A stretch of DNA of 64,000 bases, taken from the IMG/VR virus record IMGVR_UViG_3300046507_000773, positions 162,811-226,810 of that record. One strand, written 5' to 3'. The notes below the pieces were generated by a model. It was not told the origin of the DNA. It did no database searches and saw nothing but the letters and a program-made list of their open reading frames with translations. The position numbers were made by a program, and so were the translations under genes. This document shows, piece after piece, positions 1-64,000 of the stretch (position 1 is its first letter; each line of letters opens with the position of its first letter).

Positions 1-1
1 G

Positions 2-574
2 TTCAACGCATGGAACATCCTGACCAACGGCCGCTTCGCCATCAACTGGGAAAAAGCGCAGTACAACGGCCAGATCTGCACCGACGAGAACAACCGCATC
101 CACCTGGGTTACTACCTGGACGCGGAAGGCAACCGTCGCGACCTGCGCGAAATCGACTACCTGGCTGTGCTGAACCGTTTCGGCGGCGGCACCGACCACG
201 ACATCGTCAAGCGCTGGTCCGACTCGTTCATCGACGGTACCGATCCGCTGCTGAAGCGTCTGGAAAACCGCAAGAAGATCATCGACATGATGACGCAGAA
301 CACCGCGGTGTACACGGGCTTCGCTCGTCGCATCTCCTTCGCGCACGTCCTGATGCAAGTCGGCGCCAAGTCGGCCAAGGAAGCCGGCCTGGACTTCCGT
401 ACCATCTCGAGCCACGCTCAGCTGAAGACCAACGAACGCGCCTCCGGCAACTTCGACAACCTGATGATGTCGGGCAGCCAGAGCTCGGGCCTGTTCGGCC
501 GCACCTCGTTCGGTCAAGCGTCGAACAACTTCGGCTCGAACCGTTCGTTCGGCTTCTCGCGCAGCAGCTTCTAA
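2..574 (+). CDS. chmA: Chimallin / phage nuclear shell protein (PhuN, phiKZ gp54-like), 3' part only
   Basis: Frame 2 is open from the window start (FNAWNILTNGRF...NRIHLGYYLDAEGNRRDLREIDYLAVLNRF..., ends GFSRSSF). The RIHLGYY/RDxRxIDYLAxLN motif is recalled from chimallins. Strong high-expression codon bias; lies directly upstream of the nvRNAP beta'-N gene, as in phiKZ. Confidence 0.88.
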   Translation, partial: FNAWNILTNGRFAINWEKAQYNGQICTDENNRIHLGYYLDAEGNRRDLREIDYLAVLNRFGGGTDHDIVKRWSDSFIDGTDPLLKRLENRKKIIDMMTQNTAVYTGFARRISFAHVLMQVGAKSAKEAGLDFRTISSHAQLKTNERASGNFDNLMMSGSQSSGLFGRTSFGQASNNFGSNRSFGFSRSSF

Positions 575-599
575 GCGGCGACGCCACTGACGTGGTAAC

Positions 600-2144
600 A
601 TGAATAAGGGGGGCTTCGGCTCCCCTTATTTTTTTCTGTGTTTTAAGTTCAAGGAGGATATCATCGGTATCTCACTAGAACTTGTCAATTTCAATACTTT
701 GTTTCGGCAAGGGTCTCGTAAAGAGAAGTTGATCATCAACGACTTCGACAATACGAGTACCGAGCAAAGGAAGATCTTCGACAAGATTATCTATACCGAG
801 TACGACAACGCTGACTTGCTGAGCAACCTGCCCACTTGCGAATGCGGTCACTTGTACGGACAGCACCTCGAACATGTAACGTGTACCGTGTGTAACTCCG
901 AAGTTCTTGCGCCGCTCGAGCAAGACCTAGAGCCTGTTGTGTGGATGCGTTCACCCAACGGTGTTGCAGACCTGATTAACCCGAGTGCCTGGGCGATGAT
1001 GTCCAAGCGCTTCGAACGACAAAGCTTTGACTTTGTACGCTTCTTCGCAGATCGCGATTATCGGCCGAATGTAAAAGATCCGGACGCGCTGCCTGAGGTA
1101 CTGAGTTGGGGCATCCCGCGCGGGTACAACAGTTTCGTCGAAAACTTCGACATCCTGATGAACCTGTTCTTTGAATCGAAGCACTTCCGTCTGCGTAAAG
1201 GCGAACGGGACGATTTCCGAATCCTTCTTGAGAGGTATCGGGATTGCTTCTTCTGCGAGTTCTTGCCACTACCTAATCGCTCGGTCCTCGTGATCGAGAA
1301 GACGAACGTGGGCAAGTACGTGGATGATACGATTCCTGGTGTGATCGACGCAATCTACACCATGATCGGCATCGACGCACCGATGTCAGGCCACAGCGTC
1401 CGTGTTAAGGAAAACCGGACGATCAAGACCATCATCCAGCTCAACGACTTCAGCGAACAGACCATTCGGAAGAAGCTGGCAAAGAAACCTGGCGTGTTCC
1501 GCAAACACGTCTACGGTACCCGAACGCACTTTAGCTTCCGTGCGGTCATCTCGTCGAACACCAACGCGCACGACTACGACGAGTTGCACTTGCCTTGGGG
1601 CGTGGCTGTCAACCTGCTGAACTTGCACCTGCGTAATAAGCTGGACAAGATGGGTTACACGCCGAACGAAGCCCTGGCATTCCTGAACGAGTATTCGCTC
1701 AAGTACCATCCGGTGCTGGATGCTCTGTTCCAGGAACTGATCGCCGAAAGCCCGTACGTCGGTCTGCCAGTCGTGTTCCAGCGTAATCCGTCGCTGGAGC
1801 GTGGCTCGATTCAGTTCATGTTCGTGACCAAGGTTAAGCCCGATGCCGGTGTTACTACGGTTTCGCTCTCGATCTTGTCGGTGGTTGGCTTTAACGCTGA
1901 CTTCGACGGCGACCAGCTGAACGGTACGCTGCTACTCGACAACTACACTGCGGAAGAAATGAAAGCTCTTGCCCCACACAAGAGCGTGTTCGACATGAAC
2001 ACTCCGCGTGCACCGTCGCGTAACTCGTCGATGCCGAAACCGGTTGTGGCCACCATCGCCCACTGGTATCATCTCGATGAGGACCACGTCTATGATCCGG
2101 AGAAGGCCCGGTTAATGGACGACATACCGACATTGTCGGATTAA
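600..2144 (+). CDS. Non-virion RNA polymerase beta' N-terminal/catalytic subunit (phiKZ gp55-like); true start probably ATC at 663
   Basis: Zn ribbon CECG...CTVC, RKHVYGTR, FQRNPSL and catalytic FNADFDGD motif; no intron. Confidence 0.93.
   Translation: MNKGGFGSPYFFLCFKFKEDIIGISLELVNFNTLFRQGSRKEKLIINDFDNTSTEQRKIFDKIIYTEYDNADLLSNLPTCECGHLYGQHLEHVTCTVCNSEVLAPLEQDLEPVVWMRSPNGVADLINPSAWAMMSKRFERQSFDFVRFFADRDYRPNVKDPDALPEVLSWGIPRGYNSFVENFDILMNLFFESKHFRLRKGERDDFRILLERYRDCFFCEFLPLPNRSVLVIEKTNVGKYVDDTIPGVIDAIYTMIGIDAPMSGHSVRVKENRTIKTIIQLNDFSEQTIRKKLAKKPGVFRKHVYGTRTHFSFRAVISSNTNAHDYDELHLPWGVAVNLLNLHLRNKLDKMGYTPNEALAFLNEYSLKYHPVLDALFQELIAESPYVGLPVVFQRNPSLERGSIQFMFVTKVKPDAGVTTVSLSILSVVGFNADFDGDQLNGTLLLDNYTAEEMKALAPHKSVFDMNTPRAPSRNSSMPKPVVATIAHWYHLDEDHVYDPEKARLMDDIPTLSD
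603..635 (+). terminator. Intrinsic terminator after chimallin
   Basis: AATAAGGGGGGC-TTCG-GCTCCCCTTATT stem-loop followed by a T tract. Confidence 0.85.
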
Positions 2145-2160
2145 AAGAAAAGGAGTTCGT

Positions 2161-2787
2161 ATGGCACGCTTTTTCGTCGGCAGCGCCGATGAATTTGAAA
2201 GCCAAACATTTGCTCCACCGCACGCTGGTACGGTAGAGTACTTGCGCGGCCAAACGGAGCAAGCAGCACACGGATGGGGTGACAACATCACTCCATTCGC
2301 CCAGATGTTCATGGAGCGCGCTCAGCAGACATTCGACAAGTTCTACAGTTCGGATGCGCTCGCGAAAGCTCGTGCCGCACTTCGTAAGACCGCCAACCTC
2401 TTTAAGCGCGATATCATCGTGCCGATGGAGACCATGGAGGACTTTCAGAACGCTACGCCGCGAAACCAAAGAACCATCATGGCTTTTCCGCGTTTGCGTA
2501 AGCTGTATCAGGAACAGATGTGCGATGGCTTTGAAGGTCAGTACGTTGACCTTTATCCGGGAACCATTGGCGAAAGCCATCCGGATTATCGCCGCATCTA
2601 TACTGGCGAAGTGAAAGAGGACGCCGACGGCGATATCATGGTAACCCACTATATCGGCGACGAAGAAGATCTTGAAACGTATCCGGCTGATGAAATCCAT
2701 ATCGACCGGGCAAACCTCTCGATTCTCGATGTCCTCATGGACGTAAGCAACAAAGATCCGTCCAATTCCTCGGGCGGCTCGCTGTAA
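2161..2787 (+). CDS. Conserved hypothetical protein of the chimallivirus nucleus block (possibly gp59/Imp3-like)
   Basis: Good SD (AAGGAG), 208 aa; identity from synteny only. Confidence 0.55.
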   Translation: MARFFVGSADEFESQTFAPPHAGTVEYLRGQTEQAAHGWGDNITPFAQMFMERAQQTFDKFYSSDALAKARAALRKTANLFKRDIIVPMETMEDFQNATPRNQRTIMAFPRLRKLYQEQMCDGFEGQYVDLYPGTIGESHPDYRRIYTGEVKEDADGDIMVTHYIGDEEDLETYPADEIHIDRANLSILDVLMDVSNKDPSNSSGGSL

Positions 2788-2790
2788 TGA

Positions 2791-2823
2791 AAGGCACTCC
2801 GCCCATTGGCGGGGTGCTTTTTT
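2791..2823 (+). terminator. Intrinsic terminator
   Basis: GCACTCCGCC-CATT-GGCGGGGTGC plus T tract. Confidence 0.8.
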
Positions 2824-2897
2824 ATCCCGGCTTTACTTTCTTTTCTTCTTTGCTTTGATGGTATGTTCAGTAAAATCCTACCAAAGTGAGGAATAGC

Positions 2898-3302
2898 ATG
2901 AGTGCTGTTGTCCCAACATTATCCCCAGTCGGCTGGGCACGAAGCCCGGAAGACAAAGCGTTCTTTTTGTTTTCGCATTTCTACGAGTCAGAGAAAAACC
3001 AAACGCGAGTCTACGGAAACAACGTTTCCAACTTGCAGTGGCTCAACGCCGAATACGGCACGGACATCCCTGAGTTCTGCGCACAATTGCGTAAGACTCT
3101 CACTGACTACCTGGGTCGTCATTTCGATAGCGTCAACGTTGACGTAACTAGCGATATGAACACCAACCCAGGGAGCCAGATCAACATCAAGGTTTCGTCC
3201 TCGGTCTTCGAGAACGGTATCAAGTATTCTTTTGGCCACCTCGTCCAACAGAACGGTAAAGTCGTAAAGCTTCTCACCCTCATTAACGGTAGTTATCAGT
3301 AA
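2898..3302 (+). CDS. Conserved hypothetical protein (weak resemblance to gp25/GpW-like baseplate fold)
   Basis: SD GAGGA before ATG 2898; helix-then-strands pattern LRKTLTDYLGRHFDSVNVDV; fold is a guess. Confidence 0.5.
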   Translation: MSAVVPTLSPVGWARSPEDKAFFLFSHFYESEKNQTRVYGNNVSNLQWLNAEYGTDIPEFCAQLRKTLTDYLGRHFDSVNVDVTSDMNTNPGSQINIKVSSSVFENGIKYSFGHLVQQNGKVVKLLTLINGSYQ

Positions 3303-3313
3303 AAGGAAACACC

Positions 3314-3865
3314 ATGGCAGTTGACATCAAAAAGATCTTCGCCGACATCGAGCGCGCCACCGAAACCGAGACCCGCCGCATCTCGGAAGCTGCGTTCAAG
3401 ACCATCTTTTTGCCGATGTTCCAGAACCAGGACAGCAATCCGCACGGCATGGTCCTGATGAAATGGGCGCAATACGTGGGCAGCATCTTCCACAAGGCCT
3501 ACGTGGTCGACGAAAAGAACAACATCCTGTTCACGGTGCCGCCGGTCGTCAAACGCGACGCCATCGCTGAACTGGGCCGGACCGACGGTGACGGTCGTCC
3601 GCTGCAAAACGTGGCGCACATGATCAATACCTACAACCAGATGACCAACATCGGGCCGATTCCTGCGGAAAATTATCTCAATGAACAATTAACCAGGCGC
3701 CTTTCTATTATGAAAGGCGACCAGAACTATCTGGACGACCTCACGGCCTGGAACGAAATCTTCAAACGCTACGGCGTGGCGCCGATCAAAGAGGTCGACG
3801 GCGTGACCACCAAAACCGACACGAAAGGTATCGCATCGCAACATGACGAAATCGAGCCGCTCTAA
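3314..3865 (+). CDS. Conserved hypothetical protein
   Basis: SD AAGGA, 183 aa, phage-like codon usage. Confidence 0.6.
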   Translation: MAVDIKKIFADIERATETETRRISEAAFKTIFLPMFQNQDSNPHGMVLMKWAQYVGSIFHKAYVVDEKNNILFTVPPVVKRDAIAELGRTDGDGRPLQNVAHMINTYNQMTNIGPIPAENYLNEQLTRRLSIMKGDQNYLDDLTAWNEIFKRYGVAPIKEVDGVTTKTDTKGIASQHDEIEPL

Positions 3866-4970
3866 AGTAAAGGGCGCATCGTTAAGTGATCTACACCTGT
3901 TACATCGACGTACTCCTACGTCACTCCTGATTAAGAATCTGTACACGTCCTTACCCGACAATCAGGAGACTGCCGACTTGGATATCATCTTCTTAGCCGG
4001 AGATGTGTTCGATGATCTGGCAACATTAGCAAACGAGAATCTGTGGGAAGTGAAGATCTGGATTGCGAACCTTCTGAGGATGTGCAAGAAACATGGCATC
4101 ATCTTGCGCGTCTTAGAAGGAACGCCCAGCCATGATTGGAAACAATCCTGGCTCTTCCCACTGATTAACGAGATAGCAGGCATTGGCGCCGACATCAAAC
4201 ACGTGAAAGAACTCTCCATCGAGTACATAGAGCCCATCGGTATATCCGTGCTCTATGTGCCCGATGAGTGGGGTCCTACCGACAAAACCTTAAGCCAAGT
4301 ACAAGAACTGCTGCAAGCCAAAGGGCTTGATAAGGTAGATCTTGCTATCATGCATGGACAGTTCGCACATCAGTTACCATCCCATGTGACGGCTCCCAAG
4401 CACGACGCTTCCGCGTATTTGGAACTGGTTCGCTTCTTTATCTTCATTGGCCATGTGCACACCTACAGCCGCTATGACCGCATCATCGCGCAAGGTAGTC
4501 ACGACCGTAACGGTCATGGGGAAGAGGAAGCTAAGGGACACGTGAGGTTTGAGATTGATCTGGAAAGCGGAGAACACACCGTCCAGTTCGTCGAGAACAA
4601 GGGTGCTCAGCGTTACCTGACTATTCAGTGTAACGGGCTCGACTTAGAAGAAACGCTTAACGAAATCGGACGACAGATCAAGGACCTGCCTGACTTGTCG
4701 TTTGTGCGCATCGAAGCTGATTATACCAACCCCATCCTGGCTAACTTGGATGCCGTGGCTCGCCGCTGGCCCATGCTAACCTGGTCAAAACTGGTACGAA
4801 AGGAAGAGAAGGAAGAAAAAGAAGAGTTAGAGAACGAAGAAGTACATTACACCCCGCTTACCATTACCCGCGAAAACGTTAGCGGGCTTCTCATGGACCG
4901 ACTTGTACGAGCCGGTTTGCAAGGTAGCCAACTTGGTACGGCTGATCGACTCTTAGGAGGGTTGCTATGA
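3843..4970 (+). CDS. sbcD: SbcD/Mre11-like metallophosphoesterase nuclease (phiKZ gp65-like)
   Basis: Calcineurin-like motifs SDLH, AGDVFD, GTPSHD, MHG, GHVH. Confidence 0.85.
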   Translation: MTKSSRSKVKGASLSDLHLLHRRTPTSLLIKNLYTSLPDNQETADLDIIFLAGDVFDDLATLANENLWEVKIWIANLLRMCKKHGIILRVLEGTPSHDWKQSWLFPLINEIAGIGADIKHVKELSIEYIEPIGISVLYVPDEWGPTDKTLSQVQELLQAKGLDKVDLAIMHGQFAHQLPSHVTAPKHDASAYLELVRFFIFIGHVHTYSRYDRIIAQGSHDRNGHGEEEAKGHVRFEIDLESGEHTVQFVENKGAQRYLTIQCNGLDLEETLNEIGRQIKDLPDLSFVRIEADYTNPILANLDAVARRWPMLTWSKLVRKEEKEEKEELENEEVHYTPLTITRENVSGLLMDRLVRAGLQGSQLGTADRLLGGLL

Positions 4971-5830
4971 ATCCGTATTTTGAAGGCATTGCGGCGCGTG
5001 CCGTTGGGGAATACGTTCCCATTTCGGTCGCGACCGCCATTGCAATTGAGAATGCTTGCGGTATCAATCCTGAGACCCGCTTGAAAAAGAACCCCATCGA
5101 AGGTGTTGATCAGTTCCACGTCAACATCCGAACTCTCTTCCGTAACTTCATGGGCGCTTTGGATACGGCAACGCTACGTGGCGTGCCGCCCGTATTCATC
5201 GCACCTGTACTAATAGAAGAGATGGACTATATCGAAAGCATCATTCGAGACTATTCCAATGGGGGCGCTAAGGTCGTCTTTTACTTCAGCAACTATAAGA
5301 ACCTGGAGTGGAAGTATCCGAAGGCTGTGATTCGCCGCGACAACACCGACAAGCAGAAAAGCTATCGGGCGACGATGAACGATACCATGGCTACCCTTTT
5401 CGACACCGTGCCTGAAAGGATTAAAGGCTATGATTTAAAGCTTGGCGATAAAGACACGCACTTGGCTCGAGCATTGATGTTGACGAATTACGCATACGAC
5501 TTGCTGTCGCATCGCGAGTTCCGAGACTTAAAGCTTATCGAATCCCACACGGGAGCGGTGAAAGAGCGAGCGCAGTGGTACACCAAGTACCACAACGGGA
5601 AGGACTTAGCGATGATTCCTTTCCGTGAGGATCTTATTCAAGTGTTTGGGGACTCCGAGACATTCGTGCCAATGGACATTAAGCTCCGTAAGCTCATCAT
5701 TGGGCTGGCCGAAAAGAATCGTTGGGGACCCTTGACGACGATGAGTAAGATCAGTGACAACTTGAAGCAGCTTGAGCAAACCAATGGCTTCGCTGCGGCA
5801 ATTGTCAAGAGCCTTTTAGTTGGACCCTAG
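4967..5830 (+). CDS. Conserved protein (gp66-like), possible 5'-3' nuclease/PIN-like fold
   Basis: ATGA overlap with sbcD; motifs VNIRTLFRN and LIESHTG; function inferred. Confidence 0.55.
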   Translation: MNPYFEGIAARAVGEYVPISVATAIAIENACGINPETRLKKNPIEGVDQFHVNIRTLFRNFMGALDTATLRGVPPVFIAPVLIEEMDYIESIIRDYSNGGAKVVFYFSNYKNLEWKYPKAVIRRDNTDKQKSYRATMNDTMATLFDTVPERIKGYDLKLGDKDTHLARALMLTNYAYDLLSHREFRDLKLIESHTGAVKERAQWYTKYHNGKDLAMIPFREDLIQVFGDSETFVPMDIKLRKLIIGLAEKNRWGPLTTMSKISDNLKQLEQTNGFAAAIVKSLLVGP

Positions 5831-5925
5831 CAGCATCGGCCAGGTTAATTTTTACTGAATCTTGGTAAAATAAACGGGCCGCTTTAATACAATGAGCCTA
5901 GTAATCTTACAACACGAGGACTAAC

Positions 5926-6693
5926 ATGAGTGACAACAATAACGGTGGTGGCAACGGTTTCGGCGCTCCGCCGCGCGTCAAGAACGCATTCGACATCACC
6001 AAGCTGAAGCTTACCGCCAAGGGTGCCGATGGCCAGAGCAAAGCCACGATCCAGCTGACCCTGCACCAGAACATGCCGCGCTTCGTCGTCTGGACCGGCA
6101 ACGCCGCCGAACGCGAAGACCGCAACAAAGGCTACGGCAAGATCATCGCCGCTCTGGACCCGGTCGTCCTCGCCGGTTTCTGGGGCATCCTGGACGAAGT
6201 GATCGACCATCAAGGCAAGACCAAGATGGCTGTGCAGAACAAGGGCCACAAGTTCTTCGGCGGCCAGCGCTCCGAGCGTCCGGAAGTGCTGAACACCCTG
6301 ATCGTCGGCAAAGACGAAGACGGCGTCATCTGGATGATGGTTTCCGAAAAGGGCCGCGACCAGATCCGCTTCGAGTTCCGCTTCCCGGAATACCACGTCA
6401 TGATGAATGGCGACGGCACCCCGGTCGACAGCGCAACCGAATGCCGCATGGTGGCCAAGGGCTACCGTGAACTCATGAGCCGCCTGATGGTGACCATGAT
6501 GGCCGACAACTACGTCGAACCGCCTCCGTTCGAGAAGAAGGGTGGCGGCGGTGGCAACCGTGGTAACTGGAACGGTGGCAACCGCGGCGGCAATGGCGGT
6601 AACGGTGGTGGCAACCGCGGCAACTACGGCGGCGGTAACGGCGGTGGCAATTCCGGCGGTGGCGGTGGCATGGACGACGACATCCCGTTCTAA
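5926..6693 (+). CDS. chmC: ChmC/Imp6-like nucleic-acid-binding nucleus protein (phiKZ gp67-like) with Gly/Asn/Arg tail ending DDDIPF
   Basis: Position immediately before the gp68-like gene; folded core flanked by G/N-rich disordered tails; strong codon bias; SD GAGGA. Confidence 0.72.
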   Translation: MSDNNNGGGNGFGAPPRVKNAFDITKLKLTAKGADGQSKATIQLTLHQNMPRFVVWTGNAAEREDRNKGYGKIIAALDPVVLAGFWGILDEVIDHQGKTKMAVQNKGHKFFGGQRSERPEVLNTLIVGKDEDGVIWMMVSEKGRDQIRFEFRFPEYHVMMNGDGTPVDSATECRMVAKGYRELMSRLMVTMMADNYVEPPPFEKKGGGGGNRGNWNGGNRGGNGGNGGGNRGNYGGGNGGGNSGGGGGMDDDIPF

Positions 6694-6716
6694 GCCTTCA
6701 CCTTCTAAGTAAAGTA

Positions 6717-6754
6717 AGCCCAACTGTCCTTTGCGGGGCGGTTGGGCTTTTTTT
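6717..6754 (+). terminator. Intrinsic terminator
   Basis: AAGCCCAACTGTCC-TTTGCG-GGGCGGTTGGGCTT plus T tract. Confidence 0.85.
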
Positions 6755-6786
6755 GGTAGTACAATTCAAGTACGGGATGAAAAACA

Positions 6787-6803
6787 TTTCAATCACATAT
6801 CAC
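6787..6803 (+). promoter_or_regulatory. Putative early (virion RNAP) promoter
   Basis: TTTCAATCACATATCAC is 15/17 identical to 11659-11675 and resembles the phiKZ early TATATTAC motif; precedes an nvRNAP subunit gene. Confidence 0.6.
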
Positions 6804-6846
6804 GTATTTGAATTGTAAGCCAGATTCATTTATAAGGAGAAGAAGC

Positions 6847-8388
6847 TTGAAGCTTGCAGAGCCGGATGATCTCCTAAGTGAGAAGTCCACCGTGATCCTG
6901 TCGCACGGTAACGAACAAATCAGCTGGAACATTTCCATGCTGGCTCGCACGCGGAATGAAGAGAACCTCGACCGTTTCAAGGAATTAAACGGATACTGGG
7001 CTCGCCTGCCGGAAAAACGTCAGGACGAGATCTTCAAGGTGTACACCGATATCAAGGACGTACTCCATTCCTCGAGCGATCAAAACGCGGTAGCCTTGCG
7101 ACTGCAGCCGCTAGTTGCAAAGCTGTTTAAGCTTAACCCGATGGACGAGATGGCAACGTATCTCGCCATCTACGAGGATCTCAAGATCCCCTCGAATATC
7201 CACGAACACTACGACAGTAGCGGGGATTCGAGAAATAGCGAACAAGGTACTTACGTTACTAAGCAGTACCGTGACCTTGTTACCATGTCGGTAACGCTGC
7301 GCATCATGGTCCCAGTCTGGGGCGACTACATCGCAATTACTGAGCGTCTCGCGGGGACGACGTTCAAGGAATTCATCGCGATGCAGCTGTTGGCGCATGC
7401 GGCTATCTACAATTCGGACACGATGAACCGGCTGCGCGAATACATCCAAGCGCGTCTGCCACCGGAAACTCCGAAAGAAGTTATCTTCCAGGGCATCAGC
7501 TCGGAAGACTTCCCGGATTGGATTCTGGCCCGAATCCTCACACGTCGTCTGGTTGTTGCCGACTTGCGCGGTAACGACGTGAAGAAGTCCTTGATGCCTT
7601 TCCTGCATAGCTTCATCGAAGGCATGGTGAACCCGAAGCGTAACAACTTCACCAGCATGATCAAGGAAAAGACCTTGGAAGCCGGCGGGTCCACGGAAGA
7701 CAGCAACCTCTCCATCTTGGAGGGTTACCGTCCCCGAGCCGAGCTTACCGCAGGCAACATCGCGCACATGGCAACTTACACCCGCAATGCAGAGCGGATG
7801 GCCAAGCGCATCTGTCCCGATCTTCCCGAGGAATTACTGGCATACAGTCTGCGCTCTTCAAAAGCGCTGTTGACGCAGATGATCATGCCAGTCCAACTCT
7901 CGCTTGCATCGTGGATACTTCGTCCGGTTCTTCCGGTACGCGCCTTGCCGTACTTCCGTAAAGTCGACGTGGTTCGCTGCATCGCTGTAGCTCAAGCGCT
8001 GCTGTGGCACCGTGGGCATTACGAACTGGCAGGTCTGGTGAGTGGTGTCGCCCAGCAAAACCAAGGCGTACATCATCAACGCTCAACAGGCTCTCGTGGT
8101 CGCATCCCGACGGAACTGATCGACGAGATCCACCGGCTTTATCCGTACTCGGAAAAGCCAACAGGCAAAATCCGGGAAGGCCAGGATACCCGTGAACTCA
8201 ACATGGTAGTACAATCAATCAAGGAGATCGACGGCCTCTTTACGAAATTCGAGTGGACTCTCACCCTGCCGCCAGAGTGGGTCGAGAAGCTCACCAAAAA
8301 CAAGAACAACCGCAACTATTCCGTACCCCACGAAATGCGGGTCAGGTTAGCAAGCCTGATCGCTGCAATAGCAAAAAGGAGCTTTTAA
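6847..8388 (+). CDS. Non-virion RNAP fifth (promoter-specificity) subunit, phiKZ gp68-like; TTG start
   Basis: About 510 aa; synteny between ChmC and PicA; AAGGAG 7 nt before in-frame TTG 6847. Confidence 0.75.
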   Translation: MKLAEPDDLLSEKSTVILSHGNEQISWNISMLARTRNEENLDRFKELNGYWARLPEKRQDEIFKVYTDIKDVLHSSSDQNAVALRLQPLVAKLFKLNPMDEMATYLAIYEDLKIPSNIHEHYDSSGDSRNSEQGTYVTKQYRDLVTMSVTLRIMVPVWGDYIAITERLAGTTFKEFIAMQLLAHAAIYNSDTMNRLREYIQARLPPETPKEVIFQGISSEDFPDWILARILTRRLVVADLRGNDVKKSLMPFLHSFIEGMVNPKRNNFTSMIKEKTLEAGGSTEDSNLSILEGYRPRAELTAGNIAHMATYTRNAERMAKRICPDLPEELLAYSLRSSKALLTQMIMPVQLSLASWILRPVLPVRALPYFRKVDVVRCIAVAQALLWHRGHYELAGLVSGVAQQNQGVHHQRSTGSRGRIPTELIDEIHRLYPYSEKPTGKIREGQDTRELNMVVQSIKEIDGLFTKFEWTLTLPPEWVEKLTKNKNNRNYSVPHEMRVRLASLIAAIAKRSF

Positions 8389-9873
8389 ATGTTTCAAGCA
8401 TCGAACATCCGCGTCGCCCGTTTCCTGATTTACGAAACCCTCGGCTACGACAACATGTACCGCCGCGCATACAAGACCACGGCTGATGGCGTTGCCTTCG
8501 ATACCCTGGCTGAGCGCATCTCGGCCCATGACCGTATTACGACCGACACTGTCGTCGGCCTGACCAACGGCTTCCTGGCACCGGACATCAATACCGAATC
8601 GCCCAATCCGATCTTCATCCCGGACGGCTGGGGCGCCAAGCGTTGCCGCTTCTTGCTGGAACTGGAATACGACTTCGGCGGCCTCGGCTCGAAGATCCGT
8701 GAAGCCTTCATGGGCTGGACCGATCACTACGGTTTGTCGCTGCAAAGCCAAGCGATCGACCGCGACATGGTGTTCCACCTGAACTCGGTGTCGCACATGA
8801 AGATCCAGGAAATCCCGACGCTCAACGGCATCGAGAAGCACTACAGCGTCCTGGACACGTCGCACATCCTCGCAGCCCAGCAACATCACGGCCAAAGCGG
8901 CGCCTTCAATAACGAGAAGCTGTTCCGCATGCGTCCGGACGATCTGTTCGCCACGATGCAGCTGTCGCACCTGGACACTGGCGGCACCTACGACGACCGT
9001 ACCCGGATCGGCACTGGCGCCCAAAAGGCATCGCGCTCGTCGAACATCACGACGAACTACATGACGAAGATCCTGGACTCGTACCTGACGGCCGCCCGCA
9101 CCCAGGGTGACCTCGGCCAAGACGCCCCGGACATCCTGGAATCGGCACGCAACCGTTCGTACCAGACCAGCTCGGCTTCGTCCGATCCATTCCTGCGCGA
9201 GATCTCCCGCCTGGAAAACGGTGGCAACTACATCCAGGACCACTTCACGTACGCGACGCTCTTGTCGATCGATCCGAACGCTGACAACATGGCCGAAGTG
9301 CAGGTGCTGCCGACCATGATGCGTGACAGCTGGGCAGGCAACACCTCGGAAGAAACCTGGGGTGGCCGCGACATCTACGCACAGTTCGCCACCATCCTGG
9401 CCCAGTCGGTCCCGTCGATCCTGATGGAAACCGGCCTGCAAGCGGTGAAGTTCCAGTCGACGAATCGCAAGATCGGCATGCAGATCGAAACCACCATCCA
9501 GGGCATCAAGTCCTTCAGCGAAGTGTTCTCCCTGGCGCAACAGGGCAACACTTTCATCGAGCGGGTCAACCGCGAGATCATGCTGGACCTGTCCTTCAAC
9601 GGACAGATGGACTACGGCCTCATCATGGAAATGTCGATCCACGGTGAATGCATCGTCGAGCTTTCGCTGAATGGCGACAACAACCTGCACCGGTTCGTTG
9701 CTCCGCTGTTTGCCGATGCGTTCTTCAGCCCGATCGTCACCAGCGATCAACAGCGCAGCCACATGAACGCGGAACACTTCGGTCAATTGGCCGGACGTCT
9801 CGCAGAAGTCAATCTCCTGGGCAGCGCTACGAGCACCAACATCCAGGTCGGCGCCGGCGGCATGGCGTTCTAA
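8389..9873 (+). CDS. picA: PicA/Imp1 phage-nucleus protein import factor (phiKZ gp69-like)
   Basis: 494 aa, abuts the gp68-like stop codon; conserved-looking motifs YRRAY, IPDGW...RFLL, GWTD, RPDDLF; synteny. Confidence 0.72.
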   Translation: MFQASNIRVARFLIYETLGYDNMYRRAYKTTADGVAFDTLAERISAHDRITTDTVVGLTNGFLAPDINTESPNPIFIPDGWGAKRCRFLLELEYDFGGLGSKIREAFMGWTDHYGLSLQSQAIDRDMVFHLNSVSHMKIQEIPTLNGIEKHYSVLDTSHILAAQQHHGQSGAFNNEKLFRMRPDDLFATMQLSHLDTGGTYDDRTRIGTGAQKASRSSNITTNYMTKILDSYLTAARTQGDLGQDAPDILESARNRSYQTSSASSDPFLREISRLENGGNYIQDHFTYATLLSIDPNADNMAEVQVLPTMMRDSWAGNTSEETWGGRDIYAQFATILAQSVPSILMETGLQAVKFQSTNRKIGMQIETTIQGIKSFSEVFSLAQQGNTFIERVNREIMLDLSFNGQMDYGLIMEMSIHGECIVELSLNGDNNLHRFVAPLFADAFFSPIVTSDQQRSHMNAEHFGQLAGRLAEVNLLGSATSTNIQVGAGGMAF

Positions 9874-9881
9874 ATAACAAA

Positions 9882-9903
9882 GGGGGTAGCCGCAACTACC
9901 CCC
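9882..9903 (+). other. GC-rich intergenic hairpin without U tract (mRNA stability or processing element)
   Basis: GGGGGTAG-CCGCAA-CTACCCCC directly before the SD of the next gene. Confidence 0.45.
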
Positions 9904-9918
9904 AACAAGGAGTAATGC

Positions 9919-11226
9919 ATGAAGTTGCTTGAACTGTACAACACCATAGCCGACACGGCTAACTGGGTGGTGTCTCCGGAAGGATTCATCTCCCAGAAAA
10001 CCATCGGCTCCAATAAGGTCGAACCGCTGCTCGTCAAGAAGCTGCGTCTCGCCATGCCGACCGATGAAATCCTTAAGAGCCGCGAGATGCGCGATGTGAT
10101 GGTCTTCCATCCGCTCAAGGAAGACGTGCTGAAGCCCGAGACCGACGTGTTGGACGCATTGCGTACTTCGCTGAACTCGCGCCTGAACGTTACGACCTGC
10201 TGGGTGGCTCTGTCGCTGCTCATCATCGCAGGTTCTTCGGAAGATCATGCCAAGCTCGATCCGGACCAGAGCGAATTCCTGTCGCATGTGAAAGCTGCGA
10301 ACCAGGATTGCGTGGACGACCTGAAGCGCATCTTCGATTCCATGAAGCTCAACGCCAAGGACAAGACCGCGGTGAAGATCTTCACGAAGAAGGGCGGCAG
10401 CATGGGCGGCCAGAAGTACACCTGCCTCGGTGTGGTCAAGTTCCCGCTGTACCAGGAACTGCTCGATTCCGTCGAGAACACCCCGAAGTCCGGCAAGCCT
10501 GAAGTCTTCGGCATCAAGCTCTCGAGCAAGAAAAGCCGGGATGCCCTGATCGCCCTGTTCCGCTACATCTTCCCGAAGATCGACACGCCGGAAGTGTACC
10601 AGTACGGCAGCAGCAGCCTCGTGGCAGCTTTCCTCGATGCGCTGCTGCAAACCACCGCGAAGATCGCGGCACCGATCAATACCGTGATCGACACCTTCTC
10701 GACGATCTTCACCGATCCCGATGAGATGCGCATTCCGGGCGATTGGCTGCCAGTCTTCATGGACCTGGGCACGATGGTCAACGAGATCCGCATGGTCCCG
10801 CAGCAAACGGCCAATGCCCTCGAAATGCCGGACGACGTGAAAGCCAAGCATGCGGTGGACGGCACCAAAGCAGCACCGGCAACGCAGGCCCCGAGCTCGG
10901 GCGCCTACGTGACGCCAGTGGCTGACACGGGACCGGCCAAGACCGAGCGTGGTCTGGACTTCGCCAAACTCGTCAAGGGTGGCGCACAGCCCCAGAAACC
11001 GGCGTTCGGCTTCGGCCAACCGCAACAACAAAGCCAGTTCGGCGGCAACAACACTCACCCGGCGTTTGCAGCGCTGCGTGGTGGTCAGACGCAGAACGCC
11101 AACAATCCGTTCGCACAGTTCCAAACCGGAAATGCGCAAGCTGGTCGTTCGGGCTTCGGCTTTGGTGGTAGCGGCGGCAACAGTGGCGGCGGCTTCGGCT
11201 TCGGCGGAAGTGGTCGCGGCTTCTAA
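9919..11226 (+). CDS. Conserved nucleus-block protein (gp70-like) with FG-rich disordered C-terminus
   Basis: 435 aa, SD AAGGAG; tail AFGFG...QFGG...GFGFGG...GFGFGG...GF. Confidence 0.7.
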   Translation: MKLLELYNTIADTANWVVSPEGFISQKTIGSNKVEPLLVKKLRLAMPTDEILKSREMRDVMVFHPLKEDVLKPETDVLDALRTSLNSRLNVTTCWVALSLLIIAGSSEDHAKLDPDQSEFLSHVKAANQDCVDDLKRIFDSMKLNAKDKTAVKIFTKKGGSMGGQKYTCLGVVKFPLYQELLDSVENTPKSGKPEVFGIKLSSKKSRDALIALFRYIFPKIDTPEVYQYGSSSLVAAFLDALLQTTAKIAAPINTVIDTFSTIFTDPDEMRIPGDWLPVFMDLGTMVNEIRMVPQQTANALEMPDDVKAKHAVDGTKAAPATQAPSSGAYVTPVADTGPAKTERGLDFAKLVKGGAQPQKPAFGFGQPQQQSQFGGNNTHPAFAALRGGQTQNANNPFAQFQTGNAQAGRSGFGFGGSGGNSGGGFGFGGSGRGF

Positions 11227-11240
11227 GTTGCCGGCATAAG

Positions 11241-11285
11241 CGGCATAAAAGAACCATCCCCGTGTTTGGAGATGGTTCTTTTTTT
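11241..11285. terminator. Bidirectional terminator between convergent genes
   Basis: AAAAGAACCATC...GATGGTTCTTTT flanked by A and T tracts; preceded by CGGCATA. Confidence 0.8.
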
Positions 11286-11303
11286 GTTTGTTTAGAAGTT
11301 GTG

Positions 11304-11639
11304 TTACGCGCGCTTTTTGGTCCGATAAGCCTGAAGGCGTTTGCTCACCACGGTTGCATCTGGCACCAGGATGACCTCCAGATCCTTGAAGGAATCAGTG
11401 GGACTGGTCAATCCCGCCAAGCGCATGGTGATGTAGTGCAGCTCACCGGAGATTTTCATCTTCGTGAGCATTCCGTAGAAATCAAACTCGAAGACTTCCT
11501 TGTCGATGGACTGAACAGCCATCGGTGCAGTCTGCGGGTGATTCCTAAAGTACGTAAGGTGGTCTTCTAATACAGTACGAAACCCTGCATCGTAATAAGA
11601 GAGATCAACCTTACTGATCATCAAATCTTCAATAGCCAT
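11304..11639 (-). CDS. Small conserved protein, possibly LysM/T4 gp53-like baseplate component
   Basis: SD AAGGA; motif HYITMRLAGLTSP...ILVP loosely resembles gp53/LysM. Confidence 0.5.
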   Translation of the reverse strand: MAIEDLMISKVDLSYYDAGFRTVLEDHLTYFRNHPQTAPMAVQSIDKEVFEFDFYGMLTKMKISGELHYITMRLAGLTSPTDSFKDLEVILVPDATVVSKRLQAYRTKKRA

Positions 11640-11658
11640 TGGAAAATCCTTAAATTAT

Positions 11659-11675
11659 TTTCACTCACATATTAC
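11659..11675 (+). promoter_or_regulatory. Putative early promoter
   Basis: TTTCACTCACATATTAC upstream of the nvRNAP beta gene; near-copy at 6787. Confidence 0.6.
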
Positions 11676-11748
11676 TAAAGTGTACCAAGTATAAGAGTAC
11701 ACAGCTTTAAACTGGTTTTCGTATTAGAAACAAGAAAAAGGAATCTTT

Positions 11749-13953
11749 GTGATGAGTGTAGAAGCACCCGACACACACATGAGTGGGGTCGCGGAGGGCA
11801 ATTGGGATATCCTACCGCGAAAGTACGAACCTAACCAACTGTTCCGTGAGTTCCTGTCGATCAACGGACTGAATCCCTACGATGGTTACGACTCCTCTAG
11901 CCGCAAGCAGATGTTCTCGAGCCACCTGGGTCAAGCGCTGGTAATCCGTGGCGCAACGCGGCGCCGTATCCAAACGGGTATGGAACGCGAGTACGCGAAG
12001 TACACTTTCGGCGTTCGCATGCCGGAAGACGGACAAGTGTTGAAAGTGATCGACCGTTATCCCACGGCCAATGCTTTCAACGCGATCCGCATGAATCCGC
12101 AGTCGGTCATGATCTACGAGGAATACGGCACCAACCGCATTGGTGTTCTGAACATGCCTCGCTACTGTTCATACCATCAATACTTCGGATTCGAGCTCAA
12201 GTACGACAAGTCGCTCAAGCAAATGCTGCGGCGCGGCCAAGCGTTCTCGAAAGATACGGTGTTTGCGCAAACGCCCAACATCGATGACAACGGGGACTAT
12301 ACGTACGGCATCCAGCTGAACATGTGCTTGATGACGCACCCGGCGGTATCTGAAGACGGTGTGATGATTTGCCGTGACGTTTTGCCACGTCTGGCTTACA
12401 AAACCTACGAACGCCGTACTATCTCGTTCGGTGCCAAACGCTTCCCTGTCAATGCGTACGGCACCATCAACGAATACAAGCCGTTCCCGGACATCGGCGA
12501 TTATATCCATGAAAGCGGACTCATCATGGCCTTGCGTTCGTACAGCAAGGAACTCGCCCCGGTCGACCAAAGTATCCACGATCTCCTGGAAGTGGATCAC
12601 TTCTTCGACGAGTGCACGTACTCTGTGCCCGGCAAAGGTCGAGTGGTGGACATCATTATCCATCACGACGAGAACAGTCTCAACCCCTGCACGCCGCTGG
12701 GTATGGAGGCCCAAGCGAAGAAGTACGATGCAGCCACCAAGCAGTTCTTCAAGGCGATCTTGGGCGAGTACAACGACCTCAAGAAATCCCGCAAGGACAA
12801 TCTGGAACTCACGCCGCAGATGCAAAGTCTGGTGCGTGAAGCGATCTCGGTCGTTGGTGACCACAAGGAAGCCATCCAGAAGCTGAATCGCCAAGTTCCG
12901 ATGGACGACTGGACCATCACGTTCGTCATCGAATACGAGAACATCCCGGACGTCGGCAACAAGATGACCGACTGCCACGGCGGTAAGGGCGTGATCGTGT
13001 ACGTGGCTGAACCGCACGAAATGCCGTTCGATCCTGTGACTGGCAAGCGGGCTGATGTGGTCATGGACCCGTTGTCCACCTGGGGCCGCATGAATACGGG
13101 CCGTCTGTACGAACAGTTCACCAATGCTGCAGGTGACCACGTACAGAAAACTGTCTGCGAGATTCTCGGATTTACTCCTGGTGAGAAGGGCCTGGAGCCG
13201 AAGATCGCGAAGATGCAGCGGGACAATCCTGCGCTGTTCCACAGTGCATGGAGTTACCTGATCGAGTTCTATCGAACAGTCAGTCCGATCCAGGCATCGT
13301 GGTTTGACGATGGCACCTACGCACTATCGCCAGCGTACCACATGGCGCAAGTGATCGAGAACAACACGACGATCTTCAGTCCACCGGAGAACGATCTTGA
13401 AGGTCTCGACATCGTCGCTGACATCATCCTCAAGTACCGTCCGCATCTGGGGCCGGTATGGTACACTGGTTACTCCGGTAAGCGTGTACTGACGAAGATG
13501 GATATCCGCATTGCCGAGATGTACTTCATCGTCCTGGAGAAAACCGGTGACGACTGGACGGCAGTGGGTTCGGGTAAGGTGCAGCACTTCGGCGTTCTCT
13601 CGCAAGTATCGGGTATCGACAAGTATGCATTGCCGACCCGTCAGAATCCAACCCGTACCTTGGGCGAGGCTGAGCTTCGAATCCTGGAAGCATACCTGGG
13701 CGGTGAAGTGGTAGCCGAGATGATGGACCGTAACAACAATCCGTTGGCGCATCGTCACATCGTCGAAGAAATCCTGACGGCAGACGTTCCGTCGAATATC
13801 GAACGCATCGTGGATCGCGTGAAGATTCCATTCGGCGGCTCTAAGCCACTGCAACTGGTGAAGCACTTACTCGAGGGTGCTGGCCTTCGTTTCGTCCTGA
13901 GAGCTTGGGACTATGCGAAGAAACCATTTAACTTCCCGAGGAAGAGCAAGTAG
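11749..13953 (+). CDS. Non-virion RNAP beta C-terminal subunit (phiKZ gp71-73-like), uninterrupted
   Basis: SSRKQMFSSH..QA, SEDG, GNKMTDCHGGKGVI, RMNTG, LGEAE beta-subunit motifs. Confidence 0.92.
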   Translation: MMSVEAPDTHMSGVAEGNWDILPRKYEPNQLFREFLSINGLNPYDGYDSSSRKQMFSSHLGQALVIRGATRRRIQTGMEREYAKYTFGVRMPEDGQVLKVIDRYPTANAFNAIRMNPQSVMIYEEYGTNRIGVLNMPRYCSYHQYFGFELKYDKSLKQMLRRGQAFSKDTVFAQTPNIDDNGDYTYGIQLNMCLMTHPAVSEDGVMICRDVLPRLAYKTYERRTISFGAKRFPVNAYGTINEYKPFPDIGDYIHESGLIMALRSYSKELAPVDQSIHDLLEVDHFFDECTYSVPGKGRVVDIIIHHDENSLNPCTPLGMEAQAKKYDAATKQFFKAILGEYNDLKKSRKDNLELTPQMQSLVREAISVVGDHKEAIQKLNRQVPMDDWTITFVIEYENIPDVGNKMTDCHGGKGVIVYVAEPHEMPFDPVTGKRADVVMDPLSTWGRMNTGRLYEQFTNAAGDHVQKTVCEILGFTPGEKGLEPKIAKMQRDNPALFHSAWSYLIEFYRTVSPIQASWFDDGTYALSPAYHMAQVIENNTTIFSPPENDLEGLDIVADIILKYRPHLGPVWYTGYSGKRVLTKMDIRIAEMYFIVLEKTGDDWTAVGSGKVQHFGVLSQVSGIDKYALPTRQNPTRTLGEAELRILEAYLGGEVVAEMMDRNNNPLAHRHIVEEILTADVPSNIERIVDRVKIPFGGSKPLQLVKHLLEGAGLRFVLRAWDYAKKPFNFPRKSK

Positions 13954-13999
13954 CAATGTCCGGCCCTCTTCGTGGGGGCTGGACTGAAAGGATAAAAAG

Positions 14000-16153
14000 A
14001 TGCAGCTTAAGAAGTATCTCCTTCGTACCTTCCTGGACTACAGTACCCAACAGCTGTGGGCCATGATGCAAGGGCGCATGATCGTGCGCTACGACGACGG
14101 GACTGAAGAAGAAGTCAGCTTCAAGGATATCGTCTACAGTTCCTACGCTTGGGAATTCCACCGGCGTTACCGCAAGACGCCGCTGTTGCCGAAACATCTG
14201 GCAAGGAATGTTCTGGGCAAGAATCGCATGGGACCGAGCACTCACCTGAAGTTGCTGGGCAATGCGATCAATGCGACGCACGATACCTACATCATGGATC
14301 GTACGCAAACTCACGTTCAGCTGGACGATGGCGAGGTCATCTCTGTCGATGACTTCAAAGACCGTCTGTCGGAACTGGAGTACCGCACAACCAACCAGCT
14401 CTACAATTACGCCGTCACGGGTTTGGAGGAATACGTGGTCGGCATCGACATGGTGCACATGTTCGAGGTGATGACCCATCCGCGAGTGCTGCAGGCAAAC
14501 AATGCCTTGCCGTACAAGTACGATGAGATCAAGGCGAAATACCGTGATCGCAATCGCCTGATGCGTGAAGGTCAGAAAATTATCAACGAGGCTCATGATG
14601 TAGTTAGCGATACGCTGCACAATGACCCCTCGCTCGATAACAATCCACTGGCTCAAGCTGTGCGCTCCGGCCTCGTGAACGAAAGCCAAACGCTGCAATG
14701 CGTCTCGGCTCGCGGTTATCTGACGGACATCGACTCGGACCTCTTCACCCATCCGATTCTGCGCGGCTATGGTCACGGCTTGCGCCTGATCCACGATTCC
14801 GGTATCGAGTCTCGCTCGGCATCGAAGTCGCTGCTGTTCACGAAAGATCCGCTGCGGGAAGCTGAATACTTCTCGCGTCGTTTGCAGCTGGTGTCCTTTA
14901 ACGTGCAGAACCTGCACCATGGCGACTGTGGTTCGGAAGACTACATGTACGTCACGATGCGGGACAAAGAAGTGGTGGATGATAAGGTCAAGCGTAAGTC
15001 TGACCTGAAGACCTACCAAGGCATGTTCTACATGGACGACGACGGGCAACTGAGGTCGATCAAGGAAGGGGACAAGCACCTCATCGGTCGACAGCTGAAA
15101 CTGCGGACCATCATGCATTGCCACCACGAAGATCCGGTGGGTGCGTGTAGTACTTGCGTGGGTGAACTGGCTACCTTCGTACCCAAGGGCTCGAACCTCG
15201 GCCACGCAGCTTGCGTGACGTTGGCATCGAAATCCTCGCAGAACGTGATGTCGGTCAAGCACAACGACGGTAACTCCGACGTTGACTCGATCATCCTGGG
15301 TCCGGAATATCGACATCTGTTCAAGGTATCGGCTGATGGTAACGCGTACATGCTGGACCCGAGTCTGAAAGACAAGAAGCCCAAGATCGTCATCCCTGGC
15401 GACAAAGCGTACAACTTGTCCGACATCTACCTGCCAAAGCGCGTGAACGAATTGCCGATCTCGCGCGTGACGCAACTGGAAGCCGTGTCGATCGAAACGC
15501 ATTGGGGCGAAGGTGATACCCCGCCGATGCGTGAAATCGTACCGGTGGCCATCGGTAATCGCTTAGCATCGTTCACCCATGCGATGCTGGACCACATCAA
15601 ACGTAAAGGCGCAAACGCCTGGACGGTGGATGCCAAAGGCTTTTACGTCATCGATCTCGAAGGCTGGGACTATCAGGATGCAATCATGTCCCTGCCGATG
15701 AAGCACTTCAACATGAGCGACCACTCGAAAGAACTGGCCGACATGCTCGAGTCGACCGTGAAAGAACTGGAACTGCGCGATAAACACGTGAGTCCTGAAG
15801 CATTCTTGCAGGAATTCCACGATTTGGTGAACCAAAAGCTGGACGTGAACTTTGCCGTGAATGCAATCGTGGTGTACGCCTCGATGATCGTCTCGGCCGA
15901 GAACAACAACTACAGCCTGCCAAAGCCGTGGACCGATTCCGGCCTGGGTGTCAAAGACATCACCATGCGCATGCGTTCGCTGTCTGCTGAGATGGCCCAC
16001 GAAAATCACCACTCGGTATTGCGTGATCCGGCAAGTTTCATCGACGACAACCGGATGCCACATCCGTTTGACGGCTTGCTGATGCCATTCGAAATGTATC
16101 AACATCGTTATGGCGCAGTCCCGAATCTGGAGGCTAGCCGGCAACAGTTCTAA
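14000..16153 (+). CDS. Non-virion RNAP beta' C-terminal subunit (phiKZ gp74-like)
   Basis: EYFSRRLQL bridge-helix region, DCGS, Zn site C...ACSTCVG, trigger-loop-like SQNVMSVKH. Confidence 0.88.
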   Translation: MQLKKYLLRTFLDYSTQQLWAMMQGRMIVRYDDGTEEEVSFKDIVYSSYAWEFHRRYRKTPLLPKHLARNVLGKNRMGPSTHLKLLGNAINATHDTYIMDRTQTHVQLDDGEVISVDDFKDRLSELEYRTTNQLYNYAVTGLEEYVVGIDMVHMFEVMTHPRVLQANNALPYKYDEIKAKYRDRNRLMREGQKIINEAHDVVSDTLHNDPSLDNNPLAQAVRSGLVNESQTLQCVSARGYLTDIDSDLFTHPILRGYGHGLRLIHDSGIESRSASKSLLFTKDPLREAEYFSRRLQLVSFNVQNLHHGDCGSEDYMYVTMRDKEVVDDKVKRKSDLKTYQGMFYMDDDGQLRSIKEGDKHLIGRQLKLRTIMHCHHEDPVGACSTCVGELATFVPKGSNLGHAACVTLASKSSQNVMSVKHNDGNSDVDSIILGPEYRHLFKVSADGNAYMLDPSLKDKKPKIVIPGDKAYNLSDIYLPKRVNELPISRVTQLEAVSIETHWGEGDTPPMREIVPVAIGNRLASFTHAMLDHIKRKGANAWTVDAKGFYVIDLEGWDYQDAIMSLPMKHFNMSDHSKELADMLESTVKELELRDKHVSPEAFLQEFHDLVNQKLDVNFAVNAIVVYASMIVSAENNNYSLPKPWTDSGLGVKDITMRMRSLSAEMAHENHHSVLRDPASFIDDNRMPHPFDGLLMPFEMYQHRYGAVPNLEASRQQF

Positions 16154-16178
16154 GAAAGGAAGATTATAGGTAGCGTTA

Positions 16179-17711
16179 ATGGCGACTGAACTTACCATCA
16201 GGATGCGGACTCACCATTTTGTGGTGAACCGCATCACGCCTCGTAGTCGTCCGTGCGTGACGGCATTTGCGAGGCAATATATCCAATATGGTTTTTCTCG
16301 AGGTAACGGTTTTGCACGCCCAGCCTTGAAGGTCTATGCAGCCGCCACGGATGATCGGAGTGAGTATCGCTTCCATATCAACCAATGGGCTCCGTTCCAG
16401 GAGTTCTTGCGACTGCACCGACTGGATGAAGCTCTCATTGAGCTCATTCACGATCCTTTGCATGAGGCGCTACCTGTAGAGCTTCCTGTGCTCCCGCAGT
16501 GGGTGCCACGGGAATCCCAGCCGCTGGCGATTGAATACTTGGTAAAGCCGCCTCCGCCGCATTCCAAGTTCGTCGACATGCAGACAGGTAAAGGGAAATC
16601 CTTTTGCGCCATGCAGGGCATGTCCACTGTCGGTTTCCGAACCGTCGGTGTGATGAAGCCTCAGTTCCTTGCAAAATGGATTGAGGACATGGGGAGAACT
16701 TACGATTTGCCACTCGATCAATACGTGGTGATTCGTGGGTCGGACCAATTGATTGCGCTGCTACATCTTGCCATGTCGGGGGAGCTCACACAACGGGTGA
16801 TCCTGATCAGTAACAAGACGATGCAGAACTACATCAAGCTCTACGAAGAGCATGGTGCCGCAATCGTTGACATGGGCTACCCATGCATGCCTGACGAGAT
16901 GTGGGCGATACTGCAAGCTGGTATTCGCTTGATCGACGAAGTTCACATGGACTACCATCTGAACTTTAAGCTTGACCTGTACACCAACATCTACTTGTCG
17001 TTCTCGCTGTCGGCCACCTTGCTGTCTAAGGATGCCTTCCAGATGAGGATGTACGAGCTCGGCTACCCGATGGTGCAACGCTATAAGGGGCCAGCTTACG
17101 ACAAGTACGCACGTACCCGTGCTGTCTTGTACGCGTTTAAAGAACCGGACAAGATCAAGTGCCGTGAACGTGGCTCGACGATGTATTCGCACAATGTGTT
17201 CGAGGACAGCATCCTCAAGAGTCCCAAGATGACCGGGAACTTCTTCGAGTTTGCCAACACGATCTTAAAGCGCGAGTACCTGGAAGAAGGTTTCTACAAG
17301 AAGGGCGACCGGGCGATCATCTATTGCAGTTCGATCGACATGTGTACGGCCCTATCGGATTACTTGAAGAAGCTCTACCCAGACAAAGTCGTCAACCGTT
17401 ACGTGGGTCTTGATCCACGTGAACACCTGATGGAATCTGAGATCGTGGTCACCACACTCGGTTCCGCTGGTACGGGTCACGACATTCCGGACTTGACGAC
17501 TGTGATTCTCTTGGTCGCTATCCGGGCAAGTGCTGGTAACTTGCAGGGCTTTGGTCGCTTACGTAAGTTGAAAGACGGACGCACGCCGCGTTTCGCTTAC
17601 GGTGTGAACGAGGACAACCTCAAGCACGTCGAGTACCACGAGGACAAGCGGGAGCTCTTGGAGAGCCGCAGTGTTTCGTACAAGCTCGAGTACTATGATC
17701 TACTGATCTAG
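16179..17711 (+). CDS. Superfamily 2 (DExH) helicase, phiKZ gp75-like
   Basis: Walker A QTGKGKS, DEVH, SAT, motif VI QGFGRLR. Confidence 0.9.
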   Translation: MATELTIRMRTHHFVVNRITPRSRPCVTAFARQYIQYGFSRGNGFARPALKVYAAATDDRSEYRFHINQWAPFQEFLRLHRLDEALIELIHDPLHEALPVELPVLPQWVPRESQPLAIEYLVKPPPPHSKFVDMQTGKGKSFCAMQGMSTVGFRTVGVMKPQFLAKWIEDMGRTYDLPLDQYVVIRGSDQLIALLHLAMSGELTQRVILISNKTMQNYIKLYEEHGAAIVDMGYPCMPDEMWAILQAGIRLIDEVHMDYHLNFKLDLYTNIYLSFSLSATLLSKDAFQMRMYELGYPMVQRYKGPAYDKYARTRAVLYAFKEPDKIKCRERGSTMYSHNVFEDSILKSPKMTGNFFEFANTILKREYLEEGFYKKGDRAIIYCSSIDMCTALSDYLKKLYPDKVVNRYVGLDPREHLMESEIVVTTLGSAGTGHDIPDLTTVILLVAIRASAGNLQGFGRLRKLKDGRTPRFAYGVNEDNLKHVEYHEDKRELLESRSVSYKLEYYDLLI

Positions 17712-17715
17712 TGGA

Positions 17716-17749
17716 GTCCCTCCTTCGGGAGGGGCTTCTTTTATGCCGC
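17716..17749 (+). terminator. Terminator with TTTATGCCG tail
   Basis: GTCCCTCC-TTCG-GGAGGGGC then TTCTTTTATGCCG. Confidence 0.75.
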
Positions 17750-17763
17750 AAGGAGAAAAAGAA

Positions 17764-18231
17764 ATGTATCTTACTTACCAACAGCACGTCGAAGGCTCCA
17801 AACACCTGATGCGCACTCTGCCTATTTTGGCAGTGGCTCCAGCGTTCGGTGAGCTTCTCAATACCCTGGGAAGGCTCTGGGAAGTAGACGAGGACCTTAC
17901 GCTCGGTGTTCGCCATCTGGAAACGCCTTACGGTTCCCATGGGCGCACGGGCGATCCGTACAGCGTCTTCTATCTGTACGAAGACGAGAAGGCACCGAAT
18001 GCCCATCCGCAAGGGCTCGGTCTTCCCTGGGTCAAGATGAGTCGCAACCACGAGGACAAAAGCCCGACGGCAGTTCACATCGAGTACTACGTTGGGTCGG
18101 ACAAGAAGCGTGACGACTACTGCGACTTCCATTCGATCTATCAGAAGGCGTTGGCGGCAGCCCACTTTCTGTTCGAAGGCAAGATCAGCATTGACCCCAA
18201 CGAGTATCAGGAATTTAGCCTGACGCCCTAA
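17764..18231 (+). CDS. Hypothetical protein
   Basis: AAGGAG SD before ATG 17764; about 155 aa. Confidence 0.6.
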   Translation: MYLTYQQHVEGSKHLMRTLPILAVAPAFGELLNTLGRLWEVDEDLTLGVRHLETPYGSHGRTGDPYSVFYLYEDEKAPNAHPQGLGLPWVKMSRNHEDKSPTAVHIEYYVGSDKKRDDYCDFHSIYQKALAAAHFLFEGKISIDPNEYQEFSLTP

Positions 18232-18233
18232 CC

Positions 18234-18283
18234 CGGCATAAACCCCCAGGCTTATCACCTGGGGGCTCATCTTATTTTTTTTT
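18234..18283. terminator. Bidirectional terminator
   Basis: CGGCATAAA-CCCCCAGG...CCTGGGGG followed by a T tract; between convergent genes. Confidence 0.7.
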
Positions 18284-18286
18284 GTT

Positions 18287-18739
18287 TCAATAGTTGTTGC
18301 CAGGCTCCAGAACAATCACTTCCATCTCCGTCTCACCCAGATACTCGGTAATGAGAGGACGCACCTCATCCCATTCCAATCCACCTTTGCCGCAACCAAT
18401 GGCAGGGATCGCGATGCTTGTAAGGTCATGCTCCTTGTATGTCTCGGCTAATTTCTTCAGTCCCTCTTTAATCCACTTTAGTTGTGAATCATGTCCCCAG
18501 TAACGCTTTGTGGGAAAGCAGACTATCTTTGTGCCGTACTTTTCCGTAAAGACAAAGTACCCGTCCTTTTCAAAGACACCCGTGTTACATGCTTTTTTGT
18601 AGGCATCGTATAGACCACCATAGCGATTACGAAACGCAGCAGCCAGGCCATTCCCCATGACGCCGACTGTGTTGACCGGACACACCAAAGCTTTGGCTTT
18701 CGAGAAGAAGATATTCTCGTCTTGATGAAAAGTGATCAT
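18287..18739 (-). CDS. Macrodomain protein, DarG/TARG1-like ADP-ribosylhydrolase
   Basis: VNTVGVMGNGLA, FPTKRYW, SIAIPAIGCGKGGLEW motifs. Confidence 0.85.
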   Translation of the reverse strand: MITFHQDENIFFSKAKALVCPVNTVGVMGNGLAAAFRNRYGGLYDAYKKACNTGVFEKDGYFVFTEKYGTKIVCFPTKRYWGHDSQLKWIKEGLKKLAETYKEHDLTSIAIPAIGCGKGGLEWDEVRPLITEYLGETEMEVIVLEPGNNY

Positions 18740-18768
18740 AATCCTTCTCTTGTAAGTTCAACTACAAG

Positions 18769-19353
18769 ATGAGGTTCTCCAATATAAACCACATAGGAGG
18801 CGTAGAACTCCAGGGGGAAAACAACTACCGGGAAACTATCATGGCAATCATCCGACCGACTCGGAAAAACTCAGGAGTGGAAACACTCATCAAGATCTTA
18901 GCACTACTTACTGATGACATTACGCTCTTTAATGGGCAGATCCTAATGTCGCAGTTTAGCATCGGCTTACTCCAAGCCACCAAGATGAGCCTTTTCATCG
19001 ACCCAAGTCCTTTTGCGTACATCGGCCCGAGAAACGTGTGGCTCCAGGACTACAAAGATGGTGTCAGCGTGTATTACGCGAATGAAATAGAAGCCTGTGA
19101 GTTTCTAGGACGACTTGAGCTTAAAATCAGTTTGGAAGAAAGCTTTCCAGAAAAGAATCGCCAGCATTACCGATTGGACGATTTAGATACCGCAGCAGAA
19201 CACATCCGTAACTATCTTCTCATCGGGCTCTACCCAGGGCACAAGATTGAACCACCGACCAATGAGTGGCTCAACAAGTTTATTAAAGCACGAGAGTGGG
19301 ATGTACTGGCCACCTTTGAACCCTCCGACATCGCGCTACTTAAACCAAGATAA
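18769..19353 (+). CDS. Hypothetical protein (start may be ATG 18841)
   Basis: AT-richer ORF in the accessory island, ends at a terminator. Confidence 0.5.
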   Translation: MRFSNINHIGGVELQGENNYRETIMAIIRPTRKNSGVETLIKILALLTDDITLFNGQILMSQFSIGLLQATKMSLFIDPSPFAYIGPRNVWLQDYKDGVSVYYANEIEACEFLGRLELKISLEESFPEKNRQHYRLDDLDTAAEHIRNYLLIGLYPGHKIEPPTNEWLNKFIKAREWDVLATFEPSDIALLKPR

Positions 19354-19394
19354 CGGCATACGGCCCCACCCTTTGGGGTGGGGCTTTATGACCG
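19354..19394. repeat. Repeated bidirectional terminator element, copy 1
   Basis: CGGCATACGGCCCCACC-CTTTG-GGGTGGGGCTTTATG; near-copies at 25706 and 32371 in reverse orientation. Confidence 0.8.
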
Positions 19395-19395
19395 A

Positions 19396-19791
19396 TTACT
19401 TACCACTGTTCTTTCTTTTTTCTTCCTCGAGGCGATCCAGCTCTTTCTGCCGTGCTTCGACTTCTTCCTTCAAGAGCTGCAAGCAGCTTTGAATGTACAT
19501 CTCACCCACGTACCTAGGCATGTCGAGGAACCGATCAAACGTGATACCCGTGTACTTGAGTACTTGGGCAGCGTGATAGGCCTTCATGCGTTCGGGTGTG
19601 GGATCGAATAGGTCGATGTTCTCAGCAGGGCGATGGCGAATCAGTGACATGTCATCAGTCTGCCGCGCGTGATCATGGATGCCGTACGTTGTTTCGTACG
19701 CGTCACGCATCAGAAGCTGAGTTTCCACAGAACTAATTACTGGTGCCACCTTAAGCAAGGCTTTGATGGCGCTCTCTGACGAGACCATCAA
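19396..19791 (-). CDS. gp76-like ORF, T4 gp51/tail chaperone GT-like; probably expressed as a -1 frameshift extension of the upstream gene
   Basis: C-terminal GITFDRFLDMPRYVGEMYI...LKEE resembles gp51/T domains; no SD before TTG/ATG; frame open back to the slippery site. Confidence 0.65.
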   Translation of the reverse strand: MMVSSESAIKALLKVAPVISSVETQLLMRDAYETTYGIHDHARQTDDMSLIRHRPAENIDLFDPTPERMKAYHAAQVLKYTGITFDRFLDMPRYVGEMYIQSCLQLLKEEVEARQKELDRLEEEKRKNSGK

Positions 19792-19820
19792 GCCAAAGCT
19801 GGACGAAGGAACCAGCTCTT

Positions 19821-21380
19821 TTAGCGGTTCCTGATCTGCTCGACCCTCTGCACGAGCAGGATGAAAAAAGTGTGGAACACGTCAATCGGCAGCAGGTGCG
19901 GATAGTTCGGGTTCATCACTTTCTCATCCACTGGCTCACCCGGCTCAACAGGCACTGCCACCAGGCAGACGGTCACGTCGTTGATGTACTTCTTCACCTC
20001 ACGGAAGTACACCTCGCTTGCCTCGTTATCGGCACTCATGTCGTCGAGCAGTGCGTCGATGACGTCCTGATCTTCGCCCGTAGTGTAGATGACGCCGTTG
20101 ACGTGGACAGCCTTGATCCAGTGGCCGAATTGGCGCATGTCGCTGGCTTTGCCGTGCTGGTTGATGAAGTCGTTGCGGGCATCGTCCGTCGGCGGCAGTG
20201 CAAATGCTTTGTCGACCATCGTGACGATGTTGTTGATCCAGCGCTGACCCGAGTTGAGGTACTCGTTGACAGTCGGGACCTTCAGCTCGATCGAAACGTT
20301 CTCGTTCAGGGGCACCATGCGCGGCTGACCGCGGGTGAACTCCTTGCGATACTTTTCCAGATCGTCGTCGGTGACGTTCATGCCGTAGCGCTGCGACAGG
20401 TGTGCGCGTTGCCATGGAGTGAACGCACGGTTGTCGAACCACTGCATCTTCGGGATCGACACGACACCATTGCGAGTCGGCGTTTGCGTGGCTGCATTGC
20501 TCAGCAGTGCGCGGCTATAGTTAAAGCCGTTCGGCCAGATTGCAGCGGCGCCGCCCAGAATGAACGATGGCAGATCGGTGATCAGCATCTTGTCGCCCAG
20601 GTTCTCGATACCGGATTTCAGCGTCGAGTCGTAGACCATGTTGGTCACGAACTGCGAGATACTGCCGGCGAAGAACGAGTTCATGTTCGAGAACGCCACA
20701 CCGGTGGTTTCACGGCCCATCTGGATTTTGTCTTCAGCCAGGTGACGCATGAGGTCGATGTAGTTGGCGTCGGAGCCAGCACGAACCGAAACCCAGAAGC
20801 CGCTATGGGGCAGCATCACTTGGCGCGGCGTGCCACGACCCATCAGGGCGCGCACTTGCAGAACAGCACGTTCGCCGGTCAGCTTTTCGCCTTCCTTGGC
20901 ACCGATCTTGACAGCGCCCATGCCGAGCTTGGCGCCTTCGTGGTCGATGAACTGTTTCCATTCGGCGTCAGCACGGGAAGCAGCGTCACCCAGTGCGTCT
21001 CCGTCGTACAGGTTGTTCAGGGACAGCTGGAGAACGTTCAGCCAACGAGCAGCCCGCGGGTCCTTTTCCAGGTCCAGCTTCGGGATCTGTTCGATGACTT
21101 CCTGGATACGCTCTTGCGTTTCCGGCGGCAGTGCCACGACAGGCAGCTTCTGGTTCAGATCCTTGAAAGGCTTTTCTTCCATCGGATTCGTGTCCATCAC
21201 AGCGTTGTCGGGCTGTTCACGCGGCGTGAGCTTGATGTGCGTTTGTTCGACGGCGACGACGTCTTCTTGCGTGGCGGGAGCCGCAGCCGGAGCAGGAGTT
21301 GCATCCGGTTGTGCGGTCATATCGGGCGCAGCTTGTGCGCCCGACTCCACCACAGGGTCTTTTTGATCCTGGGTATCCAT
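19821..21380 (-). CDS. gp77-like protein, possible T4 gp26-like tail/baseplate assembly chaperone
   Basis: 519 aa, biased codons, FF near the C-terminus coded by the slippery heptamer; synteny. Confidence 0.65.
   Translation of the reverse strand: MDTQDQKDPVVESGAQAAPDMTAQPDATPAPAAAPATQEDVVAVEQTHIKLTPREQPDNAVMDTNPMEEKPFKDLNQKLPVVALPPETQERIQEVIEQIPKLDLEKDPRAARWLNVLQLSLNNLYDGDALGDAASRADAEWKQFIDHEGAKLGMGAVKIGAKEGEKLTGERAVLQVRALMGRGTPRQVMLPHSGFWVSVRAGSDANYIDLMRHLAEDKIQMGRETTGVAFSNMNSFFAGSISQFVTNMVYDSTLKSGIENLGDKMLITDLPSFILGGAAAIWPNGFNYSRALLSNAATQTPTRNGVVSIPKMQWFDNRAFTPWQRAHLSQRYGMNVTDDDLEKYRKEFTRGQPRMVPLNENVSIELKVPTVNEYLNSGQRWINNIVTMVDKAFALPPTDDARNDFINQHGKASDMRQFGHWIKAVHVNGVIYTTGEDQDVIDALLDDMSADNEASEVYFREVKKYINDVTVCLVAVPVEPGEPVDEKVMNPNYPHLLPIDVFHTFFILLVQRVEQIRNR
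19836..19869 (-). promoter_or_regulatory. Candidate programmed -1 frameshift signal (T TTT TTC plus stem-loop)
   Basis: Minus strand ACT TTT TTC ATC followed by the CTGCTCG-10nt-CGAGCAG hairpin. Confidence 0.65.
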
Positions 21381-21398
21381 GGTTTCTTTCTTCAGGTA

Positions 21399-22013
21399 TT
21401 AAGCAGCAACCGGCTCTTCGATGACGCGCACCTTGGTACCCAGCGGTACCGGGTTGCCGTACTTGTCTTCTTGCACGGTGGCGCCGTTGTACTGCTTGAC
21501 GTAGACTTCGATCGGGTTCTCGTCGGTGGCAGCTGCGTAGCTGGCCAGGACTTGACGGGTGTGGGCTTGCTGACGTGCCTCGGCGTCCGACAGGTACTGG
21601 ATGATGTCCGCTTTGGTCGGCAGGATGAAGGCGTCGTATTCCGACTGCCAGGCGACGTACTTCTCGACCAGGCCGTAGGTCTTGAAGACTTCGTCGTAGT
21701 CGGCTTCACGGCCGGTGCGACCGGCGTGTTCTGCGCGGATCGGCTTGATCGATTCCAGCATGCGCAGCAGGTCGGTCTGCAGCAGGCGCACTTTCATTTC
21801 CAGGTCGCCACGCTCTTCCTGGGACAGGAACGCGATCAGCTTGTGGTTCTTCAGGGCGTCCTTGAATTCCAGCGGGATCACCAGGCTTGTCAGGCAGGCG
21901 GCCGAAATCTTCTCGACTTCATCCCAGCCTTTACGGCCTTCGTCTTTGAGGTTTTGGGCCTGTTGTGCAGCTTGCTGGTCGCGGAATTTGCGAGCGTCGC
22001 TCTTCTTGGTCAT
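21399..22013 (-). CDS. Hypothetical helical protein
   Basis: SD GGAG before ATG 22013 (MTKKSDARK). Confidence 0.6.
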   Translation of the reverse strand: MTKKSDARKFRDQQAAQQAQNLKDEGRKGWDEVEKISAACLTSLVIPLEFKDALKNHKLIAFLSQEERGDLEMKVRLLQTDLLRMLESIKPIRAEHAGRTGREADYDEVFKTYGLVEKYVAWQSEYDAFILPTKADIIQYLSDAEARQQAHTRQVLASYAAATDENPIEVYVKQYNGATVQEDKYGNPVPLGTKVRVIEEPVAA

Positions 22014-22172
22014 GGTACATTTACTCCAGTGTGAACTATTATAGAAAGAGGGTGATGCCAAATCTTCTGACGATAGGAGAGCCAGTTGAGAAACTGTGGC
22101 ATTTCCGAGAAGTAACGTCAAGGCTATTAAATTTGACGTAACAGTATTTTTTAACTTTTACCTGGAGCACGC

Positions 22173-23003
22173 ATGCTCGACATTTTGGATAGTTACCTGG
22201 GATCGGCAACTACCCCTGAACTTCACAACATCCTTCGTGAAGCCCATGACTACTTGGAACAAGTCGGGCGTGATGACATCGGCAGTTATTTCGAGGAACT
22301 CCTCATGACTGACGGTGACCGCGATGACGGTGGTACTTTGCAGGCAATCGTTCAGGGGACGCAAGCGATTCTGCATCAGGTCTTACAACAACACGGCGTG
22401 ACCTTGTCTGCTGATACGCCACTTGAAACCTTGACCAATACGCTCAAGGTACTTGTCGCTATCCCCACATATGGTAATACGGGTGAAGTACTCGGTATTA
22501 TCTTGGCTGAACATTCGCCAGGCGTTACGTTTGCAGAAATCGCAGGCATCGTGGGTCACATCGAAGTCGAAACTTACCTCACCTACGTGACGGAAATCAG
22601 CTCGGCTTTGATCATGCGAATCAAAGAACTCGTTTCGGTGCAAGAAGAAGAAGTGATTACCGAAGAAGAACTCCTGGTTCGTCGACAGCACGTTGAGAAG
22701 CTGCGGTTCTACTGCACCTTCATCCAGCGCGAACAACTCGAAATCGCCAAGATGATCAAAGACGGCATGCCGGTTGGCTACCCGTTCAAGGTCTACGCTG
22801 ATGCGATTGGTCGTCGCTTTGAGACCTTCCCTATTGATAAGATCGCCTACGAGATGTACGGCATGGCTCTCGTTTCGGTCGATGGCACGAATAACCCCCG
22901 TGCCATTATTAATAGCAACATCAACCAATACATCGCTGACTTGAACGTCATCACGAAAGTGGACGTACTGGTAAGCGACCTTCTTTTGAAGCTCCATAAA
23001 TGA
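22173..23003 (+). CDS. Conserved hypothetical protein (gp79-like)
   Basis: SD GGAG; overlaps the start of the vRNAP gene. Confidence 0.6.
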   Translation: MLDILDSYLGSATTPELHNILREAHDYLEQVGRDDIGSYFEELLMTDGDRDDGGTLQAIVQGTQAILHQVLQQHGVTLSADTPLETLTNTLKVLVAIPTYGNTGEVLGIILAEHSPGVTFAEIAGIVGHIEVETYLTYVTEISSALIMRIKELVSVQEEEVITEEELLVRRQHVEKLRFYCTFIQREQLEIAKMIKDGMPVGYPFKVYADAIGRRFETFPIDKIAYEMYGMALVSVDGTNNPRAIINSNINQYIADLNVITKVDVLVSDLLLKLHK

Positions 23004-24304
23004 AACGTCGCGAATACTTACTCGCAGCGCTAAAGGCAGGAGAGTACCGCCGTCGTGCATGGCTTTACTCCACCTTCGCGCTGATCCAGGAAGCTCCGGA
23101 CGCATGGAAGAAAGAACCCTACGCTTACCGCGTGGTGCAAACCCCGACGGGGTACTTCTTCGTCGATCCGGAAAACAACAACGAGCTTACTCAAATCGAC
23201 GATGCGACGATTGGGCAACCTCTCTTCGCAGTGACGGAACACATCGATCTCAAAGCTGGTGACGTTCCAAACCTCACCAAGGATCTGGCGCCACGCGTTG
23301 GCAACCTTCTGTTTAATTACATCGTGGTTGTCTACGGCCTCAATTCCAAACTTCCTTTCCTGGAAGGCAAAGTCACTGCCGGTAAGATCGAGGACATGAT
23401 CTTGGCAAAGCTCAAGGACACTCCCGAGAATGAAGCTGACCGTAAGGATAGCGAAATCTACGTGGACGACTACTTGCGCTTTGCTGACGCCATGTTCTTC
23501 CTTACCTGCCTGTCGCAAATTTGCGTGCCAGCAGCGACGCCCAAATCCATGGTGCCGGCCCCTGGCATTTACGAGTACCGCGATAAGCTCATTGCCGAGC
23601 AACCTGACCGGCACAACGATCCTGCCTTCGTGGCAGAAGTCGATGCAAAACTTGTGGCTTACGATCGCGAATACCTCAAGGGTGATCGCTCGTCAGACTT
23701 CTACATTAGTGGCAAGTCGTTTGACATCGTGCGTAAAAAGCGTTTCGGTGTCATTGGTGCAGAAAAGGGCATCGAAGAAAACGTGAGCGTGAAGCTTATT
23801 CCGAAATCGCTCGAAGAAGGCTGGGACATCAAGCACTTCCCGGCGATGAACGATTCGCTCCGTACGGGTTCTTACAACCGTGGTGCACAGACGGTTCTGG
23901 GTGGTGAATCCGTGAAGTGGCTTTTGCGAGCTTCTTCGAACATCTACATCCGGGAAGACGACTGCGCTTCGGAAGTGGGCATCACTCGTCCTGTAACGAT
24001 GGACAACTACAAGCTGCTCATCGGCTACTACGGCATCATCGGTGGTAAGACGGTGTTGTTGGACGAAGAAAAGATTCGTCCCTTCATCGGGAAATACATG
24101 GTGTTGCGTTCGCCGCAATACTGCCACACCGAAGGCACCGGCTATTGCAAAACCTGCTGTGGCCCGATGCTCTCCAGTAATCCGACGGGCCTTTCGATGG
24201 CAGTGTCGGACTATGGTAATGCGTTCTTGTACATGTACATGTCTGCAGCGCACGCCAAAGCTACGAAACTGGCAGCGGTAGATATCGAAACAGCCTTTAC
24301 CTAA
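23000..24304 (+). CDS. Virion RNA polymerase beta' fragment (phiKZ gp80-like)
   Basis: SYNRG..T, DDCAS, RSPQYC, GYCKTCCG Zn site, trigger-loop-like YMSAAHA. Confidence 0.85.
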   Translation: MKRREYLLAALKAGEYRRRAWLYSTFALIQEAPDAWKKEPYAYRVVQTPTGYFFVDPENNNELTQIDDATIGQPLFAVTEHIDLKAGDVPNLTKDLAPRVGNLLFNYIVVVYGLNSKLPFLEGKVTAGKIEDMILAKLKDTPENEADRKDSEIYVDDYLRFADAMFFLTCLSQICVPAATPKSMVPAPGIYEYRDKLIAEQPDRHNDPAFVAEVDAKLVAYDREYLKGDRSSDFYISGKSFDIVRKKRFGVIGAEKGIEENVSVKLIPKSLEEGWDIKHFPAMNDSLRTGSYNRGAQTVLGGESVKWLLRASSNIYIREDDCASEVGITRPVTMDNYKLLIGYYGIIGGKTVLLDEEKIRPFIGKYMVLRSPQYCHTEGTGYCKTCCGPMLSSNPTGLSMAVSDYGNAFLYMYMSAAHAKATKLAAVDIETAFT

Positions 24305-24368
24305 TAATCTGACTACGGCACTTTTGTAGACTAGATTTCTATTTATCACCTTTTAAGGAGAGCCACGC

Positions 24369-25250
24369 ATGGCCACCGAAGATCAGAAACAGCAGGAACA
24401 AGAACAAGGAGCCCAGCAAAATGACGCCACGCAACAACAAGGCGACGGCACTGCTGCTGGCAGCGACGCTGCTACCGCTGCCGCTAGCAAAGGCACCGAC
24501 GCTACCGGAACCGATACTGGCGCCACCGGAACTGCTGCTGGCGCAGATGCTGCCGGCACCGCTACCGGTTCGGCCACCGATTCGTCGGCAAGTGGCGACA
24601 ACGCCGCTGATCAGCAGCCTGCTCAAGCACCGGCTCCTCAAGAGCCCGCGGCTGCACCTGTCGTACCTGCGCCCGCCCCTGCCCCAGCTGTGAAGTCGGC
24701 GCCGGCACCGAAGGCAGCTCCTGCACCGGCTCCTGTCGTCGCAGCTCCGACCACCGTGGCAGATGCCATCAACGCAGCTGCACCGGGTAACAGCCCTGTC
24801 CCGTTCTACGAAACGCCCGGCCTGTCGCGCAACGGCTCGAACTGGCTGCGTCGCCTGAACGAGTACATGGAAGCCATGCGTGCCGGCCTGCCGGTCGACG
24901 TCGAAGAAGGCAAGGCATGGCAGAAGGTCCTGTACCGCACCCTGATGAACGTCATCCACAACTCGGACGACGCCGAATTCAGCGTGCTGCTCAAGATCAT
25001 TCTGGACCAGTTCGTCGTGCACAAGGACGGCGTCTTCCACCCGAGCCACTCGATGCGCTTCGCTGAGCACATCGAACTGAACGAAGCAGAACGCGCAACG
25101 TTCTTCAACCTGGTGGACCTGCTGACGATCTCGGCCGACGCCAAAGGTCGCGAACTGCGCCTGCGCCAGGTCGATCTGAACAAGAGCCTGACCTCGGAAT
25201 TCACCGAGCAAGGCAAACAGCGCATCCGCGCTTTCCTGGGCAAGAAGTAA
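24369..25250 (+). CDS. Hypothetical protein with long Ala/Thr/Pro low-complexity N-terminus and helical C-domain
   Basis: Strong SD AAGGAG; strong codon bias. Confidence 0.65.
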   Translation: MATEDQKQQEQEQGAQQNDATQQQGDGTAAGSDAATAAASKGTDATGTDTGATGTAAGADAAGTATGSATDSSASGDNAADQQPAQAPAPQEPAAAPVVPAPAPAPAVKSAPAPKAAPAPAPVVAAPTTVADAINAAAPGNSPVPFYETPGLSRNGSNWLRRLNEYMEAMRAGLPVDVEEGKAWQKVLYRTLMNVIHNSDDAEFSVLLKIILDQFVVHKDGVFHPSHSMRFAEHIELNEAERATFFNLVDLLTISADAKGRELRLRQVDLNKSLTSEFTEQGKQRIRAFLGKK

Positions 25251-25258
25251 TTCCCCTG

Positions 25259-25300
25259 GTCATATCGCCCCACTCCGCAAGGGGTGGGGCTTTATGCTGC
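25259..25300 (+). terminator. Terminator related to the repeat family
   Basis: CATATCGCCCCACTCC-GCAA-GGGGTGGGGCTTTATGCTG. Confidence 0.7.
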
Positions 25301-25337
25301 CTTACTGTATGTATCTTTTTTTCTTAAGGAAAGCATC

Positions 25338-25700
25338 ATGGCTAAGGCAATACCAAAAGAGGACTATGTCCGTAAAGCAGAAGTGATTCGCGTGATCGAT
25401 GGCGACACTGTGGAACTGCGTGTGGACCTGGGCTGCGACGTCAACGTCAACATGACTTGTCGTCTGAATGGCATCAATGCGCCGGAGAAGAACACGGCAG
25501 CTGGCAAAAAAGCCAAAGCCTGGATGGAACAAACGCTTCCACCTGGCCTGCCTGTTACCGTACAGACTTTCAAAGGCGACGAGAAAGAGAAGTACGGGCG
25601 CTACCTGGCAGCCATCTACGACGACACCAAGAAGCCAAGCATCAATGACCAGTTGGTAACTGGTGGTTTCGCCGTGCCTTACGATGGCGGCAAACGCTAA
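25338..25700 (+). CDS. Thermonuclease (staphylococcal nuclease family)
   Basis: RVIDGDT, RLNGINAPE, EKYGRYLA, INDQLV.GG.AVPY.G; SD AAGGA. Confidence 0.9.
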   Translation: MAKAIPKEDYVRKAEVIRVIDGDTVELRVDLGCDVNVNMTCRLNGINAPEKNTAAGKKAKAWMEQTLPPGLPVTVQTFKGDEKEKYGRYLAAIYDDTKKPSINDQLVTGGFAVPYDGGKR

Positions 25701-25705
25701 ACGTA

Positions 25706-25748
25706 CAGCATAAAAGCCCCGCCCTTTTGAGGCGGGGCCGTATGCCGC
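25706..25748. repeat. Repeated bidirectional terminator element, copy 2
   Basis: CAGCATAAAAGCCCCGCC...GGCGGGGCCGTATGCCG. Confidence 0.8.
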
Positions 25749-27668
25749 TTAAGCGGTCTCTTCAATACGCAGGTAGCTTTCCACTGGCAGCGTCTTCTCT
25801 GCTTCCATGTACGGATTGGCTTCTGCCAAGAGTGCTTCGTCTTCAATGAAGGAGTTGAGCATCTCTTCCATCGTAGGTAGGCCAAACATCTCGGTACAGA
25901 ACTCGACTGCGTTCGTGTGACCACCGGACAGGTTGATGCCTTGTGCCCGTTTGACTGGCTCTGGCACGCCTTCGATGACCAAGACTTCCCGGTACGTTGT
26001 CGCCTTCGAGATATTGAAGACGCCTTCGTTGGTCGGGTACGCTGCGGAGACGTCCAAGTCACCGACGTGAGCACGGATGTTGGTTCGCATCCATGGCATG
26101 TCCTTGATGACCCGTAGTCCATTGTCAGCCACAAGGTGAGCAGGCAGCGTGACAATCCAGCCGTCAAGACCCACAGTTTCCTTGTCGAAGTCCGTTTCCA
26201 TCTGGTCGGATGTAGAACCGAAGATGTGGTCGAACTCCATCACGAAGAAGTGCAGCTTGTCGACAAGACGACGCGGTTGCGAATTGTAGTTCGCAAAGTC
26301 CGAGTGCTCAGCGTTCAGTGGCATGGCGATCGCTAAGTCCGTCGTCTTCTCATCCAGTTCTTCCACCGAGACGCAGTCAAACAAGTTGTACACGGTGTAT
26401 TCAAACGGATGCTTCGCTTGCATGAACTGGTGCCATTCCAGTTTCACCAGGCCATCTGCTTCCACGAAGTTCAGCTTACGGATGCCGAGGATCTTGTCGA
26501 GGATCGCATCGAGGGCGTAAGACTGTTCTTCTGCTTTACCGGTACGCACCTGACGGTACACGCACATGGCGTCGATAAAGTAGAAGCTGGCCGGGCAGTA
26601 CGCCGTGTGCCACTGCGCTGCTGGTTTGATCGGTGTGATCTTGCCGGAGGCGGTGACCTTCTGCTTGGAGCCTTGCTTGTAGCGGAAGAAGCGGTAAGGC
26701 TTCGGTACACGCGGATCGGAGAACACTTCAGCTGGATCGATGCCTTCCTTTTCCAGGGCAGCCACGGAGCGAGGTAAGTCGAAGTCGATGTTCCAGATGG
26801 CGACGAAGTCCGGTTGCCATTCATGCGCACGGCGGAAGCACTCCACAACGACCTGGCCCGAAGTATCGACGAGCACGATTTCCCACTCGATCTTGCGCTT
26901 GTCGATGTAGGACTTCAGGTAGCGGTCAGCCGAAGCGCGCAGACGCTCGATCACGTCCACATAGCCCTGGAAGAAATCCTTACGCACGGCAGTGACCACT
27001 TTGTCGCCGAACGACAGCGTACCCATCATGATGTCTTGACTACCATCGAGCACATTCGTCTCAATGTCGAACACCGCTTTCGTGAAGGGCGTAAAGAGAT
27101 CCGGCCACTTCGTCATGTACTGTTGTTTCAGAATTGCAGTGGACGAGATGTCCGAGCCGTACAGGTACGGGCTACGCTGCAATTGACGCTGGTTGCCTTT
27201 GAACCAGGGCTCACCCAGTGCTTTGGCAGCGGCCGGGATGAGGTCGCACTGGCGGCACTCGTGCTTAACGAGATTGTCCTTGTGTTCCCATTCTTTCTTT
27301 TGCTTGTGGTTGCGACGGTTCTGGCGAGTGACCCAGAACGGACGCTTGTAGTCCCAGAAGAAGCGCAGGTTCGGTTTCTTCGTGCCGTCAGGATAGTGCA
27401 CCATTTCTTTGACGACATGCAGGTCTTTCGCTCCTGCACCGTAAGGCGCGCAATACGTTGCAAAACGCGCTTCGAACTTCGGTTTTTCTTTTGGCTCAGG
27501 AGCCGACAGTTCTTGCACCTGAACGTACGAAGTTTTTACCTCTTCCTTGACTTCGATGTACGGCGCAGGTTTTACTTCCTGCACAGGTCGCACGTTGTTA
27601 ATCTGGGAAAGATCATCGATGACAGTGACTGCATCGGCCCGTCCGTTATTTAATTCTACAAGTAACAT
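25749..27668 (-). CDS. Family B DNA polymerase fragment: 3'-5' exonuclease plus motif A (phiKZ gp82-like)
   Basis: ExoI FDIET, ExoII WNIDFD, ExoIII YNLFD, motif A DLDVSAAYP near the C-terminus; motifs B and C absent. Confidence 0.8.
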   Translation of the reverse strand: MLLVELNNGRADAVTVIDDLSQINNVRPVQEVKPAPYIEVKEEVKTSYVQVQELSAPEPKEKPKFEARFATYCAPYGAGAKDLHVVKEMVHYPDGTKKPNLRFFWDYKRPFWVTRQNRRNHKQKKEWEHKDNLVKHECRQCDLIPAAAKALGEPWFKGNQRQLQRSPYLYGSDISSTAILKQQYMTKWPDLFTPFTKAVFDIETNVLDGSQDIMMGTLSFGDKVVTAVRKDFFQGYVDVIERLRASADRYLKSYIDKRKIEWEIVLVDTSGQVVVECFRRAHEWQPDFVAIWNIDFDLPRSVAALEKEGIDPAEVFSDPRVPKPYRFFRYKQGSKQKVTASGKITPIKPAAQWHTAYCPASFYFIDAMCVYRQVRTGKAEEQSYALDAILDKILGIRKLNFVEADGLVKLEWHQFMQAKHPFEYTVYNLFDCVSVEELDEKTTDLAIAMPLNAEHSDFANYNSQPRRLVDKLHFFVMEFDHIFGSTSDQMETDFDKETVGLDGWIVTLPAHLVADNGLRVIKDMPWMRTNIRAHVGDLDVSAAYPTNEGVFNISKATTYREVLVIEGVPEPVKRAQGINLSGGHTNAVEFCTEMFGLPTMEEMLNSFIEDEALLAEANPYMEAEKTLPVESYLRIEETA

Positions 27669-27810
27669 AGTTTTCCTTATAAAGAAGCGGAAAATCGGTC
27701 ATCAATATGAGTTTCATTAAGGGGAGGGGTTTCTTTTCGTCCCTTTCTTTTCAAATTATCAGACGGGTCAGTTAATTAAAAACCGAGCCCTCATAGAGCG
27801 AAGGATTGTC

Positions 27811-29136
27811 ATGAAAGCACTGCGTGCAGCACTGGAAGATTTGGAGGTTGAAGACCCCACTTTGGCCAAACTCGAAAAGTCCATTCAGGGCTTGACGGAA
27901 CTGGCTGATTACGCCGAACAACAAGAAGAAGTCCCTGTCGGCATCTCGATGGAGTCGATCTTCGAATCGTTCCGACCGCGTGACTTCAACGTGCAAGGTC
28001 GCCCCATTGCCTCCCTCAAACTGGCGATGGAAGAAATCCACGACCATGTGTGGGCCATCATCGTGGCTGCCGCTATCGCAATCGCTGCAGCTGTTGCCAA
28101 GTTCATGAACTGGAGCTTCGGCGCTGCACCGGGTTCCTCCGGTGGTGGTGGAGGCGGCGGCAGCGGCCACATTTCAGTTGCGGTTACCAAGGTCAAGGCC
28201 ACGGCCAAGGTCATCGAGCAGCAGGAAGTCAAGGTCGTCGAACTCAACCAGGAATTGCAAAGTGCAGCAGTTTCTGTACCGGTCGAAGAAAACAGCTCGA
28301 CCACCGTTCGCATCAATACGCTGGATGATGCGCTCAAACTCCTGCCGGATAACGAAGCGCGGGTCAATCCCGCACTGCTCTGGCTGAAGAAGCCCGACAT
28401 GCTCTCGCTTGACGTGATCAACGAAGGTGAGTTCATGAAAATGATGGAACACGTCATGGAGCACCTGCAAACGGACGAGATGGCGGCCTTCGAGCAAGAA
28501 ATGGGCAGCGTCAAGGAACTCGTGCAGCATCCGGAAAAGCTCGATGATGCGACCATCGCCAAGATCGAAAAGATCTATCACGACCTCACCCAGAAACCCG
28601 TGGGGCCTGCAAACAAACCGTTGCCGGCTCTCATCCACGAAATCAACGAAAAGCATCAACAGTTGGCTTCGTCGCGTCATGAAGAAGGCATTAGCTTTGC
28701 CGACATCATGAAGAAGATGCACAAGGCAATGCAGGGTCCCATCAGCGAACTGGAGAAGATCGTCGAGGGTACCAAGGAAATCATGGGTCACGTGCAAACC
28801 GTCACCGAAGAAATCCAGAAAGCTGCCCAAGAAGTGGCGCACAAGGTGGAGCAATCCGCAGCCGGCTCGTCGGATAAGGAAACGGGCGATCGTCTGGCCA
28901 AGGTGCTGCACATGGTGGGTGAGACCACCCGCCTCATGGCATCGGCCCTTCGCATCACGTACATCGTGGCGAAATCCATGCTGAATGTTGCTCGTCACAT
29001 TCAACAAGCTGCTCGCATCGCGCTGCGCATGCTGAAAGAACGTGTCGTCTCGCGTCTGGAATCCGAAGAAACCAAGAAGCGCGTACAAGAACTCATCACC
29101 GAGCTCACCAACGACTTCAAGAAATACGAACTTTAA
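27811..29136 (+). CDS. Virion head/ejection protein with processed pro-peptide and hydrophobic segment
   Basis: ALE/SME/AME prohead-protease-type sites, then VWAIIVAAAIAIAAAVAKF and a poly-Gly linker. Confidence 0.65.
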   Translation: MKALRAALEDLEVEDPTLAKLEKSIQGLTELADYAEQQEEVPVGISMESIFESFRPRDFNVQGRPIASLKLAMEEIHDHVWAIIVAAAIAIAAAVAKFMNWSFGAAPGSSGGGGGGGSGHISVAVTKVKATAKVIEQQEVKVVELNQELQSAAVSVPVEENSSTTVRINTLDDALKLLPDNEARVNPALLWLKKPDMLSLDVINEGEFMKMMEHVMEHLQTDEMAAFEQEMGSVKELVQHPEKLDDATIAKIEKIYHDLTQKPVGPANKPLPALIHEINEKHQQLASSRHEEGISFADIMKKMHKAMQGPISELEKIVEGTKEIMGHVQTVTEEIQKAAQEVAHKVEQSAAGSSDKETGDRLAKVLHMVGETTRLMASALRITYIVAKSMLNVARHIQQAARIALRMLKERVVSRLESEETKKRVQELITELTNDFKKYEL

Positions 29137-29148
29137 CCTGGAACCATT

Positions 29149-30402
29149 ATGAAAAAACTTATCCCCAGCCTGATCGGGCAGATGGGACTGGAATCGATCT
29201 CCTTCCAGGCGTCGACGATCTTCCTGGACGAACTGGCCCTGGTCATCAGTGACCTGCGCAAGATCGGCAAGAAGAACATCGAAGGCCACGAAGACATCGT
29301 TCGCCTGTCGAATGTCGTCAAGCATCACACCGGCTTGCAGGTACTGTTCCTGATCGGCAACTACGACGCGTCTGTCCGCATCCCGGCTGTCAACAAGAAC
29401 AACGTCCTGGTGAACAACTTCGTTCGCAACTTCATCTCCAGCAACGACGGCTTGCGGATGATCCAGAACTCCGACAAAGCCATCTCGGGCTCGGTCGATC
29501 TGATCAAGGGTCGCGTCACCGGCGTCTTCTGCGATGTCAGTAACGAAATCTACATGCCCGCCGACATGTTCACTGGCGAGAAGTACACGCCGGAAGAAGT
29601 CGGCGCTGTCATCCAGCACGAAATCGGTCACCTCCTGACCTACTTCGAGTACATGGCAGAGCTCGCCTCGACCAATCAGGCTCTGGCAGGCCTTGCAAAG
29701 GGCCTGGACGGCTCTGGCGACATCAAGGAGCGGGAGACTATCCTCGTCGCTCTGAAGGCCAAGAAGGGCCTCTCCAAGCTCGACGTGGAGGAACTGGCCC
29801 GCTGCAATAACAACAAGGCTGTCGAAGTCGCCGTCCTCACCAACATCGTGCAGGAATCGCGCTCGCAACTGGAACGCAGCGTCTACGACATGTCGTCCTG
29901 GGAATACCTGGCCGACCAGTACGTCGCTCGTCAAGGTGGTTCGCGTCACCTCGCCACTGCCCTGTCGAAGATCTACAAGTCCTACGGCAACATCTCGTTC
30001 CGTTCCAGCATCGGCTACGTCGCCATCGAAGCCCTGAAGCTGATGATGCTCGTCATTCTTCCAGGTCTGGGTGCCTTGCTGATCATGATGGATGGCTCGG
30101 GCGATGGCACTTACGACGTTCCGGGTGCACGTCTGAAACGTGTTCGTAACCAGGTGATCGAAAACCTGAAAGACAAGAAGCTCGACAAAGACGACATCCT
30201 GCGCCTGGAAGACGACATCAAAGCGATCGACGTGTGCCTGGAGCAGATCAACGATCGTCGCCAGTTCGTCGAGGTCTTCTGGGACTTCCTGTGGCCGAGC
30301 GCTCGCAAGGATCGCAACTTCACCAATCTGCAAAAAGAACTGGAAGCAATTGCAACCAGCGACCTGTTCCGCCAAAGCGCCCTGCTGCGCAACATGGCTT
30401 AA
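29149..30402 (+). CDS. Virion protein (gp84-like) with zincin HExxH motif
   Basis: GLES site near the N-terminus; QHEIGH and EYLAD.Y motifs; hydrophobic segment. Confidence 0.7.
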   Translation: MKKLIPSLIGQMGLESISFQASTIFLDELALVISDLRKIGKKNIEGHEDIVRLSNVVKHHTGLQVLFLIGNYDASVRIPAVNKNNVLVNNFVRNFISSNDGLRMIQNSDKAISGSVDLIKGRVTGVFCDVSNEIYMPADMFTGEKYTPEEVGAVIQHEIGHLLTYFEYMAELASTNQALAGLAKGLDGSGDIKERETILVALKAKKGLSKLDVEELARCNNNKAVEVAVLTNIVQESRSQLERSVYDMSSWEYLADQYVARQGGSRHLATALSKIYKSYGNISFRSSIGYVAIEALKLMMLVILPGLGALLIMMDGSGDGTYDVPGARLKRVRNQVIENLKDKKLDKDDILRLEDDIKAIDVCLEQINDRRQFVEVFWDFLWPSARKDRNFTNLQKELEAIATSDLFRQSALLRNMA

Positions 30403-30419
30403 CGTAACTAGGAATCAAC

Positions 30420-30890
30420 ATGAACGCGCAACAATCTCTGAACTTCAGCCAAATCGCAAGCCGCGCTGTGGCCAACGCAACCGACCGTAGCAAGGTCGTG
30501 GCAAGCGCTGTCGCCCTGTCGATCGTCAAGGAACTGTCTCTGCCGACGGCTCCCGTCGAAGATCCGGCGATGCACTACATCCAGATGGTGCTGCCGCAGC
30601 TGCGCAACAAGCTGTCGGCTTTCAACGAAGGCGTGGTATTCGACATCCGCTTCTCGCTCGAAGTGATCCGTCAACTGTGGATGACCCGCTATTCGGCGGC
30701 CTTCGGTTCTCGCATCTCCATGTTCAAGCCCGAGTGCTCGTTCATCGAGAACTTCACCGGCGCCTCCCACGTCATCAGCGAAGACATCTGCACGGTCCTG
30801 AACGAACACCAGGTCGCCATCGGCCTGCTGTCGGCAGCGGCGAGCAACATCTTCCAGGAAATGAAAACCGAGGCAGGGAGTCTCCTGTGA
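30420..30890 (+). CDS. Virion-associated protein (gp85-like)
   Basis: 156 aa, SD AGGA, structural operon. Confidence 0.6.
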   Translation: MNAQQSLNFSQIASRAVANATDRSKVVASAVALSIVKELSLPTAPVEDPAMHYIQMVLPQLRNKLSAFNEGVVFDIRFSLEVIRQLWMTRYSAAFGSRISMFKPECSFIENFTGASHVISEDICTVLNEHQVAIGLLSAAASNIFQEMKTEAGSLL

Positions 30891-32368
30891 GCGGCCTGAA
30901 TGACGGCTTCGAACTGGAAGGCGATAAGACCCAGTTCGTCGAGGGAGCCGAACCACTCCTCGAACCGTTCTCGGTGGATGGCGACGCGATCGACATCGTC
31001 ACCCTGGAAAACCGGATCATCGATCTGCAAGACCTGGCCGACGAAATCCGTGACGTGGACGGCATGACCCAGGACTTCGCCATGGAAGCCTTGCGCATCC
31101 TGCCAGACGTCTTGTCGGCAAGCCCGAAGCACTTCTCCAAAGCGCCGTCGATGACGCGTCTGAAGATCTCCATGGAAGAGATCGAAAAAGGTGTGTGGGC
31201 ACTGATCGCTGCTGCTGTCGTGGCAGTCATCGCAATCGTCTACAAAATCTTCAAGTGGCTCTCCGGCGACAAGTCCAGCGATGGCGCAAGCGGCGGAGGT
31301 AGTGGCGGCGCAGGCGCTGCTGCAACTAAAGCGGAAGGTAAGCTCGATGAAAATGTTCGCACCGCAGAAGCAACAAGCAAAGCAGTCGAAGGCGCGGCCG
31401 AAGCAGTCCACGAAGGGACGCAACACCTCCACAGCAATCCGGTCTCGCTCACGGGAGCCGCGGTCAAAGGCAACAAGCCTGGTGCCAGTGGCGCAGGGGA
31501 CGACAAGCCCTACACCTACAACGACTTCGATCAGCTGATCGCCAAGTTCCTGACCGACGGCAGCAAGTTCGATCATGCCAAGAAGTTCCTGGAGTCGGAC
31601 GATCCGATCTTCCACGACATCATCTCGGCGGGCGAATACAGCAAGATGGCGGCCGATGCAGGCGATGCACTCCTGTCCCTGCAAGACGTGCTCGACACTA
31701 AAGTCAAGTTGCTGGAAGAAATCCTGCGGGAAGACATCCACAGCAACGAGATGGTCGACGAGTGGAAACACAACAAGGCACTGGACAACCCTGCCTTGAT
31801 GGAGCCCATCGAACTGAAGTTCCGTGGCAACAAGGTCTCGATGGAAGAGATCTCGCGTCAGCTGCGCAGCATGAAGGAAAAGATCCAATCGAAGAAAGCG
31901 CATGAGCGCATCAACTTCGATAAGCTTTTCCAGCGCATGCATGAAGTGTACAAGAAGCCGGTCAATATGAACATCTTCAATTCCTTGAAAGGCAGCATCC
32001 GTGTTGTCGCCAAGATGGAAGAGAAGATGGCATCGATGCAAAAGCTGACCGACAACCTGGCACACGACGGCAACGCAGGTTCTGCTTCCGCTGGTGGTGT
32101 GGCTGTGCGCATTCGTCAAGTGATCCTGACCCTCGGTAAGGACACCTACGCTTACGCCGTCCTTGCTCACGAACTGAAGTTCTACGCGATGCACTCCGAA
32201 TACCTGGCCAAGGAAGCACTCGGCTTTGGTACCGAAGTCGTTCGCAAGATCGTGCATGCCATGCGCATGGATGGTCAAGAGGTGCCGAAGGAGTGGGACA
32301 AACTCCTGAAGGACCTGGATAAGCAACTGCATACCCTGCGCGAAGCTTTCCGTTCCGGCCAGTCGTAA
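30887..32368 (+). CDS. Virion head/ejection protein (gp86-like), paralog of 27811; GTG start
   Basis: GTGA overlap with SD GGGAG; AME/SME sites, then VWALIAAAVVAVIAIVYKIFKW and a Gly-rich linker. Confidence 0.65.
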   Translation: MSGLNDGFELEGDKTQFVEGAEPLLEPFSVDGDAIDIVTLENRIIDLQDLADEIRDVDGMTQDFAMEALRILPDVLSASPKHFSKAPSMTRLKISMEEIEKGVWALIAAAVVAVIAIVYKIFKWLSGDKSSDGASGGGSGGAGAAATKAEGKLDENVRTAEATSKAVEGAAEAVHEGTQHLHSNPVSLTGAAVKGNKPGASGAGDDKPYTYNDFDQLIAKFLTDGSKFDHAKKFLESDDPIFHDIISAGEYSKMAADAGDALLSLQDVLDTKVKLLEEILREDIHSNEMVDEWKHNKALDNPALMEPIELKFRGNKVSMEEISRQLRSMKEKIQSKKAHERINFDKLFQRMHEVYKKPVNMNIFNSLKGSIRVVAKMEEKMASMQKLTDNLAHDGNAGSASAGGVAVRIRQVILTLGKDTYAYAVLAHELKFYAMHSEYLAKEALGFGTEVVRKIVHAMRMDGQEVPKEWDKLLKDLDKQLHTLREAFRSGQS

Positions 32369-32370
32369 GA

Positions 32371-32413
32371 CAGCATAAAAGCCCCACCCCAAAAGGGTGG
32401 GGCCGTATGCCGG
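32371..32413. repeat. Repeated bidirectional terminator element, copy 3
   Basis: CAGCATAAAAGCCCCACCC-CAAAA-GGGTGGGGCCGTATGCCGG. Confidence 0.8.
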
Positions 32414-32414
32414 A

Positions 32415-35324
32415 TTACTTCTTCTCGTGCACGATGAAGTTGATGGTGACATCTTCTTCAACGATGAGCGTGTCGTCCGTCTGCGCCACAAGACGCTTAC
32501 GAAGACTCATGCGGTTCGCATCATCCACCAACGAGAGCAGCGGATAATTCGATGCCCCACCCAAACCACTGACGGTAACACTGATGACGTCTCCCGAGTA
32601 CAGGTCACGCATCTGGTCTTGTGCTTCATCAATGGCCAAGGTCGTACCATTGAACCATGCCGAGAGCGCCTGGACGGTTGTCGTCTTGAGGCGATCTTTA
32701 AGCGTAGCGTTGCTGTTGACCGCACTGGAGATGACGAGGTCGACTCGCAGCGCTTGACCTGCCTGCATGGAGATGACGGTGCCGTCTGCCAGCATGACAT
32801 CGATGTAGCCCATGTTGACCTTCGGATAGAAGAACAGACGGGTTTGTTCGAGCAAGCGTTTGGACAGCTGCTCCAGGTCCTGCGTGAGCCAGGTGACGAG
32901 CGTGTTGGTCAGTTCAGCGCGATAGCTAACAGCTGCCGCATCCGTTGCAAACCAGTACGCACCTTCAACCATCAGGAGATCCATCTGACGACCCAGGGAA
33001 GCCGAACCCAACGGAATCGGTTGCTGGTTCGCGTCAAGCATCACGTCGCCCTTACGGAACTTGATGACAGGTTGACCGTCAGCATCGAGAACCGTGTCGC
33101 CTTTGGAATGGAGCTTATTCATCACAGCTTTGCCGTCGATGATCTGCACCATCTCGCCATTGGCACCACGTTCGTAGACGTCTTGCTGATACGTCTCGAT
33201 CACGTCCACGTCGTACGTCTGGTACTGCGCCGCTTCCGACACCGTACGAGCGCTAGCCCAGAGTTTATCCAGGACTTCGCCGAACTTGATCTTCAGTTGC
33301 TCATGCGTGATACCAGTGATTTGCGACGGCAACAGGAAGTTACCGAGCACCGAATCAATTGGACCTGGCTTGTACGAATCACGCATCACAGCCGACGTCG
33401 AGAAGATCACGTCAAACGTGGTGGTAAGCGCAGCAGCCGTCACACGAGGCTCAGTCGTGTACATGAAGAACTGGGTGAGCTCCAGGTTATTCGCAGCATC
33501 CACGTTCATGTTCGATGCGAGATCAAACACGTAGACACGTTCACCATCGGCAGTCCGGTTGACCAGGGTACCGTTGAGGTAAGCGCGATCCTTTTCGCCA
33601 GCCGGAACGTACGCCAGTTGCACGTACACTTCGTCGTCTTGCAGATCCTTGAAGTCGTCGCTCGACTGGGTCACAATCGACAGACGGTATCCGGTGTCCA
33701 CTTTGTCGATGACGTAAGCTTGCGTTGCCACTTGCAAGAGCGTCGTGTCGTTTTCGCCCACGAAGATCTTCGCAGCCACACTCGGTGCTTCCAGGTAGTA
33801 AGGACGCAGTTCGAACGTCGCACCCGTCATGTCCATCACGTAGTGGAACGGCGTGTAGTAGTAGCCACCGTTGGTGACCGCCAGAGCACGCTGTTCTGCT
33901 GAGAGCGACAAGAGCGCCTTCAGCGTCGAGTCCGACACAGGCGACACCGCACCACCGGTGTTCTTGTAGAGCAGTTCCGGCGTGAGCGTAATCGACGTGC
34001 CGTTGTTGATGACGCCACTGTAGGACAACAAGTTCTCCACCGTAATTGCAAGCGTCTCGATCGAGGCAGCTGCCGGAGTGATGAGCTTCTTGTTCGAAGG
34101 CGTCGGCATCGGCTTGGTTGCCAGGAAGTCGCGGTTCGTGAGGTTGTCCACGTTGGCCACCACTTCGTAACCTTTGGCTTCGAGTGCCACTGGCAGTTCG
34201 ACATTGGTGATCACACGGTTACCCAGGCCCATCGTGCCATTGATGACGCGCTCACGCAGTTCTTCGAACGTCAATGCATCCGTACCACCACTTGTCGTGG
34301 TCGGCGAGAAGGCATGGAACTGACGCATGGATTTGAGCGGCGCCGTGAAAGCCGTGTCTTCGCTCTTGTCCAGGATCAAGAAATTCGTGACGCACGCATC
34401 CATCGAGTAGTCCACCATGTTAAGAGCGAGAGGCCCTTTGGTCTGGTAGATGTCGACACGGATCTTTTCAGACAGCTGACCCGTATTGACGTAGATCTGC
34501 GGGATGCGGACCAGGAGCAAACCTTCGAGCACTTGCAAGACGGCCGTTGGCGTCGTGATGTCGTAGATCTGGTCGGTGTGCGTGGTGTCGATTTCCTTCC
34601 AGCCCGTTTCTGCGCTACCGTGATAAACGCGAGCGTAGTAGTACTGGTCGGTGAACCCGACATTGAGCTTCGTCTCTTGTGCTTCGTTGATGTCCGTTTG
34701 CTCGGAGACGATGTTGAACTGCTGCACTTCCAGCTGGAAGAACATGTAGTCCTGGTTGTTAGCATCGCGCCGCGGTTCCCAGGGGATGAAGTTGCTCTCC
34801 AGCGTTTGCAGTGGCGACGGGTTCGAAACGTCGTACAGCACCGAATAGCCGCCGTGTTGCAAGAGACTGATAACGACTGGGTACTGAATGCTAAACGTGG
34901 TGTTCGCAATCGTGAAGTTGGTGTGAGGCGGAATCACCAGCTTCTTTGTGTTCGTTACCGGATCGAGAACGAGTGAGTTGTTAAGCTCATCCATTGCGAT
35001 CAGAATGTTGAACACCGTCGTCGAGGGCGTAGCGAAGCGGTCCGTGTAGTCCTTGTCGGACATGTGCGGATACAAGTCTTCGATCGTCTGCGCTGCGATT
35101 GGGTAATCACGGCGATTGAGAATCTCCATCTTTTCCAGACCAGCCGACACGGTGCAAGCACACGCTTCCAGGAGTGCGGTAAAAGGATTGGTGCAATCCA
35201 CGACGTCGATCAGACCGTCACTGGAGTCACGAATCAATTGGATACCCAAACCTTGCATGCGCGTGGGATCGAACTGATAAGCGAGGATGCCATCCTTGTA
35301 GGCACGGACAATATCTGTAGCCAT
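32415..35324 (-). CDS. Virion structural protein (gp87-like), probable baseplate wedge (gp6/J-like)
   Basis: 969 aa; SGGTDALTFEELRER...RVIT resembles the baseplate J/gp6 GGxDxE...R motif. Confidence 0.65.
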   Translation of the reverse strand: MATDIVRAYKDGILAYQFDPTRMQGLGIQLIRDSSDGLIDVVDCTNPFTALLEACACTVSAGLEKMEILNRRDYPIAAQTIEDLYPHMSDKDYTDRFATPSTTVFNILIAMDELNNSLVLDPVTNTKKLVIPPHTNFTIANTTFSIQYPVVISLLQHGGYSVLYDVSNPSPLQTLESNFIPWEPRRDANNQDYMFFQLEVQQFNIVSEQTDINEAQETKLNVGFTDQYYYARVYHGSAETGWKEIDTTHTDQIYDITTPTAVLQVLEGLLLVRIPQIYVNTGQLSEKIRVDIYQTKGPLALNMVDYSMDACVTNFLILDKSEDTAFTAPLKSMRQFHAFSPTTTSGGTDALTFEELRERVINGTMGLGNRVITNVELPVALEAKGYEVVANVDNLTNRDFLATKPMPTPSNKKLITPAAASIETLAITVENLLSYSGVINNGTSITLTPELLYKNTGGAVSPVSDSTLKALLSLSAEQRALAVTNGGYYYTPFHYVMDMTGATFELRPYYLEAPSVAAKIFVGENDTTLLQVATQAYVIDKVDTGYRLSIVTQSSDDFKDLQDDEVYVQLAYVPAGEKDRAYLNGTLVNRTADGERVYVFDLASNMNVDAANNLELTQFFMYTTEPRVTAAALTTTFDVIFSTSAVMRDSYKPGPIDSVLGNFLLPSQITGITHEQLKIKFGEVLDKLWASARTVSEAAQYQTYDVDVIETYQQDVYERGANGEMVQIIDGKAVMNKLHSKGDTVLDADGQPVIKFRKGDVMLDANQQPIPLGSASLGRQMDLLMVEGAYWFATDAAAVSYRAELTNTLVTWLTQDLEQLSKRLLEQTRLFFYPKVNMGYIDVMLADGTVISMQAGQALRVDLVISSAVNSNATLKDRLKTTTVQALSAWFNGTTLAIDEAQDQMRDLYSGDVISVTVSGLGGASNYPLLSLVDDANRMSLRKRLVAQTDDTLIVEEDVTINFIVHEKK

Positions 35325-35326
35325 GT

Positions 35327-36472
35327 TTATCCTAACTTTTGTTGATTGTAAATAGTGACTCGTTGCTGATAGAGTTCATTTGGAACCCACCATTGCAACT
35401 CACCCGTTTCTGGCGCGATACGGGGATAGCCTTTGTTATTGAAAAGATCGAGTGCTTCCATGGGAACCATGGTGTAACGCGGGTGCCTGTACTCGTACTC
35501 GGGCGGAATCCCTGGTGTCGTCGATTGCTTCTTCAGTTTGGCCGAGAAGTTCGAACCTACCATTTCCGGATTGAACATCGCCACGGTCTTGTTGAACGTG
35601 TAGAAGAGATACGTATCCTGGTAAATGGCACCGACACAGCGAAACGTGAGCGAGAGCTGATCGTTCGAATGGTTAAACGGCGTCGTCGAATCGTACGCCA
35701 TTGCAGCACCAATCGGGGAGTTCAGTGGCACAGCTGCACCACAGGCACCGATCTTCTGGACGAACCGTTTATTCTTATCCAGGACCAGGCGATAGATCCT
35801 TGTTAAGTAGTCGATTTCGTTTTCGATGATCATATCCGGCTTCGGTACCAAGAGACCTTGATACACAAAAGAAGCGTAGTGCGCCCAGAAGAACGAGAGC
35901 GCTGTGATCGGATCGCCGTCGATGTTGCGGAAGTTCGCCGTTATATCGTATGTCGATAGATTTTGCGCAACGCTGTCTACCATAAACCAGGATTCTTTGT
36001 ATGCACCCTGGACGGACGTAAAGGTGTCTACTTCTACGTCGGGAAAGCCGGAGATAGAGAGCAGGTTGTTCGTCAGCACTGGGATGAACGCCATATCCGA
36101 ATCAACGAACGGGCACGCCAAGCCATCCTTCATCAGGTCGGGATCGAGTGTGCAGCGGATCACCCGTTGCAAAGACGTCTCGTTATTGGAGAGCAGTGGC
36201 AGCATGAGACGGTTCATGCGAAGATTATCAGCCTGCATGTTCATGCGAGGCTTGGTGAAAAACGTCAAACCATGACCGTCTTTGTTGATGGGTACAGCGT
36301 TTGGAGTCTGACGGTGATTGATACCGAAGAAGTTGTCGCCGATTGCAGTATCGAGGGCAAAGCCACCACCTGCCTGCGAAATGCGATTGACACCATCTTC
36401 GGTGTCGGATGCGCCGTTGGCCTTAAGCACTGTGGCAACATCAAATTTTTTATCGTTTTCTGCCATTTTCAC
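35327..36472 (-). CDS. Virion structural protein (gp88-like), probable tube-fold baseplate protein
   Basis: YDITANFRNIDGDPI..F.W pattern of tube/gp48/gp54-like proteins; synteny. Confidence 0.55.
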   Translation of the reverse strand: MKMAENDKKFDVATVLKANGASDTEDGVNRISQAGGGFALDTAIGDNFFGINHRQTPNAVPINKDGHGLTFFTKPRMNMQADNLRMNRLMLPLLSNNETSLQRVIRCTLDPDLMKDGLACPFVDSDMAFIPVLTNNLLSISGFPDVEVDTFTSVQGAYKESWFMVDSVAQNLSTYDITANFRNIDGDPITALSFFWAHYASFVYQGLLVPKPDMIIENEIDYLTRIYRLVLDKNKRFVQKIGACGAAVPLNSPIGAAMAYDSTTPFNHSNDQLSLTFRCVGAIYQDTYLFYTFNKTVAMFNPEMVGSNFSAKLKKQSTTPGIPPEYEYRHPRYTMVPMEALDLFNNKGYPRIAPETGELQWWVPNELYQQRVTIYNQQKLG

Positions 36473-36498
36473 ATTCTTTCATTTTTGAGGAACTCACC

Positions 36499-37596
36499 AT
36501 GTTTGACATTTCGGATATCGGATTGAATCTCGTCCGTCGCATCCAGGACCTGTGGCGGGGCGGTCGCTCCGAATCGCTGATCGACTACACCCGGCCAATG
36601 CGAGTTGAACCGATCGTCGTGATCGACAACTCGATCCTGTTTCACGATATGCTGCCGGATCTGATGCAGACCCTGCAGTCGCTGTTCTCGGGCTACTACG
36701 CTCAAGCAATCGCCATCTCGACCTCGATCGGCAAGATCGAAGTGCACCGCCACCTGGACCGTCTCAACCCGAGCCGTCGCCCATCGGACTCGGCTGTCGA
36801 TACTGCTGGCTGGTTGGTCGCCCAAGAAAACTACCAGATCGGCCTGCCGACGAAAGCCAAGCGCATTGCGCTGGAGTCGCTGTCGCAGATGATCGAAGAC
36901 GACCGTGAACGTGAAACCGCAGCTGGCTTTGGTCGTGATACGGCCAAGGAGCTGAAAGAGATCACGAACCTGTCGGTCGGTAAGATGCTGATGGTCGAAA
37001 TCACGGACGGCATGCACAAAGGCACGTTCCCGGTATCGATTCGCCTGCTGGCTTCCTCGATGCCTTCGACTGGCGTCATTCATATCTTGACGAACGAAAA
37101 GCAGGACACGAGCGTCAAAGAGCGTTATCACGCCTGGCGTTCGGGCCAGATCGAGTTCATGCGCGACTTCGTGTTCTGCATCGACCTCATCGAAGCTCGT
37201 CGCAAGAACCTGATGGCGGACAAGGATGGCCTGTACACCAAGATGCTGGAACGTCGTCGTAACAACCAGCTCTCGGCAATCGTCTCGGCCAATCCGTCGG
37301 TGGCAAACGCCTCCAACATGATCGTCGTGTCGGAAAACACGATCAAGGATGTCGAACGTGAAATCGGTGGCCGCTTCAGCGACTTCAAAACTCGCGAACG
37401 CCTGCTGGCTGAAACCACGGTGATGATCGTCGCCGTCGTCGATACCCAGTACGACCGTGTCACGTTCTACAGCCGTGGCATCCCCGAGACGACCGAGGTG
37501 TCGGCCCGCGACCTGAAGTCGGCAAACAAGGGCAATGGCCCGGACGTGTCCGACATCCTCAAGGCGTATCAAGTGGGGAACTCCCCGTCCCTGTAA
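36499..37596 (+). CDS. Head/inner body protein (gp89-like)
   Basis: Internal AQE/ALES processing sites; synteny. Confidence 0.65.
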   Translation: MFDISDIGLNLVRRIQDLWRGGRSESLIDYTRPMRVEPIVVIDNSILFHDMLPDLMQTLQSLFSGYYAQAIAISTSIGKIEVHRHLDRLNPSRRPSDSAVDTAGWLVAQENYQIGLPTKAKRIALESLSQMIEDDRERETAAGFGRDTAKELKEITNLSVGKMLMVEITDGMHKGTFPVSIRLLASSMPSTGVIHILTNEKQDTSVKERYHAWRSGQIEFMRDFVFCIDLIEARRKNLMADKDGLYTKMLERRRNNQLSAIVSANPSVANASNMIVVSENTIKDVEREIGGRFSDFKTRERLLAETTVMIVAVVDTQYDRVTFYSRGIPETTEVSARDLKSANKGNGPDVSDILKAYQVGNSPSL

Positions 37597-37641
37597 TCTG
37601 CATGCCTCGCCGTAACTGGCGGGGCTTCAACGAGAAAGAAC

Positions 37642-38568
37642 ATGAAACCATTCGATTACGTGGCATCCCTGCTGCCGACTTTCACCAAGAACCGTGTCAT
37701 TGAAGATGCTCGCGCTACCCGCGAAGAGCTCGACGATGTCGTGGCGCCTTCGTACGAGCAGGCCCTCAAGGTCTTCACCCGCTACAAGTTCAAGAGCGCT
37801 GAACTGGACGTGCTCGAAAACACGTTCCACCGCATGCACCCGCACGCTTCGGAGAACATGGTCGTCTCCATCGAAAAGGGCATGAAAGAGATCCTGAAGA
37901 ACATCAAGGAACTCGAAGAAGTCATCGAGCAGACCTACAACAACGAAGTGGCCGGCCTCGGTCTGTCGTATCGTAAGGCCAACCTGCTGCAACTGCTGGA
38001 AGCCTACACCTTCGTTTCGCGTTACGCTCGCAAGTTCCTGACCTACGCATACCTGTGCGAAACTGCAGTCCTCGACGCAGAAGGCCAGGGCGTGAAGCCG
38101 GAAGTGGCAAGCGAAATCATCAAGTCGCAAACCATCCCGGCAGACGTCGACTACCTGAAGCAGAACGTCGTCTACTTCAGCAGCTGCTTCCTGATCTGCG
38201 CCAGCCTTGGCAAGCACAAGGATCTGGCCAAGGTCATCGAAGAAGTGCCGGACGTTGTCATCACCAAGGACAACGAGCACACCCTGACCGCGACGCAAGG
38301 CATCGAGAAGGTCGACCCGTTCCGCATGGGCTTCATCCCCGTGTGGCTGAACCCGGTCTACCACGTCGGCATGCTGGTCGCTGAATGGCAAGCGGCCCGC
38401 TACAAAGCTGCGCAAGAAGAACTGCGCACCCTGCAACTGCGTAAGCTCAACCTCGAGAAGAAACTCGAAGGCAAGAGCGACGCCAAGATCGAACAACAGA
38501 TCAGCTACATGCAAAAGCGTGTGGACGATCTGGAGTACAAGATCGTGAAGATGGAAAAGAAAGGATAA
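37642..38568 (+). CDS. Head/inner body protein (gp90-like)
   Basis: C-terminal coiled coil (LQLRKLNLE...), biased codons, synteny. Confidence 0.65.
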   Translation: MKPFDYVASLLPTFTKNRVIEDARATREELDDVVAPSYEQALKVFTRYKFKSAELDVLENTFHRMHPHASENMVVSIEKGMKEILKNIKELEEVIEQTYNNEVAGLGLSYRKANLLQLLEAYTFVSRYARKFLTYAYLCETAVLDAEGQGVKPEVASEIIKSQTIPADVDYLKQNVVYFSSCFLICASLGKHKDLAKVIEEVPDVVITKDNEHTLTATQGIEKVDPFRMGFIPVWLNPVYHVGMLVAEWQAARYKAAQEELRTLQLRKLNLEKKLEGKSDAKIEQQISYMQKRVDDLEYKIVKMEKKG

Positions 38569-38572
38569 CACC

Positions 38573-39193
38573 ATGACCGGTACTGCACCGTTGTTTCGCA
38601 TGTACCCTCGTGGCTTTCTGGGTGGCTTCCCGCCACCCTCCATCGAGCGTACCCAGCCGGTGATCGACCGTCCGCTTTTCGATCACCAATACCGCCTCAA
38701 CATCCTGCGTCCTGCAGACACTACCACGGTGCCGCATCCGATCGTGGAGTCGCTGTATTCCAAGTACATCAACCATGCACTGGAATCGGAAACCTTCGAG
38801 TTCCGTAAGCAAGTCTTGCAAACAGCGCTGGCAGCCTTTGGCACGGACCGTTTTGACCGCTGGTATGTTCAGCAGCTCTACAGCCCGGCTTTCGGCGACA
38901 TGCACAGCCGCTTCCTGGACGACACCTTCAACTTCATCTCCGGCAAACGTCGTGAGATGAGCACGATGACCTGGTCGCGCCTCATCGAAATGGGTGCCAA
39001 CGATGGCGTCAATGCGAAAGCATCCGACATCGCTACCCGCTTCTTCGACCTCAATCATCTGACGGGAAGTGACGAAGCGACCTGCGTGACGGTCAACGTC
39101 AATCTGGTCGACGCGCTCCAGACGTGGCTTTCCAACCCTGGCGGCTTTGAGGACCTCCTCATGACGCTGAACATTTTGTTCGGCAGCTACTAG
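38573..39193 (+). CDS. Conserved protein (gp91-like)
   Basis: 206 aa, SD AAGGA, synteny. Confidence 0.55.
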   Translation: MTGTAPLFRMYPRGFLGGFPPPSIERTQPVIDRPLFDHQYRLNILRPADTTTVPHPIVESLYSKYINHALESETFEFRKQVLQTALAAFGTDRFDRWYVQQLYSPAFGDMHSRFLDDTFNFISGKRREMSTMTWSRLIEMGANDGVNAKASDIATRFFDLNHLTGSDEATCVTVNVNLVDALQTWLSNPGGFEDLLMTLNILFGSY

Positions 39194-39300
39194 GTACTTT
39201 TTATAGATAGTATAGTGACTACGCTATATCTGTCATCAAAAGAACCCTGCGCGGGATGTAGTACCCATCTTTTAAACTATTGCAATAGGAGTATCACCTC

Positions 39301-40641
39301 ATGGCACGTCAATTCTTCAAGAAGGGCGCAGTCGCTCTGCTGGATAACGAAGACGAAAACCTCAATGCCGACGCAGCTGCTGCGCCTGCCGACAACGCGA
39401 ACTCGCTCGAGACCGACATGGTCGAAGTGGCCGACTCGGCCGCTGAAGGCGACGCCGAAGACGCGACCCTGGACGAAGCAGTCGACACCAAGGAAGCCCT
39501 GGAGCACTACAAGGCCGCCCTGGAAAGCTACATCGCCGAAGGCGGTATCGACCAGCGCGCTGCCCGCCTGATGAACATCGGCCTGGAACACCTGTCCGAG
39601 CGTCAAGGCTTCAAGGACAGCGGCGCCGGCAAGGTCTCGCTGGAATCGTTCAGCGGCGTCTCGAGCCGTGGCCGTGGCACCGCCCTGGCCCTGGAAGACA
39701 TCAAGGAACGCATCGCCAAGGTCTGGGAAGCGATCAAGGCCGCCATCAAGCGCGCCATCGACTGGCTGAAGGACCACTGGAACAAGATGTTCGGCGCCGG
39801 CGAAAAGCTGAAGAAGCGCGCTGAAGGCATCGTCGCCAAGGCCAAGGACATCACCGGTTCGGCCAAGGAAGCCAAGTTCGAAAACGAGCGCCTGGTCAAG
39901 GCCCTGCACGTCGGCGGCGCCGTCCCGGCACAACTGTCGGCAGCCCTGGCAGCAGCTGGCAAGGTCGGCCAAGACGTCTTCGGCCACACCGCTGACTTCG
40001 GCGCCAAGAGCGGCGAAGCTGCTCTGGAAACCCTGCAAAAAGCCGAAGGCAAAGTCGACGACATCGTCTGCATCGCCTACTCGAGCGGCGTCCTGAAAGC
40101 CCTGTCGGCGTCGGATGCGACCGCTGCTGGCTTCGAAGCTGCACCGGAAGGCCTGGAACTGTTCCGTTCGCCGGAACTGCCGGGCGGCAAAGCGATCCTG
40201 GGTCGCTACCCGACCAAGTCGGTGCAAGGTGAAGCCGCTGTCAAAGCCTTCGCTGGCACGACCGCTGCGCTGACCCCGTTCAGCAACAAGGCTTCGGAAG
40301 TTTCGAAGACCGAGCTGGCAACCCTGTCGGCTGCTGAAATCACCAAGGTCGCCGAGACCGTCATCGAACTGGCCGGCGAGCTGATCAGCTACCGCGCCAA
40401 GGCTGGCAAAGCCGGCGAGATGAAGGCGAAGATCGTGGCTGCCTGCGACAAGCTGGAAAAAGCGGCACCGAAGGAAGACGACAAAGAAAAGGCGGCCTAC
40501 ATGACCGCCCTGCAAAAGGTCGCCCAAGCTTCGGCATCGTCGCTGGACAAGCCGGCTCCGCAGTTCGCCCAGTACCTGCTGGTCGTCGGCAAGTCGGCTC
40601 TGGACTACGCCGAAGAGTCGATGAAGCAGTACACCAAGTAA
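39301..40641 (+). CDS. Abundant internal head protein (gp93-97 paralog family)
   Basis: Acidic pro-peptide with repeated SLE/ALE/GLE sites; amphipathic W..IK.AI...I.W; extreme codon bias. Confidence 0.75.
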   Translation: MARQFFKKGAVALLDNEDENLNADAAAAPADNANSLETDMVEVADSAAEGDAEDATLDEAVDTKEALEHYKAALESYIAEGGIDQRAARLMNIGLEHLSERQGFKDSGAGKVSLESFSGVSSRGRGTALALEDIKERIAKVWEAIKAAIKRAIDWLKDHWNKMFGAGEKLKKRAEGIVAKAKDITGSAKEAKFENERLVKALHVGGAVPAQLSAALAAAGKVGQDVFGHTADFGAKSGEAALETLQKAEGKVDDIVCIAYSSGVLKALSASDATAAGFEAAPEGLELFRSPELPGGKAILGRYPTKSVQGEAAVKAFAGTTAALTPFSNKASEVSKTELATLSAAEITKVAETVIELAGELISYRAKAGKAGEMKAKIVAACDKLEKAAPKEDDKEKAAYMTALQKVAQASASSLDKPAPQFAQYLLVVGKSALDYAEESMKQYTK

Positions 40642-40729
40642 TCGTCGCCCGGCGCCGCTGGGGAGCGGGCCAAGTGTTCGCTCCCCTGTGATGTCTACCA
40701 TAACACCATTAACGAATAGGTTAAAACAA

Positions 40730-42076
40730 ATGCGTTCCATTCTGAACACTGCTCTGGAATCCTTCACCAACGGCATGGCCACCCAATACGGCAACCTGTC
40801 CCGCGAAGAAGAAGAAGTCATGGCCGCCGACGCGGCTGAAGCTTCGGACAACGCCGCTACCGGCCTGGACGAATCCGAGCGCATGCTCGGCCTGTCGGAC
40901 GGCCTGGAAGACCTGGCTGAAATCGCCGACGGCATCTCGGAAGCCTCGGAAACCGAAACCCAACTGCTGACCGTCGCCGGCAACATGGCCGTCGCTGGTT
41001 CGGAAGTCGCCCCGGAAGAAATCGTCCCGGCAATGGAAGGCTTCGTCGGCCGCCGTATCGCCACCGAATCGTTCCGTGAACGCGCTGCTGCCATCTGGCG
41101 CGCCATCCTGGCACAGATCAAGAAAGTCTGGGCCTGGATCGAGAAGTTCTTCTACAACATCTTCGGCACCATCCCTGGCCTGCGCAAGGAACTGAAGGCG
41201 CTGCGTTCGCGCATCGACGACACCTCGGCGAAGAAGCTGGAAGACAAGAAGATCACCATCTCGAGCGGCGTCAAGGCCGTGTCGGTCGACGGCTCGGTGC
41301 CGAAGTCCGACGGCGACCTGACCAAGGGCACCGGCGCCCTGCTGGACGCTGTGACCTTCGTGTACGGTCCGTACATCGACGGCCTGGCCAAACTGGGCGA
41401 AACCACCGCCGAGCACATCAGCGACTTCGACGCTGACAAGCCTGCCGAGTCGGTCAGCAAGTTCGTGACCTACCTGGAAAAGAACGACGGCAAGCTGTAC
41501 GACGTGCCGGGCGCCTCCAGCGCTTCGGGCTCGCGCTTCAGCGGCTACACCGCCAAGGCCGGCCACTCCCTGCCGAACAACGTCTCGCTGTTCGCCAAGA
41601 AGCCGAAGCTGGAAACCATCCGCCAGCACGCCAGCAAAGACCTGGCCGTTCTGGACATGTGCCGTCACATGGGCGTCGAGCTGCTGTCGACCTCCGAGAA
41701 AGAGAAGGACGTGCCGGACTCGTTCGAGATCAACACGATCTCGGTCGCGACCATGCACCACCTGATCGACGACATGGAAAAGGTCCTCGACAAGCTGGAA
41801 GACTTCAACCGCGGCAAGCGTACCGCCGAGATGAAGAAGACCCGCACCAAGCTGGAAACGGCTTCGGACAAGGCCACCAAGGCCGTCGAGAAAGCCGAGA
41901 AGTCGGAAAAGGCAGAAGATCGCGCCGTGATCGTGTACTACCGCGGCATGCTGAACTTCAACCAGGCGTACGCGCGCTGGTGCCAGAACCCGGCCGTGCA
42001 GCTGCTGAACAGCTCGCTGGCTTCGATCCGCGGCTACAAGTCCGTGATCGCCAAGGCCCTGACCGCGTACAAGTAA
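40730..42076 (+). CDS. Internal head protein (gp93-97 paralog family)
   Basis: ALES/AME/ATES sites, IW.AI...IKKVW.WI; paralog of the preceding gene. Confidence 0.75.
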   Translation: MRSILNTALESFTNGMATQYGNLSREEEEVMAADAAEASDNAATGLDESERMLGLSDGLEDLAEIADGISEASETETQLLTVAGNMAVAGSEVAPEEIVPAMEGFVGRRIATESFRERAAAIWRAILAQIKKVWAWIEKFFYNIFGTIPGLRKELKALRSRIDDTSAKKLEDKKITISSGVKAVSVDGSVPKSDGDLTKGTGALLDAVTFVYGPYIDGLAKLGETTAEHISDFDADKPAESVSKFVTYLEKNDGKLYDVPGASSASGSRFSGYTAKAGHSLPNNVSLFAKKPKLETIRQHASKDLAVLDMCRHMGVELLSTSEKEKDVPDSFEINTISVATMHHLIDDMEKVLDKLEDFNRGKRTAEMKKTRTKLETASDKATKAVEKAEKSEKAEDRAVIVYYRGMLNFNQAYARWCQNPAVQLLNSSLASIRGYKSVIAKALTAYK

Positions 42077-42105
42077 TCGTCCGCCGGCAGTAGCCTGTAC
42101 TCTGT

Positions 42106-42144
42106 AAAAGCCACCTGGGGAAACCTGGGTGGCTTTTATGCCGC
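42106..42144 (+). terminator. Terminator with TTTTATGCCG tail
   Basis: AAAAGCCACCTGGG-GAAA-CCTGGGTGGCTTTTATGCCG. Confidence 0.8.
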
Positions 42145-42190
42145 TTATATCCTTTAATGTCGATTTTATGACTCGTATTAAGGAACCCAC

Positions 42191-43741
42191 ATGCCTAAAT
42201 TGATTTTGCCCATTCCAGAGACAGAGTTGAGTGTCACACGGCCAGTCGTACTGGAAGTGTCGCGCAAGCTCTTCAAGGCCATGGGATTGAACCCGAACAC
42301 GCAAATCTTCTATCCTGGTGACGGGATCGATAAAGTACCGCAAGCTGGCACCACGCTTGGCGTTACTGAAACTGATGAGCCGAACATGATGCCCTTCAAT
42401 CAGCGTATCAAGATTGAAGTGGACGAACAGTACGAAGCAGATCGCTTATCGGCTACTGCCATTCACCGGGCAGAGAACTTTCCAGTCTTCTTTGATGAAT
42501 CGCTCAACACGGTCATCAAGCCGATCTACTCGTCAACCGAATTCACACTGAACTTCAAGTTCCGTGCTGCAGACAAAACGATCGCCAAACGTTGGCGTGA
42601 TGAAATCCGGATTCGTTGCTCGGATCAGCGTGAACTCTTTGAACACAGCGCAAGCTTCCACTGGGAGCCGCCTGTTGCGTTCATGCGCATTCTGAACGAG
42701 ATCCATCGCTTACGTGAAAACGTGCTGCCTTACGGTGAAGACTTCGCGACGTACTTCCAGAAGTACTCCGATCCCCGTGCTTCTATCCTGACGACCTTAG
42801 CCGGTACCGATGGTGCCTGGGAAATCAGTGAGACGCAAGGAAACATCATTGGTTACTTCGACTTTACTGGTGGCCCGGAAGTCGGCTCCAAAGAAGACGA
42901 TGGCGATACCTGGACGACTTCGTTCTCGTACAAATTCCGTTTCGATAAGCCACTGGCTTGCACGATGCATTACCCGATCATTGTGCACAACCAGATCCTG
43001 GGTCAACAGTGGCGTCCAAATGCACAAGAACTCTGGACGGCGCAAAAGCTCAAGAGCTATAGCCTGTCGTCGCTGGCCAATCAGTTTTTCCGCGGTGGCC
43101 AGCTGCCACTGGCTACGCTTTCTTACAACGGTTACACGATCCCGGAATTTGACGAGTTCCTTCCTCGGAGTGTGCCGAGCGAAACATTGCGTGTCTTTAC
43201 CGCATTGGTTCGGTTGAACTTGGCTGACCGGTCAGACCTTATCAACCTTGGGCAACTGGGGAAGATCAAGTTCACCGATGTCATCACCGCCTTCCTGAAA
43301 AAAGAAGCGGCATACATGACGAAGCCTTACAACTCCGTCTTTAGTCTGTCTCTGTACGACGAGGTGGCTCTCCAAGGCGGCGAACCACTCACGGTGGATG
43401 CTGACCTCAATGTGCGTAGTAAAGTCGATCTGGACCCGCGTCGTCAATACCACGTGCGCTTGGCACTCGTGACCGACTGGAACCTTCTTCCAGCGACTGC
43501 CATTAAACGCATGCAGGAAAGCGGAGCTGCTACGCTTGAAATCATCAAAGCGATTAACGCCAATATCGCCCCAGGTGGTCAGCTCCCAGTATTGGTAGGA
43601 CCGGGCTTCATCAAGAGCACCGACATCGCCAAGACAATCGACATCATTAACGCTGGCCTTGATAACCGAGGACAAAGCTCACAGGCAGGAATGTTCACTG
43701 TGGGCACGCTCTTTATCAATGCCCATCACAAGGAATCGTAA
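42191..43741 (+). CDS. Virion structural protein (gp98-like, neck/tail terminator candidate)
   Basis: 516 aa, SD AAGGA, synteny. Confidence 0.55.
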   Translation: MPKLILPIPETELSVTRPVVLEVSRKLFKAMGLNPNTQIFYPGDGIDKVPQAGTTLGVTETDEPNMMPFNQRIKIEVDEQYEADRLSATAIHRAENFPVFFDESLNTVIKPIYSSTEFTLNFKFRAADKTIAKRWRDEIRIRCSDQRELFEHSASFHWEPPVAFMRILNEIHRLRENVLPYGEDFATYFQKYSDPRASILTTLAGTDGAWEISETQGNIIGYFDFTGGPEVGSKEDDGDTWTTSFSYKFRFDKPLACTMHYPIIVHNQILGQQWRPNAQELWTAQKLKSYSLSSLANQFFRGGQLPLATLSYNGYTIPEFDEFLPRSVPSETLRVFTALVRLNLADRSDLINLGQLGKIKFTDVITAFLKKEAAYMTKPYNSVFSLSLYDEVALQGGEPLTVDADLNVRSKVDLDPRRQYHVRLALVTDWNLLPATAIKRMQESGAATLEIIKAINANIAPGGQLPVLVGPGFIKSTDIAKTIDIINAGLDNRGQSSQAGMFTVGTLFINAHHKES

Positions 43742-45066
43742 TGCCTCTTTTTGACGATGAAACACCTCCAGTAGTAGCGCCACCGGAGGCTGTCGTTATT
43801 CAAGCAACTGCGCCGGAGTACGACGGGATCACGATTGATACTCGTTACGTTCCGGCAGCTTCGCTCTTAACGCACGTTGAGGGCATGTCCTGGACGCTGC
43901 GTGCTTACTTCAGCCAAGTACTGGGACTCGACACGCCGCTGTCTGGTCAACAGCTGAACCTCTCGCCCCGTCAGCAACAATACATCCGCATCAACGAACT
44001 GGAGGTGAAAGTCTCCTCTGACTTGAAGCCGACGATGGACCCGGATGCCAATGCGATGGTGGCCACGGGTTCGGCAAATGTCTTTGGTGGCTTGCGTCCG
44101 AATATCGGTGACATGTTCATCGCGACAGACAACGACGGTCGCTTGGTTATCTTCCGGGTGACGAACGTCGATAAGAAGTCGATGCTCAAAGACGCCGTCT
44201 ACTCGATGGACTACCAGGCAGCGTACTACGCACAAGACGTGTACATGCGCGACTTCGAAGCCAAGACGATCAAAACGCTCGTCTTCGTGTCGGACTACAT
44301 CAACTACGGTCAGAACCCATTCCTGCAAGAAGAAGTCTACAACGACATCTCGCGCTTGAATGGCCTGTACCAGTCGGTGATGCGCATGTGGTTCCGTTCG
44401 TTCCTGTCCAACGAATACACCACGCTCCTGTTGCCTGGCCAAGAGATCTCGATCTACGACCACTTCCTGACGATGGCTGTGCAAGCTGTCTTCAGCACCT
44501 GGGATACACCTGAGGTAGGTAAGATCCGTCGCCTGAATGTGGACGACGATGAAACCATGCGTGGCACGACGCTTTGGAACGTTATCCTTAACTGCGATCG
44601 TTTCATGATGCAAGAGTGCATGAAGCGCATGGGTGGTGTCTATACCAAGCGTTTTACCCAGGAACCGATGCTCGAAGGCATTCGTTACAGTGGCGTAACG
44701 GCAACCGTTTATCCGATCGAACCGGTTCTCTCGTTTGATTACCAGCGCACAGGTAAGGAAAAGTTCGTGGACCAAGACATCGTTGTCAAGTCCACGATGA
44801 CCGCAATCACTGACGACACGGTGCCTTTGATCAAGCCAGTCATGATTGACGACTATTACGTGCTCTCCCAGGCGTTTTACGATCAGGCTGAAACGGGGCA
44901 ATCGAAACTCGAACTCGAGGTGAACAAATTCCTGGATGACGAGGCACTGGACAACCGTGTTCTCATCGCTCTGGCAGAAACCTACACCGGGTGGGGAAGT
45001 CTGGAGCGCTTCTATTACGGCGCCCTTCTCATGATCCTCATCAAGGCAAACATAAGGAGCATCTAA
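43741..45066 (+). CDS. Virion structural protein (gp99-like, neck/head-closure candidate)
   Basis: PNIGDMFI resembles the head-closure P.xGD motif; coupled start. Confidence 0.55.
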   Translation: MPLFDDETPPVVAPPEAVVIQATAPEYDGITIDTRYVPAASLLTHVEGMSWTLRAYFSQVLGLDTPLSGQQLNLSPRQQQYIRINELEVKVSSDLKPTMDPDANAMVATGSANVFGGLRPNIGDMFIATDNDGRLVIFRVTNVDKKSMLKDAVYSMDYQAAYYAQDVYMRDFEAKTIKTLVFVSDYINYGQNPFLQEEVYNDISRLNGLYQSVMRMWFRSFLSNEYTTLLLPGQEISIYDHFLTMAVQAVFSTWDTPEVGKIRRLNVDDDETMRGTTLWNVILNCDRFMMQECMKRMGGVYTKRFTQEPMLEGIRYSGVTATVYPIEPVLSFDYQRTGKEKFVDQDIVVKSTMTAITDDTVPLIKPVMIDDYYVLSQAFYDQAETGQSKLELEVNKFLDDEALDNRVLIALAETYTGWGSLERFYYGALLMILIKANIRSI

Positions 45067-45696
45067 ATGGTCGGGACTTACATCCCTGAAAACCAGCGTG
45101 ACCATCGCTACGGGATCTTTCACGTTGTCTACCTGTGCAAGATCCCGTACATCCACACTCGTTCGATCGAAGACCTGCGTCGCTTTGGCATGCCGTCCTC
45201 TGGCTACAAGGAATTTGACGTAGGCCAAGAACATCAACTGGAAGACCGTTACCTGACGATCAACCAGATGCTGCAGTTCTGGCTCGACGGTGTGACGGTA
45301 CGCGTTTCTAAGTACGAAGACACGGCAAAGATCTACAACGCCATCTCCGAGTACCTCCAGCACTGGCTGAACCACATCCGCAAAACCTTCTCGACGAACC
45401 ACGTCCCGGTGGATGACCTGCAAGTGCTGGACAATTTCGCCAACGTCGTGTACGACAAAGCGAAGTACAACTTCACGACTGAAATCGTGGAATCCGCAAT
45501 GCTCAAGAAGATCGACGAAGTCTCGATTGTCAACTTCGATACCATTCTCGCTCCTCCCAAGCCTGAGGTCAAAACCTACGGCGGCCAGGTCGAAGAAGAG
45601 GAACCGCAGGAACCAATCGAGATGTACCCGAAACGCGATGGCATGGGTCAGCTCTTCTCTGAAGTGCGGGCTAAACAACGTCGTAAGGCAATCTAA
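45067..45696 (+). CDS. Conserved hypothetical protein (gp100-like)
   Basis: SD AAGGAG, operonic. Confidence 0.55.
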   Translation: MVGTYIPENQRDHRYGIFHVVYLCKIPYIHTRSIEDLRRFGMPSSGYKEFDVGQEHQLEDRYLTINQMLQFWLDGVTVRVSKYEDTAKIYNAISEYLQHWLNHIRKTFSTNHVPVDDLQVLDNFANVVYDKAKYNFTTEIVESAMLKKIDEVSIVNFDTILAPPKPEVKTYGGQVEEEEPQEPIEMYPKRDGMGQLFSEVRAKQRRKAI

Positions 45697-47060
45697 TGGA
45701 AATCGAAACCTCGTCTCTTTGGGACCAGGTTCTCTCCGTAGTCAATAGCGATCAAAAGCCGATTCATCGCTATTGGGAAGCAGACATCCATGCCAACGGT
45801 AAAACCATTACCGCGTTCAAGGTTCTGAACATTGACACGGTGCGTGATTACGAAAATGATTACGCACCAGTTCTGATGCTAGACGTCATGATCCCGATGG
45901 GTGAATACACGTACCTTGTGTATCCCTTTCAGGATAAGCTTGAAATCACTCTGTACGGCACGCCTTTGAAAGAGACGGGCCAACAGGAGGATGAGGGGCA
46001 AGACCATAGTGCTGAGCGTTATACCGCAACGCTCATCGACAAAGGCAACCCCATGATGGCAAACAACGGGAAGAATACGCCGACTCAAGAGATCCTTGAT
46101 TTGACGAACATTGCTACCGTGACGTTTCAGCTGATGAACAAAACAGTGGAGCAGATGCGCACCATGTCTGTTGGCAACAACTTCCGCGATGAAACAGTTG
46201 AGAACGCCATTAAAAGCGTTTTGACGGTGGAATCGATGAAGGTGAAAGTCGATAGCGAATTCAAGCCTAAGGGCGTGGAGATGGTGGAAGCATCGAACAA
46301 AGCAGTCAAGCGGCAGATTGCGATCCCTCATGGGTTACCACTGGTTGATGTTCCGAACTACATCCACCTGCGTCAAGGTGGTGTGTACAGTGCTGGCATG
46401 GGTTACTTCTACGAGAAGGACTACTGGTACGTCTATCCCTGTTACGACACAACGCGCTTTACGAAGTCTGAGCGCACGTTGACAGTGATCAATGTCCCAT
46501 CCAACAAGTTACCGCAAGTGGAGCGTACCTACTTGCAAAAGGGTTCTTCGCTCATCGTCTTGGCAACAGGCGACTCGAAGTTCTCTGACGATTCAACCAC
46601 GAAGCAACTCACGCATGGTAACGGCGTGATGTTCTCGGACGCCTCCAAGTTCATGACGGACTTGGGCACTACCCAAGGAAATAAGCTGGTCGCTTCTCGA
46701 GGCGCACTGCTTAACCAATTCGTCGGGACCCAGCGCGATAACGGTGTGAACTATGTACCGCTCGCCAAGGACCACATTACTGCCAATCCGTTTGAGCAGT
46801 ATTCGCAGATCGCACGGCGCGAAGGTAGCGTGTACGGTTTTGTGTGGGACAACTCAGATGCAACCCTCCTCTTTCCTGGCATGCCCGTAAAGGTGCTCTA
46901 CCTGGAAGAGGAAGACGTCAAGGAAATCTACGGGGTGATTTTGAAGGTGCACGAGTACACTGAGCTATTTGGTCAAGGCTTTTCCAGTACGCGTCACATG
47001 ACGCGGACCATGGTTTCGGTCTTTACTCAGCGAATTGTGGAGGATGCGGCAACGTCGTAA
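45696..47060 (+). CDS. Virion structural protein (gp101-like), probable baseplate hub (gp27-like)
   Basis: C-terminal LLFPGMPVKV.Y pattern of hub/late-control-D proteins; synteny. Confidence 0.55.
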   Translation: MEIETSSLWDQVLSVVNSDQKPIHRYWEADIHANGKTITAFKVLNIDTVRDYENDYAPVLMLDVMIPMGEYTYLVYPFQDKLEITLYGTPLKETGQQEDEGQDHSAERYTATLIDKGNPMMANNGKNTPTQEILDLTNIATVTFQLMNKTVEQMRTMSVGNNFRDETVENAIKSVLTVESMKVKVDSEFKPKGVEMVEASNKAVKRQIAIPHGLPLVDVPNYIHLRQGGVYSAGMGYFYEKDYWYVYPCYDTTRFTKSERTLTVINVPSNKLPQVERTYLQKGSSLIVLATGDSKFSDDSTTKQLTHGNGVMFSDASKFMTDLGTTQGNKLVASRGALLNQFVGTQRDNGVNYVPLAKDHITANPFEQYSQIARREGSVYGFVWDNSDATLLFPGMPVKVLYLEEEDVKEIYGVILKVHEYTELFGQGFSSTRHMTRTMVSVFTQRIVEDAATS

Positions 47061-47068
47061 TTGAGAAT

Positions 47069-47108
47069 ACCCACGCTGCATGCCGGGCGTGGGATTCTTT
47101 TATGCCGG
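47069..47108 (+). terminator. Terminator with TTTTATGCCG tail
   Basis: CCCACGCT...GGCGTGGG then ATTCTTTTATGCCGG. Confidence 0.7.
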
Positions 47109-47175
47109 AAATTTAAAAAGTAAATGGATATTTTATGCTTTACCCCTAGTATTTCCCACCTTTGCAGGATTGCAC

Positions 47176-47811
47176 ATGGCAAACATCGACTATACCAAGG
47201 GCCCTGAAGACATTCTGATCGACCTGATCAACGACGCGAACCCGGATAATACCCTTACCCTGGCGCAGGTTGCTCTGTCGACCCCGTCGATTGTCACCGA
47301 CGGTACGGAAGTGGGGCCATCCTTCAACAATCGCAAGACGAAGCTGACTGTTTCGGCCATTCCGGGTTCGGGTTATTCCGAGTCCGTGGACGTGCAGTAC
47401 AATCGTCTGCACTACCGTGACGTGTTCCCGACGACCGATGCTGACACCATCAAGTATCCGGTCTCGACCCACACGTTCGATCTGGCAGATCACACCAAGC
47501 TGTCGGACCTCGTTCCGCAGATCAATCAGCGCTACGGCCTGACCCTGTCGGCTGACGACTTCTGGGAGATGCCTCTCCCGACGTTCGAAGGTCTGCCTCC
47601 CTACGACGACAAGTTCGTCAAGCTTGAAGCGTTGCCCGCCTCGAAGATCTTCATCGGTGGCGTGCAGTTGAAAGTCAACCCAAACCCGTTTGACCTGGCC
47701 AACATGCCGGTGACGACCCTGAACGGTCTGGTGTATCCGACCTGGCAGGTGAAGTTCACCAACTTCGTCACTGAGACGATGGATGGCGGCCCTGGCGTTG
47801 CCTTCTGGTAA
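47176..47811 (+). CDS. Fibre-base/pilin-like virion protein, paralog 1
   Basis: LIDLINDAN...GSGYSESVDVQYNRL and VTTLNGLVY shared with paralogs. Confidence 0.65.
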   Translation: MANIDYTKGPEDILIDLINDANPDNTLTLAQVALSTPSIVTDGTEVGPSFNNRKTKLTVSAIPGSGYSESVDVQYNRLHYRDVFPTTDADTIKYPVSTHTFDLADHTKLSDLVPQINQRYGLTLSADDFWEMPLPTFEGLPPYDDKFVKLEALPASKIFIGGVQLKVNPNPFDLANMPVTTLNGLVYPTWQVKFTNFVTETMDGGPGVAFW

Positions 47812-47836
47812 AACGCTAGCGTACTAGAGAGAACTC

Positions 47837-48361
47837 ATGTCCACCTTACGACCATATGGCGGTACCAGTGCCTCGCGCTTGACCGCCATGGTCAATAGGG
47901 CGAACAAGAAGAACTTAGTGTACGGGGTCGACTTCATTTTCGGCATCCCCATCGCTGATTCTGGAGTAGACGGGCGTAATACCAAAGTTGACGTGATTCC
48001 TTTGCGTAACTTGAAAACGTACAAAGCAGCAGACGTGTTCTACCAACGACTGCCGCTTAACGTACTGAACTTGTTGCCTGAAGGGTTCACGAAACCCGTC
48101 CTCATCCATGCTGTTCCCTTCCGCATCCACCAGATCCTTCCACGGATTAATGAGGCATTAGGCCTTGACTTAATGCCGGAAGAGGTTGAGGATGCTTTGT
48201 GTGAGTCTGTGGATGAACTCTACACACTGACTGTAAAAGAAGGTAGCTTAGCTTGGCTGGCCTCCTCCGTTGAATTCGTTGCACAGCACGTCACAGACAT
48301 TCCTTTGGAAAGTATCCTGACGGTAACAATACTTAACGGGTTGCAATACAAGCCGAAGTAA
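47837..48361 (+). CDS. Fibre-base/pilin-like virion protein, paralog 2
   Basis: MVNRAN...RNTKV...DVFYQRL; ends TVTILNGLQY. Confidence 0.6.
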   Translation: MSTLRPYGGTSASRLTAMVNRANKKNLVYGVDFIFGIPIADSGVDGRNTKVDVIPLRNLKTYKAADVFYQRLPLNVLNLLPEGFTKPVLIHAVPFRIHQILPRINEALGLDLMPEEVEDALCESVDELYTLTVKEGSLAWLASSVEFVAQHVTDIPLESILTVTILNGLQYKPK

Positions 48362-48429
48362 AAAAATACTTCATCCTATGTGAGTGTCCCTCGATACTCC
48401 GATTTCAAAACCCACATTAAGGCAAAATC

Positions 48430-48951
48430 ATGGCAAACCGTGACTTCACCAAGAGCGACGTACAGATCCTCCTGGACCAAATCAACGAAGACAACACCTC
48501 GGCACTGACCATCGCGCTGGTGTCGTTCGGCGCAGTCGCTACCGACAACGGCGGCGTGCGCAACTCGAAGATCAGCGCAACCGCGCTGGCTGGCTCGGGC
48601 TACAGCGGCTCGGTCGACTTCCTGTACAACCGCGTGGACCTGGCGACCATTCCTGGCGCCCGTTCGACCGTGTTCCAGGCTGGCGATGCAACCAACCTGT
48701 CGGACCTGATCGACGAGATCAACGTCGCGTACCAGCTGAACCTGACCGCCGCCGACTTCGTCGACGCGCCGATCCCGGCTTTCCCTGGCGCTGAGCCGCA
48801 CGAAACCCAGACCATCGACCTGGTCGCCAAGGCTGGCTCGCTGATCTTCGTCGGCACGCTGACCCTGACCATCGACGCGAACGACATCCCGCTGAGCAAC
48901 GTCGTGACTACGACCACGCTGAACGGCCTGACCTACACCCAGCCGGCGTAA
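48430..48951 (+). CDS. Fibre/pilin-like virion protein, paralog 3 (likely most abundant)
   Basis: LLDQINEDN...GSGYSGSVDFLYNR; ends TTTTLNGLTY; strongest codon bias of the group; upstream TATG and downstream hairpins. Confidence 0.7.
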   Translation: MANRDFTKSDVQILLDQINEDNTSALTIALVSFGAVATDNGGVRNSKISATALAGSGYSGSVDFLYNRVDLATIPGARSTVFQAGDATNLSDLIDEINVAYQLNLTAADFVDAPIPAFPGAEPHETQTIDLVAKAGSLIFVGTLTLTIDANDIPLSNVVTTTTLNGLTYTQPA

Positions 48952-49010
48952 GCTAGGCATCGGGGTGTTCTAACCAACACCCCGTAACGGTTTCAAGTCA
49001 TTGACCGCTA

Positions 49011-49042
49011 CGAGGGGGCCTCCGGGCTCCCTCGTTTATGTC
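49011..49042 (+). terminator. Terminator
   Basis: CGAGGGGGCC-TCCG-GGCTCCCTCG then TTTATG; extra hairpin at 48962-48983. Confidence 0.65.
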
Positions 49043-49105
49043 AGCTGGGTAAGTTGTTCGCTTCATCCGTATCAACATCGATTCATTTAAGGAAAGAGAA
49101 AAGCA

Positions 49106-50224
49106 ATGGCTGACCTCGACACCCTCGAACAACAGTTCGAAGATTCCGTCAACATCATCAAGCAGGTTGCAAACGGTGACGAAACCACCACTGTCAACCT
49201 GCCGAGTGGCGGTACCGTACGTTCCCTGCGCAAACTGCAAAAGGACGCCCAAGACGAACTGGACACGGCAGTTGACCTGTTCGGCGCCAACAAAGTGGAC
49301 AAATCGTCCGCCAACGCAGCTGACGGCTTCGTCGGCCTGGTCGGCTTCAAAGCCGTGCTCATGAATGCAGCCGGCGCCTTCAAGGCTCTGCTGTCGTTCG
49401 CTGGCACCGCTGACCGTGCTATCGGCTTCCAGGACAAGGACGGCACCGTCGCCTTCGTCTCGGACATCACCGATCGCATGGGCGTGGCCAATGGCCTGGC
49501 AACCCTGGACGGCAACGGTCTCATCCCTGCAGTTCAGCTGCCGAGCTACGTCGATGACGTCATCGAAGTCGCTACCAAGGCAGCTCTGCCGGCGACTGGC
49601 GAAGCTGGCAAGATCTACATCGTGCTGGCCGACGAATCCCGTTCGAACACGCTGAGCCAATATCGCTGGGGCGGTTCCGCTTACAGCCGTATCGTCTCGG
49701 CTCCAGGTTCGACCGACGAAGTCGCTGAAGGCGCAAGCAACAAGTACTTCACCGAAAGCCGCGTGCTGGCCGCCATCCTGGCTGGCTTCTCGACTGCGAC
49801 CAACGCAGCCGTGACCGCCGCTGATTCGGTGCTGGTTGCCATCGGCAAACTGCAGGCACAAGTGACGGCAGTGCTGGCTTACGCCAAGACCTACGACTTC
49901 CATGGCTTCGTGCCGGGGAAGCCGACTGCTTCGGCTACGCTGCTGTTCGTCCGTGCTGGTCGTGCCTTTACGCTGCCTGCCGGTCTGACCGGTTCGCAGT
50001 TCAAGGCCAAGACCGCAGCTACCGCGTCGACCACCATCACGCTGTACAAGAATGGTGCGGCATTCGGCACCCTCGTGTGGGCTGCCGGTGGTGTTACCCC
50101 GACCGTTACCGCGGCTTCGGCAACTTCGTTCGCTGCTGGCGACGAGCTGACCGTCGTGGCTCCGGCTACCCAGGATACCACCCTGGCCGATGTGGCTCTG
50201 ACCCTGTTGGGCTCGCAGAACTAA
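49106..50224 (+). CDS. Tail/fibre protein 1
   Basis: N-terminal NGD..T.V...G...SL.KL anchor, LPSYVDDV fibre module, beta-rich C-terminal domain. Confidence 0.75.
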   Translation: MADLDTLEQQFEDSVNIIKQVANGDETTTVNLPSGGTVRSLRKLQKDAQDELDTAVDLFGANKVDKSSANAADGFVGLVGFKAVLMNAAGAFKALLSFAGTADRAIGFQDKDGTVAFVSDITDRMGVANGLATLDGNGLIPAVQLPSYVDDVIEVATKAALPATGEAGKIYIVLADESRSNTLSQYRWGGSAYSRIVSAPGSTDEVAEGASNKYFTESRVLAAILAGFSTATNAAVTAADSVLVAIGKLQAQVTAVLAYAKTYDFHGFVPGKPTASATLLFVRAGRAFTLPAGLTGSQFKAKTAATASTTITLYKNGAAFGTLVWAAGGVTPTVTAASATSFAAGDELTVVAPATQDTTLADVALTLLGSQN

Positions 50225-50240
50225 GCTTAATCGCCGATCA

Positions 50241-50280
50241 TAAAAGGGACAGGTAACCGAAAGGTGCCTGTCCCTTTTTA
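50241..50280 (+). terminator. Terminator between the fibre and the lectin array
   Basis: AAAAGGGACAGGT...GCCTGTCCCTTTT. Confidence 0.8.
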
Positions 50281-50301
50281 TTTGTCTCTTTAGGAAAAAC
50301 C

Positions 50302-51009
50302 ATGAGTTCCAATTTGATCCAATTGTTTTCCCAAGGTCTGTACGGACCTAGCGACCCTTACTGGGATAAGGTGATCGCTCTCCTGCACATGGACGGTGCC
50401 ATTGGTTCACAAAGCATCGTGGACCTGAAAGGGCATGCATTCTCCACTCCAGCGGGTACGGGAGTGAAAATGGTCGCAGATGCTGACGCTACTAATGGCG
50501 TTGCAGCAAACTTCGACGGCAGTGCCAACAGCTGGATTTCGAGCGCCACTGGTCTTGCAGACTACCAGTTCCACAAAGAAGACTTCACCATGGAAGCCTT
50601 CATCAATCAAAAACTGCGTTCGGCTGTCTCCCCAATCATTGCGATGGGTTACTCGCAAGCCAATGCGGGCCTGATCCTGTACGTAAATGCAAACGGCTAT
50701 CTGGACGGCTCATCCGGGCAATACAACTACCTCATCGCAAGCGGTTTGGTCGTACCACTTAACACGCGGGTTCACGTAGCCCTGACGCGTAAAGTCGGCG
50801 TTATGTCGTGCTGGCTTAACGGCCAGTTGGCAGGTCAGATTACGACCATGGAAAGTTTCGACATGTCCGATGGTCTTCTCGATATTGGCGGAACTCGTCC
50901 GGACGCTTATCGTTTCAACGGTACGATCGATGAGGTCCGTGTCACTCGCGGCGTGTCTCGTTATAACCAGCCATTCACGCCGCCTACTGGTCCGTGGCCG
51001 GAACACTAA
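50302..51009 (+). CDS. LamG/concanavalin-A-like lectin-fold protein, tip module 1
   Basis: MSSNLI start; DPYW..V..LLHMDG, DFTME, HVALTR, IDEVRVTRGVSRY. Confidence 0.8.
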   Translation: MSSNLIQLFSQGLYGPSDPYWDKVIALLHMDGAIGSQSIVDLKGHAFSTPAGTGVKMVADADATNGVAANFDGSANSWISSATGLADYQFHKEDFTMEAFINQKLRSAVSPIIAMGYSQANAGLILYVNANGYLDGSSGQYNYLIASGLVVPLNTRVHVALTRKVGVMSCWLNGQLAGQITTMESFDMSDGLLDIGGTRPDAYRFNGTIDEVRVTRGVSRYNQPFTPPTGPWPEH

Positions 51010-51018
51010 GGAAAAAAC

Positions 51019-51762
51019 ATGAGCTCCAACACAATCATTTTAGGTGGTGGCTACCTTTTGGACTATGATCCTTTTTGGAGTTCGGTAGTTGCCCTATGTC
51101 ATTTCGACGGCACCAATGGCTCCAGGGTATTTACCGAGGAGAAGGGTCATGCCATGTACTATGCTGGTAACGCAGCCTTAAGCGCGAACCAGAGCCTTTA
51201 TGGCGATACTTCTGCATATCTGGCAGGTAGTGGCGACTACTTCGCCATCAGTGCCAGTAATAACGGCAACGGTAGCGACTTCTCGCTCGCTAGCGACGAC
51301 TTCACTCTTGAGATCGCTTACCGTCATGCTCCTAATACCTGGGGTAAGATTGTCGGCAACTATCAATGGCAGGCAGGCTATAGGGGCGGTTGGTACTTGG
51401 GTGCAGGTACTGACGGCAGTCTGGCCTTTGTTACTTCCACCACACTCGTTAGTGGCGGTGCAGGAACAATTAAAGATGGCCAGTGGAATCGCATCGCTGT
51501 GGTTCGTCGGGGTACCACCTTCTATCTCTACGTCGAAGGCGTTCTGGTGGCTCAGGCTGTTCCTGCTGCGCCGACCCAAAACATTCCTGATCCAGGTACT
51601 GCTTGGGCGAAGAACCTCCGCTTCGGTTGCAAGATCACTGATGGCGCCAGCTTCGATGATTTCCTTCCGGGCTATTACGACGAATTCCGTTTGACCCGCG
51701 GCGTTGCCCGTTATTTGGGAAATAGCTATTCCCTGGCAGCTGCGGGATTCCCTAACAAGTAA
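51019..51762 (+). CDS. LamG-like protein, tip module 2
   Basis: MSSNTI; DPFW, HFDG, DFTLE, DEFRLTRGVARY. Confidence 0.8.
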   Translation: MSSNTIILGGGYLLDYDPFWSSVVALCHFDGTNGSRVFTEEKGHAMYYAGNAALSANQSLYGDTSAYLAGSGDYFAISASNNGNGSDFSLASDDFTLEIAYRHAPNTWGKIVGNYQWQAGYRGGWYLGAGTDGSLAFVTSTTLVSGGAGTIKDGQWNRIAVVRRGTTFYLYVEGVLVAQAVPAAPTQNIPDPGTAWAKNLRFGCKITDGASFDDFLPGYYDEFRLTRGVARYLGNSYSLAAAGFPNK

Positions 51763-51771
51763 GGAAACAGC

Positions 51772-52521
51772 ATGAGCTCTAACAGCATTCTCCTGGCCCA
51801 ACGGCCAAGCATTTTCGTGCCAGGTAAATCGGTACTGTTCGATGGTGCCGATCACATCCGTCTTGCTTACGATAGTCGCATTGGTGACTTCGGTAATGGC
51901 GAATGGACGATGGAAGGTTTCATCAAGTTCCTCGCAGCTCCAACTGACGATGAAGCGATTATGGCCTTCGGTAACGGTGGCGGTTCCCAGTCGCCCTACC
52001 TTCGACTCTGCTACAGTCCGAGTGGTAATTGCTTCTATGCTGATGAAGCCAATAGCGTTGTCGGTTTGTGGTCGGCAGTCGGTAACACCATCGGCCCGAT
52101 CGACTACAATCACTTCTACCACGTCGTCGCAGAGCGCTACAACGGGCAGATCACACTTTATGTGGACGGCAACTTCGATACGACCAAAGGCGCTTACCGT
52201 AATAGCTACGGTGGCTGGAACAGTGCCAGCTCCGTTCACCAGAGCGGCATGCAGTTGGTTGCAGGTTCACTCGTCTACGGTTCGCGTGGTTTCATTGAAA
52301 CTGCCAACGCTCTGCTCTCGAACCTGCGCGTCACCAAAGGCCGGGCAGTCTACAAAGGTAACTTCACGCCCCCGACTTCGAAACTCGAAGCTGGTGAGGG
52401 CACGACCGTACTGCTGTGCAATTCCGACACCCTCGTTGATGCAAGTCCTTACAACTGGCCGCTGATTCTGGACAACTCGACGCCAACCATCAGCGACGTG
52501 TCACCTTTTGTTTCTAACTGA
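51772..52521 (+). CDS. LamG-like protein, tip module 3
   Basis: MSSNSI; WTMEGF, HVVAER, SNLRVTKGRAVY...FTPP. Confidence 0.78.
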   Translation: MSSNSILLAQRPSIFVPGKSVLFDGADHIRLAYDSRIGDFGNGEWTMEGFIKFLAAPTDDEAIMAFGNGGGSQSPYLRLCYSPSGNCFYADEANSVVGLWSAVGNTIGPIDYNHFYHVVAERYNGQITLYVDGNFDTTKGAYRNSYGGWNSASSVHQSGMQLVAGSLVYGSRGFIETANALLSNLRVTKGRAVYKGNFTPPTSKLEAGEGTTVLLCNSDTLVDASPYNWPLILDNSTPTISDVSPFVSN

Positions 52522-52548
52522 AGCTTATCCTGAACAGTAACAAAGATA

Positions 52549-52578
52549 GGGGTTTGCTCATAAGGCGAACCTCTTTTT
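52549..52578 (+). terminator. Terminator inside the lectin array
   Basis: GGTTTGC-TCATAAG-GCGAACC plus TCTTTTT. Confidence 0.7.
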
Positions 52579-52636
52579 CCAAACCAATAAGAAGAAGACT
52601 ACGCTAGTAGTCCAACTCAGACCCTAGGAAGATAGC

Positions 52637-52729
52637 ATGTCTAACAATTTTATTCAAGTACTGGGTACCCAGTCAGACCCCTTCTGGAACTTCGTCAACG
52701 TGCTGTTGGATTTTGATGGAGTGAAATAG
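52637..52729 (+). pseudogene. 30-aa truncated tip module (MSNNFIQVLGTQSDPFWNFVNVLLDFDGVK)
   Basis: Translated by hand; AGGA SD; keeps the family N-terminal motif and DPFW...FDG, then stops 2 nt before the next paralog. Confidence 0.75.
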
Positions 52730-52731
52730 TC

Positions 52732-53535
52732 ATGAGTTCCAATAGCATCATTCTCGCAGCCATTATCGCTGCTTACCCAGGTTCCAATGAAACGAGCATT
52801 TCCGATCCTTATTGGCAAAATGTTGCTCTCCTGATGCATGCGGACGGAACAGACGCAGCAAATTTCTTTACCGATGCCACAGGTAAGTCGACTCTGACGA
52901 CAGTTGCAGTAGGGTCTTCCAAACCCTATACGAGTACACGAAAGAGTTTTGCTGGTCCCACCAGCGCTTATTTCGATGGCATGGGTGGTCACATCAACTC
53001 GAGTCTGAATCCTGACTTCAGCTTCCCGGCTGGAACAGACTTCACCATTGAGGCATGGGTCAACATGACCAGTCTTGTCGGTTCAGGTCAAGTTCCTCGC
53101 TCCTGTATCATTTTCGGTTTCGATGCCACAAGTGGCGATGGCAGCGGTCCCAGGACTTGGTCGATTTTTGTCAGTAACAATGGTGCTCTAATTTTCGAAA
53201 ATGCTGCTTCTGACGGATCGCGCAATTTTGCTATGTCCTCGGCGGCTGCGGCCATTAGGGTTAATAGCTGGCAACATGTTGCGATCGTTCGCAAGGGTAC
53301 TACGATGTACATGTTCATTGATGGCAGGTCCATTGCGTTCACGAAGAGCGGACCTGCCAGTGTGAATGTGGATGTATTAAGCTCTGGCTATATCCGCTTG
53401 GGACGCCTGTACACCTCTAGCGATTGGGATTATCGCCTCAACGGCTACATTGACGAGGTGCGCATTACTAAAGGCGTGGCTCGTTATAGTGCCGATTTCA
53501 CTCCTCCACCAGGGGCATTTGCCAACAACGCTTAA
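52732..53535 (+). CDS. LamG-like protein, tip module 4
   Basis: MSSNSI; DPYW, DFTIEAWV, WQHVAIVR, IDEVRITKGVARY. Confidence 0.8.
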   Translation: MSSNSIILAAIIAAYPGSNETSISDPYWQNVALLMHADGTDAANFFTDATGKSTLTTVAVGSSKPYTSTRKSFAGPTSAYFDGMGGHINSSLNPDFSFPAGTDFTIEAWVNMTSLVGSGQVPRSCIIFGFDATSGDGSGPRTWSIFVSNNGALIFENAASDGSRNFAMSSAAAAIRVNSWQHVAIVRKGTTMYMFIDGRSIAFTKSGPASVNVDVLSSGYIRLGRLYTSSDWDYRLNGYIDEVRITKGVARYSADFTPPPGAFANNA

Positions 53536-53560
53536 GTACTGTTTATTCTAGGAAGATATC

Positions 53561-54268
53561 ATGTCTAACAATAGCATCATCACCCCAGGCCTCTTTGCCA
53601 CGGCGTATGGTCCGAACCTGTTTGATCCCGACCATGACCCGTATTGGAATAAGGTTGCGACCCTTATGCATTTCGACGGAGCCCAAGGTAACTCCTCCTT
53701 CGTCGATGTGAAAGGTCGCCCCATCACCAACTACGGCGTAATTACCGATTTGGGAAATCCAGCAATTGCTCCATCAACAGCCTACTTCGGTGGTGCCGCC
53801 CAGGCTATGATCATTAGTCAGGTGGATGACAACCAGACCGGTGACTTCACGATTGAATGGTTCGGTAAGTGGGAGACCATCGGCAACTGTACCCTGTTCG
53901 ATACTCGCCCGCAGTCCACCAATGGTCCATACATGGACTTTTTCTACTCCAGTGGTGGTGTCGGTATCTGGTTTAACAATGCAACTGCAGTGTATGCTGC
54001 TTTTGTACCTGCGCAGAATAGGACCTATCACCTTGCATTGTCTCGTAAAGGTGGAATTATTCGCTTCTTCATCGACGGCGCGATCTACTTCACCTGGAAC
54101 TATGCTGGTGTCGTGGCCATCCCTCGTTTCTTCTTGGGTGGCAACGGATACAACCAGGCACAGGACTGGTACAAAGGCCGCATGAGTGAATTCCGTTATA
54201 CCAAAGGTGTCGGTCGTTATGAGAATTCGTTCATTCCAGTCTACGCACGCTTCCCAGCTTCACTGTAA
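53561..54268 (+). CDS. LamG-like protein, tip module 5
   Basis: MSNNSI; DPYW, HFDG, DFTIE, EFRYTKGVGRY. Confidence 0.8.
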   Translation: MSNNSIITPGLFATAYGPNLFDPDHDPYWNKVATLMHFDGAQGNSSFVDVKGRPITNYGVITDLGNPAIAPSTAYFGGAAQAMIISQVDDNQTGDFTIEWFGKWETIGNCTLFDTRPQSTNGPYMDFFYSSGGVGIWFNNATAVYAAFVPAQNRTYHLALSRKGGIIRFFIDGAIYFTWNYAGVVAIPRFFLGGNGYNQAQDWYKGRMSEFRYTKGVGRYENSFIPVYARFPASL

Positions 54269-54276
54269 GGATTTGT

Positions 54277-54981
54277 ATGTCTAACAATACCATCATTACT
54301 CCAGGCCTGTTTGCGCTGGGAGCTGCGAACAATCTTTTCGACCCCAACCACGATCCCTACTGGAATAAGGTAGCAACCCTGATGCACTTTGACGGCGCGC
54401 AGGGTAACAGCGTCTTCACGGATGTGAAAGGGCGTGGCGTTACCAACTCTGGCGTCATCACTGATCTGGGTAGCCCGGCAATTGCTCCTGCATCGGCGTA
54501 CTTCAACGGCAGTTCGGGCATGTCGATTGCCCAGGCAGATGACAACCAGACGGGTGATTTTACGGTCGAATTCTTCGCAAAATGGGAAACGATCACAAAT
54601 TGCTCGCTGGTCGATAGTCGACCCCTGAGCAACAATGGCGCGTTTTTGGACTTCTTCTACTATTCAGGGTCATTTGGTATTTACATGAATAGCACCACCC
54701 AAGCTGCGGCAGCATACGCAGTTACGCTCAATAAAACTTACCACGTTGCAGTGTCGCGTAAGAGTGGTGTCGTTCGCATGTTCCTGGATGGCGTGTTGCT
54801 CTTTACCTGGAACTATGCTGGTGTACTGTCGATGCCTCGCTTCTTCCTGGGCGGTAACGGTTATAATCAGTCCATCGAATTCTTCAAAGGGCGCATGAGT
54901 GAATTCCGCTACACCAAAGGCGTGGGTCGTTACGAAAATCCGTTCGTGCCGGTGTACGCACGCTTCCCAGCATCCCTCTAA
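54277..54981 (+). CDS. LamG-like protein, tip module 6 (recent duplicate of module 5)
   Basis: Near-identical ends to 53561 (ends VYARFPASL). Confidence 0.8.
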   Translation: MSNNTIITPGLFALGAANNLFDPNHDPYWNKVATLMHFDGAQGNSVFTDVKGRGVTNSGVITDLGSPAIAPASAYFNGSSGMSIAQADDNQTGDFTVEFFAKWETITNCSLVDSRPLSNNGAFLDFFYYSGSFGIYMNSTTQAAAAYAVTLNKTYHVAVSRKSGVVRMFLDGVLLFTWNYAGVLSMPRFFLGGNGYNQSIEFFKGRMSEFRYTKGVGRYENPFVPVYARFPASL

Positions 54982-54995
54982 ACAAAGGAATTACC

Positions 54996-55715
54996 ATGGC
55001 TTGCAATCTCATCCAAATTGCAGCAGTATTGTCAACTCTTGTCTATCCCGGCATTCAACCTACACTGAGTCAGCTCATGGTGTTGGCCCACATGGATGGT
55101 GCCAATGGGACATTAGCGAGCGGTAACATTGCCGAGCGTGGTGTGGTTACAGGCACCAATGCAGTCTATACAACGGCAACGAAAGCATTCGGTAGCGCCT
55201 CGATGGATTTTCAAGGCGGCGGTAGTCACTATCTGAGTGCTGACCTGAGCTCTAGTCTCATCGGCTCTGTTGACTTCACCTTAGAAATAATGGTGCGGCT
55301 AAAGTCGTACAACACGACGGCCGGCGGTTACTCCGGTATCATGGCGGGCGGCGCCGGTAACACGGGCCTGTGTCTTTACGTAAAGTCCGACGGTACCGTT
55401 GTATTGGCGGATGTTCAATCTGCTCGCCTTAGCACGGTTGCAGGTACTGTGAAACTGGGCGTTTGGACGCACATCGCTCTCACTCGCTCTGGCAGTACAT
55501 TCGTGATCTGGGTCGATGGCAAAACCGCGGCAACTGGTAACTTGGCCAATTGGCAAATTCTGACAAACTCCCTTGCTTTAGGCTTTACCGCAGTTGCGGG
55601 TTCGGGCTATTACATGGATGGCTTCATTGATGAATTTCGCTACTGTAAAGGACTGGCTGTGTATAGCCAGCCTTTTACGCCACCCACTCAGCCTTTCATT
55701 ATTCCATCCGCTTAA
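54996..55715 (+). CDS. LamG-like protein, tip module 7
   Basis: MACNLI; HMDG, DFTLE, WTHIALTR, IDEFRY. Confidence 0.78.
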   Translation: MACNLIQIAAVLSTLVYPGIQPTLSQLMVLAHMDGANGTLASGNIAERGVVTGTNAVYTTATKAFGSASMDFQGGGSHYLSADLSSSLIGSVDFTLEIMVRLKSYNTTAGGYSGIMAGGAGNTGLCLYVKSDGTVVLADVQSARLSTVAGTVKLGVWTHIALTRSGSTFVIWVDGKTAATGNLANWQILTNSLALGFTAVAGSGYYMDGFIDEFRYCKGLAVYSQPFTPPTQPFIIPSA

Positions 55716-55724
55716 GGACGCAGC

Positions 55725-56291
55725 ATGTCTAACAACAGTATCATCATTTCCGGTGCAGGAGTCGGCGTGAGCAAAAACGGTGCCATGGCACTGGGCGGAA
55801 CGTTCGATCCAGCATGGACTGCAAGCGGTGTGTCGTACTCTGCCGATCTCTTGACTGCCTCGATCGGTGGCAGTAAGACCACCGGTAGTACTCAGCACAT
55901 CACGGCCGGTAAGACCTACTTCGAAATGACAGTCACCGATTGGCCTACTCGCTATGGACCAATCATTGGTATTGCACCTGCAGCGACAGCTGTCGATGGT
56001 TATACTACACCGGGCGCGGTCGCTATCTGGCTGGTAGATGGAGGTTCAGTCAATCTCTACGACTCCGGCGGCCAAGTAGGCGCCTTCCCGAATGTCAACT
56101 TCGGCCTGAACGATACCGTTGGCTTCATGGTTGATTTGGATGGCGACGTTATCGCTATTTACAAGAACGGAGTCCCAACAGGCATTACTCATCCGATCAC
56201 GGGCAGTGATTATCTGGCATTCGCATCGTCAGCAGGCGGCGCTTATCCGGTAACAGTGACTGCCAACTTCGGCGCTAAGTCATTCTTGTAA
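55725..56291 (+). CDS. SPRY/B30.2-like protein, tip module 8
   Basis: MSNNSI; GKTYFEMTV, GIA, DTVGFMVDLD, YKNG, ANFG. Confidence 0.75.
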   Translation: MSNNSIIISGAGVGVSKNGAMALGGTFDPAWTASGVSYSADLLTASIGGSKTTGSTQHITAGKTYFEMTVTDWPTRYGPIIGIAPAATAVDGYTTPGAVAIWLVDGGSVNLYDSGGQVGAFPNVNFGLNDTVGFMVDLDGDVIAIYKNGVPTGITHPITGSDYLAFASSAGGAYPVTVTANFGAKSFL

Positions 56292-56300
56292 GGAGACTCC

Positions 56301-56948
56301 GTGTCTAGTAATTCGATTATCCTGGCGCAAGCGCAACTTGCGGCAGATCTGAAAACTGTTTTGCTGATGCACTTTCAGAACACTTACGCTGACGATACCG
56401 GCAAAACTGTCACTGTAAGTGGCAGTCCCATCTTCAGTGGTGGTGCAACTGCCGGCACGCAGTGTCTGCGCCTCATTGGTTCTGAAAATCTTTCGGTCGG
56501 TCCACACAGTGATTTCATCTTCGGCAATGATGACTTCACGATGGAATGTTTCCTCTACAACACGCAGCAAACCTCTAGCGGTGTTGAGAATCTCATTAGT
56601 CTGTCTAACGGCACAGCCGGCATTGGGATGGGCTACTATCCAGGCAACAATCTCGTCTACCTGGCCAGTGGAACAACTGTACTGGCTACGGCAGCTTTGG
56701 GTTCAGCCACCAACTGGCCTCACGTTGCCTACAGCAGAAAAGGAAACGTGGGTCGTCTCTTCATCCGTGGCGTAAAGGTTGCCGAGGTTGCCGATAATTC
56801 ACCTATCAACAGTGGCATGTGTACTGTTGGTAAGGCGTCGGTCGGTGGTCCGTATAACTGGTACGGCTATCTCGATGAAGTGCGAGTATCGAAAGGTGCT
56901 CGTTACTGGGATAACTTCGCAGCACCCGTGGCTCCTTTGAGTCTTTAA
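56301..56948 (+). CDS. LamG-like protein, tip module 9 (GTG start)
   Basis: SD AAGGAG; (M)SSNSIIL; DFTMECF, HVAYSR, LDEVRVSKG. Confidence 0.78.
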   Translation: MSSNSIILAQAQLAADLKTVLLMHFQNTYADDTGKTVTVSGSPIFSGGATAGTQCLRLIGSENLSVGPHSDFIFGNDDFTMECFLYNTQQTSSGVENLISLSNGTAGIGMGYYPGNNLVYLASGTTVLATAALGSATNWPHVAYSRKGNVGRLFIRGVKVAEVADNSPINSGMCTVGKASVGGPYNWYGYLDEVRVSKGARYWDNFAAPVAPLSL

Positions 56949-56955
56949 GCATCTG

Positions 56956-56983
56956 GCCCTCCCTTCGGGGAGGGTTTTTATGC
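56956..56983 (+). terminator. Terminator ending the lectin array
   Basis: CCCTCCC-TTCG-GGGAGGG then TTTTTATG. Confidence 0.8.
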
Positions 56984-57089
56984 TCATCAGTATTTTTTGC
57001 TTTATCGTATGTTGCTGGAACAGCTCCTTTTTATCCAGGTAAAAAAGTTGCTTTGGTGACATCTTTTTATAACCACGAGGAAATGCCGA

Positions 57090-57587
57090 ATGACTACGGC
57101 TAAAGACTTGCTGTTTCAGTTAATCAACGAGTCCAATCATTCCAAGCATCCTTTGAACAACAATGACGTGTCCTTCAGTGACCCACAATTGGATATCAGC
57201 ACAGCAAAGAATTCTAAAATCCAGCTCACTGCACGACCCGGCTCAGGTTACAAAGGAAGTATTTGGATATCCTACAGTCGAGAATCATTAGGGAATGTAC
57301 ATCTTCCGACCCAAATCCTGTCGGAAGTTACGTTCACCGTCGAAAGTATTTTGGCAGCCCTAAACGCAAAGCTGCTTGTCCCGATCACGCTTGAAGATCT
57401 GGAACCTTTCACACTCCCTCTCCTGAACGTCGGTGATATCCTCACCCTCGATCTCTCGGCCCGTAGTGGATCTTTGGCATGGATTGCCGCTACAACGATT
57501 TCGCTCTTGTACGGCCTCCCGCCCAACATTGACGATGTGTACACAATTTTCAATTCGGAACTACCCGTCAAATTTCCACCTAAATAA
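57090..57587 (+). CDS. Fibre-base/adaptor protein, paralog 4
   Basis: LFQLINESN...NSKI...GSGYKGSIWISYSR. Confidence 0.65.
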   Translation: MTTAKDLLFQLINESNHSKHPLNNNDVSFSDPQLDISTAKNSKIQLTARPGSGYKGSIWISYSRESLGNVHLPTQILSEVTFTVESILAALNAKLLVPITLEDLEPFTLPLLNVGDILTLDLSARSGSLAWIAATTISLLYGLPPNIDDVYTIFNSELPVKFPPK

Positions 57588-57598
57588 CGAGGGAATAA

Positions 57599-58366
57599 AT
57601 GTCAACAGTGACACCTGACCCCACAGTAGTGGCTGTCATCGCGCGACTAAAAGCAGCCGTAGCACTGGCTGAAGCTTGGACGCAAGGTGACGTAGCCCTA
57701 GATGTGGTAGGTACAGCAGGCACGTACCCATCCCTAGCGAAGTTGATGAAGTCAACCCAAGACCAAATCAATGCGCTATTGACCAATCCCACTCTTCTTG
57801 GTACCGGTGGTTTCACGCCGCCCAAGGGAACAACTGCCCAGCGTGAAGCTGCCGCAGCAAAGGGGCGTGTTCGTTACAACACGACTCTTGACACAATTGA
57901 GATTTTGACGGCCAATGGTTGGCTCTCTTTACAGAACCTTGTGATCTCAACGTATCGTGGAAGTGTTGTGCCCTCCACTGGCACGACCAGGATTCCTTAC
58001 GACACGACGCCTCCGGCAGTAACGGAAGGCACGCAACTTTGGTCGGTCACAGTAGCGCCCAAGGTAATTGGCTCCATCATGTCGATTGACTTTGCAACAA
58101 TGGTCGATAATAGTAACAATGGAAATCTGTCGATGGCGATTTTCAAAGGCAATACGTTAATTGGTGTTACGGGTATTAACATTGCTGGTAACAAAGCAGC
58201 CGGCATGGCCATTAGCGTGAATGATCCAGTCACCTCTCTTACTCCTGTTACCTACAGCTGCCGATTCGGTAATACAGCCGGCACCTGGTATCAAGGTCGT
58301 GGTTCAACTACCACGTATGGCGGCGCCATTACAAATGGCTGGAAGATTGACGAGGTGCTGCCATGA
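57599..58366 (+). CDS. Short tail/fibre protein 2
   Basis: GD...V....G.YPSLAKLMK anchor; GTTAQR...G.VRYNTTL fibre motif; beta-rich tip. Confidence 0.7.
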   Translation: MSTVTPDPTVVAVIARLKAAVALAEAWTQGDVALDVVGTAGTYPSLAKLMKSTQDQINALLTNPTLLGTGGFTPPKGTTAQREAAAAKGRVRYNTTLDTIEILTANGWLSLQNLVISTYRGSVVPSTGTTRIPYDTTPPAVTEGTQLWSVTVAPKVIGSIMSIDFATMVDNSNNGNLSMAIFKGNTLIGVTGINIAGNKAAGMAISVNDPVTSLTPVTYSCRFGNTAGTWYQGRGSTTTYGGAITNGWKIDEVLP

Positions 58367-58908
58367 ACTACATTGATCTGATCGGTGAATTCTTCCCGAA
58401 CGTACAAGCGTGGTGCGAAGGCGATCCTTCGAATTACGACGACGTCCAAGTCCACGAAAATGGCGATCCGCTTCCAAGCAAGGAACAACTCGACATCATC
58501 GACTGGGCAAACCGTCAGCACCTGAAGTGGTTGGAAATCCGAAACGAGCGAGACCGTCGTTATTACCAGGGCGTTTATCTCGATGGCGTCGACGGTAATT
58601 TCTATTGGTTCTGGACCGATCTCGATACCCGCAGCAAATACGGGATGTACGACATCACAATTCGTAGCGCCAATCTTGGTCCCAACGTTGTCTTGGACAA
58701 CTGGAAAACCATGACGGGTGCTTTTACTCCCATGACGGTTCAACAGCTCTATCGTGTTATTGGAGCAGCAGTCATGAACGAGAAGGCCATCTTCAATACG
58801 GCCGAGGCAAAGAACGCCGAGATGATGTTGCTCGACGATCCGGATACCTACGACAATGTCTACGCTGGCTGGCCTACTTGCTACAGCGATACGCTTACCC
58901 AAGCGTAG
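58363..58908 (+). CDS. Tail fibre assembly chaperone-like protein (DUF4376-like)
   Basis: ATGA overlap with the fibre gene; IRNERDRR...GV...W.TD..TR...WKTM.G.F pattern. Confidence 0.65.
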   Translation: MNYIDLIGEFFPNVQAWCEGDPSNYDDVQVHENGDPLPSKEQLDIIDWANRQHLKWLEIRNERDRRYYQGVYLDGVDGNFYWFWTDLDTRSKYGMYDITIRSANLGPNVVLDNWKTMTGAFTPMTVQQLYRVIGAAVMNEKAIFNTAEAKNAEMMLLDDPDTYDNVYAGWPTCYSDTLTQA

Positions 58909-58913
58909 TAACG

Positions 58914-58942
58914 TCCCTCCCTTCGGGGAGGGCTTTATGCCG
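58914..58942 (+). terminator. Terminator with TTTATGCCG tail
   Basis: CCCTCCC-TTCG-GGGAGGG-CTTTATGCCG; same core as 56956. Confidence 0.8.
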
Positions 58943-58990
58943 ACTCTAATCTTTTGACCTATAAAAGTAATTTTTTACTGCGAGCTTGCC

Positions 58991-59530
58991 ATGAAAATTA
59001 ATCCCAATCTGTCGGGGATGGGTAACGTCTTAGGGCTGATCAACTCGGCAAATCCGGGAAAAGATTTCACCACAGCCCAAGTCTACGTCAAGAGTGTCAC
59101 TCCCCGCACGCCTGATTCCAATCCCTACAACAGCACAGCAGTCGTCAGTGGAACCACCGACGGACCGTACAAGAACGACCAGGTAGTCTTCTACAACAGG
59201 AGGCCTATCACAGAAGCCGTAGAAAGCCCTGTGGTGAGTTATCAGGTCGACGAGCTCACAACCTTGGCCGACTTAGTACAAATGGTCTCCAGGGGCCTTA
59301 AAATCGTTTCTAGCGAAGTCGAGCTTGTTGGCTTCAAAACGGAAAAGGATAGCTCGGTTAGCACGATGACCTTGCAGCCCATTGCCAATTCTCTCCTCTA
59401 CGTTGATACGTTCGATATCGTTCTCGTGTGGTCAGGAGAAGAAGTACAAGAAGCCGTCCAAGTTCTCTGGGCTGAAGACGAACTCAACAAATTGATCAAC
59501 GTAACTATGCCCAGTCGCGGTTACCTGTAA
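58991..59530 (+). CDS. Fibre-base/adaptor protein, paralog 5
   Basis: LGLINSAN...YNSTA...GPY...VFYNR. Confidence 0.65.
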   Translation: MKINPNLSGMGNVLGLINSANPGKDFTTAQVYVKSVTPRTPDSNPYNSTAVVSGTTDGPYKNDQVVFYNRRPITEAVESPVVSYQVDELTTLADLVQMVSRGLKIVSSEVELVGFKTEKDSSVSTMTLQPIANSLLYVDTFDIVLVWSGEEVQEAVQVLWAEDELNKLINVTMPSRGYL

Positions 59531-59539
59531 GGAAAAGCC

Positions 59540-62500
59540 ATGTCAATCATTTCGGATATCGTCGCAAGGCTGACTCGAAACGAGCAGCGGTTGAATGACG
59601 TCGTCAACGGAGACGATAAAACCGTCGTGCAAACCGATGGCGGGCCATTGCCTTCGCTTGCCAAGCTCATCAAGGACAAGCAAGACAAGATCGACCAATT
59701 TATTCCTTTGGTGGATCAAAAGGAAGACAAGGATCAAAAAGATGCTGAGAACGGTTACGCCGGTCTCGGTGATGATTTCATGCTGCGTGTTAAGAATGCA
59801 GCCGGTAGTGTCGCCTCGTTTATCACGAGCATCGCTACCGAAGCGCAAACGTTCATCCTCCCAGCGAAGGGTGGTACGTTTGCAATGACGAGCGACCTGC
59901 ATGACCCTGAAACAAAAGAAGGCATCCTGGAAAAACTGGGTGCGGATAAAGTCACCGGCTCGAACACTGGTGACCAGAGCCTGGAATCTTTGGGTGCACA
60001 ACCCAAGCTGGGCTACCCTCCTCTGGACGCGCGCCTTGCCGATATGCCAGGGGGCTTCCCTGTTCTGGATGAAGATGCAAAACTTCCTGTAAAGTACATC
60101 CCGGACACGACCAAGTCGATCCTCGAATACCCGACCATCGATGACTTCCCGGCTACCGGTCTGGAAGAAAAGTTCTATCTGGACAAGTCGACCAAGAAGG
60201 CGTACTTCTGGGACGGCAGTGCTTACCAGACCGTCGGTACTTCGACGGGCGACACGGACTCGATCGTCGAGGGTGACACCAACCTCTTCTTCACCGGTCA
60301 GCGTGTTCTCGATACGGTCCTGCAAGGCTTTAACCTGGTGGTCAACGGGTTCGTGACGGGTGCAGACTCGGTCATGACGGCAATTGCCAAGTTGCAGCTC
60401 CAAATCAACAACCTCACCACTTCGGACAACCTCAAAGCCCCGAAGGCCAATCCGACTTTCACGGGTAACGTGAATGTGCCGGATACCGATACGTCGGTCA
60501 GCGGCAACAACGCTGTCAACACGCGTTCGCTTAATCAGCGAGTCAGTGACTACGACACCGGTATCCAGATTGCGATGGGGCTGAAAGAAAACGTCATCAA
60601 CAAGGCAAGTAACTTCGCCACGGTGAACAACATCCTGTACCCGACGATCCAGGCTGTAAAGGCTTACGTCGACTCCCTCATCGTCGCCGTCTTGAAAGAT
60701 TGCGGCAGCTGGGACGCTAGCGGAAACGTGTTCCCGACAACGGGTGGCACTGGTGCAGGCGGCGCGATCCTCAAGGGTAACTTCTGGTACGTGAGTGTGG
60801 CTGGTATTTTGGCTGGTGGTCCTGTCAACGTGGGTGACTCGTTCCGTGCTCTCGTGGATAACCCTGGTCAAGATCCTGCGAAGTGGGATGTGCTCGAATC
60901 GAACATCGGTTACGTGCCGCTTAACAAAGCAGGTGACTCGATCGGCTTCCTGACTGTGCTGGGACAATTCATCGCCAATTCAGCGGCCACCTTCAAGGGT
61001 TTCGTTACCTTGAGCGGTACAGCAGGAGACAGCGGCGGTTATATCAAGATGAGCCGCCCTGGTTATCCACAGTGGATGCTGGAAGACTTGAACCAGCCAG
61101 TCGACCAGCGCATTTGGGGTAACTGGGTCAACCCGGATGGCACGCTCATCATGGGAACGCAAACCAATGCCGGTGTAGGCACCGCAGCTATGATTCTGGC
61201 GCGTTCTGGAAGTGGTGGTCGTCACATCGCTTACGCCCGAGGTCTTACGCTGAAGAACCCGATTGCCAACGTCGATGTCGACTTTGCTCTCGATGGTCAA
61301 GCTGGCTGGGGTCGTTACATCTCGTTCCATACGAGCGGCAAACCGCGCTGGTTCCTTGGCGCTAGTTCGGCAGCAGAAGGCGGCGCTAACGCAGGCAGCT
61401 ACTTCGAACTGTACCGCTACGACGATAACGGCAACTACATCGATTGCGTGATGTCGTTCTCGCGTTCGACTGGTCGTGCCACGTTCACTCTGGCTCCCTC
61501 GATCCCGACGGTGTCCAACGGTGACAACACGAATGCTGCAGCATCGACGCAGTGGGTACAGAACCAAAAGGGTATCGCTAACGGTCTGGCTCCTTTGGGT
61601 TCCGACTCGAAAATCGCTGCCATCTATCTGCCCAGCTACGTCGACGATGTGGTTGAAGCGGCTACAAAAGCAGCACTGCCTGCCACGGGTGAAACCGGCA
61701 AGATCTACGTTGTGTTCGCCGATGAAACGAATGGCGGCAAAACGTGGCAATACCGCTGGGGTGGTACGACGTACGTCTCGATCATCCCAAGTCCCGGTAC
61801 GACTGACAGCGTGGCTGAAGGTGCAGGTAACCTTTACTTCACGCAGAGCCGCGTACTGAACACGTTGCTGGCTGGTCTTAACGCTGGTCTCAGCGGCGCA
61901 GTTGCTGCAAGCGATACCGTGCTGCAAGCCTTCGGCAAGATCCAAAACACCTTGGCGGCATTGCAGGCAGTCGATGCGACCAAGGTCAATGTGCAAAATG
62001 CCACGATGACTGGCACCGTATCGATGAATACCACAGCGGTGAACATGGCATCCGATAGCGTCCCGGACAACATGCTCGTCGGTATCAGTGGTCAGGCTAA
62101 CTCCTATCGTTACATTCAGTGGCGTACGCTGGGAGTGAATCGCTGGTCGCTCGGTACCATTGCAGCGGCAGGTGAATCGGGTTCGAACGCTGGCAGTGAC
62201 TTTGCCATGTACAACTACGCCGATAATGGTTCCTTCCTCGGCACGGTGTTCACGATCGCTCGCGCCACGGGCATCATGTCGTTCGGTCAGGCACCGATCG
62301 TGGGTACCGTGCCTAGCACGGATGTCAGCGGCAAAGCTGTCTCGACACAGTGGATCTCGAACGTTCGTGGTTCGCCTAATGGATTGGCTCCTCTGGGCGC
62401 TGACTCCAAGGTGCCTGCTGCTTACCTGCCAAGCTACGTGGACGACGTGTTGGAATACGCTACGTACGCTGCTCTGCCAGGCGTTGGTGAAACCGGAAAG

Positions 62501-63109
62501 ATCTACGTGGTCATTTCGGATGCCAATAACGGTAACAAGACCTGGCAGTATCGTTGGACGGGTAGCTCCTACGCGGCGATCACGCCGAGTCCTGGTACGA
62601 CGGATGCGGTTCCGGAAGGCGCAACCAACCTGTACTTCACCAACAACCGAGCAGTCAATGCACCGGTGTCGAACTCACAAGGTGGCGTTCGTGCCAAAGT
62701 AGCAGATGGCGATGCGCTCAATACGGCCGTCGCCAAACTGCAGGCCAACCTCAACAAGTTGATCTACGACATCTCCGGCGGTTTCTCCGGTAAGGTAACG
62801 GCAGGTGACAAGACGTACATCCACGTCACGGCACGTTCTGTTATCTTTAGTGAGGCCCTGGGTGCAACTACCCAGGCGTACGCAGCCGTTGCTCCAACTG
62901 GCTCGGTCACGTTCACGATCTACGCTGGTACGACGGCTACCGTTCTCGGAACGATTACGTTCGCAGCTGGACAGACCGTGGGTGTTCCGTCAATGAATGC
63001 TTCGAGCATCAATCCTGGTGTTCCTATCTTCATCACGGCGCCTGCTGCAGCCGATGCAACGATCGCAGATGTGATCATTACGATTCCTGCCTACACGGCT
63101 AACTCGTAA
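59540..63109 (+). CDS. Long tail/fibre protein 3 with internal repeats
   Basis: NGDDKTVV...PSLAKL anchor, three LPSYVDDV-type modules, C-domain similar to fibre 1. Confidence 0.8.
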   Translation: MSIISDIVARLTRNEQRLNDVVNGDDKTVVQTDGGPLPSLAKLIKDKQDKIDQFIPLVDQKEDKDQKDAENGYAGLGDDFMLRVKNAAGSVASFITSIATEAQTFILPAKGGTFAMTSDLHDPETKEGILEKLGADKVTGSNTGDQSLESLGAQPKLGYPPLDARLADMPGGFPVLDEDAKLPVKYIPDTTKSILEYPTIDDFPATGLEEKFYLDKSTKKAYFWDGSAYQTVGTSTGDTDSIVEGDTNLFFTGQRVLDTVLQGFNLVVNGFVTGADSVMTAIAKLQLQINNLTTSDNLKAPKANPTFTGNVNVPDTDTSVSGNNAVNTRSLNQRVSDYDTGIQIAMGLKENVINKASNFATVNNILYPTIQAVKAYVDSLIVAVLKDCGSWDASGNVFPTTGGTGAGGAILKGNFWYVSVAGILAGGPVNVGDSFRALVDNPGQDPAKWDVLESNIGYVPLNKAGDSIGFLTVLGQFIANSAATFKGFVTLSGTAGDSGGYIKMSRPGYPQWMLEDLNQPVDQRIWGNWVNPDGTLIMGTQTNAGVGTAAMILARSGSGGRHIAYARGLTLKNPIANVDVDFALDGQAGWGRYISFHTSGKPRWFLGASSAAEGGANAGSYFELYRYDDNGNYIDCVMSFSRSTGRATFTLAPSIPTVSNGDNTNAAASTQWVQNQKGIANGLAPLGSDSKIAAIYLPSYVDDVVEAATKAALPATGETGKIYVVFADETNGGKTWQYRWGGTTYVSIIPSPGTTDSVAEGAGNLYFTQSRVLNTLLAGLNAGLSGAVAASDTVLQAFGKIQNTLAALQAVDATKVNVQNATMTGTVSMNTTAVNMASDSVPDNMLVGISGQANSYRYIQWRTLGVNRWSLGTIAAAGESGSNAGSDFAMYNYADNGSFLGTVFTIARATGIMSFGQAPIVGTVPSTDVSGKAVSTQWISNVRGSPNGLAPLGADSKVPAAYLPSYVDDVLEYATYAALPGVGETGKIYVVISDANNGNKTWQYRWTGSSYAAITPSPGTTDAVPEGATNLYFTNNRAVNAPVSNSQGGVRAKVADGDALNTAVAKLQANLNKLIYDISGGFSGKVTAGDKTYIHVTARSVIFSEALGATTQAYAAVAPTGSVTFTIYAGTTATVLGTITFAAGQTVGVPSMNASSINPGVPIFITAPAAADATIADVIITIPAYTANS

Positions 63110-63138
63110 AGAGAGGGGCTTCGGCCCCTCTCTTTTTT
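63110..63138 (+). terminator. Terminator
   Basis: AGAGAGGGGC-TTCG-GCCCCTCTCT plus T tract. Confidence 0.85.
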
Positions 63139-63152
63139 ATTTCAGGATTTTT

Positions 63153-64000
63153 ATGCCACTCATGCGCTCTGCGGTAAGACGAAAGCCGTCCCGTCCCACA
63201 ATCCTTGGGGAAAGTTTTCAAGGCGGATTCTGGGGCGGTGACATTACCTTTGGCGGTGACACTTACGCCATCATTGTAGCACCTAAGGCTGTCGGAGAAA
63301 AGACAGCAACCAAACTTGTCGGTCAAGCGGTCAACACCCCAGGCGCCGCTTCTTTCACCGACGCAGTCGCTAACACCACTTATCTTGCGTCTCTCACCAG
63401 TACAAGCGCGAGTGCAGCTGCAGCTTTCGTAAAGGGGCTTAACGTAGGTGGGTTTAACGATTGGCAAATTCCTTCCAAAAATGTCTTGGAGGCTTTGCAA
63501 ACAAAACTCCGTCCAAACGGAGCAAGTACACCTGCGATTTACAAGACAGGTGGCAGTGAGGCATTCGCTACGAATGTGTATTACTGGTCGTCCACAACGT
63601 ACGACTGGAGTCAGCAAGGAAGTTATACGACAGGCGGTGATCCGATTTACGGAGAAAGCACTTCTACCACAAGCGAAAACCATTCGTTCAACTATGGTCC
63701 CACCGGTGAATCGGTTGACTACAGTGGCTACATTACCTGTGGTTCGGATGATGGGCCTTACAATGTGAGTGGGCCAAACTTTAGTCCATCTGGCAATAAC
63801 ATCGGCGACGATAGGATCGGTTACTACAGTGCTAGCTGGACCTGTCGAGTCACTAAAACAACAACCACCGTGGTTGGTTACACGCCAACGGAAACCCATT
63901 ATTACACGGATTACTACTACCAAGCGTATTCGGTGAACTTTGCCGGAAACGGATCTGTTGTTCAAGACAAAATCACAGCGCTTAACATTCGGGCCGTTCG
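63153..64000 (+). CDS. C-type-lectin-fold (DUF1566/Lcl-like) protein, runs off the window end; absent from the ORF track
   Basis: Hand translation MPLMRS...FQGGFWGG...YAIIVAPK...GGFNDWQIPS...YYWSSTT...AYSVNF...NIRAV with no stop before the end. Confidence 0.75.
   Translation, partial: MPLMRSAVRRKPSRPTILGESFQGGFWGGDITFGGDTYAIIVAPKAVGEKTATKLVGQAVNTPGAASFTDAVANTTYLASLTSTSASAAAAFVKGLNVGGFNDWQIPSKNVLEALQTKLRPNGASTPAIYKTGGSEAFATNVYYWSSTTYDWSQQGSYTTGGDPIYGESTSTTSENHSFNYGPTGESVDYSGYITCGSDDGPYNVSGPNFSPSGNNIGDDRIGYYSASWTCRVTKTTTTVVGYTPTETHYYTDYYYQAYSVNFAGNGSVVQDKITALNIRAV

Follow-up and report, generated by a model that had tools for sequence, protein, structure and literature searches.

A tandem array of small lectin-type genes with a common N-terminal tag behind a tail-fibre gene of a giant phiKZ-like phage

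Genes and features of the locus

The window, that is, the whole stretch of 64,000 nucleotides analysed here, belongs to a giant, phiKZ-like phage of the Chimalliviridae, the same family as the phages of the DUF7941 'fibre cloud'. All features described below lie on the + strand. Three DUF7941 proteins are encoded in succession: D1 (47176-47811; 211 aa; Pfam DUF7941 109 bits), D2 (47837-48361; 174 aa; 61.9 bits; 45% identical to gp326 of FLC9, the nearest cultured relative) and D3 (48430-48951; 173 aa; 121 bits; 54% identical to FLC9 gp325). Immediately after D3 follows fibre 1 (49106-50224; 372 aa), which falls into PHROG tail-fibre families and has a paralogue, fibre 2, further downstream. 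A five-lineage alignment divides fibre 1 into a variable N-terminal part (residues 1-124), a shaft module (125-258) and a conserved head (259-372; 49880-50221), and AF2 modelled residues 240-372 as a confident jelly roll (mean pLDDT 94.4).

Behind fibre 1, nine small genes and one 30-codon remnant occupy positions 50302 to 56948, and the ten reading frames and their first six residues agree with those listed in the sequence-only reading. The ten starts share the pattern M-S-[S/N/C]-N-x-I, with M1, N4 and I6 invariant and S2 present in nine. Eight of the encoded heads were assigned to Laminin_G_3 (hereafter LamG; 31.9-72.7 bits against a gathering score of 27.6 bits). Module 1 (50302-51009; MSSNLI; 235 aa; 53 bits) is 48% identical to L100:5710 from a related metagenomic lineage. 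It is followed by module 2 (51019-51762; MSSNTI; 247 aa; 44 bits), for which no orthologue was found in the related lineages L099, L100, L102 and L104, and by module 3 (51772-52521; MSSNSI; 249 aa; 34 bits), whose orthologue L099:7724 shows 78% identity and a dN/dS of 0.16. The remnant (52637-52729), read directly from the sequence, retains the tag MSNNFI and the start of a LamG head before a stop ends it after 30 codons. Next come module 5 (52732-53535; MSSNSI; 267 aa; 72.7 bits) and module 6 (53561-54268; MSNNSI; 235 aa; 31.9 bits), the latter with an orthologue, L099:8564, at 85% identity and a dN/dS of 0.06. Module 7 (54277-54981; MSNNTI; LamG head; 234 aa) is a duplicate of module 6 (70% amino-acid and 72-76% nucleotide identity), and module 8 (54996-55715; MACNLI; 239 aa; 54.5 bits) again carries a LamG head, as does module 10 (56301-56948; MSSNSI; 215 aa; 48.4 bits), which starts with GTG. 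Apart from the pair of modules 6 and 7, the bodies share 17-33% identity with module 1.

Module 9 (55725-56291; MSNNSI; 188 aa) is the one with a different domain. Its SPRY score of 23.9 bits is just below the cut-off of 26.3, which is exceeded by its L100 orthologue (28.7) and by the SPRY modules of L102 (27.4 and 32.2); identity to its orthologues is 70%, 60%, 59% and 48%. This agrees with the SPRY domain named in the sequence-only reading.

Terminators had been predicted before and inside the array, and terminator-like hairpins were located in both places. The first (50242-50278) lies in the gap between fibre 1 and the array, where the RNA fold of 50222-50304 reaches -28.3 kcal/mol with a z-score of -4.46 and is followed by a U-run. 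The second (52548-52574) has an 11-bp stem followed by UUUUU, with a z-score of only -1.96 for the whole spacer, and divides the array into blocks of three and six genes. A third, strong one (56955-56976; 9-bp stem with six G-C pairs, UUCG loop, U-run) stands at the array end. Pooled codon usage of the array (GC3 0.56, Nc 51), set against that of credible core genes (GC3 0.61-0.71, Nc ~41-55), gave modest support to the weaker bias that had been proposed, and several neighbouring genes are equally weakly biased.

Directly after the array lies a fourth DUF7941 gene, D4 (57090-57587; 165 aa; 65.3 bits), with counterparts in the same position in L099 (81% identity) and L100 (36%). It is followed directly by a fibre-like protein (57599-58366; 255 aa; 74% identical to L099:13403) that matched no Pfam family and, over its residues 60-255, shares 45% identity with the C-terminus of a 1081-aa fibre of L100. 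Further downstream are a DUF4376 protein (58363-58908; 181 aa; Pfam DUF4376 41.6 bits; PHROG tail protein; 79% identical to L099:14179), D5 (58991-59530; 179 aa; DUF7941 50.7 bits; 88% identical to L099:14803) and, immediately behind D5, fibre 2 (59540-63109; 1189 aa). By BLASTP this long protein is paralogous to fibre 1; its shaft module is present in triplicate and its head has diverged. The window ends within a Gly/Tyr-rich, Lcl_C-like gene (63153-64000; Lcl_C 29.7 bits, below the cut-off); in L099 the same position behind fibre 2 is taken by L099:18966, which matches GP38 (PF05268) at 53.8 bits (cut-off 25).

The N-terminal tag and the turnover of the array

The same layout, a DUF7941 gene, a fibre-1 orthologue and then an array, was found in the four further lineages, with arrays of 5-11 modules; the window phage makes the fifth lineage, and two of the five are on short contigs. 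In all 44 modules of the five lineages the protein begins with the tag, which extends over seven residues (M-S-[S/N/C]-N-x-I-[Q/I]) and precedes three different folds, namely Laminin_G_3, SPRY and an Lcl_C-like domain. A search for M[SA][SNC]N.I at ATG, GTG or TTG on both strands of the 64 kb window returned the ten array starts alone, and no match was found at other start codons in 121.5 kb (both strands) of the five lineages. The tag is also carried by none of 119 database homologues of module 5.

At the codon level, Ser2 is written by six codons from two codon families, N4 by AAT or AAC and I6 by ATT or ATC across the 44 modules, and the retention of Ser2 through six codons indicates selection on the peptide. 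In the AF2 model of module 5 the LamG core has a pLDDT of ~90 and residues 1-20 fall below 50, which places the tag outside the predicted LamG fold. It stays constant across lineages in which the N-terminal part of fibre 1 has an identity of 17-36%. These observations support the view that selection maintains the N-terminal peptide independently of the fold behind it.

Unlike the tag, the bodies turn over between lineages. The 44 modules form 35 families at an identity of at least 45%, and only six families occur in more than one lineage. In the comparison of the window phage with L099, identity is 74-94% for the flanking genes, and only three to four of the nine modules have orthologues. Such sharp differences between phages that are otherwise ~90% identical, which emerged from the comparison across relatives that the sequence-only reading had proposed, fit exchangeable binding heads. 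Orthologous modules have dN/dS values of 0.06-0.16, which shows purifying selection and thus functional genes, and their dS (1.0-2.2) exceeds that of D1, D3, fibre 1 and a 454-aa gene (0.18-0.58), pointing to mosaic exchange. The remnant matches module 6 at 24 of 25 bases over the ribosome-binding site and start, and appears to be the trace of a replaced cassette. Leader variants were also seen to switch inside a single head family. Neither inverted repeats nor template/variable repeat pairs were detected in the locus, and no recombinase or reverse-transcriptase families were present among the called genes of the loci, in line with the proposal that the array operates without a recombinase or DGR.

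Candidate receiving sites of the tag

The reading preferred in this study, to which about an even chance is given, is that the array encodes tagged lectin-type accessory adhesins whose tag would serve as an address label for the tail, the likeliest receiver being the head and neck of the fibre-1 trimer. The array stands directly behind a fibre-1 orthologue in 5/5 lineages, although with five lineages, two of them on short contigs, this co-occurrence may reflect shared ancestry. No protein segment of the locus is better conserved than the fibre-1 head: identity among lineages is 63-95%, compared with 40-91% for D1 and 17-82% for the fibre's N-terminal part. Within the fibre, the head also has the lowest dN/dS (0.07). 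The N-terminal part has been replaced between lineages, and in L104 the shaft has been swapped too. Six sequences group with the array lineages (genomic context confirmed for five), and fifteen residues of the head and neck are invariant among these six and seldom occur in 49 other homologues of the head. In non-chimallivirus loci, homologues of the head at 51-62% identity are accompanied by neither array nor tag.

The earlier claim of a common plug for the fibre C-terminal domain is supported as far as a selected tag on three folds is concerned; its fit to fibre 1 is suggested circumstantially by the co-occurrence, the head conservation and the lack of array and tag beside distant heads. Several points count against docking there: the conservation of the head might reflect no more than binding to a host receptor that is itself conserved, the head family works without an array in other phages, FLC9 has its LamG domains fused to DUF7941 and other scaffolds and not to such a fibre, and between fibre 1 and the array stands a terminator-like hairpin.

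A rather unlikely alternative is that the adhesins dock on a DUF7941 scaffold or the peripheral baseplate, in which case the array would be a split form of DUF7941-LamG fusions and decorate the DUF7941 filaments proposed for chimalliviruses. Such fusions exist, since DUF7941 and Laminin_G_3, each scoring above its Pfam cut-off, occur together in single polypeptides of FLC9 (gp307, gp308 and gp323), and the FLC9 interval syntenic to the array (from gp325, equivalent to D3, to gp309, equivalent to D4) is filled with LamG-bearing proteins. A D1-like gene occurs just upstream of fibre 1 in 5/5 lineages, with D2 and D3 intervening in the window and L099, and a D4-like gene follows the array in 3/3 lineages where the array end is visible. 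Furthermore, a preprint on phage Goslar places DUF7941 proteins with carbohydrate-binding C-terminal domains at the peripheral baseplate as a 'fibre cloud' and predicts that their N-terminal domains bind a disordered peptide of a partner (10.64898/2026.04.21.720040). An invariant tag is, however, poorly matched by the identity of D1 (40-45%) and D4 (36%) in distant lineages, where the fibre-1 head retains 63-78%. The tags are also unlike the DUF7941 linker, since against an HMM of that linker from 77 proteins their scores did not exceed those of the shuffled tags (Mann-Whitney p = 0.73), and in gp307 and gp308 the LamG domain comes directly after the DUF7941 domain with no tag-like peptide between them.

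Less probable still is that the tag is a signal not for virion docking but for something else, for example recognition by an assembly factor, a dedicated chaperone or an enzyme for processing or modification, or sorting within the infected cell; the lectin-like proteins might then work outside the virion and, for example, bind host envelope glycans during infection or lysis. Disorder of the tag in the monomer model would suit any peptide-recognition system, and the bounding hairpins, lower GC3 and weaker codon bias suggest that the array may be expressed differently from the fibre. Arrays of small genes with high turnover are, in addition, typical of accessory loci. Yet the fibre, DUF7941 and DUF4376 genes that surround the array run on its own strand, in many phages large proteins of the tail or virion contain the LamG domain, and stand-alone LamG genes elsewhere close tail modules. 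On reading the tag sequences, no signal-peptide features (basic N-region, long hydrophobic core) were recognised either.

That the shared N-terminus is a functionless leftover of tandem duplication, or of cassette exchange with the 5' gene end as crossover, is highly improbable: the remnant, replaced downstream of its tag, its start region nearly identical to that of module 6 and the leader switches would all suit it, but M1, N4 and I6 are fixed over bodies of such low identity and over three folds, Ser2 persists through its six codons, the tag is constant where fibre-1 N-terminal parts have diverged, and leaders share only 63-96% nucleotide identity over 25-38 nt, too little and too short for upkeep by homogenisation alone.

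Comparison with known systems and a model for the array

A multi-adhesin design built on docking peptides is already known. T-even phages carry gp38, a separately encoded adhesin on the tip of the gp37 long fibre, whose gene directly follows the fibre gene. The array genes are likewise behind a fibre gene, and in this phage group the gene that comes behind fibre 2 is likewise GP38-family or Lcl_C-like. Each T-even fibre bears one gp38, attached by an N-terminal domain, as opposed to nine or more alternatives with a 7-residue tag in the array; no array module matched the GP38 family in Pfam, and the parallel drawn in the sequence-only reading is an analogy only.

In the branched dual-RBP systems of KP32, K11 and KP34, podophages of Klebsiella, RBP2 attaches to RBP1's branching domain by a conserved docking peptide at its N-terminus; this peptide is the sole element needed for mounting on the primary fibre, whatever domain stands behind it, and comprises in KP32 the first 29 residues, whose docking role is proven, with predicted contacts at positions 2, 3, 5 and 6 (PMC13352976). 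These contacts are close to the invariant positions 2, 4 and 6 of the array tag, and both systems have a short conserved N-terminal peptide on a separately encoded receptor-binding protein, docking being proposed for the array. The KP32-type system has one secondary RBP with a large trimeric depolymerase, whereas the array offers 5-11 small lectin-type heads. Its dock is a T4gp10-like domain near the N-terminus of RBP1, a domain not detected in fibre 1, where the candidate hub is the C-terminal jelly-roll head.

The DUF7941 proteins and FLC9 fusions share with the array the phage family, genomic neighbourhood and LamG head type at the tail periphery, and assemble by docking of a disordered peptide onto a globular domain, as proposed for the tag. 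The FLC9 heads are covalently fused to DUF7941; the array heads stand alone behind a fibre gene, with a tag unlike the DUF7941 linker. Multi-tailspike complexes (TSP1-4 of Ackermannviridae/CBA120; PMC11414711) and the fibres of jumbo phage phiKp24, which are hyperbranched (PMC9700779), resemble the array in their tandem receptor-binding genes, the set of which varies between relatives, and are joined on one virion through conserved N-terminal parts. Those parts are large attachment domains on big trimeric enzymes, compared with a minimal peptide and a ~200-residue head here.

Foldseek with the fibre-1 head gave as best match the tip of the long tail fibre of Agrobacterium phage 7-7-1 (PDB 9rkv; TMq 0.69), followed by C1q/BclA heads; that phage has one type of garland protein, a homodimer, with no tag or array described (PMC12796354). 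The garland protein was absent among the top structural matches of the array LamG model. The Streptomyces umbrella toxin is a bacterial toxin particle with an adaptor system different from that of the phage array, to which it is not known to be related in sequence. The likeness to the array is conceptual, in that several diversified lectin heads, paralogous to each other, are borne on one scaffold and determine the range of targets. Diversified UmbA lectin domains are described for these particles (10.1101/2025.04.24.650519).

Under the preferred reading, each adhesin would consist of the tag, a floppy linker of ~10-25 residues and a binding head, that is, a small single-domain protein with a LamG, a SPRY or, in relatives, an Lcl_C-like head. 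The proteins would be incorporated into the virion and bind sugars, and mixed heads may be mounted on one virion. The tag would be selected at the protein level for one common site on the tail apparatus, to which any tagged head could be physically docked. Most likely this site lies in the fibre-1 trimer, namely in its neck and its conserved, C-terminal jelly-roll head, in which case the fibre-1 head would be a hub and not a variable receptor binder. Recombination would add, remove, duplicate and substitute heads, with no change in the tag or in the site that receives it.

Array layout and related lineages

Nine plus-strand genes of 188-267 aa, together with one 30-codon remnant, are tightly packed directly 3' of fibre 1 (49106-50224), and the TAAGGA ribosome-binding site of each gene is usually overlapped by the stop codon of the gene before it. 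A ten-way alignment (modules 1-10, the remnant being number 4) bore out the ten related starts claimed in the sequence-only reading, since all share an N-terminal tag whose M1, N4 and I6 never vary and whose S2 rarely does; the divergence claimed for the bodies was likewise confirmed, at mostly 17-33% identity. Terminator-like hairpins were found where that reading had placed them, ahead of the array (50242-50278) and inside it, here behind the third gene (52548-52574), with another behind the last array gene (56955-56976). The less biased codon usage that it reported held modestly, GC3 being 0.56 in the array genes against about 0.61-0.71 in credible core genes and codon bias being slightly weaker, though some neighbouring genes are similar. 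Several long ORFs opposite real genes, whose GC1 is about 0.75-0.80 and whose GC3 is lower, are probable antisense shadows; these include 51178-52239 (-), which spans modules 2 and 3, 43867-45678 (-), 8347-11139 (-), 19872-22034 (+) and others.

The remnant consists of the tag and the first LamG motif followed by a stop codon, with the start of module 5 two bases past that stop. Its ribosome-binding site and start (52624-52648) are identical to those of module 6 (53548-53572) at 24 of 25 positions, and the coding sequences diverge after codon 4. Because of this truncation and the near-identical start region, the remnant is interpreted as a trace left by cassette replacement. The claim that the array operates without a recombinase or a diversity-generating retroelement (DGR) was upheld by a repeat search of 49000-57200, which detected no DGR or invertase signature (no template/variable repeat pair and no near-identical long repeats), the sole inverted pair being a weak one of 26 nt and 73% complementarity. 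Nor were any reverse transcriptase or recombinase Pfam families present among the called genes of the loci.

The window is the final 64 kb of the 226,810 bp contig IMGVR_UViG_3300046507_000773, and its genes include four split multisubunit RNA-polymerase beta/beta' genes, one DNA polymerase, phiKZ-type virion proteins and, by Pfam, five DUF7941 genes, a family described as specific to Chimalliviridae (2026 preprint, 10.64898/2026.04.21.720040). Known only from metagenomes, the phage has Burkholderia phage FLC9 as its closest cultured relative, a match at the protein level only, with just 42% identity on a conserved structural protein; megablast with the array and one core gene against 50,697 phage records returned no DNA-level relatives.

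Close relatives were recovered by protein searches with the SPRY module (orthologues at 48-70% identity) and with the fibre-1 C-terminal domain. Pattern scans with fibre-1, module-5 and 454-aa queries gave the phage's own contig as the sole close match, that contig was also the only one encoding a relative among 51 matches to the tag pattern in IMG/VR, and a metagenome scan with the duplicate pair of modules 6 and 7 found no match. Other contigs carrying module 5 were rejected as independent relatives, as they represent the same phage with 0-2 mismatches and no usable variation. Five lineages were thus compared: the window locus (227 kb contig, nine modules plus the remnant) and the metagenomic contigs L099 (102 kb, nine modules), L100 (86 kb, 11 modules), L102 (8.3 kb, at least nine modules) and L104 (8.1 kb, at least five modules), the last two contigs ending within the array. 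In all four relatives a DUF7941 gene like D1, the first of the window's five, is followed by a fibre-1 orthologue and then the array, every module of which begins with the tag; a DUF7941 gene like D4, the one right after the window array, follows wherever the far array end is visible. The called start of the L099 D4 orthologue (12785-13390, 201 aa) lies within the array terminator; like its window counterpart, the gene probably begins about 38 codons downstream of that point. Cultured phages with multiple LamG domains (DSL-LC04, pPa_SNUABM_DT01, RSF1, RS138, SCUT-S3 and Rhizobium phages) were dismissed as tagged arrays, their LamG domains being found inside large tail proteins or scattered through the genome.

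Head folds and the N-terminal tag

As the sequence-only reading had noted, one module carries a different domain from the others. Eight modules match Laminin_G_3 (PF13385) at 31.9-72.7 bits (cut-off 27.6), and the remaining one, module 9 (55725-56291), is SPRY-like. Its own score for SPRY (PF00622; cut-off 26.3) is 23.9 bits and that of its L099 orthologue 21.7, so its membership rests on orthology: the 60% identical L100 orthologue scores 28.7 bits, and two SPRY modules of L102 score 27.4 and 32.2. These three are the SPRY heads passing the Pfam cut-off, and a third head type, Lcl_C-like, falls below its cut-off. The AlphaFold2 model of module 5, based on a 62-sequence alignment (mean pLDDT 83.8), is an all-beta jelly roll for which Foldseek returned ConA-like domains at 13-18% identity, including lectin-like subdomains of clostridial toxin binding regions, CBM40 and arabinanase domain 4. 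No functional meaning was attached to the toxin matches, given the generic fold and this level of identity. The predicted LamG heads are similar to ConA-like lectins at the level of fold only, and sugar binding is putative.

The tag itself is far more constant than the bodies that carry it. Amongst 44 modules from the five lineages, M1 and N4 are present in all, S2 in 43 and I6 in 41, with N, S or C at position 3 and mostly Q or I at position 7. A scan of both strands of the 64-kb window bore on whether the motif is common in unrelated genes, and M[SA][SNC]N.I at start codons was confined there to the array; all 44 start-codon hits in the 121.5 kb of the five loci are likewise array genes. The tag was found on three folds and 35 module families, its variants swap inside a single head family, and of the 119 module 5 homologues from databases none begins with it. 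In the module 5 model, residues 1-20 have a pLDDT below 50 and the LamG jelly roll, at about 90, extends from residue 21 on. The tag thus falls outside the folded head, and it is selected at the peptide level. A role at the nucleotide level, such as a downstream box or recombination site, was rejected because the residues are fixed while the codons vary: all six serine codons are used for Ser2 across the 44 modules (AGY in four and TCT in five of the window genes), and codons 3-7 vary widely. The sequences are also without the features of a signal peptide.

Candidate docking sites of the tag

It had been proposed from the sequence that the peptide is a common plug for the C-terminal domain of fibre 1. 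The common peptide of this proposal stands, in that a selected peptide outside the fold is present on 44 of 44 modules; its docking is softened to a proposed role, the fibre-1 C-terminal domain being only the most likely site of a putative socket. The fibre-1 head (residues 259-372) is 63-95% identical across the five-lineage alignment, compared with 17-82% for the N-terminal part, and the shaft is replaced in L104. Judged from these alignments, a conserved head with a variable N-terminal part is the reverse of the usual pattern in receptor-binding fibres. The dN/dS of the head (0.07) is the lowest within the fibre. Fifteen head and neck residues do not vary among six sequences assigned to the array-bearing group, five of them with confirmed context, and are seldom present in 49 further homologues; according to sequence position and modelled secondary structure, most of these residues map to the helix, the initial strands or the final strand. 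Array-specific residues include D240, S241, A245, I246, K248, K261, F265, H266, T349, Q356, L368 and Q371. In siphophage-like loci, homologues of the head with 51-62% identity have neither array nor tag beside them.

AlphaFold2 modelled fibre-1 residues 240-372 as a helix and jelly roll (pLDDT 94.4), for which the best Foldseek match was to the tail fibres of Agrobacterium phage 7-7-1 (PDB 9rkv), followed by C1q/BclA-type trimeric heads. The long fibre of 7-7-1 (gp015) terminates in a triple jelly roll, and the small garland proteins (gp014) bind its middle and C-terminal domains (PMC12796354). PHROG matches of fibre 1 are to generic tail-fibre families, and no T4gp10-like branching domain was recognised in it by Pfam family or by sequence match to solved structures. 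We infer that the fibre-1 head and neck are the most likely receiving site for the tag.

The main rival, that the tag addresses the modules to a DUF7941 scaffold rather than to the fibre-1 head, appears improbable, though it deserves to be weighed. DUF7941, like the fibre-1 head, is a constant partner of the array; LamG-bearing proteins occupy the whole FLC9 interval that is syntenic to the array, and FLC9 gp307, gp308 and gp323 are DUF7941-LamG fusions with both domains above Pfam cut-offs. The family is large, with 2,413 cluster representatives, and its domains frequently occur in covalent tandem; it has been proposed to sit on the peripheral baseplate and polymerise through a disordered linker docked onto the next N-terminal domain, some members bearing carbohydrate-binding ends (Goslar preprint, 10.64898/2026.04.21.720040). 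However, distant lineages with an unchanged tag have D1 and D4 proteins that are no more than 36-45% identical, and while tag and DUF7941 linker are alike by eye (S-N-x-I, G-L-x-Y), the tags matched a linker HMM no better than their own shuffles (p = 0.73), so that mimicry of the linker was rejected. A likeness between the leader of modules 6/7 and the domain-LamG junction of FLC9 gp314 was set aside as anecdotal, a homologue of that FLC9 N-terminal domain being absent from the window. A short DUF7941 gene stands directly before each of three fibre-like genes (48430-48951 before 49106, 57090-57587 before 57599 and 58991-59530 before 59540), which suggests that DUF7941-fibre pairs are assembly units.

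Taken together, the array is interpreted as a small library of lectin-type adhesins whose 7-residue N-terminal tags address one common tail site, most likely the head and neck of fibre 1, an interpretation to which we give roughly an even chance.

Module turnover and a possible multi-receptor architecture

The 44 modules fall into 35 families at 45% identity or more, and six families are common to more than one lineage. Comparison of array content across relatives revealed sharply different sets. Between the window phage and L099, despite flanking genes that are 74-94% identical and a fibre 1 at 90%, only modules 3 (78%), 6/7 (85%/75%) and 9 (70%) have orthologues, the best matches of the remainder being 28-36%. 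Purifying selection acts on the orthologous modules (dN/dS 0.06-0.16), and positive selection was not seen. Their dS is 1.0-2.2, compared with 0.18-0.58 for D1, D3 (another DUF7941 gene upstream of fibre 1), fibre 1 and the upstream 454-aa gene. Since module dS is well above that of the neighbours and dN/dS is low, sequence comparison favours mosaic exchange over rapid adaptive change of resident copies as the probable source of module divergence. The left block (45696-50224) as a whole has a dS of 0.18-0.58 against L099, whereas most of the right block (50302-63109) ranges from 1.0 to more than 4, in the orthologous modules, a 255-aa fibre, DUF4376 and fibre 2; this jump indicates a recombination boundary near the array start.

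The concept of a docking peptide is already established in KP32-type Klebsiella podophages, in which the first 29 residues of the second receptor-binding protein (RBP) are necessary for virion incorporation, mount a foreign enzyme domain on the virion when fused to it, and have predicted contacts at residues 2, 3, 5 and 6 (PMC13352976). The array resembles these systems in its conserved extreme N-terminal peptide on separately encoded proteins, independent of the body in all 44 modules, but differs in its minimal tag, its many small heads and their lectin folds, and its candidate hub is a C1q-like jelly roll rather than a T4gp10-like branching domain. Unlike DUF7941 host-recognition proteins, the array heads are encoded apart from DUF7941: no array module matches that family in Pfam and five separate DUF7941 genes flank the array, whereas FLC9 fuses both in one polypeptide.

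The T-even gp38 family (PF05268) likewise matches none of the array modules; it does match the product of the L099 gene after fibre 2 (L099:18966-19778, 53.8 bits). The shaft module of fibre 1 recurs three times in its long paralogue fibre 2 (59540-63109), at about residues 179-289, 673-810 and 939-1060; of these, the middle one is 56% identical to fibre 1, and numerous unrelated IMG/VR contigs carry the module too, with identities reaching 71%. Fibre 2 is followed by a Gly/Tyr-rich Lcl_C-like gene, in the window at 63153-64000 (cut by the window end) and in L099 as the gp38-matching gene. In L100, a 1273-aa fibre precedes two Lcl_C-like paralogues (293-1348 and 1367-2398) that are almost identical over their first 34 or so residues, and by sequence this pair appears to be another instance of tip adhesins with a common N-terminus. 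Separately encoded tip adhesins would thus seem to be a general habit of the group.

Many module 5 homologues are also stand-alone proteins of 220-260 aa, grouped by conserved N-terminal leaders of their own (MSWLITG..., MISRSTDIK..., MSPLTES... and MTIRSNGSYIG... amongst proteins P0005-P0116 and loci L096-L098); two that were looked up are single genes closing a tail module. Leader-addressed LamG adhesins may therefore be a widespread design. In siphophage-like loci, genes after a fibre of the same head family share the N-terminus MA-x-L-[WF]-x-DG-[FC]-D-x-Y (L106:10608, L106:12173 and L108:1728), and the FLC9 paralogues gp311-gp314 (L001:2702-9507) begin similarly with MAxHDLW....

A broader reading, offered tentatively and with less confidence than the tagged library itself, is that the tag is universal, allowing dozens of unrelated small domains to be loaded onto one fibre head. 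Virions would then be mosaics of 9-11 adhesin types, and host range would change by swaps of cassettes of about 700 bp while hub and tag stay constant. If true, the system would amount to a natural plug-and-play display, unlike branching-domain RBP complexes, DGRs and DUF7941 fusions. The result lends itself to direct testing, since tag, candidate hub and 15 candidate contact residues have each been defined. The system is compact and recurs in five lineages, which already hold a library of 35 head families. Should the tag mount the heads on the tail, a constant hub, a 7-residue label and an exchangeable head library would be an economical solution to host range. Such mounting would account for a hot spot of gene turnover within an otherwise conserved structural module. 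It would also give Chimalliviridae a third multi-receptor architecture, next to fibres of the gp131 type and the proposed filament cloud of DUF7941.
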